Of a stretch of DNA of 64,000 nt, positions 1-64,000 are shown piece after piece. The stretch spans positions 68,264,001 to 68,328,000 of the forward strand of contig OZ076409.1 in NCBI GenBank assembly GCA_964187785.1, read 5' to 3'. Origin of the DNA: Amphiscolops sp. MND2022. Its lineage: Eukaryota. The notes under the pieces are model-generated. The model was not told where the DNA came from, did not search any database, and saw only the letters and a program-made list of their open reading frames with translations. How positions within the stretch are numbered: the stretch's first letter is position 1; every line of letters begins with the position of its first letter. The translations under genes and the position numbers were made by a program.

Positions 1-1596
1 TGCACTGATCACGCTTTTGTCCTTTATACTATAGTATCATTCTACTTAGCCCAAAGAAAAAGGCTGTTTGTCACATTCATTGACTATGAGAAAGCGTTCG
101 ATCGCGTTGATCATAATTTACTCTGGATGAAGTTGGCTTCATGTACGATTAATGGTAAAGTCCTGTCGGTCATAAAGAACCTTTATGAAAAAACAAAAGC
201 GTGTGTAAACGTTAATGGGTCTCTTACCGATGTTTTTGAATGTCGAATAGGAGTAAGGCAAGGTGATAATCTATCACCTCTACTCTTCATTGTGTTTTTG
301 AATGACTTCCAAACCTTCGTGTCGTCGAAGTTCACTGGCCTGCAACCAGATGTTTTAGCCCAAAATGTACAATGTTTTTTGAAGCTTTTTGTGCTTCTGT
401 ATGCGGATGATACACTGCTGTTAACCGAAACAGAGAGTGACATGCAGAGAGCAGTTGATGCGACCTTGCTATACTGCAAGCAAAACAGAATGAATATAAA
501 TATTGATAAAACAAAGTATATGATTTTTTCTAGGGGTAAAGTACGAAAAACCGTTCCCATACTTGCTGAAGGTAAAGCACTTGAGCGTGTTGACACATTC
601 TGCTACTTGGGAATCGTCTTTCGGTATAACAATACGTTTCAAGCTGCCATGAAATATAACATCGATAAAGCAAAAAAAGCATTGTTCAAAATGGAAACCC
701 TGCTTGGTAAAGTTGATCTAGAAATTGAGACGAAGCTACATCTTTTTGATACGATGGTTCTACCGATCTTGATCTATGGGTGCGAGGTTTGGGGTTTTGA
801 AGAAATTGAGCAAATTGAAGTTTTCCATAGGAATTTTTTGCGGCGTGTTTTACGTGTACGGAAAAGTGTCCCAAAAGGTATGATATATGGTGAACTAGGA
901 CGTCAAGAACTTAAATTTATTATCTGGCAAAGAATGGCTAACTTCTGGAAGAAAATCAATGTGCAACATAATTCATTTTCAAGTATAACGTTCCAATGGA
1001 TGAATAAAAATGTCCAGATAACAGCATGGCACCAAAGAATAAGGCAAATTTTGATTAACTGTGGTATACCATTTGCCGAGATGTATGCAGGCTATATCGC
1101 TGATGCAGAATTCAAAAAGTATGTGAAAGACAGATGCAATGAACTTGCATTTCAATCGTGGCAAGGTATGATACATAATAACTCGCTCTGTGACAACTAC
1201 CGACTGTATAAACATCGATTGGAACTTGAAACTTACTTGAAATTACTGAAGGGTCCAGCGAAATGGAGATTAGTTGACTTCAGGTGTGCTTCGTCAGCAC
1301 ACCCCAAAGTAATAACACGATATCTAGGACGTCCGGCAGAAGAATGTACACTATGTGGGCTGCCAGGAACTCCAGATGAGTACCATCTCCTGTTTGTGTG
1401 TAAAAAGTTTGAAAATAGACGTAAGATCCTTTTACCCGGACTTTATCAATCATCCCCGAATGTTATCAAGTATGACCAGCTGATGAATACCAATAATATA
1501 AAGCTCTTGAAAAATCTTTCTGTTTTATGTGGTGCTATCCATGATATGCTTCTACACACCTCAGCTGAAACAATGTTTAGTTCGTTAAATTTGTAA
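1..1596 (+). CDS. Non-LTR retrotransposon (LINE) reverse transcriptase ORF, 5' part outside the window
   Basis: Frame 1 is open from base 1 (CTDHAF...FIDYEKAFDRV). RT motifs GVRQGDNLSPLLF, LLYADD and YLG are present, with a C-terminal CxxC...DEYHLLFVC zinc motif. No internal stops. Confidence 0.92.
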   Translation, partial: CTDHAFVLYTIVSFYLAQRKRLFVTFIDYEKAFDRVDHNLLWMKLASCTINGKVLSVIKNLYEKTKACVNVNGSLTDVFECRIGVRQGDNLSPLLFIVFLNDFQTFVSSKFTGLQPDVLAQNVQCFLKLFVLLYADDTLLLTETESDMQRAVDATLLYCKQNRMNINIDKTKYMIFSRGKVRKTVPILAEGKALERVDTFCYLGIVFRYNNTFQAAMKYNIDKAKKALFKMETLLGKVDLEIETKLHLFDTMVLPILIYGCEVWGFEEIEQIEVFHRNFLRRVLRVRKSVPKGMIYGELGRQELKFIIWQRMANFWKKINVQHNSFSSITFQWMNKNVQITAWHQRIRQILINCGIPFAEMYAGYIADAEFKKYVKDRCNELAFQSWQGMIHNNSLCDNYRLYKHRLELETYLKLLKGPAKWRLVDFRCASSAHPKVITRYLGRPAEECTLCGLPGTPDEYHLLFVCKKFENRRKILLPGLYQSSPNVIKYDQLMNTNNIKLLKNLSVLCGAIHDMLLHTSAETMFSSLNL

Positions 1597-1640
1597 GCCT
1601 GCGGGCAACAAATAATAATAATAAATCTTCTTCTTCTTCA
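1597..1640 (+). repeat. LINE 3' end: very short UTR with (AAT)n/AATAAA and (TCT)n tail
   Basis: gcctgcgggcaacaaataataataataaatcttcttcttcttc follows the stop directly; microsatellite tails are typical of several LINE clades. Confidence 0.7.
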
Positions 1641-1969
1641 TAATAGTCGCGTTTCACTTCATGATGCGCCGACCAAAACGGAAAGTGCTTCTCTCAGCTG
1701 ATTTTTGTTTCTAATTTTGTCATAGTCGCTTTTATAGTCAAAAGAGAAAGTTTCTTCCACGGAATTCAACGACCGAAAAAATATTTTCGTGACACATTTG
1801 TGGTTCCGTATTATTTTTTTCAATCAGCCGGAAGTGATCATGAAAATTCTACAAAAATTCTAATTTCAAATTGATTAAATGTGTCTACCCATTCATATTT
1901 TGTCATCTTAAGATTATATTATTAGGATTGTAAAAAACTTGAGTGTTATTTTAAAATAATTTTCCGAAA

Positions 1970-2340
1970 AGGATCCCCGTTGGCTTTTTGATATTTTTGG
2001 ATAGAAAAAAGTATTTTTAAGATCAAAGTGTCACCCCTTCGGTTTTCTTGATTATTATGCAACTGTTATAGGAAAATTTTCGTTTCGCAAAAAGTTTCTC
2101 GCTTTGGTTCACTGGTGATAAAACATTTTTAAAAAGCTCTGGTTCTTTGTATTTCTGGTGAGAAAATTTTTTTTTAAATGCAAAGGCGTTTTTGGAACTT
2201 CATATTGAAAATTTTTCGAATATTTTGGAACATTTCTAACCGTATTTTTTAAACATTGAAAATTCCTTGACGCTCGAATGAAGTACTTTCGCTTTTTGTG
2301 AGCCTTAAACGGCGCCAATTTATGAAGTTTCGGGCTTGTT
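1970..2340 (+). mobile_element. Old degenerate copy of the HINE-like repeat (3' part)
   Basis: Ends in ...gagccttaaacggcgccaatttatgaagtttcgggcttgtt, a diverged version of the 3' end at 2795-2839. Start boundary is approximate. Confidence 0.45.
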
Positions 2341-2351
2341 GGAGATATCTA

Positions 2352-2839
2352 TTTTTAGTCGGCGCTTTTCTTAAGAAGAGAGCCCGACTATTAGAGTCAC
2401 TCGTTTTTTTTTATTTTTTTTTCATTTAAGACAGACTCGAAGCGACGAACGTTAACGTTCAACTAAAGGAAACTAAATACCAGGGAAACGCATGTAAATT
2501 ATTCCAAAGGATCCCCCTTTGGTTTTTTACTTTTTAAACGTTACCTACAAGCCCGGACGGGACTAAAGGGTCCCCCCTTTCGATTTTTTTCGGCACTGCG
2601 ACTTTTTTTCGAAATTTTTTTTATGTCCCCAAAGGGTCCCCCCTTTGAGTTTTTTGTTATTTTGCTACAGAATGTGTGTTTGTAAATCAAAAGGATCCCC
2701 CTTTTACATTTTTCGGCACCGTGCGACATTTTCCAAAAGAAAATTTTTTTTCGAAAATTTCAAGTTTTTTTCCAAAAAAAATGTTTTGCGCTTTTTGAGC
2801 CTTAGATATAGCGCCGACTTGAGACGTTCCCGTCTTGTT
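2352..2839 (+). mobile_element. Non-autonomous Helentron/HINE (DINE-1-like) element
   Basis: 5' subTIR AGTCGGCGCT (2357-2366) sits in a stem-loop with GCCCGACT. 3' subTIR AGCGCCGACT (2810-2819) is followed by hairpin AGACG-ttcc-CGTCT (2822-2835). Ends are T-rich and further copies occur in the window. Confidence 0.7.
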
Positions 2840-4389
2840 TAATATTTGTTGAAACATGAGCCTAAAATTCAAGAAGTACGAAACTTTGTTGCAAATCTTT
2901 GTACAAGTTTTCTGAAGGCTGAAATAAAAATATAATATTGCTTTCAGGCTCTTCATACGATTATTACTTTTAAAGTATTCTTTTAATTCATGAAGTCTAA
3001 TTTTTGAGCTCTTCAAGGATTTTTAAACGGTTTTTTGTACGCATGTTGAAAAAATATGACTGAGTTGAAATCATTCCGATGCTTAGTGTTAGTTTTGTTC
3101 CAGAGTCACTCAAAAATTCGAAGCTATCGATAACTAAAGCCGTTCTAATTGAAAGAAAAATTGAACTGAGAAACAATTGACTTGCCTGTGTGAATTGATC
3201 AGGTATTTTCAATATTCAGTTGCTTCGTTTTATTCAGAGAAAACCAGCAATCCAACCTCTCTTAATTATTAACTACGACTGGTGGCGAGAAATCATTTTC
3301 ATGAATATTGACAAATTGCGGATATAAATATTTGACTACTACATCTATGTTGTAACTATTTAGAAAGAGGTTCGAAATTTTCTAGGAAGTCAAAGCTTTA
3401 TTTTTGTTTGTTTCAATATATCAACTACATAGATGGTGAATTATCGTGCCAAAATTAAAGTTATTATATTTCTATTTTAGGACAAATAGAACAAATAGCA
3501 GTTTTGAAACAATTGTAGAAAAATTAAATATCCGGTTGCAACACTTGCGGAATTTCAATAATTCGATTATGATCATGACAACACAAAAGAGTTTGGTTTG
3601 GAATCGTTTCGGTTTCAATTGAAACGAATCATGCAGAGAAAAACATTTTCTTATTACAATAACTGCATTATCTCAGTTACACAGGGATCTCTTTTCCTTG
3701 ATGTAATTCTTTGCATTGGTTTCAAAAAGGATTCATGGTTTAGAAAAAAGCGTCAAAACAGTGTGCGATGAGAATGATGGTGGTTGAGTTTTTCTTAGCA
3801 TGAGCGCTCACTACAACTCACTTGATAAAATGATATTTCGAAAATATTGAATCATCGTTGTAAACCGAAAACTGCATTAAGCGCTCGAAAACCTTCTCAA
3901 AATTCAATCAGAATTACAGGTTTATTTTTTGTTTTGAACTCAAACAAAAGTTACGAAAGTTAGCTATCGATTGTTATCGTTAATTTTTGACTTATAACAG
4001 TTTTCGAAGTTTATCATGGAATAGCTCCGGAACCGCTTTCCTGACAAAGACTGTTCGAAACAAACGTTGTACGTTTGACTCAGATCTCTAACTTTTGAAT
4101 TCAACTCTTTTTGAAAGAAAGTGCCCTCCTTTAAAAAATCCACTGCAAAAGATCTCAAAATGCGAAATCTTCAACTTTTACTCCGTAAAAATATTGTTTT
4201 ACAACTGTTGGAGTTACAACTGTTTTTGGTTGTTCAAGAAAACTTGTCCAGACAAAATGTTAGATTTAAAAGTTGCAGTCAATGCTACAAAATGATCGAA
4301 AAAGATTTTTCTTTTGACCAGTAGTTTCTAAAATATTCCTTTAAAAACTTCGAAAAATTCCAAAATTTCTCTATTTACAAAAAGATGAC

Positions 4390-4559
4390 TGTTATAACTT
4401 CGAAGGTAACAAAATAATGTAAGAGGTCAATAGTGAATTCAAGCGTTTTTGTTTGGGTAATAAATGATGTACCAATGTAACTAGCAGTATTATGGCAGCT
4501 ACTTCAATATGATTACATAATATCGTTATGTAATGTCTGACCTCTAGACTCACTCCACA
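4390..4559 (-). repeat. 3' LTR of Gypsy A
   Basis: Direct repeat of 10097-10266. Polypurine tract AAGAGGGAAGGAA (minus, 4560-4572) is adjacent. Confidence 0.9.
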
Positions 4560-4876
4560 TTCCTTCCCTCTTGGGTAATAAGATAAGTAACATAAACGTA
4601 GCTTCATATGGACAAGTTAAGTACAGCAATATATGTACGTATTGATTTACATGTAAACATTGTATGAACATAATAAGCATCGGTCACTTGTGTTTTTTTA
4701 TTGTTTTTTTTTCACAGCCGGCGAATGTTTCATGATGCTTCTTTTCTCCGTTCCTTTTCTTCCCTCCTTCTCTCTGCCGTTGCTCATGTTTACTCCCACG
4801 GCTTCTCCGTTTGCTGGTTCATTATCTTCTCTACTGTGTTTCCTGCAAATATCAATGTGTTATTGGATTTCCTAGT

Positions 4877-7800
4877 CTAATTATAGGATTTAATACGGGT
4901 TGATCTTCGGACATGTACATTATTATTTTCTGGTTCTATCATTTCCGTTTTTATATTATAGTTATTTTCATTACCGTTGTTGTCGATGATGGTTACATTG
5001 TTGGGATCTTCGGCTATTGTTTCCATTGCTTGTTGCAATTGACCTTCGTTCATGTTCTCGACATGCATTTTGAGGTTTTTTCTCCGGGGTGTTAGTTTTT
5101 GTACTCTTTGGTTGCTTTGTTCTTCTTCTCCCGATTTGTATTGATGCCGGAAAGTCAAAGCTGTCATCTAGAGTGTCGATTGATGTATTCGGAGTGCTCG
5201 GGGACGTGTTCTTCGGTTTCTTCTGGTTCTGTTTCTTCTGGTTCTTCTTCGATGTCTTCTTCTGTTGGTGGTGATGGTTTCTGAGCAAATTTTCCGTCTG
5301 GCCCCCTCGTGTTCCCCCCCGTCGTGATAAGGGGTTCTGAAACGAATTTGGTAATGGGTTACTGATTAATTTTCGGCGTATGATTTTATTCGTATCCGTG
5401 GTTATTGTGTGTTTTGTTCCGCCTATGGCTGTTTGTAGTTTTGTTTCGTAATTACTTTCGAATTTGTTTTTGTTTTGTTTTTTCTTTTCTAACAATTTGG
5501 TGTAGAAATTTGTTACTGACGTCGCATTTCAGTTTGCGTGAGTCCTTCATTATGAGTTGGTCTTACTCGCCAACCCCGTTGTTAAATGAGTACACCTGTA
5601 GAGTCTCCGGTCGTGCTGAAACAATTTCATTTATATCCGTTGGTATGTTTAAATAACTTGTTTAAGGCTTGAAAAATATCGAGGCTTTTTTCCGTAGTGC
5701 CTCTCGAACGGCGTTTCTTTTATGCTTGAATGGATGGTCGTGCGCAAAACGGTTAATGGTCGACTTAATGATTGGCTTACTGTACATTGATCCTCCAGAT
5801 TTGTTTTCATATGATCTTTCAGCGTTTTTATGCCTCTTTCAACTAGGCTTCTCGCTGTGTGTATATATAGCGTACCATATATTAGTTTAATTTTTAGTTT
5901 TTTACAGATAGATCTGAAATCGTTTCCTGTAAAAGCCGTTACTTTGTCTGTTCTAATTACTTGTGGTATGCCGTTTAGTAAAATGTATTATTCCAGAAAA
6001 GTTTTTGCGGTTTTCCCATTTGGTTCCTCACAAATGCATGCTGCTGGCCATCTACTATATCGGTCGATGGATATTGAGATAAAGAATCTCCGCTGTTTAA
6101 ATCTTATCGGACCGATGAAGTCCAATTGAATTTCTTCATTTTGTTTATCGGCCGGTGGTAAATAATTTATTTCTGACATCGGATTTTGTGGTTTAATTGA
6201 CTTACCGGCCATTTTGCACCGGAAATATTCGTCGCATTTGTTTGGTATCTCCTTTGTTAGTTTCGGCCACCAAAATGGCTTGGCTGCAGCGGACATTTTG
6301 TTGATTGCCGGGTGTCCTTAATGGAGTAGGGTGACTATTGTTCTTCTCAATGCTTGCGGGATTAATTTTTTTGTCGTCGTAGAAGACAACGCCGAATCTC
6401 CTTGACAGGTGTTTTGTATATCCTTTGTTCTTCTCTGGTATTAGTTCTATGGTTTTTATCTCTATGCACACCAGCGTTTTTAGTAATTTCTCGTCGTCGG
6501 TTTTTTCCCCCGCAATGGTTTTCAAGTCTGTAGCGAAATTTTGTTCCACTTGGTGGATTGTTTCTTCTAAATCCCAGTCCATATTTGTTTGTACTTTGCT
6601 GGCCTTTCCCATGTTTATGTATCTAACACTGGTTGCTCCCAGGTAGCGTTTGAAGTTAATCACCGGTACTGCGATTGTGTTTTCTGAACCGGAGGACATT
6701 GTTTCTGCATCTTCGAATTCCGGTGTTTCTGGGTCAGGCTGTGTTTCTCCCGTTTGATGTCTGCTTGTTCCTTGTCCGGTTTCGTTCGGTTTTTGTAGGT
6801 TTCGTATTTTGTCTACTATTCTGTGGAACTCTTTTTTTCGTTCAATTTGTTCTTGTGTCTCCTTGTTTATTCCTTCCATTCTTTGCCACAAAAGCTTGTT
6901 TCTTCTTTGCCATAACTCGATTTCCTTGGGTGTAGCGGTAATCTCCAGGTTTTGTTTTTTCTTTCCATCGAGTTGTTAATTTCAATGTTTCTCCGGAGGG
7001 GTCTTCTTTCTCAATTATTCGACTGTTTTAAGATTTGTTTTACTGTTTTGAGTTTGTTTATCTTGGTGACGATAAGTGTAAACTGAATTTTGTGGTGATA
7101 GCAACGAACTGCGATTCTGTTGTTGGTTGTTGCTCGTCTGTAGCTTCAGCACGTAACTTGAATTTGATTGGTTGTTCGTTTGTGTGAGTTCATTTGGTTC
7201 GTTCCTGTTATGGTTTCTTTTTCATCGGTGATGCTGCCGTAATTGTTGATGAACTACAGTAAGGGGATTATGCAAATGATTACATATTCTTCGTCGTAAT
7301 TTTCTATTGACTCCGTCTTTGAAATTGGATTTCTGCTTAGATAATCGGTTAATTTCAAATGTTTGCCTGCAACGTGTTTTATTTGAATATCGAAGTGCGC
7401 CAATCTGTCCAACCATTTTGTTAATCTTGAGCTGTAGGTTTTATTCGATCTATTTCTTTTATTTAATGGTTCCAGCGCTTGATGATCAGTTAATAAATCA
7501 ACCGGTCTACAATAAATGTATAATCGAAAGTGTTCCAGTCCCCACACTACTGCCAACAGTTCCAGTTCGTTTATTGCATATTTCTTTTCCGTGTCCGATA
7601 AAAGTCCGCTTGCGAATCCGATCAGTTTTAAATTTCCGTCTTTTTGTTTCTGCCATAGTGTGGCTCCCAGTCCTTTTGTGCTTGCGTCCGTTTTCGTTTT
7701 TCGGATTATAATATGCTAGGTATGGTAACTGTGTTATTAGTTTTTTTAAGTTGTTGAAGGCGTTTGTATGCTCTTCTGTCCAATTCCACTAGTTTTGCTT

Positions 7801-10083
7801 TTTTTAGTAATTTTCTGAGTACATCTGTCTGTGCCGACAAACTTTCGATATACTTTGACAAGTATTGTATTGCCCGAAGGAAGGATTTTAATTCTTTTTC
7901 TTTTTTCGGTCTTTCTATTTTTGTTATCGCTTCCAATTTGTCTTGTAAAGGTCGTATTCTTTTTTGGTCTATTTTGTGTCCAATCCATTCTGTTCTTTTC
8001 TGAAAACTTCGCATTTTTTCGGGTTTAGTCTATATCCTGCTTCTTCCAATTTCTTCATCGTTTCTTTTATCTCTGTTTCGTGTTTTCCTGCGCTTCCTTT
8101 GGTGACAATTATTATGTCATTCAACCAAGCAGGGTATTTGAATTCGAGTGTTTTGTCTATCCGTTCCTGAGAGATAGTTGGTATATCTGCCAGTCCATAG
8201 AATCCTTTCAGGAAACGGTAGTATCCCGTGAATTCTCCGCCTGTGACCGTGAATATGCACAAGTTTCTAGTTTGTTCATCTAGTCTGAAGTGACCATAGG
8301 CGTAATCGAAGTCCAGTTTTGTAATTTGTATTTCACCTTCTTTTTCTTCTGATTTCTTCCTTGATATTCTTGATATCAGTTCTTCCATGTTTGGCATTTG
8401 TGCTTCTCGTTAGATTGTTGCTTCGTTTAGTTCTCTCGAATTCACTGCAGTTTTTATTGACTTGTCTTTCTTTATCGTTATCACTGCGGGACTCACAAAA
8501 CAATCTTCGTTAATTTCTGTTGCTCTTTCCAGATATCCGTTCCTTATCAATCTCTTCAATTCTTCGGCTACTTGGTCTTGTAATTCGATTGGTATTGGAC
8601 TTCTTTTTTGTTGTATTATGTTTGCATTTTCTTTTAGATTTATCTTGACTACGGTGTCCTTTATTTCGGTGTTGTTGTAAAACAAATCTTTGAATTCGTT
8701 CTTCAATTTCAGGATTCTCTTTTCGTTTTCGTCCATTCTTATGTTGTGTCTTTTGATAGCTTTGGTATTTGAGTTGGTTGTTTTTTTTCAGCCGTTTCAT
8801 CCAGTCTAATCCCATTAACGGTGTTATGTTTGCCTTTAAAATTAATAGTGGCAGTTGTAGTGTTGTTGTGTTTGTTTGCACAGTTGCATTTGTTTGTCCG
8901 ATAAATTCGATCTTGTTATCAATTACATATTTGTAATCATTGTTCATTTTCTCCACTTTTGTTATTTCGTTGAACAGGCGTTGAGGTAATAGGGTTACTG
9001 GAGAGCCGCTGTCAAGGATGAATTTTTTTGGTGCGTTGTTGACCAATAAGGTTACATAGATATAATCGTTTTTCTTTTTGTTGTTGTTCATTTTCTGGAT
9101 TTTGTCTTAATCCCAGTTATCTTCTTCCGCTGATGATGTTGCTTTGTCCACATACAGTATTCTTTTAGGTATACGGCACATCTTTTCTTATTGTTCTCTC
9201 TTCTTACAGTTTCTGCATTCAACCAACGGATTTGGCGGGACATATATGCTGTCTTGTCTAGTTTGGTGCTCCACATTGTCCGCACCGGTTATCTTTATGT
9301 TTTTTTTGTGGTACTCCGGGCTTCTTTTGTTTTTCTCGTAACTAGGTTTTTCTTGCCATTTTCTTTTTTGTGGCCGTTCTTGTACATGTTTGACATCTCT
9401 TCCGTCGTTTGAGTTGTTTGAATCGTTTAGACGGTCATACTTGTATTGGTGTATCAAGTCCGTTATTGTCTCTATTGTCATGTCACTCTTCCGGATCTTT
9501 TTCTTTATTTCGTAATTACCCGTAGATCTTCCGATGAGGGATAAGAGATTTGATGCAATTAGTTCTACTGGAGGTACTTTATCAAATTCACAGTTTTTCT
9601 CAGTTTGCAAGATCCTTGTCCAGACGTCCTCTGCCGTCTCGTTTGGTTCCCTCGTTATTCCAAAGAAGTCAGCCCGACTATGGAATTTATTTCTTTCGGG
9701 TATAAAGTGAAGTCGGAATAGAGCGTACAATTGATTGATATTCATCTTGTTTGGGTCGTTATCTCTTACTGTCTTTGTCATCTCCGTTACTGCAGCTTCG
9801 CCCAATGCCCAAATGAATATATCTTTGATCTTCCAGTTCTTCTCGGAATTCAGGTAATATTTCTTTGTCAGTTGTCATGTTTTTTAGGTCGATATCTTGA
9901 GTCATTTTGACGTATTGTATGAATCTTCTCCACCATAGTTTGGCTTCTTGTATGGTCTTCTTCGAAAATAGGTAGTGTAATCGTTTGGTGAGGTTTTGTT
10001 CTACCTTTCCTATCAGATTCTTCACTAGAAGAATTTGGTCCCGTCGCCTCGTTCGTAATAATTTTTTGACTACTTGAAGTCAT
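4877..10083 (-). pseudogene. Fragmented gag-pol of Gypsy A
   Basis: gag fragments at 9188-10025, protease FILDSGSPVT at 8510-9091, RT at 7706-8736 (WLNDIII in place of the DD motif), RNase H (TDHQAL, LTDYLSR) at 7254-7556, integrase (IQLDFIGP, DRYSRWP) at ~5600-6300. Many frameshifts and stops. Confidence 0.88.
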
Positions 10084-10086
10084 TCT

Positions 10087-10096
10087 GACTGCGCCA
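10087..10096 (-). promoter_or_regulatory. Primer binding site TGGCGCAGTC (probably tRNA-Ser type)
   Basis: Immediately follows the 5' LTR on the minus strand and begins TGG. The tRNA assignment is from recall. Confidence 0.75.
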
Positions 10097-10266
10097 TGTT
10101 CTAACTTCGAAGGTAACAAAATAATGTAATAGGTCAATACTGAATTCTAGCGTTTTTGTATGGGTAATAAATGATGTATCAATGTAGCTAGCAGTATTAT
10201 GGCAGGTACTTTAATATGATTACATAATATCGTTATGTAATGTCTGACCTCTAGACTCACTCCACA
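10097..10266 (-). repeat. 5' LTR of Gypsy A
   Basis: TG...CA direct repeat of 4390-4559; a third copy lies at 11581-11750 inside the tandem duplication. Confidence 0.9.
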
Positions 10267-13167
10267 ATGCCTTTTTAATTTTTGATTCGATTTCAAAACG
10301 AAAAACCTTCGCATTGCTGATCAAAATTCGAGATTTGCCCCGGAAACAAGCTTTTTTGTGAAGTGAATAGTTAAAAAGAAAATACGCTTTGAAAAGTTCT
10401 CTAACGAAATCGGCTGTCTTTAGTTTTTTGGTACCCTATAGTGCATGCCCTTTGTTGGCGACATTTTGAATAAACTTCAGATTTTTCTAGGAATGTTTTT
10501 GAAAAGTACTTTTTTCTGAAGTTTCTTTAAAACTGTAGTGCCACTTTGATTTTTAGCAATTACAAAACGTTCTGCGAGCATAGAGGCCTCCTTTATAGTG
10601 TTTCGGCTCAATGCGAGTTGCCGCAAATTTTCTAAAGACAAAATAGGGTTTTTTGGAAAAAAATTTTCTCGCAAATCGAAAAAATCTTTCAATTTGTTTT
10701 GTAATTTTTGTCGAGGAAACCCGTTTTCCAAGTATAGAGGGCGACCGTAAATTTGATAAACATTATCACAATTGAGTCCCTTTGCATATTTGAAACACTT
10801 TAGTCTGTTGAAGCATTGAGGGGAAAGTCGTTCCTGGCTTGTTTACAACTCGAACAGAAAGTACACTACAAAATTATTCTTTTTGTTTTGACCTAAGTCA
10901 ATATTCAAAACGCATTTTCACTGGAATAATTGGACACTACAGAAACGTGAACAAAAATGACTTGGCATCCAGAATTCAAACAACCGGGGAACGGCATAAG
11001 TTGGCACCCTGCTTAAGGCTCAAAAAGAACAAAAGTACTTCAAAACCAAGACTCCCCTTTCGAATAAATTCTCAATTTCATCGTACTGAAAAAAAAATGG
11101 GAAAGGGGACTCTTTGAGAGTAAAAGTTTTTTTTTTGCTTTTATTGCCACCAGAAACATCAAACACCAAAATAATTCTGCATTTTTTCCACGATAAACAA
11201 CAATACTGCAGTGCGAACGCTTTTGTAAACTGAACATTTTCCAAAAACTTGCAGTGCCAAAAAAAAACGAAAAAGGGGACCTATGGAGTTTGGTACATCT
11301 CTTCAAATTATTAAAGAAAAAAATTCTCAGAATTCAGGTAATATTTCTTTGTCAGTTGTCATGTTTTTTAGGTCGATATCTTGAGTCATTTTGACGTATT
11401 GTATGAATCTTCTCCACCATAGTTTGGCTTCTTGTATGGTCTTCTTCGAAAATAGGTAGTGTAATCGTTTGGTGAGGTTTTGTTCTACCTTTCCTATCAG
11501 ATTCTTCACTAGAAGAATTTGGTCCCGTCGCCTCGTTCGTAATAATTTTTTGACTACTTGAAGTCATTCTGACTGCGCCATGTTCTAACTTCGAAGGTAA
11601 CAAAATAATGTAATAGGTCAATACTGAATTCTAGCGTTTTTGTATGGGTAATAAATGATGTATCAATGTAGCTAGCAGTATTATGGCAGGTACTTTAATA
11701 TGATTACATAATATTGTTATGTAATGTCTGACCTCTAGACTCACTCCACAATGACTTTTTAATTTTTGATTCGATTTCAAAACGAAAAACCTTCGCATTG
11801 CTGATCAAAATTCGAGATTTGCCCCGGAAACAAGCTTTTTTGTGAAGTGAATAGTTAAAAAGAAAATACGCTTTGAAAAGTTCTCTAACGAAATCGGCTG
11901 TCTTTAGTTTTTTGGTACCCTATAGTGCATGCCCTTTGTTGGCGACATTTTGAATAAACTTCAGATTTTTCTAGGAATGTTTTTGAAAAGTACTTTTTTC
12001 TGAAGTTTCTTTAAAACTGTAGTGCCACTTTGATTTTTAGCAATTACAAAACGTTCTGCGAGCATAGAGGCCTCCTTTATAGTGTTTCGGCTCAATGCGA
12101 GTTGCCGCAAATTTTCTAAAGACAAAATAGGGTTTTTTGGAAAAAAATTTTCTCGCAAATCGAAAAAATCTTTCAATTTGTTTTGTAATTTTTGTCGAGG
12201 AAACCCGTTTTCCAAGTATAGAGGGCGACCGTAAATTTGATAAACATTATCACAATTGAGTCCCTTTGCATATTTGAAACACTTTAGTCTGTTGAAGCAT
12301 TGAGGGGAAAGTCGTTCCTGGCTTGTTTACAACTTGAACAGAAAGTACACTACAAAATTATTCTTTTTGTTTTGACCTAAGTCAATATTCAAAACGCATT
12401 TTCACTGGAATAATTGGACACTACAGAAACGTGAACAAAAATGACTTGGCATCCAGAATTCAAACAACCGGGGAACGGCATAAGTTGGCACCCTGCTTAA
12501 GGCTCAAAAAGAACAAAAGTACTTCAAAACCAAGACTCCCCTTTCGAATAAATTCTCAATTTCATCGTACTGAAAAAAAATGGGAAAGGGGACTCTTTGA
12601 GAGTAAAAGTTTTTTTTTGCTTTTATTGCCACCAGAAACATCAAACACCAAAATAATTCTGCATTTTTTCCACGATAAACAACAATACTGCAGTGCGAAC
12701 GCTTTTGTAAACTGAACATTTTCCAAAAACTTGCAGTGCCAAAAAAAACGAAAAAGGGGACCTATGGAGTTTGGTACATCTCTTCAAATTATTAAAGAAA
12801 AAAAACGGTGACTCTTAGGAAAACTTGAGTTTTGTTTGCAAAAAAAATTCACAGTGCCGAAAAAAACCTATTAGGATTCCAAAAATATCGAATCCGAAAA
12901 TTTGTCAAAATAGGAATGGGGGAGCCCTTTTCCACTAAGTTGCCAATTTGTAGAAATTTTGTAGAATTTTGCATTTTGGCATTTGGCATGAAATGATCAC
13001 TTAGACTGGATCAAAAGACAAAATGACGGAAACTCGCCATAATTTCGTGCAGGGGCGACTACTCAACTCACACAAAAGAAGTTCGAAGTCCATTTTTATT
13101 ACTCAGGTTGCATTGTGTATTGAACAGCGAATTTGTGCTGCGTATTTTGGCAGTATATAGTGTTTCG

Positions 13168-13605
13168 TTTTTAGTCGGGGCCTTTTCCTTTAAAAGAAAA
13201 AAAGCCCGAATATTACAGTGACTAGTTTTTTTAGTCGGCGCCTTTTCCTTTAAAAGGAAAAAAGCCCGACTATTACAGTGACTAGTGTTTTTTCGTCAGA
13301 AAACAGAATGTATGCGTATTGCACACGTGTTCTACAGAACTACTAAACCCCCTTTCGTGTACTCAATTTTTAACGTAAGATACAAAACCGGAAGGGACTA
13401 TAGGGTCTATTCTTTGATTTTTTTCGGCACTGTGCAACTTTTTTCGAATTTTTTTTGTCTCCAAAGGGTCTCACCTTCAAATTTTTTGATATTTTGCAAC
13501 AAACTGGACTTTCAGTTGCCCAAAGGGTCCCCTTTTTACAATTTTAAAAACTGCGTGCTTTTTGAGCCTTAGATATAGCGCAACTTTAGACGTTTCCGTC
13601 TTGTT
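13168..13605 (+). mobile_element. HINE-like element copy with a 60-bp tandemly duplicated 5' head
   Basis: ttagtcgg(g/c)gccttttcctttaaaa...aagcccga occurs at 13171 and 13231. The 3' end is gagccttagatatagcgcaactttagacgtttccgtcttgtt. Confidence 0.7.
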
Positions 13606-14159
13606 GCATCTGAAAGAAGCTATTATACTTTTGGAACACAAATGTTGTAATGTGAAATCTATAGGCTTTGTACCCTTAGAAGCCAGTGGTTAGCATAGCA
13701 ACTGCATGACAATCGATTTCACGTCTACACTTTCATCACTCTATAAAAATGACGAGTTACATTATGTATTTTAGAATATTTTAACTTAAGAGACTTTAAC
13801 TTCATATCACTACCGCTTCGAAATTTTCACTTGTTTCTTATCGAAGCCACAGTCGAAGTTACGAAATTGACAAACTTTTAGTAACGTAAGACGGAAATGA
13901 AAATATCAATATTTTAGGACACGTTTTTAGCCGTCGCAATTTAAAAAATAGGCCCCTGCGGAGCATAGTAATATTGCTGCTTTTAGGCTTTCATGTTCAA
14001 TGATAGAAGTATATCTGCAATAACTAAACACTCTTGTTTAATCTTTATATATCGCGCATTTATTCAATGTAGTCAATTTACACCACCTTTGATTCTTCTC
14101 TCACTAAAGAAAAAATGAAAATTGAGCGTTGACGATGTTCCGCTTTTGCATTGAAGTTC

Positions 14160-14395
14160 CAAAAAGCCCAAAGGGTTTCTTTTGAATTTTCGGCACTATG
14201 AGACCTTTCCAAAGTTCACATTTTTTCATTTTTTCGAAATTTTTTATTGTCTCAGAAGGGTCTCCTTTCAATTTTTTCGATATTTTGCAACAAACTGGAC
14301 TTTCAAAAATCTAAAATCCCCACTTTTACAATTTTAAAAACTTTGCGCTCTTTGAGCCTTAGATATAGCGCCCCTTTAGACGTTCCCATCTTGTT
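14160..14395 (+). mobile_element. 5'-truncated HINE-like copy
   Basis: 3' end gagccttagatatagcgcccctttagacgttcccatcttgtt matches 2797-2839. Confidence 0.65.
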
Positions 14396-16268
14396 TATTA
14401 TTAACTTTAGTTAGTTCCATGTTCCAGAAAAACAGTGTTTCTGGTTGATCCATTTCCGAAACTAACTTGCTAATTCTTACTTAGAAAAAAATTTGTGACT
14501 GTGAAACAAGAAGTTTTGTTTTGAGATCTCAGTGACAATGATTGGCAATGTGTTGCAAAATCAAAACAATCTCAAATAATTTTTTTTCGTATGCTTCAAC
14601 AGCTGAAATGATTTTGACATTTTCTCTTCCAGCACTTTTTGCGGTACGCTACTAGAAGTTCGTGCGTTCGAGCTTGCGAATATAGAGAACAGGCCAATAT
14701 ATAACCCCTTTGGATTTAAAAGAAAATGGCGGCTTTCTCTTATTCATAAGCCTGGTTTCCCCTATTTGCTAAAAGCCAGGAAAAGACGAACCCTTGTCGC
14801 AGGCTGCCTCCTCCGATGGTAACAGATACCAGGTTGCAGTAAACGATCTAGACAATATGCCCTGCCCCCGGAGTATTGCCACTATAGGCCGCATTGATCA
14901 TCAGTCTACGTTTAAAGACTTTTATAAACTTTCAACTCTTATGAACTGATCTGATGCCATTTTATATTTTAGGGACCGTAGGTTTACTTGCCTACTTGCG
15001 ACGTATATTCGCAATGACACTTTGATGCCTAACTCGCAAGATTTGGATATGATTTTAGATTACTTATTGATGTTCTGATATATACATATATTCATGTACA
15101 TATAAATGCTTATGCAATTTAAACCAGAATAGCTTGATGCTTTGATTTTCCGATAGAATGTAAAAGTCACAACATAAAAGCAACTGCAAAGTTGAAGGGA
15201 AACGCGTTCAAACTGTCCGCCACGGTGGTCCGTTCAAACCCGTAGTTCGTCAACTAATTAACCAATCATAGCGCAGTACTATTATATTCATTTAGTCTCA
15301 GCTAGTTATTTCGGATTGCTAGTCCACTACTGTAAATTATGAATACTACAACAAAAACAAAACATTATGAAGTGATCGAAAATGTAAAATGAAAGGCGTG
15401 CCGCCTTGTCGCTCCCCCAAATATTTGGTTCCCTTATGGCATGAATTGTTACTAAATCTAGTTTGTTGAGTGACGTAAGGATTTTCTGCCCGGAAGGGCA
15501 CTTTTCCTCAGTTGTAAGGTTTTGCATGATTTCATAATGACTCCAGGCCCCAGTGTCTACTTTCCCAACTTTGGCTTTATTTTTTATTTCAGTATAGTTA
15601 CTGCTGATATTATGCGTGTCATGTAATTCTGGATATGTAGACAAATATATATTGCCAATTTGAACAATCCTGACCTTTAGTACAGATTGAATTGTTGTTA
15701 CCAGCATAGATTTGCTTGTTACAGTCTCTAGTTCTGTTTGATAAATACAAAAGTTCAACGATATTTTGTTGCTTGGACAGAAACTCCTTCAATGCCTTCA
15801 GATAATTGGCTCCACTCAAATAACTTAAGCGTAATAATTTTCCAAAACAATTTTGGTTGAAAGCAAGAAATTTTTTTGGTAATAAACCTCCCCTCGCCCA
15901 CCAACAGTTAGCGCGAAAATTTTAATTCCAATCCAACCCCACCCCCTTTCCAGTATTAGCGATGAGTTGCAGTTAGTTATAAACACAACAATTTGATTGG
16001 TTGTTACTTTTGGTACTCCTGACTAAATGTGGTACCAAGCGATTTCTCCTTACTAAGTGTGGTCCCTATTTTATAGGTGTGGTCCCTGCATTGCTTGTCG
16101 GAATTTTTATTATTACGTCGTCAGCTATGTTCACATGCCCAGGGGCCCCTAAAATACTATGGCCATATATATGGTACCTCTTCCCTCCATAATGGCCCTA
16201 CATTTTAGCTCGCCCTTCATAATGGCAGTAATGGAAATATTTGAAAAAAACATTCAAATGACAGTAAT

Positions 16269-17709
16269 TCATTTCAAAAAATTATCATTTTTAGCATTTA
16301 TATCATTCACCATGTGAACCTCCCATAGAGTCTTGTTCACCATAAAAAGATATCTTGCTCGAAGTTGAGGGGGACATGCCACTGCGGTTGGGTGTCAAAA
16401 TCAGCTTTGCTCGACTGAAAAGTCTGTCAACTATGTTAGAGGTTGGCTTAATCCAGGTCAAATTCAAAACCTAGATGGCAGGTTTTACATGGGCTTCTAG
16501 TTGACTCTCAGACCAGGATTTTTTTGCCGGGAGAACTTCTTGAGCGGGCAAGTTGTTTTCAAAGGTTTTCAAAGCTGTTTTTTTTCTTCCGATAAACAAT
16601 CAAATCCCATCGATACACAACCAACCACCGCTTTCTCAAAAGCTTTTGAATGGACAATACTCGAATCAGATGATAGACAGTGTTTCATAATAGGAAACGA
16701 AGAAATCAGGGCAACGATTAAAATTCTAACCTCATACAAGGTTTTATTCTTATACAAATTGAGTTTCATTGTAACAGACTGATACTTTTGCAAAGGGAAG
16801 TGGTGAGCAAATTCTCCATGGTATTTGGCACAAGAGGAGCAATCTCAAGGTCTTGAACATCAATAAATGGTTTCAATTGTTCATATCGTTTCAGCATCAT
16901 AAATGCTGAAGACCACCGCATTGCGTTTTTAAGGATCGGGTTCATACAGTTTTTTGGCGAAGTTGAGCAGCATTTTTTAAACTGCCTAGTTTTTTCATAA
17001 GTTCGTTGATCTTGGAAACAAGTTCATCTCCAGCCGTTGCTGCCGATTACTGCTTAACAGCGAGAATAAGGCGATGACTGGCGCAACTTATCATAGTTAC
17101 TTCTAACAGATTCGCGAGGGCTTTATTGGTGTTCTCATTGTCGGCGACAATAAACTACGCACTCTCCACATTTCGGCCAAAAACAAGTAAAGTCGCATCG
17201 ATAACATCACGCATACTTGAGGCACCAAGAAGGTCGTATTCGTTCAATAATGGGGCTATAACTAGCAACGGGCATTAATAATTTTCGGCAGAGTTTTTGT
17301 AACAAGCAAATATGGCTAAATAATGAGTTTTCCTATGAGTCCAGCCATCAATAATAAGGCCTATATTCTTCGGAAGACCCGCCGATATTTTCTTTTCAAC
17401 TGCAACACTTAATAATCCCATGATCTTTTGCAGGGTGTCATCTGAAATATGCTGTAAGTTGGAATATTTTCTGACCAACGTTGTCTCGGGGAAATCAACG
17501 GGATGGTTGTCCATAATTACCCATTCTAACAACGGTAAAACGTTTTTTGCCTTGCTGGAAACTTGAGTAAACTTGCTTGTGTTTTTCTCAGTTTCATTTA
17601 GAAATTCGATTCTGTAATTCGGATGTGCAGAATAAATATGGCTCATAGGATTCGAACATCCCTTTCCGACATTTTGAATTCCTTGTAATGTAATCCATTG
17701 TAAGTCCAT
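16269..17709 (-). pseudogene. hAT-family DNA transposase pseudogene (5'-truncated)
   Basis: Minus-strand motifs across frames: LIIDGWT (first D), FIVADNENTN (second D), CASHRLILAV, NAMRWSS, and WIKPTSNIVDRLFSRAK (hAT dimerisation region). Contains stops and frameshifts. Confidence 0.85.
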
Positions 17710-20700
17710 TTTTACGAAGAGCGATTTGCAAGAAAATTGTGGGGCCTAGTTAAGTGGTGATCAGGGACATGATTGCGGGAGAACGCTATGTTGATTACAA
17801 TAAAAAACCCTTGAATTTGCTTGGCTACCAATTCGTACGACTTGAAGTTGCAGGAGTAACCATATCAAAAGCACGAGTCCTAGTAGCACCCAACTCAGGA
17901 AAATCCATAGTGGGCCGTGATTGGCTAGTTGCTCCCCGCTACAAAACTACCCAGTCGATAGAAAGAGGTGAGTGGTGTAAAATAAATAAACAAAGTTTTA
18001 AGTGTGAAGAATCATTTAATCAGATAAGCCCTGAGAAAAGACTAAACCCCGAGGTTCAGCAATTAGTGAGGAAAGTTCCAAATTTGTTCAACCGGAAAGG
18101 ACGAGTGAAGAATGACAAAATTAAAATTAAAATGAAAGATGACGCGAGAATTTCGCAGCAAAAGGGACGCCGTATTCCCATCCAACTACAAAATCAAGTG
18201 GATAATGAAATTGAAAAGTTTTTAAAGGAGGGACATTTTGAGAAAGTCGACAAAATTCAAGATAACGTATTTATTCAGCCGACGGTAATAACTGTGAAAA
18301 TAGATAAGTCTGTGAAAATTGCCTAAGACGCGAGGGCGCTAAAACAATCTATAGCAAATACAAATACCAAAAGCCTAATGTAGATAATTTAATTTACATG
18401 ATTGCGGAGAAATTAGATGAAAAAGATGGGGAGGCGTGGTATTCGTCAGTTGACATGACGTACGCGTATGGGCAAATTCCATTGCAAGAATTAACAAAAA
18501 GACATGGTAGTTTTCAAATCGTGGGAGGAAAATCAACAGGCACGTACCGATTCACAACGGGATTATACGGCCTAACTCTAATGCCAACAAGATTTCAAAA
18601 ATTAATGGAACTGACTTTAGCAAATCTAAATAGTGTACTTGTATATAGACGATGTAATAATTGTAACAAAAGGAACTAAGCAAGAACACTTGAATAAAGT
18701 GAGGGAAGTAATAAAAATTCTGGACGAAGCGAATATACAGCTAAAGGCAGTGAAGAAGTGCATAATTGCGCAAGAAAGTATTGAATGGTTGCGATATAAA
18801 ATGACGAGAACGGGCATATCCCCAGTTAATGCAAAAGCCCAGGGAATAGGCGATAGATTGAGACCGAATAATTTGAAGCATCTGCGGTCTTTCCTTGGAG
18901 CGGTAAATCAATTCAACAAATTTATACCGAAATTAGCTAGTATTAGTTTCCCCTTTAGAACAATTTTCAAGAAAGATGCAGAGTGCATTTGGAACAACGA
19001 GCACGAAAAAGCGTTTGTAAAAAAACACGATGAAATAAAAAGAATAGTAGAATTGTCATATTTTAAAAGGAACCAAGAAATACGAATTATTTGCGATGCT
19101 AGCAAACAAGGTCTAGGTGCAGTTTTACAACAAAGCCAGGCAAACGGAGAATGGAAACCAATTTGTTTTTCATCTAGTTTTTTAACCAATTTTGAAGTCA
19201 AATATTCTATTAACGAGTTAGAACTTTTAGCGATAGTTTGGTCGGTAGAACATTTTAGAAATTATGTATATGGTGTACAGTTTAAAATAGTTTTGGACCA
19301 CAAAGCGCTAGCATCAGTAATAAAATCAAAAAGGGGAAATAAAACATTTTTAGTAGACTGACACGCTGGGTGGATAGATTGCTGCCATTTGCTTTTCAGG
19401 TAGTACATGTGGCATGGAGAACGCTAGGAATGGCAGGTTATCTGTCAAGGCAGCCCACGGAATTATACGGATCCACCATCAATAGCGTAATTATTGTAAA
19501 TAATGTTTTGGGTTGCAGTGAAGCGAGCAGCGAGCAAAGAAATCCGGCGGAGAGTGCGAGCGAAGAGATTAGCATCAATCTAATGAATCAAGCAGGCCGT
19601 CAACAGCCAATCAAATTGCAGAACGAACGCAATTCGTGGGAACCAAATAAGCGTCATTGTGGTAAAAGTGTACAGAAACGTAAGATGAGTCAAAGTCCAT
19701 CGATTAAACAATTAAACGAAAAGTTGTTGCCAGCGAATTATTGCGCTGACAAATTGATACAACGGGTTATCCGCCTAGTTAAAAATTACAACAAAACAGG
19801 AGTCACCCGGCTACCAACCCCCTGGAGGGAAAAAGTTCAAACGTTTTCACTCGACGAACGCGGTTTCCTTTACACGGACAATCGCCTAGTTATTCCGCAG
19901 GCCATGAGGGCCATGATAATGTGCTGCCAACATTATGGCCATCCCGGCCGGGACGCCATGCCGGCGATAGTTGAGGATATTTGGTGGCCTCGCATCCACC
20001 GAGAGGTCATTGATCAAGCAAGGTTGTGTGAGCAGTGCTTACAGTCAGGTAAGAATTTAAAAAACATGCTAAAGCAAAAACAAATAGAAAAACTACCGGA
20101 CGTAAAGGAATCGAACGTGGAGGGACCACTCGATTTCGCGGGACCGTTCCAAAATGCGAAAAAAGGAAAGAAATATTTGCTAGTGTCAATAGATCATTTT
20201 TCAGGATGGCCGGACGCAAAATTTTTACATCGCCCGACAACGAAAAAAGTGATTGAATTTTTAAAACAATATTGCGCACAGTATGGAGTACATGAGAAAA
20301 TACGAGCGGACCCTTGCACAGTGTTTGTAAGTGAGCAATTCACACAGTTTTGCAAACAATTCGGAATAGAGCATATAAAGTGTCCTATTAGAGATCAGAG
20401 GGGCAACGGGAAAGTAGAACAGCTAATTAGAACGATAAACGAACAACTCCGAACAACTAAACGAGATATTTTAACTAAGGATAAGACCGGATTGTCTGAG
20501 ATTCTGTACTCGCTGAGATTTAGTAAGAAAATGGACGGAAAGTCGCCGTTCGAAAAACAAATGGGAAAAGAGCCAAACACGGTGAAATCGAATTTAGTAG
20601 AAAGGTATCTGGATTTATCAGCCCAAGATAATAGAGTGGAGTTTCAACAAGCGGACTTCCAAGACGAATGCGACTCAACGGTCTTAGTGCGTGAAAGATC

Positions 20701-21637
20701 AAAAGGATCTAAATTGGAACCCGTGCCTGCTAGAAAGACCATCTTTCTTTTCCAGAAAGGAAAAGTACAAGAGACAGCACACACCATCGCAGTTCTGCCA
20801 GAAGCCGCAAAACACGCAAAGGTATTCTCCAAAAGAGACATAATGCAGGCGTCCAAAGAGCAAAAGGACAAACTCAAGAAGGCAAGAAAACGGGCGATAA
20901 TCGAGGACTCATCGAGTTCAAGTGAGTTGGAGACATCAGCATAAAGAAAGGGAAAGAAGACAAAGTGGGGAAAGTCACTTCCCCCGAAAGTGAACACAAA
21001 GTGGGGAAAGGCACCGACTCCAGAGATGGCTTTCGACCTAGAGAACGAGACGCAACCCTCCATCATCGATATTACCTCAACTATCGAAACAAACGAAAAG
21101 GCGCCAAAAGAGGCAACCCCGCCAAAACAAGAGGAAGCGTCAAAAGAAGAAACAGGCCCATATGATGCAATCCCGATAAAAGCCACGACATCGTGGCAGG
21201 TGGAGAAAAAGGGGCCCATACGATACTCGGAAAAAAAACTTGTGCCTCCAAAACGTTGTGGGATCGATCTGGTCACTGAAGAGACGGAAGGGCCCGAGGA
21301 AGAAGTTAATTAGCTAGCCGCCAGGGCAATCAAGAGACAGTAAAACGATTTTAATTTATGTGTAATTTTGAGTTAATCTACAGTTACATGAATACATTAA
21401 CTACATTTGTTTTAATCTTCGTTGCTACCCAAAAAGGACGAATGTGATAGAGCGATTGAAATGACGCAACCTATTTGTAAACAACTACTGGTATAAAGTG
21501 TATCAAGTTTGAAATTGTCTTGCTTCATTGCGAAAGCCTTTGTTAAAACGAGACAGTCTATTAATATAAATTCATCGTTCATCAGTTTACATTCATTCCT
21601 TCATTTCGTTTTACATTTATTGAGTTCCACGTCAACA
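17704..21637 (+). mobile_element. Gypsy LTR retrotransposon B, 5'-truncated and decayed pol, probable 3' LTR from 21443
   Basis: Protease C-half (IVGRDW), RT (YIDDVII), RNase H (CDASKQGLG, ELELLAI), integrase (HPGRD, CEQC, LDFAGP, GNGKVE). A purine run AAAAAGGACGAA precedes TG at 21443. LTR end uncertain (21584 or ~21637). Confidence 0.85.
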
Positions 21638-22456
21638 ATGAACTAGATTCCATCAATTTGTGTTCAGGGTAAGCGAGTATTACCAACTTCCAATTCTGCA
21701 AAAGGTAAAACTTGAGTTTATATGATATGATCTCCTCAATGAGTTTAACCTGCTTCAGTTTTAGTTTTTGATTTTCAAAAGGTAGCAAAACACATCCAAA
21801 CCTACCTTGTTTTGTTTTCAGAGCGTCTTCGAACGATTTTGATGAAAAACGACAAAATCAATAGGTGTTTCTCATTTGGTAGCAGTGACTTTGGCTTTTT
21901 GAAACTGAGCTGCTGGATGTTGGTTGAAAGAATCAACTAGATAGATAGGCTCTGGAACGGTATCGTGTTACACAAGGTTTGATGTAGTTCAATCCAGCTC
22001 GAAAAACAGTCCTTAAAACTACAATTTTAGAATCACCGAGAGGGATGTAGGCCTAAAAGTTCTGTGAGAAACTTGAACAGATAGAAATCACAGACTAAAG
22101 TATTTTCTCCATAGTCTGTATCTGTATGGTTATCGTGTCATAAAGTGCATCCTTGAATCAATGACCAGTGTGACAATCGATAATGAAAGGGTTGACTGAA
22201 AAACGCTTTTTCAAAGCTATCATTTTTTAAAGAAAAATTTTGTCTTGCTATGATGGGTGCTGGGGTTTGTAGTTTTATATTATTCGCTGTGGCAATTGAA
22301 TGAGAAAGTTGTAAATAATGGCTGATCGGAGATGTCTGTTACTAACTTGTTTTGAACGTTTCAGAGCAGACGTACCGTTTAAATCTATCGTGAATCACTT
22401 ACTCACAAAGCTCTCTGCTTAATTATTTGTTCATGCTCATTCATAGTCCTACCAAG

Positions 22457-23718
22457 TGTCAGAACGTGTCGACGTCTCTGGGTTTGATACGTCTCTACTG
22501 TTCTCTTCCCTACTGTTGGTTATTTTATCAGTAAGGGCTCTCACAATACTTGTAAGTTCTCCAATTTGACGATTCATTTCTAGGAAACGTTGTTCGATCC
22601 TGTGTTTTTCATGATCCCTTTCTATGGATCTCGCGTCACTTTCAATATCATTGTTGGAATTAGTTTCGATGTAATGATCCGCTACACTCATTTCGTCATA
22701 TTCGTCAGAGTGTCTATCTATATCAGTCTGTTCAAATCTGCTTTCTCTATTGTATCTTGATCGAGTATTCACCACTGTCGAAGATGTTAAAGTTTTAATA
22801 ATTTGAATTGAAGGAAGTAATTTTAAAGTAATGAACTTTGCAAAGTGCTCTCACAGTACGTCTGTATCTCACGGTAACAAATTTTTTCTCTCTCAATTTC
22901 TCTATCGCAATAGGACCTTCAAACTTGTTACTTGCGCTTGATTGTTTGCGTCTCTCCCACTCAACTCATTTTGGCTAACCTGCTTTTATCACCTCATGGT
23001 ACATTACGGGACTGGTCACTTCAGTCGTCGCTAATTACCATTGAAATCTTTATATTTCTGTTCCCGCACCAGCTTGTATCATTGATCTCATATCACAGCA
23101 CGTACTAATTTACAACTAATGATCAAAATGGTCAAGCAAATTTACTTGTAGTATTTTCCCAATTAACAATTTCAGCACACTAATCACAAATGACGACTAA
23201 TGTTCAAAGTCGTTGTTGGTAATTTTATACTATAGGTCAACTAAATGACTGTATATGAACTAAACAATGCTCTAGTAACGGAACTATCAATGATTTAGGT
23301 ATGAAGAACTGCATGTACATATGGGTAAAAAGTACGACTAGAAATGCTAGTCGTTTACATGAATGAATAATGTATTTCGCTAAAAGGTTACTAAATTCGA
23401 CTATATGTTTTCGTCGTTACTGTGAATCAGGTGAATGGAGCGTATTTATGTACTTTACAAAGCATGAGGTTAAAATGCACTGTAGATTTTTGTTTTAGCT
23501 GTTTTTGGTTTGTGGTTGGAACGACTAATAGTATTGGTCGTTGTTTAGCACAATTTTGTATTTCGCAGCACAGGTGAAATTGGAGTGACGACTGAACGAT
23601 ACAGTCGTCCATTATATGAGTTTACATGTATTCTAAAATGTTTTATAGTTGAATGGTTTGGGTAATTGATGATGACTTCATTCTTCAGTTGTTGTATTTC
23701 ATACCATCCGGTATGACA
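22457..23718 (-). repeat. 3' LTR of Gypsy C (1262 bp)
   Basis: Direct repeat of 36509-37772. PPT AAAGAGGCGGAG (minus, 23719-23730). Confidence 0.95.
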
Positions 23719-24614
23719 CTCCGCCTCTTTGAAAAAGAAGCAAGTGGGCGGGAAAACGGAGGGAGTTCAGGTGTGGCAAGCATTTGTGTTTATTGTAAGT
23801 GGCGGTTAAAAGGTTGGTCACCTTTTTCACTGGTTGGTTTATGGATCTCGAGTTTAGACTGGTATAAATAGTCGTCGTGAGTTGCAATCAGTTATAAGTT
23901 TACTCTCGGATAGGTGGAAGCAGAGTTGATCCGTGACGTCACTTGCATCGTAGTGTTGTGGAGTGGAAGTAAAAAGTTCGGAGTGGAAATCAGTATGCCA
24001 CCTCATCCGGTCTTGCGCTGGTAAGAGGAAATGTCGTGCTGAGTAAATAGTGAGAGAGCCATAACCGCGGCAGTCGGCTTTTGCTCGGTAATGTAAACAC
24101 GTTCGATGCAGTGAGTCGTTTCTTTCGTTTTCCATTTTCGTTACTCGTGTTTGTGTAAACTCTTCATAACCGCAGCATTTGGTTGTGCATTGTATAATTG
24201 TTAGTATCAGCTGTGTTATTCACAAATCGTTTTTCTCGCGTTCCATATTGCTGTTTCATTATTCTTGTGATTATTGGCTTTTGATTGTTCCCGTTATCAA
24301 CTTTATCCTCTCATCACTTTTGTTTCTCGGAGGCTGAGGTCGAATATGTTCCGGTCTGAAGGGTTTTAATGAATGGTTAAGAACATAAGTAGAAAAAACG
24401 ACTACAATGATCAGAGGTAATTAGACTCTGTTGACATTTCTCATTGGGGTGATTTCCACTCTCGGTACCATACATGACGGTAACTTTTGAGTAATAAATA
24501 GTGTTGGCAATTCAAATAAAATGTAGTTGATCAGGCCACATATTCGGTTTCACCAACGTTGAAGTATTGAGTCGTCGTTCTTCTATTTTGGAACTTATCC
24601 CTTTGTACCATCGT

Positions 24615-27600
24615 ATGTCCGATCCGGGCGGTGCAACTTTCGATCCTGACTTATGGTCGTTGGTGTCATTTGCTGAGCAGAGTTAACAGGAATTAGAGGA
24701 GATGGCTTCAGGCATTGAAGCACATTCAGAAGAAGCGCTGGCCGCTGAGGCTGAACAATTGGACTTGCCGTGTTGTCAATTCGCCGGGCGAGTTACGTCG
24801 ACGTCACTCGGTGGCATGAACGCGTTGTTGGAACTTGCTCTATCCGATGAATTCAGTGAGTACTCTTCTTGTGACTGCGTTATTCTGGTTGCGGGCACTA
24901 TGTCTTGTCTCGCCATTTGTGTTTTGCTCGAGTCTTTTCTACCCCCTTTTTTCTTTTTCTTCAGAGGTATACCATAGCATTGCTGTGCAAAAGTCCGTTG
25001 TGTTTTGTATTATTTGGGTAGTATTAGCGCACTTTAGCGTTAGGCTATACAGGGGTGCCTCATGATCAGATATTGATTCCATCTTTTGCCTCATTCGTAG
25101 GTGACGTAGATGTTCCGACGTTACTCAACTACATCCGAGCTTTCCCGCGGGGAGATATTCCAGAGGGCGTGGCTCCTCCAGACTGTGTGGGCGAGCGAGT
25201 GCACCAGTTGATGGACGCGCAATTGGGTTAGTGCTGCATCGGAGCTTCGTTGTTATTGCATTTAAAGTCGTGTAGTAGCGTAGAATTGTGTTGGTTTGGT
25301 TCCGTTCATTGTCAGGAACGGGTAGCATCAGTTGGTGAGGGGAAACTAATCAACATGCCAGAATCAGTATTGTTTGGTTTTAATAGGGACAGAAGACTGT
25401 GCAGTTCTGTCGTTGGAGGATCTTTTGGAACGAGTGGAGACCCGACTGGAGAAGTGCGTGAGCCAGTTGACGAAAGCGATTTTGGAGTCCTCTTTGGGAG
25501 AAGTTGGATCAGCCGGGGCACTCCGTGTTGATGAATTTTGGAAGACTTTCAAGACTCTGCAAGGAATTCTTGTGAAGCAACGTGCTGATGTGGCGACTCG
25601 TAGGGCGATGCCTTCAATTGATTTGTCGTCCTTGGAGATAGGCAGTTCGGGTACTATTTCTTTCTGGTTCCGGGGGTTCTGGAACTGGATCTTATGTGCC
25701 AACTGTGTTTGGAGGTCCTGGATCTGTGACAGCGGCTGACCAGCCTGGTGTCGGGACATCCGCAACTCCCAAACGTGGTAAAGACTTTCAAGATCACATG
25801 TAATGTTATACTAACTTTTGGACCGAACTAAAGCATTAAGGCTATTTCTAGGCGTGTAGAGTTTCTTGCAGGGGGACATAGACAGTAGCTTGAATATCCA
25901 TGGTGTTTTTTTGTTTAATTGTTGTTTTAGTGACGAAGAGGAGGCTCAATACTTTGAAACCGTCCTATTTCGTTTCAAGTGTTGTGGGCTTCTTTGTCGG
26001 GTTTCCACGGCATAAGCGTGTGCTCGATGGTTCCGCGCGTTGTTTGATGTGTCGGGTGGACCTCAGCATTGCAGGTCGTGGCTTGCAGAATTTATGGGGT
26101 CATTGGAAGGGTGCGAAGCATACACGATTAGAGCAGAAGTTTCGCATAATGATCCAACGTCCGTTACTGGATAAATCGTGTCGGTTGGTCTCAGCTGAAG
26201 AAGATAGGACGATACGACTAGAACGCATCGTCGAACCACCAGTTTAACTGGAGTCTCCTATTAGTTTGTCCCTGGAAGAACGCGTTGCGTTGGAGCGTGA
26301 AACCGAAGAAGAAAACTCTCGGCGAGTTCTATCAGAAGAGAGTGCTTCGTACTTGTGGTTGTGTTTCTCCTTGAACTGCTTTGGAACAGTTACTGGTTTT
26401 GAATCACTGATGCGTTTGATGGACGGGTGGGCTAGCAGCTTGAGAGGAGAACTGAGTTTTGTGGCACGGAGTCTTACTGTTGCGAAATGTCAGGTATCGT
26501 TGTATTCCGTGTTTGTTTTCCAATTTAGGTTCTTTGTACCGGGGGGGGGGGTCGTAATGTTCTGTAAAATGCATGTTACATGTACTAGGACTTATATGTT
26601 ACATGGTGTGAGGTATGTTGAATGTTGGAAGGTCTGTATTTTTGTTTGTTTAGAGTTTGCTATTATATGGGGTGTACCCGTACGTGATTGAGAAAATGAG
26701 TGGCTTCGTACATTCTGGGAGTCGAATGGGTCTCCGAGTGTACTCTGACGGAAATTTCTGGCGGGTCGACTGTCATTTCGTAAACGAAACCGAATCGAAG
26801 ACCGTTACTCTGGTTACTTGGCCGTGGGGTGACCGTTGGAAGGAGGAGGTGATCGGCTTAACTGTCACTTTTCTGTCGTGATTGGATCCGTTGCCGAGTT
26901 TGTGTAGTGTTGTAGTGGACACCCATGTCGCTGTTGGCTGGTCGTTGGCCCATTTTGGACCTGCGGGCAAGTCGGTTGTGATGCGTTTTTACGATGTACT
27001 GTGTTTGATTACAGCGGAGCATCCGGCAGCAGTTTCGTCAGCGTATCGGTGGTTTGGACCCTTACTACGTGCTTGAATTCCTCAAGTACCGACTGTCAAG
27101 TGTAGTGAATGGTTCAGTTTTCGACAGAATGCCCTTGTTATGACAGGTACCTTGTTATGAGTTTCTGGGTATACGGTGTTCAAATTGTATGCGTGTTGTC
27201 TAGTTTGTTTCAAAATAAAAACAGTGATGATAGGAGTAGGACTAAGGTGTTAGGGCGTCCCATACTTCCATCTCACGGGTTAAATGTTGATAATGTTTTT
27301 TTTACAGTACGTGCGGAGTGAAGAATTGACCTTACCGCAGTTGGCTGCCGTGTGTGGAAAGCTAGTTGAACGGTGGGACGATCTGGCAGTCTACTTTGGC
27401 AATGAGGGCATTGGGTGCACGATGGAGCTGAGATCGATCCCCAGTCTGAATTTTGTCATTCTAAATGACCGATTGGCTCGACCGCAGATGGCTATGCTAA
27501 GATGGTTATTGGACAAAGGCGAGTATGAACGTTTGGTTGCGAGTTTTTTTGTTGTTGTTTAGTGGTTGTCTGGGCAAAAGAGAAAAAAAGTTAATTGATC

Positions 27601-28948
27601 GAGAAAATTGGTTGTAGTATTTCTCTTTTTTAATGTTCGGTTAAGGGTGGGAAACTGATTTCGCTTAGGCCATAATTTTGATGGTTGGGATGTTCGTTTT
27701 AGTCGTGACGTCTTTTCCTCGAGGGTGTACGAACTGTCGTGACCGCGACCTATGTTTGAAGTCGAGTTTATGACATTCCTTCGACGACTGAGATGTACGG
27801 TCCAAGATGCAGACAAGGTCCCTGCAGCGTTTGATCACGATCTTCTGCTCAGTACCAAGCTGATTGAGCTTGGTGTTGTTCCTCAGGAGCGATACAAGGC
27901 TTTGTTCGTCCAATACTTTGGGCTTCGACGTTCTCGACCAGCAGCGCGTGTTATATCGAAAGATCCAATTGTTCGTGGCTAAATTATGCGAAGGTCTTGT
28001 TGCTGATTAGCATTCGGATTTGGAGGGAAGACTTAATCTCTCTGCATTTGCTCCCGAGGCTCTTTACAGTCGTTCAAAAGACCGAGTCGTGGATTCCCTA
28101 ATGGACTGTTGTTTGTTACTGACTCGTCTAGATTTTCTCAGTGGCGTTCAGGGTGCCAAAGTTGTCCAGCAGTATGATGAAGTTTACAATTATTTTTTGC
28201 ACCGTTGGCTTAGTCAGTCATCTACTGGTCCTATGGTTGATGATATCATTACCTTGTGGCGGTCTTATCCCTTTTGGTCGCGTTGTGCGGATTTCTTGGA
28301 TGTCTTCAAAATCGTCATTTGTTGTTCTGGTCGAAGTCAGTATGTAGCTTATTTTCTGGATGTCGGAGTGACTGCTCTAAGTCAAGAGCAAGTGCTATCG
28401 AGCATGAACTTAGTTTGCAGTCGGACAAGTGCGGCGGCGCAAGGAAACTGATGACTGGATTTCTCCGTCACTGTGAGACTACAGATATGCAGGTGTCCCG
28501 ACTGATGGATCCTGAGAGAGGTCGGCCCTGGGATCAATTGTTGAAGGTGGGCGTTGATGAGGTGTTGTCTCGATGTTATCGTGTCATTCACGAAGGAACT
28601 GTAGAATCGCCGGGCATTTCAGTCGACGACTATAGATCAGCGATGTGTGCGCAGTTAAGGAACAGTGCTGACGACGTACAAGCACAGACGAAGAGCCGAT
28701 CCCGTAATGCTGCGCCGCGTAGGTCTCTTGTTACTTTCTCTGTTGCTGATGATGAGCCCCCAATTCGTCATGTTGCGCGTGGAAGACGGCCTCGTTCTCA
28801 GAAAGATGTGAGTTTACCTTCCAGTTCACGTGGTAGTAAAGGGAAGGAAACCGCTAGTGCAGAGCCCGTTTCGAAGAAAACAGCAAAGAAGGCCGGGAAG
28901 CGAAAGTTGGCGAACGTTATGATGAGTGAATCATCAGAAGAGTATTAG
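24615..28948 (+). pseudogene. Antisense multi-exon gene in Gypsy C: BED-like zinc finger plus degenerate hAT-transposase-like protein
   Basis: Phase-compatible exons 24615-24855, 25101-25226, 25387-25777, 25931-26493, 26654-27146, 27308-27518 and 27669-28948. Introns are GT-AG except a GC donor at 27519. Contains CLMC-x16-H-x5-H. Collinear homologue in element D. Several premature stops and frameshifts. Confidence 0.75.
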
Positions 28949-29590
28949 CTAGTTCGTGAGACTTAGACTTAGACAAAACTAGTTGAAACTGAATTTTTAA
29001 CAAACTTTGTGAATCAGCCATTTGTGTTGTTTTTGTGATACTGATTGGTGTCGTATTGTTCTTGGCGTTGACGTCATCGTTTCATCGTTTTTTGTTTATT
29101 TAGTTTTTGGCTAAAACTCGTTGTTAGTCCCAGTAGGGGACGTTTAGTTTTCCTTGCTGCGTTCTTTTATGTATGATATACATGTGCTTTTTGTAACATG
29201 CTTCTGGCGTTTGAGTGAATTGTTACAAGAATTTTTTGTTACATGAATTTGATAGAGCTTGTATATGGTACCCTCGTTTAATTTGATGACGCTATATTAC
29301 TGGAATGCGTTTGGAATTGAAAATTGTACTCCGTTGTTTGTTTTAGAAATTCTTTGTAAGGTAGGACAGAGTTGGTAGTAGTTCGTGTTTTGTACCGGTG
29401 TGCGTTGTTAGCTTTAGCTAGGTAGTGAAGTTGAAGGACACTTTCTTCAATTTACATTTTGCTGAGGTTTTTACATGAAAAGCATGAAGTAGCAGCGAAT
29501 TAACTTTTGTTTACATGTATCTTAATTTCCGGGATTGGAAAGACGACTGTCGATATGATTGAAAGTTTGTTTTTATTTTTGTTTGTGATG

Positions 29591-29737
29591 TTCAGTTCAT
29601 TGGGAAGGTGAATTGCCGTCGCAACCACCCATACAAAACTAACACTGAATCCAGTTGCTAAAGAGCAACCTTCATCTGTATGGTGACGACCAACCACACA
29701 AGCGCGCTTTTTAACGACGCACCCACACATCCAGCAC
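29591..29737 (-). ncRNA. Candidate structured cis-RNA element downstream of pol in Gypsy C
   Basis: Shares ordered blocks GTGCTGG, ACCATA, GATGAA, TGGATTC, GTTAGTTTTGTA and a GACG-loop hairpin with 50918-51080. The intervening stems differ in sequence but still pair. Confidence 0.6.
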
Positions 29738-30483
29738 TATGGGTGTAGTTTGAAATGGGTGGGGGCATGGTTGTGTTGTTATACCGTTTGCCAGGCAGCA
29801 CAACGTCACTATTAGTTCGTTACTCTAGTTGGGAACGGTATTTGCGTTCACGTTTTGCCAGGTCGTTTTGTTTGATCGTTATTTATTCGAAGTAATTTAC
29901 TTCTATTGTAGTTGTGGTAACTTTGGTGTGATTTGAATAAATTATCATTCGTTAATTTGTTCGTTACATGTAATTCCGAACCGTGTTTGTTGGGGTGACT
30001 AGTGTCCGCAGTCGTTGCGTTACTGTCCATTCGACTTTAGCGGCAGTTAGTGTTTAGGAATGAAACGGTTCAAGTAGCGTCGACGGCAAGTTTATTTGTT
30101 TCATTTCAGCTTTGGCAGTGTTGGTATTACTGGCTGAGGACTGGTATGGTGTGGTGTAATTGTAGAACAATTACCTTCGTGGTCTAGATAGTTATTAATC
30201 ACGACTGCTGTTGTCAGTCGTTACTGAGTGGTACAGTTTTTAATAAATCAAAAAAAAGAAAATTATTTTTTTGTCGTGTGAAGTACGTTTTGGTACACGT
30301 TTTTCTTTACTGTAAATGTCTGACATTTACTTGGAGTGTCTAAAGATTGTTAGCTTGTTTTGTTGTTTTGCAGAAATTTTTGTAAGCCTGGTTTTACTTG
30401 AAGTTCATGAACAAGGAAGTCACGGTAAGTCTTCGGTGCAGGTTGAGCCCGTAGATTGTAACGGGTATTGTTATTGCGTGACG

Positions 30484-33400
30484 TTACCGTTGCTTCGTCG
30501 TTGGTGTTTGGCAGATCATTGTAGTTAGTTGCAGCTTCATCGGGTTCGGCCCGATATTCGTCGCCAGTACTGACGATGGAATCGTCAATTGGTGGTACGA
30601 AGGTTTGAGGAGAGTTTCGGGGATAGGTTGTGCCATTTGTCGGTCCGTTAACCTTTGGACGCGTTCGTAGTATATGATACCATGTTCGATATCGAGCTCT
30701 TCAGGGTCTGCTAGTGCGGGAGTTCTCTCAAAGTGGATTGTCTGAGGTAAGTGGTCGTTGAAGAGCTCCTGATCGTCATGCGCTTCAGGATCAGCAAAGA
30801 ATAGATTTTGATCTTCGTCAATGTCTTGTATAGGTGTGTTCGGGATGAAAAGACGTAGTCGCATCCTGTGGACGCATTGTGTGCGTAAAGTATCGACTTT
30901 CCTAATTACGTAGTTGAAATTAGTTAAGACTTTTACTACTTTGAAAGGGCCTTCCCAATTGAAGTTATTGAAGGCAATTTTGTCTGACTGGTCAGTGATT
31001 TTCGGGTTGAGTAGGAACACAAAGTCATAAACTTTCAGCGGTGATGCCTGAGTTTCACGGTCGTAGCACCTTTTGTACTTGCGGTTGGCTTGAAGTATGT
31101 TATTGCTGACTTGTTTGTATTTCTCATTCACTTGGTCGATCAATTTCGTAAAATCAGTTTCTTGTGTTCGGCATTGCAGGGGATTGCTGAACTTGAGTTC
31201 TAGTGCGTTAAACGGTACTCTACCATGAAACACTTCGCTAGGGGTGCATTTAAGTGCTTGGTGGTAGGTTGTGTTATGGGCCATTACTGCGAGGTTAACG
31301 CACTTGTCCCATTGGGGAGAGTCAGCTGCGACGTTGATTTTCAGTATCAGCTTTTGTCTTTGATGGGAACGTTCAACCATCCCTATGGTCTGTGCGTGCT
31401 TTACAGTTGCGTGCTCGATTTGTATTCCGGCAGTTCTCATTATTTCGGGCATGATGCTGGATGTGAAGGCTGAGCCTTTATCGGTTATGATTGTCTTCGG
31501 GATGTAGGCATGGTGAGTAAAAATCTGCATCAGTGCATTTAGTACGGATTTAGTGTCGATGGTTTGCGAATCGGAATAGCGAACAGGTAGCGCGAGAAGT
31601 AATCGCACGCCGTCAGGATGTGCGTATATCCATTTGAGCAGGGCATTTCGCCTACCAGATCAATCTCGAGTATGTCTTCAGGACCATTGCAGGGGTCATA
31701 GATCTTCTCTAGAGGTGGAGTTAGGCGTTTTGGGTAACTGGGTTTAGCTTTTAGACAATCCGTACAGTTGCTAACGAATTTTCAAACGTGTTCACTAAGA
31801 TTAGGTATGTATTAACGCTTGCGGAGTTCTACCAACATTTTGGATGCCTCAGGGTGTCCCTGCATGGGGTCACCGTGCATCGTCCTGATTATGGGCATCG
31901 TAGTTCCTGGAGGTACTACAATTTGTTTAAATAGAACTCTACCAGTGTCATCAAAAAAGTTCCTAGACAAAACCTTGTTGACCACTTCAAGGCGTTTTCT
32001 ATTGTTTCACGAGTTTTTGGAAAAAAGAGCTGGTAAAATTTACGTGGTTAGGAAGAGGTTTGTTGTTAACTAAGACTCGAACCATTTTTTGGACGTCTTG
32101 GTTACTTAGTTGTTCCTGGACTATTTGTGAATCCCTTTGCGGGCATACCTGGTTTACCGGGTTGGGGTGCGGTCTTCTGGTAAACTTCGTCAGCATGATG
32201 GAAGGAGCTTCACCTGCTATGACTGGCTCGAGGTGACGACAGATGATCTGGATCATTCTAGCTCGGTCGTCGTCATGCTGGTGTTGGGTGTCCGCGAGGG
32301 AATGAAGCAAGGATTGTATTTGATTGAAGGCATCTTGAGTTTTGAGTTCGTTAAGTTGGTTCTGTTCCAGGGGTCAGCTGTTGTAGGCTGTTGTGGTTCA
32401 TCAGGATCGAAGTCTTCTTCATCGTCGTCTTGTTTTGGAGTTTTGCTGCCAGGTCAATCTCTATGGAGTGGACAGGGATCTGGTCGTTAAATTTCAGGTG
32501 GATCCCGTTTTCGGGGTTAATGTCGAGCCTGGACAGGTAGTCAGCGGCTGGGTTTTCAACACCTGGTACGTGGGCTAATACGAAGTCGAATTGCAAGGCT
32601 TGGTTGCAATGATTCCACAGTTTCGGTGAGATCCGCTTCGATTGGAAAAAGTGGGTTAGCGCTTTGTTGTGTGTCATCACGATGGTGGGTTTCTTCACTC
32701 CCCACAGTATGTGAGCGAACTCGTCGAAGGCGAAATGCATGGCTAAAAATTCTTTCGCCTACATAGTCAATGACATTTGGCCTTCAGTGAACCGTTGGGA
32801 GCCAAAAGCAACGGGTGCATATGTCTTCTTCTTGTCGTCGTTACCTTCGGTGTAGTCTTCGATGAACAGCACGTACCCTGCTGCGTGTTCGCTGGCGTCA
32901 CACATGATGTCAAGTTGTTTGTCAGGTAATGGCAATCTGAGTGACAGTTTCGCAGCTCGTGCTAGATTTTCGTTTATGTTGAAAATCGCATCCTTGTGTA
33001 CCTGCTTCAGTACGAACTTGACATCTTTTTGCAGTAGTTTGTACAGTGGGACGAGCTTCTCAGCCAATTTCGGAATGTATTGTCTGTAGAACTGGACAAT
33101 TTCGATGTACCGCTGGAGCGATTTGGCTGATGTTGGCAGTTTCAGCTTTTTGAGGAAGTTGTCAATGCGGTCTTCGAGGGGTGCGATGCCCTTGGTGGTT
33201 ATGCTTCGACCCAGGAGTTCGATCTTCGGGTGTCCGATGGCGCACTTTGACATCGAGAGTTTCAAGCCTGCTTTCTGTATCTGCTGGAAAACTGCTTCGA
33301 TGTTGGCAACCAGTTCGTCCACGTTGGTTGCAGCTACTCCAATGTCGTCAACGTTTTGTGCACATTTGTCTGCTTTTACTAGTGCATCAAGGTACTCCCG

Positions 33401-34940
33401 GATTGTGCTGTTGAATGCAGACAGTGATCAGTTCAATCCTTAAGCGAGACGAAGGTATGCAAAGGTTCTGCTGCCAAAGTTAAATGCAAGAAGTTGGATT
33501 GATTGTTCATTGGCCATCTGAAGGCAGTGGTAAGCTTGTGAACAATCAAGCTTGCAGAAGTACTTCTTGCCAGCCATGTGTTGAGCTGCATCTGCTATTG
33601 TTGTGATTGTGTTGGTTGTAGTCGTTCTTGAGAAGGTGATTGATGCGTCTCAAGTCGACTAGTTTTCGAAATTTTCCATTTGGCTTCCATTGTGCAAATA
33701 TCGGGGTAGAAAATTTGCTGTACGGAAGAGTAGTGATGACTCCGTATTCTTGCATCAGGGCCAATTCGACAAGGAGATCATCGTTCATGTTGGTCGGAGT
33801 CAGTAGGCTCTGTGCGTACACTGGGTCGTCGTGTTTGGGTGTAAGCTTGATTTTGAAATCAGTGTTGATGCCTTTGTCGAGGCAGTGGCGTGCAAAAATC
33901 ATGTGGTATTTGACCAGTAGTGCTTCGATCCTCTGTTGCTCTTGCTCTGTGAGGATCGAGTTGTCCCAGCTGAAGTTCTTCAGGAACGTCTGTCGTTGGT
34001 CGTCGTCACATGTGGGATCGAGTTTCTCGGCTTCTCGGAGTTGAATGATTTCGTCATATATTTGGCGCTCAATTTTATTGAGTTTGTCGGAGTCGTCGCA
34101 TGTTTCCGGGGTTGGGTACCATCGCTTGTCCTTGGTTGCACTGGGCTCCTGGAACAACTGATTGATCACATTGTTTGCTTCATCTGGAAATTTGGAAATG
34201 AGGGTCAGTTGTTCGTTTGTCATTGGTTGGACGTTCTTCGCTTGGTTTGGGGTCAAAATGCGGAAAACTGCGACTGTTGTGTGTTGTGGAATCATTATTG
34301 CGTGGTCCAAATGGTTGGTGATTTGAACATGGCTCTGCTGCTTGTTTATTTCGGACATCGATGGAGACACCAGTAGTTCCGTCTTGCGTTCGAATGCCGG
34401 GAACGCTTCCACTGTGCCTGTTACATTACCAATGTCTTTTTCAGCAATGACTGGGACGAATATTTGTTGTCGGGGTGAGATGGTTGTCTTCTGTGATGCC
34501 CTGAGCTCCAACGTTTGTAATTTGAATTTCCCGTTTTGTGGCTTCAGTTGGAGGGTGATATCTGGAAATCTGACAATGTTGTTTGCGAGGTCTAGGGTCA
34601 CAGAGTATTTTTTGAAGAAGGATATTCCGATCAAAACTCTTCCCATTAAGGGTAATATCATGAATGTTTCTTCGAACACTTTTCCACCAATAAAAAGTCG
34701 GAGGAGAAACTTGTTTCCGTACCGGAACGATACTTCCATTGGCAATTTGGACTTTGAATTCCGGCGCTGGGTATTCTTCAAGTTGGGCGGCCGGGTGGGC
34801 TTGCAGTATCCGTCGGAGTTCGTTTTTAGACATTGCACTTTGTATTGCTCCTGTGTCCAGTAGTCCTTGGTTTTCGTATGCTCTAAATTGTAGGAGAACA
34901 TAGAGCATTCTATTTCGTTTGTCGAGTTGTAATGTCGCAC
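30484..34940 (-). pseudogene. pol (PR-RT-RH-IN) of Gypsy C, frameshifted
   Basis: LLDTGAIQS protease; RT (KLVDLRRIN, NVDDIG); RNase H (CDASEHAAG); integrase (TDKGSAF, GMVER, WEGPF). Closely parallel to D pol. Confidence 0.92.
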
Positions 34941-35504
34941 TGAGGGGCCTGACAGTTGTTGGTTTTAGGTGGTTAGGCTACTTCAGTTAGGGTGGGTGTT
35001 TCTGGTTTTGCACTTTCGCCTGGGTGGGCGTCTTGTGCGTTGTTGACTCCCTTGTAGTACAGTCTTTAAATGTACATGTGGGATCATCGCCAACTTGTGG
35101 GAGTCTGTTTTAGTTTTTGGTGGATACTTTGTGTACGTAGTATTTCTTAGATTGCAGAGTCCGGTTGTCAGAATGCTGCCGACATTCTGACGTCTGAGTC
35201 ATCGAGTCGTCGGAGTAGTTGGTCTGTGGCTGTTTGCGCGCACTTGTAGTCTGGTTGCGTTGTGGATGACGTGGCTTTACAAGTTTCTTGAATTCGTGTT
35301 GAATTCTTCGTTGTACTCCTCGTCATAGCAGTCGTTGTGACCTTCGGTCTGTGTGGGCTCAATTGTTACTTGTGACACCTGGTATGGCGGTTGTCGGGTA
35401 TTTTGGGATTGTCGGAAACCCCGGCGGAACTCTCGGTTCTCTGTCAGGGACTGTTTCTGGTAGGGTACGTTCTGGTACGCTGAGGCGACCTGGACTCAAT
35501 TTCT

Positions 35505-36827
35505 TCAGTCTTGTGCAGAGTGCCCAACTTTTCCACAGATTTGGCACACGAGCTTCGAGTTGTATCTAGGTTTGTTGGTCTGGGACTGTTGGTTGTTGTT
35601 GTCTGGTTGAGGGCGTTGGTAGGTTTTGGTTTTAATTCCGTTGGCTTCGTCCCTGAGACGTTTTCGGCATTCAATCCATTTGTGACCGACAATGTTGCAA
35701 TATCGGCAGTTGCCTTCAAATTTTCGTTTGACCTCCTTGTTTGTAGTTGTTTTCCCTGAGTTATTGGTAGTAGCTGTTTGTTGATTGGCTTGCTGTTTTA
35801 CGGGGTAATTCTGGAGATTGTTCAGTGGTTGCATCCCTGAAGTGTTAGATAGCAGTTGTGCGTATTGGCAGCGTCTCTGGACAAAAGTCTTGATTTCTTC
35901 ACTAGTTGCTTCGTGTTTTCCTGCCATTGCCAGCTCATTTTGTATCTGGATTGGTAATTTGGCGAACAGGAATGTTTCGGCTATGTCATTGGCTTTGTCT
36001 CCGTACGCTTGTTTTGCTAGTTTTTTGAATTTTGTGAGAAAGTCAGCAAACGACTCCGTTGTTGGATCGTATCTCATTTGGTCGAATTTGTACTTCGATA
36101 CTTGCTTGAGGTTGTCTTTGGCATACTCTTTGTTAAATGCCTGGAGAATCTCAGTAAGCGTGGTTTCGGTCGTAATCTTCAGGGTTTGCCAGAAGTCGAT
36201 GGCATCGTCCCTGAGGAGGCTTTGGAAGTAATTTAATTCCTGTTCTTCCGTCAGTATATGCATGTGTGACCGGAGGTGGTTTTTGAGTAGATGTTCAAAC
36301 TCATTATACTTCTCTCGGTTCCCGCGGAAGAGGGGGACCTGCGTTTGGAGAATTTTTGGCTGGATCACTCCATCGGTCATAGTTGCTCTGAGGTGTTGTA
36401 TTTCTGACATGACGTCTCCCATTTGTGGATCCTGTAGTGAATGGGGGGTTGTTCTTGGTGGTTGAGCATTGGGCGTAGGAAGTGGGTTTGCCGAGACTCC
36501 TGTCACCATGTCAGAACGTGTCGACGTCTCTGGGCTTGATACGTCTCTACTGTTCTCTTCCCTACTGTTGGGTATTTTATCAGTAAGGGCTCTCACAATA
36601 CTTGTAAGTTCTCCAATTTGACGATTCATTTCTAGGAAACGTTGTTCGATCCTGTGTTTTTCATGATCCCTTTCTATGGATCTCGCGTCACTTTCAATAT
36701 CATTGTTGGAATTAGTTTCGATGTAATGATCCGCTACACTCATTTCGTCATCTTCGTCAGAGTGTCTATCTATATCAGTCTGTTCAAATCTGCTTTCTCT
36801 ATTGTATCTTGATCGAGTATTCACCAC
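35505..36827 (-). CDS. gag: gag of Gypsy C (C-terminus continues after a frameshift)
   Basis: 440-aa ORF with CCHC knuckles CRYCNIVGHKWIEC and CQICGKVGH. Starts inside the 5' LTR. Confidence 0.88.
   Translation of the reverse strand: MVNTRSRYNRESRFEQTDIDRHSDEDDEMSVADHYIETNSNNDIESDARSIERDHEKHRIEQRFLEMNRQIGELTSIVRALTDKIPNSREENSRDVSSPETSTRSDMVTGVSANPLPTPNAQPPRTTPHSLQDPQMGDVMSEIQHLRATMTDGVIQPKILQTQVPLFRGNREKYNEFEHLLKNHLRSHMHILTEEQELNYFQSLLRDDAIDFWQTLKITTETTLTEILQAFNKEYAKDNLKQVSKYKFDQMRYDPTTESFADFLTKFKKLAKQAYGDKANDIAETFLFAKLPIQIQNELAMAGKHEATSEEIKTFVQRRCQYAQLLSNTSGMQPLNNLQNYPVKQQANQQTATTNNSGKTTTNKEVKRKFEGNCRYCNIVGHKWIECRKRLRDEANGIKTKTYQRPQPDNNNQQSQTNKPRYNSKLVCQICGKVGHSAQD
36496..36508 (-). promoter_or_regulatory. 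PBS TGGTGACAGGAGT (tRNA-Leu-like)
   Basis: Directly follows the 5' LTR; an identical 13-mer is the PBS of element D. The tRNA assignment is from recall. Confidence 0.8.
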
Positions 36828-37772
36828 TGTCGAAGATGTTAAAGTTTTAATAATTTGAATTGAAGGAAGTAATTTTAAAGTAATGAACTTTGCAAAGTGC
36901 TCTCACAGTACGTCTGTATCTCACGGTAACAAATTTTTTCTCTCTCAATTTCTCTATCGCAATAGGACCTTCAAACTTGTTACTTGCGCTTGATTGTTTG
37001 CGTCTCTCCCACTCAACTCATTTTGGCTAACCTGCTTTTATCACCTCATGGTACATTACGGGACTGGTCACTTCAGTCGTCGCTAACTACCATTGTAATC
37101 TTTATATTTCTGTTGCCGTACCAGCATGTATCATTGATCTCATAACATCACAGCACGTACTAATTTACAACTAATGATCAAAAATGTCAAGCAAAATTAC
37201 TTGTAGTATTTTCCCAATTAACAATTTCAGCACACTAATCACAAATAACGACTAATGTTCAAAGTCATTGTTGGTAATTTTATACTAAAGGTCAACTAAA
37301 TGACTGTATATGAACTAAACGATGTTCTAGTAACTGAACTATCAATGATTTAGGTATGAAGAACTGCATGTACATGTGGGTAAAAAGTATGACTAGATAT
37401 GCTAGTCGTTTACCTTAATGAATAGTGTTTTGCGCTAAAAGGTTACTAAATTCGACTATATGTTTTCGTCGTTACTGTGAATCAGGTGAGTGGAGCGTAT
37501 TTATGTACTTTACAAAGCATGAGGTTAAAATGCACTGTAGATTTCTGTTTTAGCTGTTTTTGGTTTGTGGTTGGGACGACTAATAGTATTGGTCGTTGTT
37601 TAGCACATTTTTGTAATTCGTAGCACAGGTGAAATTGGAGTGACGACTGAACGATACAGTCGTCCATTATATGAGTTTACATGTATTCTAAATTATTTAT
37701 AGTTGAAAGGTTTGGGTAATTGATGATGACTTCATTCTTCAGTTGTTGTATTTCATACCATCCGGTATGACA
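36509..37772 (-). repeat. 5' LTR of Gypsy C (1264 bp)
   Basis: Direct repeat of 22457-23718, followed by TSD CCAAG. Confidence 0.95.
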
Positions 37773-38999
37773 CCAAGGGAACTCTGTACCATGTGCACCC
37801 AACGAACTTTATCAGTACTGTTATTTTTTAACTTTTCGAATTTTTGTTAAAAAACCTACAGTTAAGATAATTGTTTTGGTGTTTTGACACGGAGAATTCA
37901 GGCACAGAATCTTATGAGAATGTTGAAATGTCTTTCCCGAAGCAATTTGAGTCAAATAATTCCGAACACAACCAGGAAATTAGTTTTAATATTTTAGTGC
38001 TGAAAAAATGAAACATTGCTTGACTACATTCTCTGCAGTCAATTATTCAGTCATTTATATAACTAGTACCCAGCTCTCGAAATGAAAAATTGCGTAGTCA
38101 GCAACCGTTTAAAATCACGGTCACTATCAATCATAAACCATTAAAACATGTCGCTGAGCAATGATCCGCGCTGTCCATGCAAAAAAATGTAGGGCCAATT
38201 TCAAACCATATATCAGCTTTAACGCAAGACATATTCATCGACCAACCGAACAAGGAACGAAAAGTAAACAACTCATGTCATGGGTAATCGAACGAAAATT
38301 AATTCACGTTACGACAAGGACATTACACAACGAACCAAGTACTGGAAAGTTGGTAAAAAGAATACTTGAACTATGTAAAAGCAGATTTATGTCGGAAAAA
38401 CAATACAAAACTAAAAATACCAACCAAAACCACTCGAAAACGGAATCCCATAACAAACAAGGAAATGCCTAGTACACGTCGAGAGAAATCACAATCAATG
38501 ACCGCTGAACAGATACTTGTAGCGAAACTTTGATCCATTGTAGAAGAAAAAGACCTGGAAGAGAAGGTGAAGAAGCGGAACAAAAAGTCATGGAGAAGAC
38601 GACACATACAAAAGCCAACCCAAAATTCTGAGAGACAAAACCAAGATTCGAAACCGCAACGATCAACTGTGTGAACAAAAACAATAACCATAGCCAATGA
38701 TGAACACCTTGGTTGGTGATATGCAACAACTTCAAAAAAGGGACACTTCAGAAAACTCTAATAGCGTGTGGTTTACCAACAACATTTGAATATACATCAT
38801 CGAATGTATCAGAACAATATTTCATAAGATTTTTGAAAGCACAATTCAGGAACGCTGTTATTCAACCTTTGAAATGTCCTTGAACGAGAACACTTTTGTT
38901 AAACATACTTTTTGTACAAATCCAATTACGATCGTGAAAAGATAACTTATCAACTTGGGACAACCTTACCAAAACAAAATGAGTAGATTCTGGTGGGCT

Positions 39000-39402
39000 T
39001 CTTTTGAAAAAAAGTGTCACAATTGAAAAAAAAGTGTCACAATGACGAAAAAACTGAAAGGGGGGGCCTTTGGGATTTTTCAACATCCATTCTGTCGGAA
39101 AATATCAAAAAATTTAAGGGATATCAAAAAAATTTCAAAAAATCAAAAACTTCGAAAAAAAGTCTCACAGAGTCGAAAATACTCTAAGGGAGTATCCTTT
39201 GGCCGCGTTGAGTTTCTTAGATGTTGTAAAAATACTACTCCGTGAGCTAAGTAAGATTTATAAAAAGTTTGAGACTGTAAGAATCACAAGAAGAGTGGAC
39301 AATTCAGAGTTAGAGTGTAGGCTGAAAAATAAAAAGAAAAAACCTTACCCATCGTAATAGTTGGGCTTTTTTCTTCAAAGGAAATAGCGCCTACTAAAAA
39401 AA
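39000..39402 (-). mobile_element. HINE-like copy on the minus strand (5' head retained)
   Basis: The reverse complement of ~39351-39402 (tttttagtaggcgctatttcctttgaagaaaaaagcccaactattac) matches the head at 13231. Confidence 0.6.
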
Positions 39403-39786
39403 CGTCTATGAACAACTGGAACGAAATATTTACTTCGCAGCGAGGAAAGTCGGGCAAACGAATATCTTTTACTTCGAGTTTGCAAGAGCCTGAAAGCAGA
39501 GCGAGAAAAAAAATTGCCGGAAGAATTTAAGAATTTCATAAGTACCCAACTCTTTTTACACGAAGTTAATGAACTTGATTTGCATCTCCGAACTATATAA
39601 TTTATACAAGTTTTGTTTTGAAAATACTAATTACGTTCGTTCTAATGAAAACTTGGTATTATGTGAGCCTGAGCTGACAAAGAATACGATTTGATGTATT
39701 CGTGTATTAAACAGAGTCCACAGTTTTATGGCGCTACTGAAAACAAATTATGCGGCTGCAAACAGTGAATTATGCCAAATATGGCT

Positions 39787-40354
39787 TCAAAAGTTAACAT
39801 ATTTCACAGTATAGTAGCAAAATAGAGAATAAGTAACATTTCGATCAGACATGGTACTCCTGAAAGGCGATTCCAATAGATTGAGTTTACTGAAATTGTG
39901 TTCAATTTCCGCACTTGTCTCTGGAATCCAGATTTTGTTGAGAGCTATTTTCGGAATCAAGGGGTATTCATCACCTTTTGATTCCCAGTAGTTAGGTTTA
40001 TCAACTTTGTCAAAAGCCATATGACAATTGTAATATTTACCGACACCACTTGTCCATGATATGATTGTTCATCTCGTTACCGAAGTTTGATGGATATGAT
40101 GAGATATTTCGTTCCAAACATGATTTTTGTCTAGTGTCGAATCCACGAACTTCCTTGAAAAACTCTATAGCCTTTGTTTGAAATTTGTAGTGCTTTTCGA
40201 TTTTTTCATACGCTAAAACGATTCCATCTCGGAAATTGTTATTAAATATTCCGGTTTTAGAGTCCGAAGTTTTTAGGCGCTTGTGTTTGGAGAATGCATA
40301 TGGTTTTGGATTGTTGACAGTTTTGTACAAAAGTTGTGTTGACCTAATTTGCAA
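39787..40354 (-). pseudogene. C-terminal fragment of a second, different hAT-like transposase
   Basis: YWESKGDEYPLIPKIALNKIWIPETSAEIEHNFS...RSTMS resembles the hAT dimerisation domain; upstream FFKEVRGFDTRQ. Confidence 0.7.
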
Positions 40355-40756
40355 AAAAAGTATTTCCCCATCATGATAAAGATTGTTCGGAAAGTTCGTA
40401 GGCCGGCCGATAACAGTGGTTTCTATGTTATTACTACATGTGTGTAAGTTACTACTTACAAATGTAATGAACTAAGCCTCATATAGTTTTTTCTTGCTCT
40501 ATGTCACTCGCTTTTATTAGCTTTCAGAGCTAATATTGACTTATCGATTGAATATTTTGCCTCGTATTTTGCCTTGTCTCAATGATTTTTGTAATTATGC
40601 TGAGTACGCGGCGAGCATAAAATGGTGGTCCCTGGTATTCATAAATCTTTTTCAAGAGAAACCGGTGTACTTCAGTATGGATGGACACAATAAACGAAGC
40701 AATCTACAAGAACGAAGTCTACAAGTACAAAGAAAAGATTATAACAAAGAAAACTA

Positions 40757-41217
40757 CACCCAGTTTATTTTATAAGCAATCGCTTATAAGCAACGTAGGC
40801 TAGAAAACACTAAAACTTAAGCAATAATTAAGCAATTTGAAAACTCTAGAATTTGTAAATTGTTAAGCAATTTTTAAGCAATTTGTAATCTAAATTTAAA
40901 AATTAAATGAGTAAAATTTCAATGCCATCAATTTCATCTAAAGATATGTAATCAACACTGCCATCTTCAAAATCAATTTTGTATTCTGCCAATGTCACAT
41001 TGTAATACTTGATTGCTCCAATATGCCATCCAGAATCATACAATGCTTTAATCTTTCTCCCAACATTTTCATAGTCAAATAATCTTGAATAAAGCGTAGC
41101 AATAAAGCTAAGCAATAGTTAAGCAACGTATAGGCCTCAAATTGGTAAATTGTTAAGCAATTGTTAAGCAACGTAATCTATTAGCGCCACCTAATTGCTT
41201 ATAAAATAAACTGGGTG
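40757..41217. mobile_element. MITE / internally deleted DNA transposon with 24-bp TIRs and TA target duplication
   Basis: CACCCAGTTTATTTTATAAGCAAT (40757-40780) and its perfect reverse complement (41194-41217). TA on both sides. Many subterminal TAAGCAA repeats. Confidence 0.85.
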
Positions 41218-41399
41218 TACAGTTCAGGTAAATAATCAACATTGTCTGTCCAAGAATTGATTTCGCACGAGAAACCTAAATCCAAAGAATGAACATTCAA
41301 GCTCTGTAGTAGATACTAGATTGCTGACAATAATAATCTTGGTCAAGTATACCCAATTAGGAAACTTTGAAGAAAATATGAGCTTCATGAACGCGATAT

Positions 41400-41730
41400 T
41401 GCTTCCATGGGAAAAACAATTCTCGAAAGAACAAATCGGGAACAATACAACCTGCAATCACGAACGAAAAATATAGTCAATATGGATTCAATCGAAAAAC
41501 CGGCAATCGAACTTCATTAAAAAACAACAGCGGCAGTTTGCAAAATAAACAACGCAAGCACCGATAATTCGGATAAATAAAAGCAAAGCAAGGAAGTGTT
41601 CAAAGAACCATTTGAAACAACTCATAAGGTCAAAGGTTTCCAAGCGTACTTCTATGTTAAACTAAACGCAGAAGTTGTACAACCGAAAACTCGGCCGATA
41701 TCAATATGTCTACAAGATGCCACTGAACAT
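41400..41730 (+). pseudogene. Old Gypsy PR/RT junction relic
   Basis: KEPFETTHKVKGFQAYFYVKLNAEVVQPKTRPISICLQ resembles the RT N-terminus of elements A and B (QQKGRRIPIQLQ). Confidence 0.45.
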
Positions 41731-42129
41731 CAATCAATACTTGCCTTGCCAGCATGATGGAAATATAATCTACTAAATATCTGTAATGTAAATAATATGT
41801 CTTATGTACTTAGATATGGGCAATATGATGTCATATAATAAGAGCCATGGTTGTGAGCAACCCTACGTTACTTGTACTTAATCCCCATTTCTCCCATGAG
41901 TTTGAGTTATATACATTTACTTAATACTGAGCGCTCTAGTTCCGGTGTCCGCATAAATGATCTTGCCAAAAATGGCCTTGAATGTGCTATATTTCATAAA
42001 TATTGGTTTGTCACGACAAGGGAGAGAAGTTTTCCGGCCAGACTGGACCAAGAGATATTGGAAGTAATGAGATGTATAGCTTCTACTAGCTCCCCGCCTC
42101 AGGACTTGTAGTCGTGACAACACTTTCAT

Positions 42130-42560
42130 AAAGTTCATCGTTAGTCCATCAGCGGATTCAACGATGAACCCAATTTGTTTTGAATGAAGTTCATCGCAAT
42201 TTCATCTCCGAAATTGCGGGTGAACAACGATTGGGACTTTAAACTGATTTTCATCACTTATCCATCAGCGGATTTTATGAAAATTGCTGTTTTATCTAAT
42301 GAGTTCATCCTAAACTCATCTCTGATTTTACTTTGCGCTAGATCTAGCAGTTTATCGAATGAATCCATCCTAAACTCATCGTCAATCTAGTTTGTGCTGG
42401 AAATTGGTAATTTATGGAGGAAGTTCATCCCTTTACCATCGCCATTTAAAATAGTGTTGATTTTTGGGCGAGAAAGACTACATTTCATCGCGTATCCGCC
42501 CTCAATTTCAGAATATCGATTTTATTGCTAGAATCAACTGGAAAACATCGTTTTCCTATC
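42130..42560. repeat. ~8 degenerate ~60-bp units each with CATC-N7-CATC, in the D 5' LTR
   Basis: ttcatcgttagtccatc, ttcatcgcaatttcatc, ttcatcacttatccatc, ttcatcctaaactcatc, tccatcctaaactcatc, ttcatccctttaccatc and two more degenerate units. Confidence 0.75.
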
Positions 42561-43225
42561 TCGCAATGCATTTTACCCTAATTTGAATTGAAATCAGTGT
42601 GCTATTGAATACTTTGAATTCATTTTCGTTGCTAGAGAGACCATTGTGGCATGTGCAGGTAATTATGACACTGTAAAGTGATGATTAACCACCATTTACA
42701 CATATGTAGATTGATCATGATGCGTGGCCACCCTGCGGCAGTTCACAACACCGGTCACGTGACTTACCAATTAGCACCAACCGGCAGTAGCCAATGAGAA
42801 GAGGCTGCTAAGAGATTTAGCGCCTTACCAGCCTGAAAAGACACGTGAACTGCTGTAGTTTAAGCCGCCATTAGAGATTACTGAGACCGAATTACGATAA
42901 GTTACCGTATAGTTTGATATTTCACGCCAGAAGTTTACTTGAAAAGTACATCCTTAATTCATCTCTGAAACCATAACACGACTACCTGAGTAATTTCGTT
43001 GAAAAATCTACATTACGATGAGAACCGGATGAACTTTCCTACCTACCTTTGCTAAATTCCTTCCAATCACTTGATACCTGTTTATTTGTACAACTGATCT
43101 CTAATTCATCTCAGTTCAAGATTAGTGAATTCGAGATCGCATAATCAGATATGAAACAGCAAAATACATCCAAATAACATCTCAGAAAATCCAGTCTTCA
43201 CTCACAAGTCTTTTCATTTATCTAC

Positions 43226-44740
43226 ATGAATCAGGACCAGGAAACTGTACTCAGAAGCGGTAGAGTCATTGATTCCTCATCAGAAATAGAATCTCCTGCA
43301 GATCCAAACATGGCCCAGGCAAACTCGAATGATTCTGACACCAACGACAGTTCAGATATCTCTTCCCAGTTATCTGAAATAAAAGAGAGTTATGAACGCC
43401 GAATTAACGAGTTGCATCAAGAGTTTAGTCAACTGAAGGACTTAATGATGGCGATTGTAAGCAAGAACAGTAGCGAATCTCAGCCATCTAGCTCGAAAGG
43501 TCCTTCAAAACCGGCCCAACAGCATGGGTTCGACATGGTGACAGGAGTTACAGAAACCCGCTCTACCCGCCCGACATCAAGCTTCACAAACTTCAGACGA
43601 TACCAAGATTATGACTCAGACGAAGAAGGCGAATCAACTCCCAGAAGCAACGAAGAACGGCTGCTAAACGCCATCGAGACGATCCCACAACGCATAAAGA
43701 GCACTACAACAAATACAAAACTACTGCCGACACACGTACCGAATTTCAGAGGACAAAAAGACAAATTCGTCGAATTTGAACACCTTCTCCTCAATCACCT
43801 CAGCCCGTTAGCCAATAAAATAACTGAGGAGAACAAGCTTCATATCTTTCAAAGCCTTTTGAGAGACGAAGCAATCGAGTATTGGCAATCGATCCAAATA
43901 ACGCCACTGACAACGCTGAAAGATGTGCTCGATCTGTTCAGAAAAGAATTCGCGAAAGAGGATCTTAAAGAAGTGGCTCGCTACAAGTGGGATCAAGCCC
44001 GTTACGATCCCACAACAGAGACTTTCAGCGACTTCCTCAAAACTTGAAAAAGACTGCGAAACAAGCCTTTGGGGATGAAGCGGATAAAATCATCAAGATG
44101 TTCTTGTTCGGCAAACTCCCAGTCGAAATACAACAAGAACTTACGATGGCCAACAAGGAGGAGAGCTCACCAGAAGAAATCAAGACATACTTGATGAGAA
44201 AGTACCAATACCAACAGTATGCAGCGCCGCCCACGACAATTCAACCATTCAACGCAGTCACCTCCTCTATTCCGACGAACAATGAAACAACCAAACCAAC
44301 AACAACGACGACAACACAACCAACTGAACGAAAACGATTCGAGGGACAATGCTTCTACTGCGGAAAGACAGGTCACCGCAAAACGGAATGTCGCGCCCGA
44401 CAACGTGACGAAGCAAATGGCATCAAGAAGGAAGATGCAATTCCGATGAAGAAAGCAACCGACCCAGACAAACCGAAGTACAATCCCAAGCTGGTTTGTC
44501 AGATTTGTGGATACACTGGCCACTCCGCAAGAGACTGCAGACGACGCATTCCCAAAGAAAGCAGCTCTGCATATGGCAAGATCCCTTATGAGACTTAGTC
44601 CCACAAATTCACAAGACGACAATAAAGCTAGAAGACAGGACTTAAAACGACAACAAAGACCAATGAACCCGATGCAAGCAGTTGCTGACGAAGAGGAACA
44701 GATAGGCTACTCTGATGAAGACATCAATCAGGGTTTTTGA
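43226..44740 (+). pseudogene. gag: gag of Gypsy D (two apparent frameshifts, ~44040 and ~44595)
   Basis: Homologous to C gag (FEHLL, FQSLLRD, YKWDQARYDPTTE). CCHC knuckles CFYCGKTGHRKTEC and CQICGYTGHSARDC. Confidence 0.88.
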
Positions 44741-45197
44741 TTCAACCACGATTTCCGCACGCTAGAAATACAACGCGCGACACACGACTTTCGACTCAAC
44801 CGACTACACGCAACCGTCCAATGAAGAAATTGCAGCCTTCACTGGACAAACGACCAAAAGCTGACGATGTCTATCAGCGAAGACTTTCCAACGATGAAAA
44901 AGCGATGGGAAATGCACGTCAACACAACGGCAGCCGGTTTTCCCCACTCGCTGAAATCAACGATGAACATGAGATGAACTGGCAACACAACACCATGAGG
45001 CAGGTGGATGATGCCAAAGAGATGGCTACCAACCATTTTCACCACGACTCGACTTCCCACACAACAAACAACAAACGGCTTAGTATTAAAAAACATGCAA
45101 CGCAAAATAGTATTAACGATTCAAAAGCTAAAAAACGTGCAACTGAAACAGAAATTCACGTTCTCAGTCCCACCTTACACTTAAATAAAAAGACAAA

Positions 45198-48100
45198 ATG
45201 CTTTATGTCCCTCTTCAGTTTGACAAATATGAAAAACACGCTCTTTTAGACACAGACGCAATTCAAAGCGCAATGTCTGAAGCAGAATTGCGAAAAATAA
45301 CCACGGCTCATCCAGAAGCCATCCTTCAAGAATTACCCCCACCGAACTTCAAAATCCAAATAGCGAATGGAAACTTAGTCCCAGTACGCAAACAAGTCTT
45401 ACTTAGATTTTATGTTGCCGGAAAAGTCATTGAAGAAACGTTCCTGATCCTTCCAACAATGGGAACAATTTTAATTGGAATGTCTTTTTTTGAAAAGTAC
45501 TCAGTTAATTTAGACATCAAGAACCATCTTGTCCACTTCCCCAAGCACATGATGTCCATGCAAGTTAGACAGCAAAAGAACAACAAATTTAAGACTGGTT
45601 TAATCAATTTGTGTTCCAGTAATAGAACAGTGATCCCTCCTCTACATCAAGTGATGATACAGGTCCACAGTGACGCGGACATCTCACTTACAACTGGTAC
45701 AGTTGAGGGTTCACCTGCCTTCATGCGAAAGACGTGTTTGCTTGTTTCCCCAGCTTTGGCTGACCTCGATGAAGGAAAGACGACAATACAGGTCACCAAT
45801 CCGAACAACCACACGTTCACACTTGATGCCAACACCACTCTGGCACACTTTCGCATACCGACACCACATCAGGCGGCCAACATCACGCCCATGCCAGTGG
45901 AACACTTGAACTTGATCACCAAGTACCCAGACGAGGCGGAAGCAGTGATCAACCAATTGTTCGTGAACCCTGACATGAAGTCAACAAAGTGGTACCCAAC
46001 TCCAGAGACGTGCAGTGACCCAAACAAACTCAATGCAATTGAGCGACGAATCTGTGATGAAATTCTGGCACTGCGAGAACTCGAGAAGCTTGACCCGTCC
46101 CAATCCGATGAACAACGGATGAACTTCCTGAAGAACTTCAACTGGGACGAATCACTTCTTACTCCGTCTCAACAGTTACAGGTAGAGGAGTTGCTGGTAA
46201 AGTACAACTCCATTTTTGCTAGACATCGTTTTGATATTAGCATGAACACTGATTTTAAAGTTAAGTTAACCCCACAACACCAAGAACCAGTGTATTCACA
46301 AAGTCTCCCGACTCCGACAAATTTGAAGGACGATTTGCTCGTGGAGTTAGCTCTAATGCAAGAGTACGGGATAATAACTACATTTCCTCATAGTAAATAC
46401 TCGTCTCCGATATTTGCTCAACGTAAACCTAATGGTAAATTGAGAATTTTAGTTGACTTGAGAAGAATAAACCACCTGATCAAAAACGACTACGGAGAGC
46501 ACAATCATCCCGTAACTACAATTGCAGACGCTGCCCAACACATGGCCGGGAAAAAGTACTTTTGCAAACTTGATTGTTCCCAGGCCTACCATTGCATCCC
46601 AATGGCCGACGAACAGTCAGTCCAACTGTTATCGTTTAAGTTTGGTTCTAGAACTTTTGCATTCTTACGTCTAGCACAAGGTCTTAATCGTTCTTTATCA
46701 GCATTCTCAAGTGTAGTCCGTGAGTATTTGGACCCCTTGGTCAAAGCGGATCGATGTGCTCAATATGTTGATGACATTGGAATTGCAGCACATACTCCTG
46801 AAGAACTGATTAATAACCTTGAACTTGTTTTCCAGCAATTGAACAAAGCCGGTCTTAAACTTAGCATGACTAAATGCGAATTTGGACAGAAGCAAATTGA
46901 GTATTTGGGCAAAACCATTTCTAGCACCGGTATTGCTCCCATTGAAAAACGCGTAACAGACTACTTGAGCAAGTTAAAACCCCCCAACTCAGTGAAATCG
47001 TTGCAACGTTACCTTGGTTTTGTAAACTTTTACAGATCATATATTCCCCGTCTAGCTGATAAAACTTGTTGTTTACAGGAATTGATCAAGAAAGACGTCC
47101 CTTTCAAGCTGAGCCAACAACATAAAGACGCTATTTTTGAAATTAACGAAAGTCTATTAAAAGCAACAAAAGTGTCTTTGAAACTGCCATTACCTGATAA
47201 ACAATTGGTAATCATGTGCGACGCCAGCGAACACGCTGCCGGCTATGTTTTGTTAATTGAGGATTATGCTGACCCGTCAGCCAAACAAACATACGCCCCC
47301 GTTGCCTTTGACTCTAAGAAATTTCAGGGAGGCCAGATGTCTCTAACAATGTATGCCAAGGAGTTTTTAGCGATGCATTTTGCATTTGATGAAATTGGCC
47401 ACATTTTGTGGGGTGCGAAAAAACCCATCATTGTTATGACCGACAACAAAGCCTTAACCAGATTTTTTCAGGCGAAGCACATCCCGCTCTCACTGTGGAA
47501 TTTTTGTGATCAAACGCTTCAGTTCAATTTTCTATTAGCACATGTACCAGGAGTTGAAAATCCCGCAGCGGATTACCTATCTCGCCTTGAGATTAGACCT
47601 GAAGATCGTGTCGATTTAAAATTGACTGATACTATTCCCATTCACAGAATCGAGATCGACATCGCTTCCAGAACACCGAAACAGGAGGAAGACGAGCCTG
47701 ACTACTTTCCCATAAGTGAACCACTCAGATGCAAACGCCAGAAGGATGTCAAAGAGATGAACTTGGCACTTGGCATTGATGTGGCTCATGACGATGGGAA
47801 AAGGATGAAGTTCACCAACTGTGAGAGAACAGCGGCCTCATATGAATTCGCGACCGACAATCATCTGACGTACCGCCTCACAGATGTGGACGAGCCAATA
47901 CAGCTCACGCAATTCATCAATAAAGTATCATTATCAAACCCGGTAATGAGTCAGGTTAGCCCCGCTGAGGGGATCGATCTAATTCAGATTCAAGAAACTA
48001 ACTGGGTCATTCAAAAAATGATTAGATTTTTGGAAGGTTCTGAAATTTTGCAACACCCAGTTAGTATGCAAGATCAATTTTTTCAAAAGTTGCACAAAAA

Positions 48101-49595
48101 TCGCAAACGCTTGCAAGTAGTGAACGGTGTCTTGTACAGGCAGTTTTATGATCACACGGGACTGGAGTCTCACAAACAGTTAGTCGTTCCTGAAGACTGT
48201 ATCTTGAAAATCATCAGGACTCTCCACAACAGCCCGGTACAAGGACACCCTGGTTTGAAGAAAATGTTGTACGAACTACGTAAAAGATACTACTCTCCAA
48301 ACTTAGCTTGTAAAGTTCAAAAGGTTCTAGACGGTTGTGAAAACTGCATGAAATCTAAAAGCGTAAAAGAACCGCAACTACGTCCACCGTTACAGAAAAT
48401 CTACGACCCGTGCGATGGACCAGAAGACCTGCTTGAAATAGATATTATTGGTCCACTCCCGGCGTCGAACGGTTTTACGCACATTCTGACGGCTGTTGAT
48501 GTTTTTTCACGCTACCTGTTCGCCGTTCCGCTGAAGAGACCTGACACGCACTCCGTAGTCAGAGGTTTACTGTCAATATTCACGAAACACGCTTATGTGC
48601 CAAAGCACATTCTGACGGACAAGGGCACGGCGTTTACGGCTGAACTTCTCTCTGAAATCGCGAAAACGGCTGATATTCACATCTCCCACGCCACGATAAA
48701 GCACGCACAGACAATAGGCATGGTCGAGAGAACGCACGCGAAACTGAAAAAGACCCTTAAAATTAGTGTAAACGCAGACAGACCACAATGGGACCGCTAT
48801 GTCGACATAGCAATCATGGCCCATAACACAACTTACCACGACTCACTGAAATGTTCACCAACTGAATATTTCCATGGCAGAATACCGTACAACCCACTAG
48901 ACCTGCAATTCCGAAACGCAAACAAGCCGGCTGAAACAAAGTGCAAGGACGTGAATGAAATTCTAGACAAAATGAACATCATCTTCAGAGACAATCTAGA
49001 CAACATCATCTCCGCCTATCACAAGTACAAAATGTACTATGATAGAAAAGCACGAGCGCAGCCACTGAAGGTGAATGAATTCGTGTTCCTACTCGACCCT
49101 AAGTACGACTCTCAGCAAAGCAAGGAAGAGTTTAAAACTTTCCATTGGAAAGGACCGTACAAGGTGATTAAAGTGCTATCTGATAGCAACTACATCATCC
49201 GCAAAGTAGGCACACATCAGACTCAGTGCGTACACAGAATGCGACTGAGGTTGTTCAAACCGGAATTTCCGATTGATGACATCAACGTGTCCAAACATCT
49301 TTACCCAGACACTGAAAGGGTTGAAGACACGGACATTTTCGACTCGAATATTCCGACGACCGACGAAGTAGATCAGAACGAGAATGACAATCTAGATCAA
49401 GACTTAGTCGAAGAAGAGCCTTCAGAAGAAATAGTTCCACAAGTACAAGGACGACACAGTCCACAAGCAATTCCACCAGCAATAACCACGAGAATAGACT
49501 ATCAGCAAGTAGAAACTGACCACAATGACTTTATACCACCTACAGTTAGATTTGGAACGCAAGAGGAAATTATTCTACCGCCCCCCCCGCGATGA
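45198..49595 (+). CDS. pol: pol of Gypsy D (PR-RT-RH-IN); N-terminal extension 44737-45249 and tail to 49830 lie in other frames
   Basis: 1465-aa ORF. Protease LLDTDAI (DTG mutated), RT QYVDDIG, RNase H CDASEH/ENPAADYLSR, integrase HHCC plus EIDIIG/TDKGT/GMVER, and WKGPY. Confidence 0.95.
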   Translation: MLYVPLQFDKYEKHALLDTDAIQSAMSEAELRKITTAHPEAILQELPPPNFKIQIANGNLVPVRKQVLLRFYVAGKVIEETFLILPTMGTILIGMSFFEKYSVNLDIKNHLVHFPKHMMSMQVRQQKNNKFKTGLINLCSSNRTVIPPLHQVMIQVHSDADISLTTGTVEGSPAFMRKTCLLVSPALADLDEGKTTIQVTNPNNHTFTLDANTTLAHFRIPTPHQAANITPMPVEHLNLITKYPDEAEAVINQLFVNPDMKSTKWYPTPETCSDPNKLNAIERRICDEILALRELEKLDPSQSDEQRMNFLKNFNWDESLLTPSQQLQVEELLVKYNSIFARHRFDISMNTDFKVKLTPQHQEPVYSQSLPTPTNLKDDLLVELALMQEYGIITTFPHSKYSSPIFAQRKPNGKLRILVDLRRINHLIKNDYGEHNHPVTTIADAAQHMAGKKYFCKLDCSQAYHCIPMADEQSVQLLSFKFGSRTFAFLRLAQGLNRSLSAFSSVVREYLDPLVKADRCAQYVDDIGIAAHTPEELINNLELVFQQLNKAGLKLSMTKCEFGQKQIEYLGKTISSTGIAPIEKRVTDYLSKLKPPNSVKSLQRYLGFVNFYRSYIPRLADKTCCLQELIKKDVPFKLSQQHKDAIFEINESLLKATKVSLKLPLPDKQLVIMCDASEHAAGYVLLIEDYADPSAKQTYAPVAFDSKKFQGGQMSLTMYAKEFLAMHFAFDEIGHILWGAKKPIIVMTDNKALTRFFQAKHIPLSLWNFCDQTLQFNFLLAHVPGVENPAADYLSRLEIRPEDRVDLKLTDTIPIHRIEIDIASRTPKQEEDEPDYFPISEPLRCKRQKDVKEMNLALGIDVAHDDGKRMKFTNCERTAASYEFATDNHLTYRLTDVDEPIQLTQFINKVSLSNPVMSQVSPAEGIDLIQIQETNWVIQKMIRFLEGSEILQHPVSMQDQFFQKLHKNRKRLQVVNGVLYRQFYDHTGLESHKQLVVPEDCILKIIRTLHNSPVQGHPGLKKMLYELRKRYYSPNLACKVQKVLDGCENCMKSKSVKEPQLRPPLQKIYDPCDGPEDLLEIDIIGPLPASNGFTHILTAVDVFSRYLFAVPLKRPDTHSVVRGLLSIFTKHAYVPKHILTDKGTAFTAELLSEIAKTADIHISHATIKHAQTIGMVERTHAKLKKTLKISVNADRPQWDRYVDIAIMAHNTTYHDSLKCSPTEYFHGRIPYNPLDLQFRNANKPAETKCKDVNEILDKMNIIFRDNLDNIISAYHKYKMYYDRKARAQPLKVNEFVFLLDPKYDSQQSKEEFKTFHWKGPYKVIKVLSDSNYIIRKVGTHQTQCVHRMRLRLFKPEFPIDDINVSKHLYPDTERVEDTDIFDSNIPTTDEVDQNENDNLDQDLVEEEPSEEIVPQVQGRHSPQAIPPAITTRIDYQQVETDHNDFIPPTVRFGTQEEIILPPPPR

Positions 49596-49859
49596 AAGCA
49601 GGATAAGATTACCTCTGAGAGACGAACAACACGAAAATCAATCACAACAGATAAACACGCAAACTGAAGATGAGGAAAGGATGAGTTCTAGACCGTCTAG
49701 AAACAATCAGAGTAGGTACAGGTTACGCGAGAACCCTACACCGAAAACATATCCTGATTTCCTCATTCATGAGATTACTTCAGCTAGAAACGCACTGAGA
49801 AAGACCAACAAAGTAAACGTAACGATTTAGACAAGAACAACGACATTTCAAAACACACG

Positions 49860-50545
49860 ATGTGTTAAAGATGAACAACTCACAAAAACGAACAATTTAC
49901 ATGCAATTTCAAGTTAAAATGAACATGAAGATGTAAAATGGATGAACAGTCACTAAAAATCACATGAAAAACGCATAAAAACAAAACGCGATGTAAAACG
50001 GATGAATATCAACTAAAATTTCATATAAAACAGACGACAAAAATCACGAGATGAAAAAAGGATGAATTCGCATGAAAATTTACATCATACAAACAAGAGA
50101 TGAAAAAGCGATGAATTTAACCAAAACTAGCTTACAAACATGCAATAATTAATAGCGATGTATTCGAGATGGAAAACACCATCAGAATGCGAACAAAGCA
50201 ACAGTCATCCTATCATAATACTCTAGCTCGGCTAGAGGAGGAAATAGCGATGAATTCGACCAACAAACTCACTGAATACATGAACACAACCGATAAGATG
50301 TATTTGTGATGGAAACTACCATCAACTCAATAATGAATTCATCGTCAGACCAAGCACAATACTCTAGCTCGGCTAGAGGATGGCTTAGCGATGAACTTAG
50401 TCTAAATCAACTTAACAAATGAAAATTAATTTGAAAGATGAATTTGCGATGGGAAACACAATCAACATGGCAATACATTCATCGTTTACTACCACAATAC
50501 TCTCGCTCGGCTAGAGGATGAGAAAACGATGAATTTAATCCATCG
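49860..50545. repeat. GATG-N7-GATG ~60-bp units followed by three ~140-bp units containing a hairpin
   Basis: Motif pairs at ~49930, 49990, 50050 and 50099. CTCTAGC-TCG-GCTAGAG at 50221, 50362 and (variant) 50500. Confidence 0.75.
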
Positions 50546-50917
50546 AAGACCCGAAATCCATCAAAACGGACAACCCGATACATGTAAATACAAACATACA
50601 AGAAAACTCGATGACGTAACGCCGGTAAACAGACAATTCCAAATTACATGTACCTAAATAAATAGCACATCAATGACACACACATGTATCATCCTATAAC
50701 GAAGGATATAAAATATGCAATTCACATACAATCCAAACACACCTAGACAACAATTGACGAACCAAACAATCGAAAATACATGAAGCCTACTAATTTACAT
50801 ACAAATTATAAGAATTGACGAAACAACCACATGACGAATAAAGGAGTGAGCCCCCCCGGTAAACATCAGTTCATAACAAGTAAAATACCCCTATCGAAAA
50901 GCCAAAAACATTCCTTC

Positions 50918-51080
50918 GTGCTGGCTGGCATTTCTCTGAAAAGAGTGCTGGTTAGTTGAGGCGGAGAGCTCACAACCATATTCGGATGAAACTTGCTGCG
51001 TTGGTTATCCAGCGGCTAGTGGATTCTCAGTTAGTTTTGTAGGGGCTTTGTGACGACAAAGCCCTGTCCAAATTGACGAA
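50918..51080 (+). ncRNA. Candidate structured cis-RNA element downstream of pol in Gypsy D
   Basis: Homologue of 29591-29737. Hairpins include CTCT-GAAA-AGAG and GGGCTTTGT-GACG-ACAAAGCCC. G-U pairs favour the genomic-RNA strand. Confidence 0.6.
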
Positions 51081-52137
51081 CAAAATCAAAAAATAATCAA
51101 CATGCAAATAATGGGGAGACCCATTAATACATTGCGAAGAACACCAAGAATTTCAAAACGACATATAAAGTTAAAAGTATGATGAAAATCATACCGACGC
51201 GCTATAAAATGAATAAAACACTTGCACAACATACGAAAATCACATTTCCGAAAACGTAATAATCACATAGCCACGAAAAAGCGCACAAAAACAAAATTTC
51301 AAACGTAAGATGAAAAGAAGATGAACTAGACTCAACAACGTGTAAAAGCTTTAGAATTCAAACTCGCTATGAAAAGACGATGAATTATGCTAACAAAAAA
51401 CATGTAACAACATGCAATGTCTCTTACATAACGAACGATGTAAAAAAAGATGAGAAAACAGTTTTCGCGACGTCGCTCGGTCGACTGAGGAAAACACGAT
51501 AAAAATGAGATGAAAAATCAATAGCGGAACGCTGATATACTACCTGCACGTACATGAGATGTAACAACGATGAACACCGTGAGAAAAGCCATCTGAGACT
51601 TCCGACAACGAAAAAGCGATGTAAAAACGATGACAAATGAACCTTGAAAACATTGACGGACACGACCTATTAGCCAAAAATGTTAATTCGCAAACCTCTC
51701 CTATCTTTTGTCGCTATCACTATCAACTCACGAGAAAAACAACTATCGGGCACCAAATATTTAATACTGTAAATAGACATCGCTACCGACCTTTCCGACG
51801 TAGCGGGGATTTCCCGCTTCATCTTTCTTTTCACTCGAGAGTCATACTCAAAGTTGGTTACCCATTAAAATGCTAACAATGCTGCCAAATAATACAAATG
51901 ATGCAAATAATACAAATGATGCAAGGTTTTAAAACTAAAGTTTACGAAAAACTAATTGCCGATCTCAGGACTCATTGCACGCTCTCCTTCTCGATCATAT
52001 CCGAGCTGCTCATGAATATGCTGTCGATAATCCTCATTCGCTACAACACCAATGTCGTCCCAAAGTAGCTCCTCAGTAAATCCCGACAAATCCACAATGC
52101 GTCCAATTGCCTCAGTCACTTCATCAAGTAGTGGACC

Positions 52138-53068
52138 TGTTGGCGCCAGTCATCAGAAGGCAAAGAAACTCGATTCAGAACATGCTGGTTGAGAAACAAG
52201 ACTTAAACTCCAAAAAACTTGAAGAAAGTTGATGAAAATTTGAAGAAAAGTCGATCATCAATTTTCTGCAACCCCCCCCAAATGGGTTTTCTCCAAGACT
52301 ATTAATCATAGAGCCATGAAACTTGGCACACATACGCAAGTACCTAACACAAACACACCGGCCAAGTTTCAAGGTCATCCACCCATTATAACCACCTTTA
52401 CCCCTCACATGTGTGATATTCAAGGTCAATGAGACAAAAATGTAAAATTTTGTTATTTACCCATATGACCCACATTAGAATGTAACTCTGTTGCAATTGA
52501 TGATATGTACATAGTGTAAACATGCTTTAGAGCCCACCTAACCAACATGCCAAAACCACCACATAGTTTGTTTACTTAGCCAATAACTTTAATAATTCAC
52601 TTAAATGTCATTTTATTTATACCACATATTTCAACTGATATTTGTTTTATATTTACTGTAGAATTGTAAACCAGATTTATACCATAATTAGATAGAGATT
52701 TTTTCCACTGAATAGCTATAGTCAAGTTGGGTCTCAGGACCGCGAGACTAATTAATCTACTTCTCAATCTTCACAACTTTTCGCTAGAGTCAGAGCGACT
52801 AAGTAGCTACTCTCATAGTTGGAGAGCCGGAGCGCGTGAAGATACAGTGAGGGAAGTGTGTGCAGGATCACATCGGATCCAATTCAGTGCAAAAAGGAAT
52901 AGCAGGAGATTCCACGGGTCTTATCGGACCCACCAGCCAAAAGATACAGTCCTTTAAAACAAGAAAATCAGGAATTGTTTAGTAACGGTCCACAGTACTA
53001 AGCAACGGATCAGGGCGGCGTAAAGCTTGTCAAGCCTCAGCGCAGGATAAGGGCAAGCAGCCGTTACA
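52138..53068 (+). repeat. 5' LTR of BEL element (931 bp)
   Basis: TG...CA; direct repeat of 57754-58670. Confidence 0.93.
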
Positions 53069-53192
53069 TTTGGTCCGCCGACCCGGACAACTCGTTGGTG
53101 GACGACCCGGACTAGAAGAAGACGACTCGTTGGTGTACAACTGAGAAGATTGCCCAGGAAGAACAAGTGTCTGATTCTTGGAGTCTCTGACT

Positions 53193-53413
53193 TTGTGTCT
53201 CTGGGAGATTGGCCTACTGTGTCTCTGGGAGATTGGGCTACTGTGTCTCTGGGAGATTGGGCTACTGTGTCTCTGGGAGATTGGGCTATTGTGTCTCTGG
53301 GAGATTGGGCTATTGTGTCTCTGGGAGATTGAGCTACTGTGTGTCTGGGAGATTGGGCTATTGTGTCTCTTGGATATTGGGCTATCGTGTCTCTGGGAGA
53401 TTGGGCTATCGTG
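53193..53413. repeat. Minisatellite, 9 x 24 bp (CTGTGTCTCTGGGAGATTGGGCTA), in the BEL 5' UTR
   Basis: Head-to-tail units without spacers; an 8-aa repeat appears in the ORF track. Confidence 0.95.
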
Positions 53414-53448
53414 ACTTTGGGAACTGAGTTCAATCGACAAGAGAAGAG

Positions 53449-56400
53449 ATGGCAGAACCAAAACGGTTCGATATCAACAAAATCGAAAACTTCCTGAAGA
53501 ACTCTGCTGACAAAGCCCAAACTTTGAGTTATTGGAATGCAGCTGTCGAGCACGGCAAAACGATCAAAGAAATTGATGAGAACCTAGCTAGCAATGTTGA
53601 CGACAAGCAGATAGCAGATTTACTGCTAAGACGAACAGATGCCATAAACAGGAGAGATCGGCTCATTATGGCAGTCGAAAATGCAATCAAAGTCAAGTAC
53701 CAACCGCTGATTCCCGAAATGTTCTCAGCAGTGAACAGAGCAATGCAGAGCCGATGGGTTGAGTTACAGCAGCAAAGCTCTAGCGTTGGAAGGGTAAAAA
53801 CACTGATGTCAGCCTTGCAAGATGGAAATCAGATACTAAATTACTTGGATCTTGACGAAAACAAACGTGCTATTGATAGACTAATGGTTAGCAACGAAAA
53901 GTTGCGAGAAGATTCAATCGCAAATGGCAATGACGCCAACGAAGAAGATTATGTTGCAGCATGTCAAGAATTGCTCCAGAAAAGGTCTGATATCAAAACA
54001 AAAATTGAAACTCTGCTGAAGTCAGGAAACGAGGGAGCCATTTTGCGAAGTCTTGAAGACGCTGAACAAAGACTGGCAGACGCTCGTGTAAACTCAGCAG
54101 CAGACAAATCCAGTAAAAATGGTACCTCACCACAAAAGGAACCACAATCAACCAATGAGCAAAAAGGACACGATGATGGTCATAACGCGAATGACAGACA
54201 AGAGCGAAGAAATAGAGCTAGATCACTGCAAATTGAAGCATTGAGCATGCATTCGCGAAGTGACAAAACCAAAAGCAACAAGACGTCTGTGATTTCAAAA
54301 ACATCAAGCGCAAGAAGAGTTCTACACTTGGAGCTAAAAGCTCTGAAAGAGCAAGAAGAACTGCAATCCCGCCTGGAGAAACTGGGAAGAGAAACAAAAC
54401 AAAAGGAAATGGAAATAGCAGACTTGCAAGGTGAGGTGGCCCGCAAGGTCAGAATTGCAGAAAAGGAAATAGAACTGGCGAAATTTTCAAGTAGTTGTGG
54501 CACCAGCTTGCGAAGTATTCCACCAGTCGAGTCACCAGACGACAATTTGACGAAAGTCTCAGATTGGATGGACAAGACAGAAGAAGCTGAAAACCTGGCA
54601 TCGACGACTAACGTGCCATCTGTATACCAGCAAACGTCCGTCTCAGCACCAGTAAGAACAGTACAATCGATGCATGAAGGACAATGCTCTGCGCTAGTGA
54701 GGGACTTGAATCCTCCAGTGAAACCGACTATATCCACCGAAGCCGCTAGTCGAGGTATTGGAAAGCACAGAACAAAGACTGTCATAGATGCTGTCAGTCA
54801 AAGAGCAACAGCACAACCAGAAGTGAAATTCGCCCCATCGAAGCCGTCGATGACTCTCAGTGCAGACCCGAATCGGTTACCGCCTACGTTTGGAGGCACC
54901 CAAAGTGGTGCATTTCAAGTACCACAGCTTGCGAACACACAAAAACAGTATTTGCCCGGTCAAGAACCAAACTTTGCCTCAAATGCAAAAGATGACTACT
55001 ACATCAGATCTAGCTTGCCAAAATTGAAGTTAGCAGAATTCTCAGGTGACCCATTGGAGTGGCCAGAGTGGTCACAACTATTCCAAGCAACCGTCCATGC
55101 AGCGAACATAGACGACAGTGTAAAAATGAACCACCTGAAAACAATGGTCACGGGCAAAGCGAAAGAGGCTATTGCTGGTCTGGGGTACACTGCTGAGATG
55201 TACAATGTGGCGTGGAACGTTCTAGTTCGAAATTTTGGAAAACCTCAAATGGTTGTGAACGCCCAGTTGAAGCGAATCTATTCCTTCCCTCCGATGAAAC
55301 CTTATGATGGAACCGCATTGATCAAGTTTGCAAGAATAGTGTCGAGTTGCGTGAATGTTCTGACACAATTCAATTACGTGGGAGACCTAAACTCAGAAGG
55401 AGTTCTGGGCAGTGCCACAAGGAAGTTAACACTGGACATGAAAACGAAGTGGCTAACTTATGTCAAGCAAATGAACCTGTATCAACCTGGACTCGCTGTG
55501 TTCAGTGAATGGCTCAATGATATAGCAGATGTTCAAGATGAATTGCTATTTTAATCGAATCCAAAAGCTGATTGCGCGAAGACGAGCTACAAGGAAAAGG
55601 CCGAAGGCTCTACGTTTGCAACATCAGCCACAAACACAGCAAATGACAATTCGAAAACTCAGCGAGAGTGTGTGTTGAAAGATGGTCAACATCCGATATG
55701 GAAATGTGAGAAATTCAAGAAGATGAACGTGGAAGAAAGAGGACAAAGGGCGAAAGAACTGAAGCTGTGCTTCAAATGCTTGTCAGACGCACATCAGATG
55801 AGAAATTGCTCTGGTAGACTCTGCGACGTCAATGGTTGCGGAAAACCTCATCACCGATTGCTACACCGACCTTACAAGAACGAGGAACAGATGCAAAATG
55901 TTGAAAATGTCGATGAGGTCTCAAACCTGTCCTCAATGAGAAGCAGTGGAGTGCTTCCAGTCATTCCTGTAACGATAGGGAGTGGGAGCAAAACTCTGAA
56001 AACGTTCGCTTTGTGTGACTCTGGAGCAAGCCTGTCCTTCGTGGACGAGAGCCTGATGAAAACGCTAAATCTGACTGGACAACCAGTGAATTTGAATGTT
56101 GCAGGGATTCATGGTGCGTCAGATATTAGTAGCAAACGACTAAGGGTCAGGATTGGCGATCAACAAGGAAAAGTCAAAGAAGATATCATGACCTATAGTC
56201 ATCCCGACGTAAATGCAGGAAATCGAACGTACAACCTCAAGAAATTGAAGGAAGAATATCCACACCTGTCAGTGCTGAAAGATTCTACCAACAACCTGAA
56301 AGATGTAAAAGTCATCTTGGGACAAGATTGTTACCACTTGCATAGAGCCATTGGGTTTAGAAAATTTGGAAAGTCAAAACCTTGGGCCGTATTGACAAAA

Positions 56401-57808
56401 TTGGGGTGGATGCTTAGTGGACCCTTGTCTCAACAAGAAACTGCGAAGTTCGCCACTGAAAGTTTGGTTTTTGCAGATGTGGATCCAATGGTGGATCAGA
56501 TGAAAACTCGGTCGAGCATGGAAGTGTATACTTCCCACTGCAGCGTATCCGAAGTGTCCAAGGAAAATACGGAGAACTCACCAGACATATTCGTTGTAGA
56601 AAGAAACTGGAAGGAAGTCAGTACTAAACCCCTCCTTTTGGAGATCAAGCAAGTCTGGCGAGACGAAATGTACCTAGCTGTGAGTGACCATATAATTGTC
56701 GAACAAGACGAAAACATGGGTTTCTCAATTGTAGAAGAAAAGACGAACATGAAAGTTTTGCAATTAAATCAAACCTCCGAACCCTGGAAGACTTTACTGT
56801 GATGCTTGATTTGGTGAAACAGAATATGGATGTCGCCTCTGTGCGACAGCATGTGGAAGAAACGCAATCAACTCAAAAGCAAGCAATAAAGCTCGCTGTC
56901 AACACTCTAACACATGAAGAGGGAAGAAAATGTTCTCAAATGGACATAAAAATTGAATTCGTAAAAGAGTGTCATGTCGAACTTCAGGAATATCCAAGAG
57001 GAAAAACGATATTTCGAAGACACTCCAATAATTTGTTGAAACGCAACCAACCGTCTGAAGAGAACACAAGTGATCGAACAAAAGCCGTAAAGATGTCACT
57101 TTGGAGAAAACATGATGTTGAGCTGAAAGAAAAACCACTGGACAAAATTATTCCAAACGACAGAGAAAATTGTAACAACTGGTTAGGTAATGGAAACTCA
57201 GGAATGGATGCAGTGGCACAAGCTAACCCTATTGTGTACACTCAACTGAGCAGTGGTCACGGCAAGCAATTCGAGAAACGAGCTTGGAAATTTGAACATA
57301 GCTCATACCTATTAGATGGAATGGTCGAAAGTGTTCAATTGACAACTGGCATCCTATATGCAAAGATTGTGATTGATGAATTCGAGATGAAATATCGCTG
57401 ATGGAAACGCAATTAGTTTCTTCAAAAGCACAAACAACAACAAGTTTGGAAAATGGGCCTGTCATAGGGCCGGCTGTATCATGGGAAGAAATGATTATGC
57501 AACTAGAATTCTTTGGAAAATGGAATAAAGAAGTTAGACAACTTTGAGTCAATGATTTGGTTTGGATTGTAGATGACAATGTGGAAAGAGCTCGCTACAA
57601 GATGGCTAAAGTGATAGAAGTCTTTCATGGAAGCGATGGGCGAATGAGATCAGCGCTGGTGAAAACTGAAGATGGAAAACTCAAAAGACCAGTAGTGAAA
57701 CTGGCACCCATGTTCTACGAAAGTGTTTTTCGGGAGAAAAACAGGGCCGGCAAAGTTGGCGCCAGTCATCAGAAGGCAAAGAAACTCGATTCAGAACATG
57801 CTGGTTGA
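53449..57808 (+). pseudogene. BEL gag-protease ORF with eroded pol remnant
   Basis: BEL gag motif PKLKLAEFSGDPLEWPEW; stop at 55552; zinc knuckles (CFKCLSDAHQMRNC, CGKPHHRLLH); protease LCDSGAS...LGWMLSGP; integrase C-terminal tail VWIVDD...GSDGRMRSALVK..KRPVVKL. No YVDD-type RT motif. Confidence 0.88.
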
Positions 57809-58670
57809 GAAACAAGACTTAAACTCCAAAAAACTTAGATGAAAATTTGAAGAAAAGTCGATCATCAATTTTCTGCAAACCCCCCCCCAAATGGGTTTTC
57901 TCCAAGACTATTATTCATAGAGCCATGAAACTTGGCACACATACGCAAGTACCTAACACAAACACACCGGCCAAGTTTCAAGGTCATCCACCCTTTATAA
58001 CCCCCTTTACCCCTCACATGTGTGATATTCAAGGTCATTGAGACAAAAATGTAAACTTTGTTATTTACCCATATGACCCACATTAGAATGTAACTCTGTT
58101 GATGATATTTACATAGTGTAAACATGCTTTGGAGCCCAGGTAACCAACATTCCAAAACCACCACATAGTTTGTTTACTTAGCCAATAACTTTAATAATTC
58201 ACTTAAAGGTCATTTTATTTATACCACATATTTCAACTGATATTTGTTTTATATTTACTGTAGAATTGTAAACCAGATTTATACCATAATTAGATAGAGA
58301 TTTTCTCCACTGAATAGCTATAGTCAAGTTGGGTCTCAGGACCGCGAGACTAATTAATCTACTTCTCAATCTTCACAACTTTTCGCTAGAGTCAGAGCGA
58401 CTAAGTAGCTACTCTCATAGTTGGAGAGCCGGAGCCCGTGAAGATACAGTGAGGGAAGTGTGTGCAGGATCACATCGGATCCAATTCAGTGCAAAAAGGA
58501 ATCGCAGGAGATTCCACGGGTCCCATCGGACCCACCAGCCAAAAGATACAGTCCTTTAAAACAAGAAAATCAGGAATTGTTTAGTAACGGTCCACAGTAC
58601 TAAGCAACGGATCAGGGCGGCGTAAAGCTTGTCAAGCCTCAGCGCAGGATAAGGGCAAGCAGCCGTTACA
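57754..58670 (+). repeat. 3' LTR of BEL element (917 bp, first T changed to A)
   Basis: Direct repeat of 52138-53068, followed by TSD GGACC. Confidence 0.93.
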
Positions 58671-61600
58671 GGACCCCCAACACTCTCGTACACACGTAGT
58701 TGATGCGCTTTCAAATAACCTAGGACCGTTGCGCACACACTGCTGGTCACATCGCCGGACAAGCGCCCCACTTCAACACACTTAGTCTCCAACGGAAACT
58801 GCGGACTCTCACATAAACATAATAGGAACCGCAGAAATCGCACTGATGCTTCACTGTCACAGGCTCGTAGGAGGTCGACTTCAGAACCAGCTGTAGATAC
58901 CACACTAGGACCCACTAGAGCACGATAGTTCGACACAAATTTTGTCACACTCCGATCCATACGTCTGCGTTCTGCTGAGGTAACTCGGTTCAGTTCTAAC
59001 TCAGTAAAGTGTCTAGCTTCATTCAAGATGAGATCTTCCTCTGCAATGAACAGAACAGCTGGACAACAAATACCCAAATAGAAGGTCACTTCCTCTTTCA
59101 AACCTTTCACTGTTAGTACTTCCTCCACAACTGTCAACAAGAATTTCTGCACCAGAACCAGATCTTCTTCATATTGAGTAGAATTTGCGTAGTATTCAGA
59201 GTGCACAGAGAGTACTCCTCGCAACAATTCCATTTTGGCTTCACTCAACTCCAAATCAGACACGGTGATGCCCAAACAGGCACGCACATTCGTCACTGGG
59301 GGGAGGTTAGCTTCGTCGACAACATGAACCAACAGAGCTCGTAAAAAGCATGCACTCTCGTATGCCCAATGGCACCCACAAACAGGACTATCGCTGAAGC
59401 TCCATTGATATGAAGTCACTACTAAAACATCACCAATCACGCATAATTGACCATTTGTCCTAAAATCAACAATCCAGCCCCCCCCCCACCAAGTTTAGAA
59501 AAAATCACCCAAATAATCCTTACGAATGAGAACCAAACTAAACAAACTTACGAGCACGGAACACAAGATTTAAAGCATGCAGTCGCACAGGCACACTTGG
59601 ATCGCCGCACAAAACATAATCCAGTGGCTCCGCCGCACCCGCGGCATCAGGCGTCCTGAGCAGTCCACACACGAATAGCCAGTTTTCGTGTAGTTCGGCA
59701 AGAACATCAGGCACATCCCACAACGAAACTTCGCCTTCCAAGACCGACTACAAAACAAACCACAAGATGAAACAACCTTCTACTACACGCAACCCTCTCC
59801 CACAGGAACCATATGAATCGAGTACAATCATTACCATGCATGACCAAAAACGTAAATGGAAAATGCCTATTATACATACCCGCAACAGTTTTGGGCAAGA
59901 CAGCAACATCTCATCCTTCATGAAGGGTTTAAGACGAGACTGCAGGTGATTGAGGATGACATGCACATCAGTACCCCCCAAAACCCGGACACTGGCAGTG
60001 ATCACCACTCTGTTGATGTCCGCCAGTCGCAAAGGTACCAGACTGATTGTTCCAAGTCAAGCACTGGAAGTCAGAGCCCAATTGAGTCGTGGGAACAATT
60101 CGCAATTTAACCCCAGAGGACAGATTTCACCAACAGCACCACAGAGCAGATTGACAATCCATGTAACTAGTCGCCCCTCCCAGTCCTGTGCATAACTGAA
60201 CGAGAAAACGATGTAGTTGGTAATTCCTTCAGCAGTACATATAATCACACGCCCAACGATTCTGTCCGCTACTATCCCAATGGAGAAACTGCTGAACGCG
60301 GACTCAAACCACAGGGTAATCAACCGACGCATTACATAGGGCCACAAACCCAGAATGAACACTCTCTAAACGAACCACATAATATTGTACATACAAAACG
60401 AGTACTCACAACCCGAAGATCATACTTAGACTACAACAGTCAAAATACAAAATTCATTTTATCCTAATCACGCACCTAACAAACACATCATAAAATATAG
60501 CAAATATGATTACCAAAACATCTTCGATTCGGCACTTTAGTCCAAACAGAGTCACATGCTGCGCATCGGTAGCCACCATCAATTCCCATAGCCCACACAC
60601 GCTCGCTAGATCGCAATCCCGATACAAAGCGTCAATAGCTAGGCAGAGGAACAATCGCACAGTACGTTCTAGGCCGTCCGTCTCGTCACGCTCCAGATCG
60701 TCCCAGACAGACCTTCCATCCAGTTCTAACTGAAAAACTTCCGCCGGAGTAGCATCGGGACACCTTTCCACAACAGGCACGGTCACGCCTTCTAAGAGAG
60801 CAGCCTGATTAACACTGGCAGTCGTCGACATCAAATTGCCATCGCGATCGCGCAACGCAAGCCCTCGTCTGAGTCGTACGAGACAGTCGAGACGATGATG
60901 CTGTACTCCACGACAATGTTCCATGAAAGTCGTGATCCCACGACTTGCGACTTTCACATCTCGCTTGCACAGCACACACCGCACGTACGACGCCCGAGAT
61001 TGATGATTCTTCGCATAGCCTAATGCAAGGCCGCAATAGGCATGGTTAAACCAACTGAGAGCAATCCGCTTCTGCCCTGTTTTCAAAACATCATACAAAT
61101 AGAACCATTACTTAACCCCCTACCACCGAAAATCAAAAATTATAACCCAAAACAAGCTCTTACACATCCTTCAAAAACTGAAAAAAGAAAAAACAACCGC
61201 AAACTTCAAAAGGCTCACCCGGAGTGATGAAAAAATGATGTAAAATAATATTTTCATCGGGAAATATAAGCGAAAAACGACGAAAAAACGATAGGATGAA
61301 AAAAAAAGATGTATAAAGCGACTTTTGAACCAAAATTGAGGCATTTCAGAGCAAAAACGATTCAAGGATGAAAAGGAGATGTAAACTGAAAAGAAATGAC
61401 GAAGAGATAAACTAAAACCCAAACGAGAAAATTCCAAGGATGTAAAAGAGATGGAATATAGTAAAAATGGCTAAAATGTGAAAAGGAAGAAAACACCACG
61501 CTTGAAAACTTTGAAAGATGAGAAAATGATGAAAAGTGAAAACTTGAACAAACCATCTGACGAAAGTTCTAAAACGATGGGAAATAGATGGAAGGACTGA

Positions 61601-64000
61601 ATATCTGGACTGCTAATGAAAGTGAAAAGAAAAATGCGAAAGATGAATGGACGAAAATTGTAAAGCAGATAATTCACAGGTCTTAAAGCTGTTTAGGTAA
61701 CCTGGCAAACGAGAGGCGATGGGCTCATCATCAGAGTCATTGAGGCTGGCCCCTATTGGCGAAGTCTCCTCTGGACCAGGTTCTGGCGCAGGACCAGCGT
61801 CGCCCGACTCGGAACGAGCAGCAAGAGAACCGTCAACAGTGAAGTCATCAGGAGGGTCTACAGATGACTCGAGGCTGGTTAGAGAAGCTGGTCCTGAAGC
61901 AACTATATCAATGTCCGGCACAGCATCTTCGGGCGCAGAGGCAACAGGCGTGGGCGCAGCTGGGGGATCATACACTGTACCGACGTCGCAGTAACTTACG
62001 ACCGCCTGCACAGTTTTGTCAGCATTGGTGATCCCAGTGTCAGTTGCCACCTCCACGTACTCCACTTCGTCACGAGTAGAAGTACCCCGACAGAGAGTGA
62101 CCCGAACAGTTGGAGGACTGGCAATAGTAAAGGATCGTCTCAAAACTGGCGATAACATAGACACTGGAGCCCGCATAACGGGAGAGCTTGTACCAGTCGG
62201 ACACAGATCTTGGAAGAACGAGGAAAGATCAAGCTGGGGAGGTCCTCCCTGAGTGCTGACATCAACACTGTCACCACCGAAATCACCGGTCCCAATTCCA
62301 ACGGAGTGTGTGATGGGACGTGGTCTTGGTGCATGAATCGGCGTGGGACCTGTAAATAGAAAACCAGTAATCAAACGACGAAGATTGGAGAAGAAAGTGC
62401 GCGTAAGCCGCGCGAAGAAGGAAGATCGAAGAGAATTCATCCCAAATCCATCTTCAAAAAATGGAATTTGCGATGAATCAACCAAGGACTGCGAGTACAT
62501 ACAGCACATCTAAAAGTCATCTCGAGAATGAATTACATGGCTAATCGACCGCAAAAGGCACTACATGAAGATGAGATGGAAACATCGGAATTACATCGGA
62601 GTGCCCGGACGACGCCCTACTAGAAGAGAAAATTAGAAAAGGAGTCAACTCACTGAATTGCTGTATACTGTCTTGCAGCATGTCCCGCAAGTAACGGTCG
62701 TACCACCCGAGGTAATACTTCCGAGGGAGGCATACCAAGGAAAGTGGTCTAAAACACCAAATGGAAGGAGTCAGCGTCTGGTTGGATTAGGAAGGAGGAA
62801 CGAGAGGATTGTGGACTGAATTGAAAAATCTGGAAGGACAGTACTTACACTGCGGCAGATACGGGACATTAATTGGCTGACCAATCTGTTGATCAGGCTC
62901 AATCTGGGGTTCAGCAATAGCTGGCTGGACTGCTGGAGCTTCTTGCGGCGGCACAGTTTGAAGGGTTGTTAACTCAGATACGATGCCAACAGAATGGACT
63001 GAGTCAGCTGAAGCAAGATGTGTTTTCAGTACCTAGTTGTCCCTAGTCCGTTTGTGAAAGAAAAGGAAAATAGTGCACTTACTTTCTGTGGCCTCGGTCT
63101 CTGGTAACGAGTAGACTGAATGGATGTCTGACATCTTGAAGAAAATTGCAATCAACAATCTGAAAAGGAAGGGAAGAGAGTGAAGGAAGGAACGAAATCG
63201 AAGAACTCAGGACAGGAATTTGATCAGTAATTAAATGGCCTGATCAACCATGATTACGAGGATACAAATTCACGAGAAAAATATCAAAGAGCGCGAATGC
63301 AGCTTGAATGCCAGGGTAAATCAAATACTTGAATTTAAACGATGGAAAATCGATGAAAAACTCTCCGATTTCAAAGACTGACTACACTCTTTCTTCCCAG
63401 TTACAACCAGTTCAAAAACTTCTCAGAAAAATGGATCGTCCACTCTTAGGACTTGACTACAAAAGCTTCAAGTATTTGATTTGTTGACAGCTGCCAGTCT
63501 CAGATCGATGTCGATGAAGTTGAGCGGAAAACGCGCAAAGGAAATCGCGGCGATTTTCAAACCGACTAAACGAAAGACGGTTAACGGATCGGATGAGAAT
63601 GTTATTGACAATCGGTTGGATTTCCTCCAGTCAGAAAATTCAGTCCTCAGCCAATCAAGACAAGCAGTGGTTGCTATGGCGACGATTCATCTTTTCCTCA
63701 TCGCTGAGAAGTCAGGCAGCGGAAGCGACAACGGCGGTTGCTATGACAACAATTCATCTCTTTCCTATCGCGGGAATTTGACAACAGAGCAGCGGCGCCA
63801 GTCTATGCTAAGTCAACATCGATGCCTCGCTGAGTAAACAATTTATCGTCCATTCATCTCGAGTAGTTTCTAGCAGACAATTGGCGGCGCCACTTTACTG
63901 CCATATTGTCAATGAAGCTAACAGTAGTATTTACTCAGCGTAGGCGGTCCGAAGAAAAATTGAGATTTTCACCGAATTTATCAGCAGACCGATCTCCCAT

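Follow-up and report, generated by a model that had tools for sequence, protein, structure and literature searches.

A seven-exon antisense gene resembling hAT transposases in Ty3/Gypsy retrotransposons of Amphiscolops sp. MND2022

A Ty3/Gypsy LTR retrotransposon of Amphiscolops sp. MND2022, referred to as element C, carries between its pol gene and its 3′ LTR a seven-exon gene encoded by the opposite strand. The element was analyzed within a 64,000-nt stretch of contig OZ076409.1 (positions 68,264,001 to 68,328,000; hereafter, the window). Wherever the genomic context could be checked, homologues of this gene (the cargo) occupy the same antisense position, between pol and the 3′ LTR. In our preferred reading, to which we assign a probability of about 0.45, the cargo is a hAT-derived, catalytically dead helper that binds DNA and shields or activates its carrier.

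Structure of the carrier element and of its antisense gene

Element C occupies the − strand. Its 5′ LTR (36509–37772) and 3′ LTR (22457–23718), located by comparing the window with itself, end in TG..CA and are 97% identical (34 differences in 1261 aligned bases), and the 5-bp target duplication CCAAG lies outside them. The 5′ LTR is followed by a primer-binding site (36495–36508), and a polypurine tract (23719–23730) precedes the 3′ LTR. Pfam assigned gag (Retrotrans_gag with CCHC; 35505–36902) and pol (30484–34977), the latter broken into pieces coding for RT, RNase H, and integrase. The LTRs, the target duplication, the two priming sites, and the gag, RT, RNase H, integrase order identify the carrier as a Ty3/Gypsy element; no chromodomain was found in the integrases by Pfam. 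Since the integrase frame ends at 30484, ~6.77 kb separates it from the 3′ LTR, in agreement with the original prediction of an element bounded by LTRs and a target duplication with a gap of ~6.7 kb.

The cargo exons lie on the + strand of this gap. Their borders were set on an alignment that combined C with 11 relatives in this genome (68–90% DNA identity). Exon 1 (24615–24855) encodes an acidic N terminus and is followed by exon 2 (25101–25226) and by exon 3 (25387–25777), which specifies a helical segment and then a low-complexity linker. Exon 4 (25931–26493) contains a BED-like C-x2-C-x16-H-x5-H finger with helices after it, exon 5 (26654–27146) a predicted RNase H–like core and the start of a helical insertion, and exon 6 (27308–27518) a helix with an invariant W-x-D. 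Exon 7 (27703–28948) encodes a helical region, a W-x-x-Y-P-x-W motif, and a basic low-complexity tail, and ends with the stop codon at 28946–28948. The six introns measure 245, 160, 153, 160, 161, and 184 nt and have phases 1, 1, 1, 0, 0, and 1; the donor of intron 6 is GC in C. Seven antisense exons, introns of mostly ~150–160 nt, and four peptides in a given order had all been predicted, and all were recovered. A second possible donor for exon 4, at 26511, was discarded since its use would bring a stop into frame in most relatives. A 13-nt motif common to C and to the related element D (24526–24538, + strand, in C) precedes the start codon and may belong to the cargo promoter or 5′ untranslated region.

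Over the 11 relatives, donors are GT or GC at 64 of 66 sites and acceptors are AG at 63 of 66. In the alignment of all 12 copies, gap runs occur at 38.8 per kb in exons versus 333 per kb in introns, and within exons, but not outside them, mismatches cluster at a single codon position (0.65/0.07/0.02 at 26220, for example). Conserved splice sites, the exon/intron gap contrast, and codon periodicity rule out chance open frames, and we regard the existence of a spliced, selected gene as nearly certain.

The copy in C is itself a pseudogene with three in-frame stops (24684 in exon 1, 26245 in exon 4, and 26879 in exon 5) and five frameshifts (near 25657 in exon 3, 27002 in exon 5, and 27754, 27920, and 28431 in exon 7). 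The claim that its intron phases all match therefore holds for C only once these breaks are allowed for. At least one break is present in 11 of the 12 aligned copies, with all exons unbroken in the remaining one. Open spliced frames were found in more distant copies: exons 4 to 7 are open in loci L046, L047, and L049, and in L047, all seven exons are open, giving ~1,090 codons.

Linkage to pol, selection, and exchange between elements

Element D, also located in the window, has a 1468–amino acid open pol frame (45189–49595, + strand, Pfam) whose RT is closest in the PDB to those of foamy virus and Ty3. Its antisense cargo homologue lies on the − strand (58671–63133, with exon 4 at about 60514–61080, 25% identical to that of C); a BEL/Pao element splits the last exon, the rest of which lies near 51947–52138. 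The occurrence of BEL/Pao elements in the window suggests an animal host. In the window self-comparison, the antisense genes of C and D are 24.7% identical (E = 3e-7). Introns 4 to 6 occupy identical places with identical phases in genes of the C and D types, which share 21–24% identity in the exon 4 protein.

The linkage between cargo and pol was assessed over the 1.07-Gb genome, with the best 150 of 773 to 3115 candidates scored in each search. All five divergent cargo loci have an integrase ~5 kb downstream on the other strand. Among the first 55 of 150 exon 4 matches, 45 pair in antisense orientation with an integrase match at a median distance of 4.3 kb; the other 10 comprise 2 between LTR pairs, 2 in a tandem LTR array, and 6 remaining matches. 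For the D type, the 150 exon 4 and 97 integrase matches listed yielded 32 antisense-downstream pairings, 29 of them at 4.0–6.2 kb, versus about 0.2 expected by chance; 3 pairings had other arrangements. A cargo exon, oriented as in the window, is contained in 11 of 11 LTR pairs spaced 12–17 kb apart. Among the matches listed, 41 of 106 integrases had no cargo exon among the 77 exons compared; at least one of these 41 loci has an exon 5 match, and sister families with about 70% identical integrase may or may not carry the gene. The predicted antisense position between pol and the LTR is thus borne out wherever it was checkable. The alternative, independent insertions with their own terminal inverted repeats, found no support at element C: no inverted repeats surround its cargo (the best inverted flank matches were 9 bp, E of about 4), nor does the combination of inverted repeats and an 8-bp target duplication that marks hAT elements.

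Exons 4 to 7 are under strong purifying selection, with dN/dS of 0.02–0.08 in close pairs. For exon 4, pN is 0.03–0.10 at pS of 0.74–0.85 in such pairs (0.103 and 0.770 for C and L012; 0.028 and 0.765 for L046 and L049), and dN/dS is 0.034 between L046 and L047. The corresponding dN/dS is 0.084 for exon 5 of C and L012, and 0.024, 0.028, and 0.044 for exons 5, 6, and 7 of L046 and L049. Distant pairs gave 0.2–0.6, but at saturated dS and with poor alignments. The dN/dS figures cover exons 4 to 7, with the exon 7 rows labeled C(mid) excluded for their wrong reading frame; in exons 1 to 3, mismatches show codon periodicity. Between lineages, the ratio is thus far below 1, and the value near 1 that would count against the prediction was not observed.

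Comparison of cargo and backbone divergence revealed that the gene behaves as a swappable cassette between near-identical backbones. Between L046 and L049, pS is 0.69–0.77 in the cargo versus 0.083 in the integrase; between L048 and D, the values are 0.76–0.79 versus 0.19. Integrases 95–97% identical to that of D are paired with exon 4 alleles that are 58–98% identical. The boundaries are sharp. Elements D and L050 are 92–98% identical upstream of exon 4 and 52–67% identical across exons 4 to 7; the 5′ switch occurs in intron 3, and identity returns to 95–100% about 350 nt past the stop codon, while pol is 94% identical. The block exchanged between D and L050 closely matches the transposase-like exons, and in the L046, L047, and L049 group the divergent block is the whole gene with its upstream region. 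A locally raised mutation rate as the source of this divergence is disfavored by the sharp boundaries; the simplest reading is that recombination took place during reverse transcription between co-packaged genomes.

Resemblance of the cargo to hAT transposases

The original prediction assigned to the product, in order, a BED-like finger, the GLAPYF helix before the first catalytic strand, the helix after the RW motif, and the dimerization region of hAT transposases. The CCHH finger of exon 4 keeps its four ligands in 25 or 26 of 26 rows. Its top Pfam family is zf-BED (5 of 16 members, best E = 0.0015, below the curated cut-off), and the BED domain of ZBED2 is among its two PDB matches (E = 0.6). 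The model of exon 5 (pLDDT 82.5) has an RNase H fold, for which Foldseek placed Hermes at ranks 1, 3, 4, 7, 10, and 20 (best E = 0.0019), while in a second library a viral hAT-family protein ranked third. VIA-align superimposed 138 of the 163 model residues on Hermes residues 154–375, the longest alignment among the 50 matches listed; its core score was slightly higher for ISCth4 and did not single out Hermes. The modeling thus points to an RNase H–like core with a helical insertion, the specificity of this fold for hAT being moderate.

A profile of exons 4 to 7 aligned colinearly with nine hAT proteins of the same genome over 512 columns, with a score of 26.4 versus at most 18.6, above 30 of 30 block shuffles. 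Individually, these nine proteins are not close donors (pairwise z ≤ 3.7). Searches for a close donor returned only members of the cargo family (4, 72, and 13 proteins from homologue searches; a representative search gave 199 proteins), and 0 of 236 pattern matches in metagenome contigs were confirmed. Pfam scans of the exon frames and relatives gave no family above the cut-off, and ESM Atlas showed low recognition and no usable match.

In exon 6, Trp is invariant (6 of 6 rows) and preceded by Arg in C-type copies; hhalign pairs this Trp with the hAT RW motif, although the spacing also suits the later helix. The W-x-x-Y-P-x-W motif of exon 7 aligns to the Dimer_Tnp_hAT region, which 0 of 48 relatives match in Pfam; the exon 7 model (pLDDT 43) was too poor, and Foldseek was uninformative on it. 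The predicted order therefore stands for a near-invariant CCHH finger with zf-BED as its top family, below the Pfam cut-off, and for a core whose best Foldseek match is Hermes, but no confirmed match was obtained for the C-terminal half. Since none of the tests was significant by itself and the model of exon 7 was too poor for a useful search, a hAT origin is probable rather than proven.

We consider it unlikely that the likeness to hAT is generic and that the cargo descends from some other protein of the DDE/RNase H type that has a helical insertion, be it of Mutator or P-like kind or a host protein without relation to these. Such an origin would fit the lack of preference for Hermes in VIA-align and the unmatched C-terminal half. 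However, hAT proteins are at or near the top in two Foldseek libraries, the core is preceded by a CCHH finger closest to zf-BED, and the colinear alignment outscored all shuffles. Transposases of the Mutator and P groups are not known to carry a finger of this type.

Possible functions and comparison with known systems

The genomic RNA packaged by a retrotransposon reads the strand opposite an antisense gene, whose introns thus escape splicing; they are copied along because the reverse-transcribed RNA is that opposite strand. The cargo needs an antisense transcript of its own, which would most likely start within the 0.9 kb adjoining the 3′ LTR. The predicted product of ~1,090 amino acids would combine an acidic N terminus, the BED-like finger, a hAT-like scaffold, and a basic tail. 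It would no longer cut DNA but would enter the nucleus, oligomerize, and bind a short motif in its own element; we propose DNA binding because an invariant finger sits on a transposase scaffold that lacks catalysis. An analogy is provided by the BED domains of Hermes, which bind short subterminal repeats, as described in PMC10368747. Binding would keep the element transcribed or shield it from silencing, a role of activator or anti-silencer to which we give roughly even odds, and divergent alleles would be exchanged by template switching. That a gene merely carried along is under selection in many lineages suggests that it helps its element to replicate. Since five sampled hAT loci of this genome are single frames of 597–697 amino acids, the cargo may stem from a hAT family that had introns or from a host gene already domesticated, or else it acquired its introns after capture. 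A rather doubtful extension of this account is that the gene serves as an interchangeable specificity cassette: many deeply diverged alleles of a dead, DNA-binding transposase would change places among near-identical backbones as elements race against silencing or against one another, which would have aided expansion of the lineage to many hundreds of copies.

Alternatively, with the same hAT origin, the cargo could be an integration or particle cofactor that binds integrase or cDNA ends and tethers them to preferred chromatin or DNA motifs. A transposase scaffold would be suited to holding DNA ends, the finger is invariant and the tail basic, and integrases without a Pfam chromodomain leave room for a separate targeting factor. 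We nevertheless judge this role rather improbable: a tight partner should track integrase, but near-identical integrases carry widely differing exon 4 alleles, and exons 4 to 7 of D and L050 differ over a conserved pol.

The same mosaics, with many deeply diverged alleles (saturated pS) on near-identical backbones and sharp boundaries, are what would be expected of a competition or immunity module under frequency dependence, whose alleles repress, exclude, or escape other elements (those with other alleles or, through poisoned oligomers, active hATs). Canonical hAT families are many in this genome (all 150 scored matches, the best 150, exceed the Pfam cut-off). However, the nine hAT proteins sampled are too distant from the cargo to make hetero-oligomerization obvious, and plain recombination also yields cassette mosaics without selection on diversity, which leaves such a module an improbable explanation as well.

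The helper reading includes the loss of catalysis. Contrary to the prediction that no acidic motif would be recognizable, the first catalytic Asp position is occupied by Asp in C and in 32 of 58 aligned relatives, and the second in C and in 36 of 58, so both survive in the sub-lineage of C. The Glu and CxxH (the hAT motif after the second Asp) are lost: Glu is present in 8 of 65 rows at a register set by eye, the hhalign register holds no acid, and the CxxH columns contain mostly Arg/Lys and Asp, without Cys or His. The cargo accordingly has neither an invariant DDE triad nor CxxH, and on these residues it is very probably catalytically dead. A protein that still acts as a nuclease or transposase, through changed catalytic residues, could be imagined from the prevalence of Asp at both N-terminal positions and a further conserved Asp in exon 7 (38 of 65 rows). 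Such activity is very unlikely, since neither Asp is invariant, entire sub-lineages lack one or the other (D-type genes the first; the L046, L047, and L049 group the second), and no inverted repeats surround the gene in C to serve as a substrate. A neutral passenger, be it a hAT element that nested there long ago or chance frames multiplied together with their carrier, might be suspected from the broken state of most copies, C included, but is refuted by codon periodicity, dN/dS, conserved splice sites, the missing inverted repeats, and the introns shared by the C and D types at 21–25% protein identity; breaks after insertion are expected for any retrotransposon gene, and pol of C is broken too.

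As in Hermes, Ac/Tam3, and Buster, a BED-like finger, an RNase H core, and a helical insertion follow one another in the cargo, at matching distances. Unlike hAT transposases, it lacks the DDE triad, CxxH, and inverted repeats, is moved by an LTR element, is longer by about 250 residues at the N terminus, and ends in a basic tail. Plant SLEEPER is reportedly a host-domesticated hAT gene. Vertebrate ZBED genes are, according to PMC3606216, domesticated transposases that act as regulators under purifying selection and keep the DDE triad, which the cargo has lost. In contrast to such single-locus host genes, the cargo has another transposon as its “host” and exists as many mobile, mosaic copies. 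Transposase domestication would thereby extend from hosts to other transposons, one type of mobile element having probably taken the enzyme of another as a helper protein.

LTR retrotransposons with additional antisense genes have been described before. PMC11963269 and PMC7264820 report ORFs that run antisense in the stretch from pol to the 3′ LTR, and that most copies retain, in the plant Gypsy elements Retand, Grande (gene23), RIRE2, and PvRetro13 and in fungal Boty. The pol-to-LTR region of Retand spans 2.9–6.6 kb, and the Grande ORF has its own promoter and encodes a nuclear protein of unknown function. In these texts, a review calls the origin of antisense ORFs unknown and takes their lack of similarity to other transposable elements as an argument against nested elements. 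The cargo shares their position but, unlike the Retand/Grande type with its TRP28 or SMC-like domains as described there, has six introns and resembles a whole hAT transposase; TRP28 (PF04195) gave no match in Pfam scans of the cargo exon frames and relatives. Transposon-encoded accessory factors captured from elsewhere, such as the VANC anti-silencing proteins of Mutator-like elements (PMC13547354) and Gypsy-encoded plant mobile domains (PMC5418596), offer a model for a possible cargo role; they differ from the cargo in fold and origin, being MAIN/PMD-like, and are plant-specific, and anti-silencing is shown for VANC, whereas for the cargo it is a guess. Sunflower Athila carries a sense ORF labeled Transposase_32, according to PMC11728184. 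A full-text literature search, which covered titles and the beginnings of abstracts outside subscription journals, repeat databases, and supplements, returned no description of a hAT-derived spliced gene inside LTR elements, and an earlier mention is possible.

What appears to be new is the exchange of the cassette, together with a transposase-like antisense cargo whose origin can probably be traced, in that a class I element would have retained the transposase of a class II element. A six-intron gene can thus travel within a retroelement. The alleles on near-identical backbones constitute a natural experiment, since genome data by themselves allow one allele to be set against another for insertion sites, expression, and chromatin. 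The cargo family probably exists beyond this assembly, since a database relative (P0057) is just 28% identical to its best match in this genome.

Sequences flanking the cargo gene

An identical 13-nt motif was found upstream of the start codon of the cargo gene, the seven-exon hAT-like gene antisense to pol, in Gypsy elements C (24526–24538 on the + strand) and D (~63236–63248 on the − strand) of the window and in 13 C-type loci fetched from the genome. Two loci of the divergent group, L046 and L047, carry a variant form of the motif at this place. The spacer between pol and the cargo gene of element D contains at least three repeats with a period of ~140 nt (50099–50540), and such repeats are also present in comparison loci L048 and L050. 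These repeats are candidate binding sites.

Variation within the cargo gene

The intron 6 donor (position 27519 in element C) is GC in C and in cargo loci L002, L003, L005, and L006; it is GT in L009–L015. Some L047-subfamily copies (protein P0001 and several genome-search matches to exons 4 and 5) have a single open frame of 450 to 477 codons that runs from exon 4 through intron 4 into exon 5, which is why gene callers predict a read-through protein for them.

The last exon of the cargo gene in element D is interrupted by a BEL/Pao-like element (52139–58670) with a DUF1759 domain, LTRs that are 96% identical, and a 5-bp duplication, GGACC. A 24-nt tandem repeat lies within the inserted element (53128–53439).

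Canonical hAT families, pol regions, and duplications

Canonical hAT families are numerous in the genome, and several have long open transposase frames. No close donor of the cargo gene was present among the sampled hAT loci (L051–L064).

A segment of ~240 residues in the pol of element D (47451–48200), lying after RNase H and before the zinc finger of the integrase, had no match in Pfam or PDB. Pfam identified an additional integrase frame (rve and Integrase_H2C2; 19343–20944, + strand) to the left of element C. The tRNA-Ser called by ARAGORN within the pol region of C (33117–33201, + strand) is probably spurious.

Elsewhere in the genome, LTR and cargo gene fragments form a tandem array (contig G000:C6, 4697433–4705491), from which the intervening pol is apparently absent. 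Comparison of the window with itself revealed a tandem duplication of 1,484 bp at 9840–12804, the copies being 99.5% identical.

Follow-up and report, generated by a model that had tools for sequence, protein, structure and literature searches.

A covariation-supported RNA motif 3' of pol in a clade of Ty3/gypsy LTR retrotransposons of Amphiscolops sp.

To our knowledge, cis-acting RNA structures have been mapped in few LTR retrotransposons (Ty1, Ty3, musD, IAP and Cer1). Known RNA transport elements sit 3' of pol (PMC4588558, PMC5767303), and the RSV stability element (RSE) guards long 3' UTRs (PMC5580461). Hairpins capped by GACG are presented as dimerisation and packaging motifs of gammaretroviruses, alpharetroviruses and maedi-visna virus, and they permit heterodimers between different genomes (PMC516450, PMC5874298). 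In plant Retand/Tat elements, the stretch from pol to the 3' LTR has been described as long and as carrying antisense ORFs as well as tandem repeats, and the phrase 'secondary structure' is absent from the main text of that paper (PMC11963269). The elements studied here have a parallel layout, but belong to a different lineage with different proteins. Post-pol RNA elements and GACG hairpins are already known separately; the sequence of our motif, its triple-G.A hairpin beside a GACG hairpin and its placement 3' of pol were not matched. No description of the element or of the motif was found in the literature searched, from which subscription papers and supplements were excluded.

The window, by which we mean the whole 64,000-nt stretch of DNA that was analysed, holds two Ty3/gypsy elements, C and D, each with one copy of a motif of ~160 nt 3' of pol (Table 1). 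All of the short words that an earlier note on this DNA had listed were found in both elements, at the places and in the order it gave. The joint word pattern occurred at 2 places in the window and at none in 100 shuffles. A covariance model, whose training rows included the D copy itself and close relatives of C, returned exactly the C and D places (150 and 117 bits), and the next match scored 12 bits. The spacers of C and D had been called otherwise unalignable by eye. In BLAST comparisons of the 2.6 kb after pol of D, J, H, F and C, the motif was the sole block common to the D/J side and the C/F/H side. Pairwise identity over the 3' half of the motif was 0.59-0.84, versus about 0.3-0.5 in most flank bins. 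The motif lies 470-1500 nt from the end of pol. It folds, from 5' to 3', into SL1, a hairpin rich in G.U pairs; SL2, a hairpin in which three G.A/A.G mismatches are stacked; a near-invariant linker; and SL3, a hairpin whose tetraloop is GACG.

Table 1. Window coordinates of elements C and D and of the parts of their motif copies.
Feature	Position	Strand	Description
Host element D	41747..64000	+	Ty3/gypsy LTR retrotransposon
D 5' LTR	41747-43535	+	
D PBS	43536	+	
D pol frame	45189-49595	+	gag present as fragments
D motif	50918-51081	+	
D motif words	50918; 50985; 51021-51026	+	GTGCTGG; GATGAA; GGATTC
D motif words	51030-51041; 51052-51055	+	GTTAGTTTTGTA; GACG loop on 9-bp stem
D SL1	50918..50956	+	GCTGG/TTAGT base, CTGGCAT/GTGCTGG upper helix, CTCT-GAAA-AGAG cap; MFE fold
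D SL2	50985..51026	+	G-C, A-U, U.U (C-G in family H), G.A, A.G, A.G, then variable helix of 6-9 bp
D linker	51030..51041	+	near-invariant GUUAGUUUUG(UA)
D SL3	51043..51064	+	9-bp stem, GACG tetraloop 51052-51055
D 3' tail	51065..51081	+	CC-AA..GAAC; possible linker partner
Small hairpin	51110..51125	+	ATGGG-GNNA-CCCAT, downstream of motif D
Nested DUF1759-gag element inside D	LTRs 52139-53068 and 57755-58670		
D antisense ORFs	58556-62509	-	
D 3' LTR	about 64312-66457		just past window end
Host element C	22457..37773	-	Ty3/gypsy LTR retrotransposon
C LTRs	36509-37773 and 22457-23719	-	97% alike
C pol	last frame ending at 30484	-	several broken frames
C motif	29737-29590	-	
C motif words	29737; 29676; 29652-29647	-	GTGCTGG; GATGAA; GGATTC
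C motif words	29643-29632; 29620-29617	-	linker; GACG
C SL1	29689..29737	-	long hairpin in which about two of every three pairs are G.U; loop UCGUUAAAAAG
C SL2, short form	29647..29676	-	GGUUGC/GCAACU, loop UCUUUA, same triple G.A core
C linker	29632..29643	-	GUUAGUUUUGUA
C SL3	29607..29629	-	GACG loop 29620-29617
C antisense ORF	28244-28948	+	

Both elements encode RT, RNase H and integrase, and their pol DNA is 65-68% alike. Both window copies are damaged: the pol of C is split over several frames, and the pol frame of D stops short of the protein end of its family, D being also interrupted by the nested element. CCHC zinc knuckles were found in the gag of D. The nested element (window 52139-58670) carries a DUF1759 gag and a protease, has no RT match, and contains short tandem repeats at 53193-53422; a similar nested insertion was seen in another D-family copy. 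Gypsy and DUF1759-type elements side by side would fit an animal host. The antisense ORFs of the window copies had no Pfam match. ARAGORN called a tRNA-Ser within the pol of C (33117-33201), which is probably spurious.

The earlier note had read the variable but still pairing stems as a functional RNA fold on the genomic strand. Compensatory changes in SL2 and SL3 bore this out in a tree-aware test of 15 SL2/SL3 pairs on a tree of 34 copies. Joint changes were placed on 10.1 branches, versus 1.6 ± 1.2 when partners were re-dealt on the same tree (0 of 20000 permutations reached as high a value), and changes ending in a standard pair numbered 8.9 versus 0.5. The alignment used for cell counts (A4) holds 34 real copies spanning the subfamilies. 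In A4, which omits near-duplicates and decayed copies (including L200, L206 and L211 of alignment A3, with broken GACG) and so overstates conservation, 88.8% of the cells were paired, versus 35-50% for slid partners. Double-sided cell changes numbered 29 versus 9.6 in shuffles of A4; the number of pairs with a double-sided change was marginal only (8 versus 5.3, 28 of 500 shuffles). The pair cells comprised 404 Watson-Crick, 47 G.U and 5 A.C combinations. It is the sense strand that folds, since G.U outnumbers A.C 47 to 5. SL2 pairs were read from fixed anchors, which avoids the misalignment of the length-variable SL2 by MAFFT; when given the MAFFT alignment, in which length variation puts SL2 out of register, RNAalifold found SL3 and the apex of SL1 and missed SL2. 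Folding z-scores of single sequences were modest across representatives (-0.1 to -3.8), with -3.4 for D (186 nt) and -1.6 for C (171 nt). We consider it very probable that the motif is a working RNA structure of the element.

The stem beneath GACG changes in concert (U-A/C-G, G-C/C-G, U-A/G.U/C-G), and the pairing probability of SL3 was 0.95-0.99 in 14 of 15 representatives. Over all collected copies, rather than A4, the loop was GACG in 169 of 183 places, and the closing pair was U-A in 96 and C-G in 76 of 182. Ten of the 14 exceptions to GACG were of the CpG-decay type (GACA 8, GATA 1, GATG 1). The upper helix of SL2 varies in length and sequence (GCUUGC/GCAAGU, GGUUGC/GCAACU, GCUUAC/GUAAGU, GCUGUG/CACAGU). 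The third pair of SL2, below the mismatches, was U.U in 157 and C-G in 16 of 180 places, both sides switching together, probably in a single event. In D, the register of SL2 is better drawn as RCTTGCTGC/GCGGCTAGT plus TGG/CCA than as the proposed TTGCTG/CAGCGG. The GACG loop, the linker and the G.A core are the invariant parts of the motif.

The families were gathered in the 1.07-Gb assembly by DNA, pattern and protein searches. The motif has hundreds of candidate places in this genome and belongs to at least seven families (C, D, E, F, H, I and J), all in a clade whose RT is at least 72% identical to that of D. DNA searches gave 705 candidates for D, 502 for C, 962 for E, 798 for H and 336 for I, numbers that overlap between queries and are not copy numbers; 40 of each were scored, so that our counts are lower bounds. 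With C and D set aside, a pattern search turned up 16 places, of which 14 proved to be true copies, and protein searches brought in more families. The collection comprised at least 212 matches at about 185 distinct places, duplicates having been removed by sequence, of which a few may remain.

The motif belongs to the element. Among 164 loci found via the motif, 156 had an integrase upstream in sense, an antisense ORF downstream, or both within 1.5 kb; of the other 8, 5 had element-like DNA flanks and 3 showed no context evidence in the 1.5-kb flanks. This association speaks against a captured SINE or ncRNA fragment, or a DNA-level site without an RNA role in the element. Such an origin could be suspected from the A-rich tail after the motif, from the varying distance to pol, and from the motif start in C and F, which resembles a pol III A box. 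However, the A-box likeness is absent in D and J, no tRNA was called at the motif, the compensatory changes arose between element families, and the excess of G.U over A.C points to RNA. We regard this origin as largely refuted and its remaining probability as very low.

Rfam scans of the window (E<=1), of two related loci and of the D motif alone (E<=10) gave no credible match, in agreement with the note, which could name no known family. The note had also likened the core of SL2 to a tandem G-A motif of the kink-turn or SECIS type. The tandem mismatches stood and both named folds fell. The core 5'-GAUGAA/GGAU-3' gives U.U, G.A and A.G in a row as in the kink-turn and SECIS cores, and GA/GA was juxtaposed in 33-34 of 34 A4 rows, with the geometry of the pairs presumed from the sequence. 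It differs from the kink-turn in being a symmetric loop with three purine mismatches, paired flanks and no 3-nt bulge: the would-be bulge faces UUC/GUC and pairs, with G-C and A-U in 171 copies, and in a C helix the second pair would be C.U in nearly all copies and the first G.G in 15. A SECIS-type UGAN/NGAN quartet is present in most families (U.U, G.A, A.G, A.G; C-G replaces U.U in H). SECIS elements are defined by an upper helix of about 11-13 bp with an apical AA. Here the helix has 6 bp with a UCUUUA loop in C, E and F, the other loops are UUAU, GAAA and GGGUAAU, and apical AA is lacking. Recoding of an upstream in-frame UGA was also rejected, as the open pol frame of F ends in TAG, as does that of H, and Rfam gave no SECIS match. 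NMR work from the Turner lab reportedly described a 5'GGA/3'AAG triple sheared GA internal loop, which is exactly the 3x3 loop of the motif; as a building block it is silent on function.

Other retroelements, the retrozymes, carry ribozymes. The size of the motif and its invariant single-stranded core would suit a new self-cleaving ribozyme, but the Rfam ribozymes did not match, and the three hairpins stand in series, neither a junction nor a pseudoknot being supported. Cleavage at this place, past pol and ahead of the 3' LTR, would also be expected to separate the genome from the PPT and the R region. We hold a ribozyme to be very improbable. Some further readings were rejected by eye. A multi-way junction, in which the 5' end would pair with the linker to close it, fits fewer families than the serial-hairpin model; a 3' splice site at TTTTGTAG lacks the AG in C, E and F; and a branch point ACUAAC on the antisense strand is followed by no shared acceptor.

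SL1 is less certain than SL2 and SL3. The 12-pair register of D recurs in family J with two double-sided changes. In C, E, F and H the fold is ambiguous: an 18-pair version, mostly G.U, competes with other folds, and variation is mainly one-sided. In the window copy of C, a private C>A change breaks the sixth pair. Three details that had been proposed did not survive comparison. The TGGT...ACCA stem, thought to be conserved, is absent from families E, F, H and J; the C hairpin has a loop of about 10 nt instead of an AAAA tetraloop; and the CCAUAC/GUAUGG pairing of C is disrupted in those C subfamilies that carry GTATAG or GAATGG, and would be nested rather than a pseudoknot. The linker GUUAGUUUUG is identical over 10 nt in 150 of 183 places. 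It may pair loosely with the 3' tail, as modelled in the MFE folds, in which the pairing is present with a register that differs between families. In C, E, F, H and I, the SL1 loop GUCGUCAAAA is complementary to SL3, and the complement is absent in D and J. It could act as a switch, under either a packaging or an export role.

Elements without the motif bear on its role. Subfamily G has an RT 94-96% like that of family F and a 1.4-kb 3' region without antisense ORFs. The covariance model found no motif in three 10-kb stretches of G, and the F-type control was found at 144 bits; no GACG hairpin of at least 5 bp was found in the two full copies scanned. Its loci (L183/L259, L184/L260, L250-L254) represent about five copies that are separate insertions, and two full copies have distinct target-site duplications and 98% identical LTRs. 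Subfamily G is an internal-deletion derivative and a natural control. The motif is not required in cis, because G inserted repeatedly without it. Motif carriers are far more numerous than G. The sister clade (about 60% RT identity) is abundant and has the same antisense-ORF layout and a long 3' region; no motif was found there in 5 ten-kb stretches by covariance model or in 24 shorter loci. In one copy of the sister clade, a 5-bp GACG hairpin closed by A-U lies ahead of the 3' LTR (L143:5228-5242); this hairpin was not found in L144 and is at chance level.

The main rival to the role that we prefer below is a signal that exports the unspliced genomic RNA from the nucleus or stabilises it, comparable to the musD MTE or the RSE; we consider it possible but rather unlikely. 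The triple G.A loop and GUUAGUUUUG would then bind a host protein, which would either export the RNA or protect the 5-6 kb 3' UTR from decay, with GACG making an internal tertiary contact. The position past pol agrees with that of known transport elements, the invariant unpaired parts suit protein binding, and the SL1 loop-SL3 complement resembles the kissing contact of the MTE. As in the musD MTE, IAP RTE and type-D CTE, several hairpins make up a cis element 3' of pol in an LTR element that lacks env, possibly with a loop-loop contact. The motif differs in being much smaller than the MTE (about 400 nt), in lying 5-6 kb from the 3' LTR, in belonging to an unrelated retroelement lineage, and in showing no likeness to CTE, RTE or MTE in sequence or Rfam (E up to 1 and 10). 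In subfamily G the motif disappeared along with the long 3' region, as an export or stability role would suggest, but one deletion also explains this joint loss. The long 3' region of the sister clade without a motif argues against such a role, as do the lack of the SL1-SL3 complement in D and J and the start of the RSE directly at the stop codon.

The motif and the antisense ORFs co-occur in the clade and were lost together in G. This would also be expected of a platform for localisation or regulation that is linked to the antisense block, for example a Rev/RRE-like binding site for an antisense-encoded protein or a germline or stem-cell localisation signal. GUUAGU in the motif would fit the Musashi-type word (G/A)U1-3AGU. 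However, the sister clade has antisense ORFs without the motif, and the pol-proximal antisense protein is weakly like hAT transposase C-termini (atlas 0.81, a lead only), not like an RNA-binding protein. We consider this platform quite improbable. Throughout the gypsy group, also in the sister clade that lacks the motif, 3-4 antisense ORFs lie downstream of pol and ahead of the 3' LTR (L143-L150), and one of these ORFs has a C2H2/BED-like pattern by eye.

We tentatively prefer another role, plausible though somewhat short of probable: an accessory dimerisation and packaging signal acting by GACG loop-loop kissing. The most specific clue is the GACG loop, which stays invariant above a stem that compensates freely, despite CpG decay of the loop in old copies; GACG hairpins serve this role in retroviruses; the gag of D has CCHC zinc knuckles; and the families look mosaic, as recombination of heterodimers would make them. 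The invariant loop would make a kissing contact with its counterpart on another copy of the genome, the CG of each loop forming two base pairs as in gammaretroviral SL-C/SL-D. The weakly paired, G.U-rich SL1, with several near-equal folds, may offer guanosines to a zinc-knuckle Gag or act as a switch, and the triple G.A loop with GUUAGUUUUG could be a surface on which proteins dock. Such a signal would make the 14-kb RNA more efficient without being required.

Judged from their sequences, the families look like recombinants around the motif. Family H combines an F-like RT and spacer with a D-like long SL2, L205 has a D-type SL1 joined to an H-type SL2, and family I has a C-type SL1 joined to a J-type SL2. 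In L157:1500-2180, an E-type copy, a 3'-half-only copy and an F-type copy stand in tandem within 700 nt. This tandem-copy subfamily was also seen in L163, L168, L169 and L182, with the F-type member seen in L157; its 3'-half-only copy has its own compensated SL3. Any conserved block serving as a crossover site would also give mosaicism, which weakens the argument for dimerisation.

The gammaretroviral Psi SL-C/SL-D (also RD-114 and the maedi-visna DIS) likewise has a stable stem with an invariant GACG in the genomic RNA of an LTR retroelement, and in gammaretroviral Psi the GACG hairpin likewise stands beside weakly paired U/G-rich helices. In contrast to those hairpins, which lie in the 5' leader, often come as two together and close with A-U, the motif has a single one 3' of pol, closing with U-A or C-G and joined to a triple-G.A hairpin, with no Rfam match. 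No GACG hairpin of at least 5 bp was found in the 5' regions of the elements scanned. A palindromic DIS shared by all families was rejected by eye: GAGCUC in D, GUGCAU in E and UGUACA in F have no counterpart at that place in C and J. The absence of the motif from the five copies of G and from the sister clade also counts against a dimerisation and packaging role, as do the modest single-sequence z-scores and the failure of RNAalifold to recover SL2. A more specific version, that a GACG kissing signal, embedded in a modular RNA of three hairpins, arose in this animal-type clade convergently with retroviruses and at the opposite genome end, with heterodimers driving module swapping and an SL1 switch masking the loop, seems to us unlikely.

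Outside this genome no homologue was found, which is a weak negative, as the searches covered viral and metagenome contigs and pol patterns rather than eukaryotic assemblies: the core pattern gave 8 viral-contig matches, none with flanking hairpins, which we treated as chance; the full pattern gave 0 matches in metagenome contigs; and the pol alignment of the clade gave 591 pattern matches, with no confirmed relative. The pol family P0049 of the protein database is absent from this genome, with 48% as the best value here. The reach so far is one clade in one genome, which limits the weight of the finding accordingly. Within it, the motif offers a compact, covariation-supported RNA family with natural variants and natural deletion lines. 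If GACG does kiss, it would be a convergent or ancient link to retroviral dimerisation; if the motif is an export or stability signal, it would show how RNA stays usable in elements that carry an antisense gene block of 5-6 kb.

Other hairpins were seen around the motif. Arrays of CGATG/CATCG hairpins lie between pol and the motif at window 50099-50540, where D has 3 repeats, each about 139 nt long. The spacer of family J (L261/L262) has about 9 such hairpins; they are rare in C and absent in F, and in 10 of 13 examined the antisense strand gave the better fold, by at least a small margin. An upstream CTAAT island is found in some families only. A strong inverted-repeat hairpin at window 13168-13297, part of which matches 39336-39403, gave only weak miRNA-family matches in Rfam, and a tandem duplication of 1484 nt (99.5%) lies at the start of another gypsy element (window 9840-12804). 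The ATGGG-GNNA-CCCAT hairpin also occurs 180-280 nt past the motif in F/E subfamilies. It was seen downstream of the motif at loci L099, L126, L157 and L205, with loops GAGA, GTAA, GAAA, GCAA, GCGA and also GATA. In C subfamilies it is inverted, about 770 nt downstream of the motif. It is possibly a DNA site because of this reversal, and may be an element separate from the motif.
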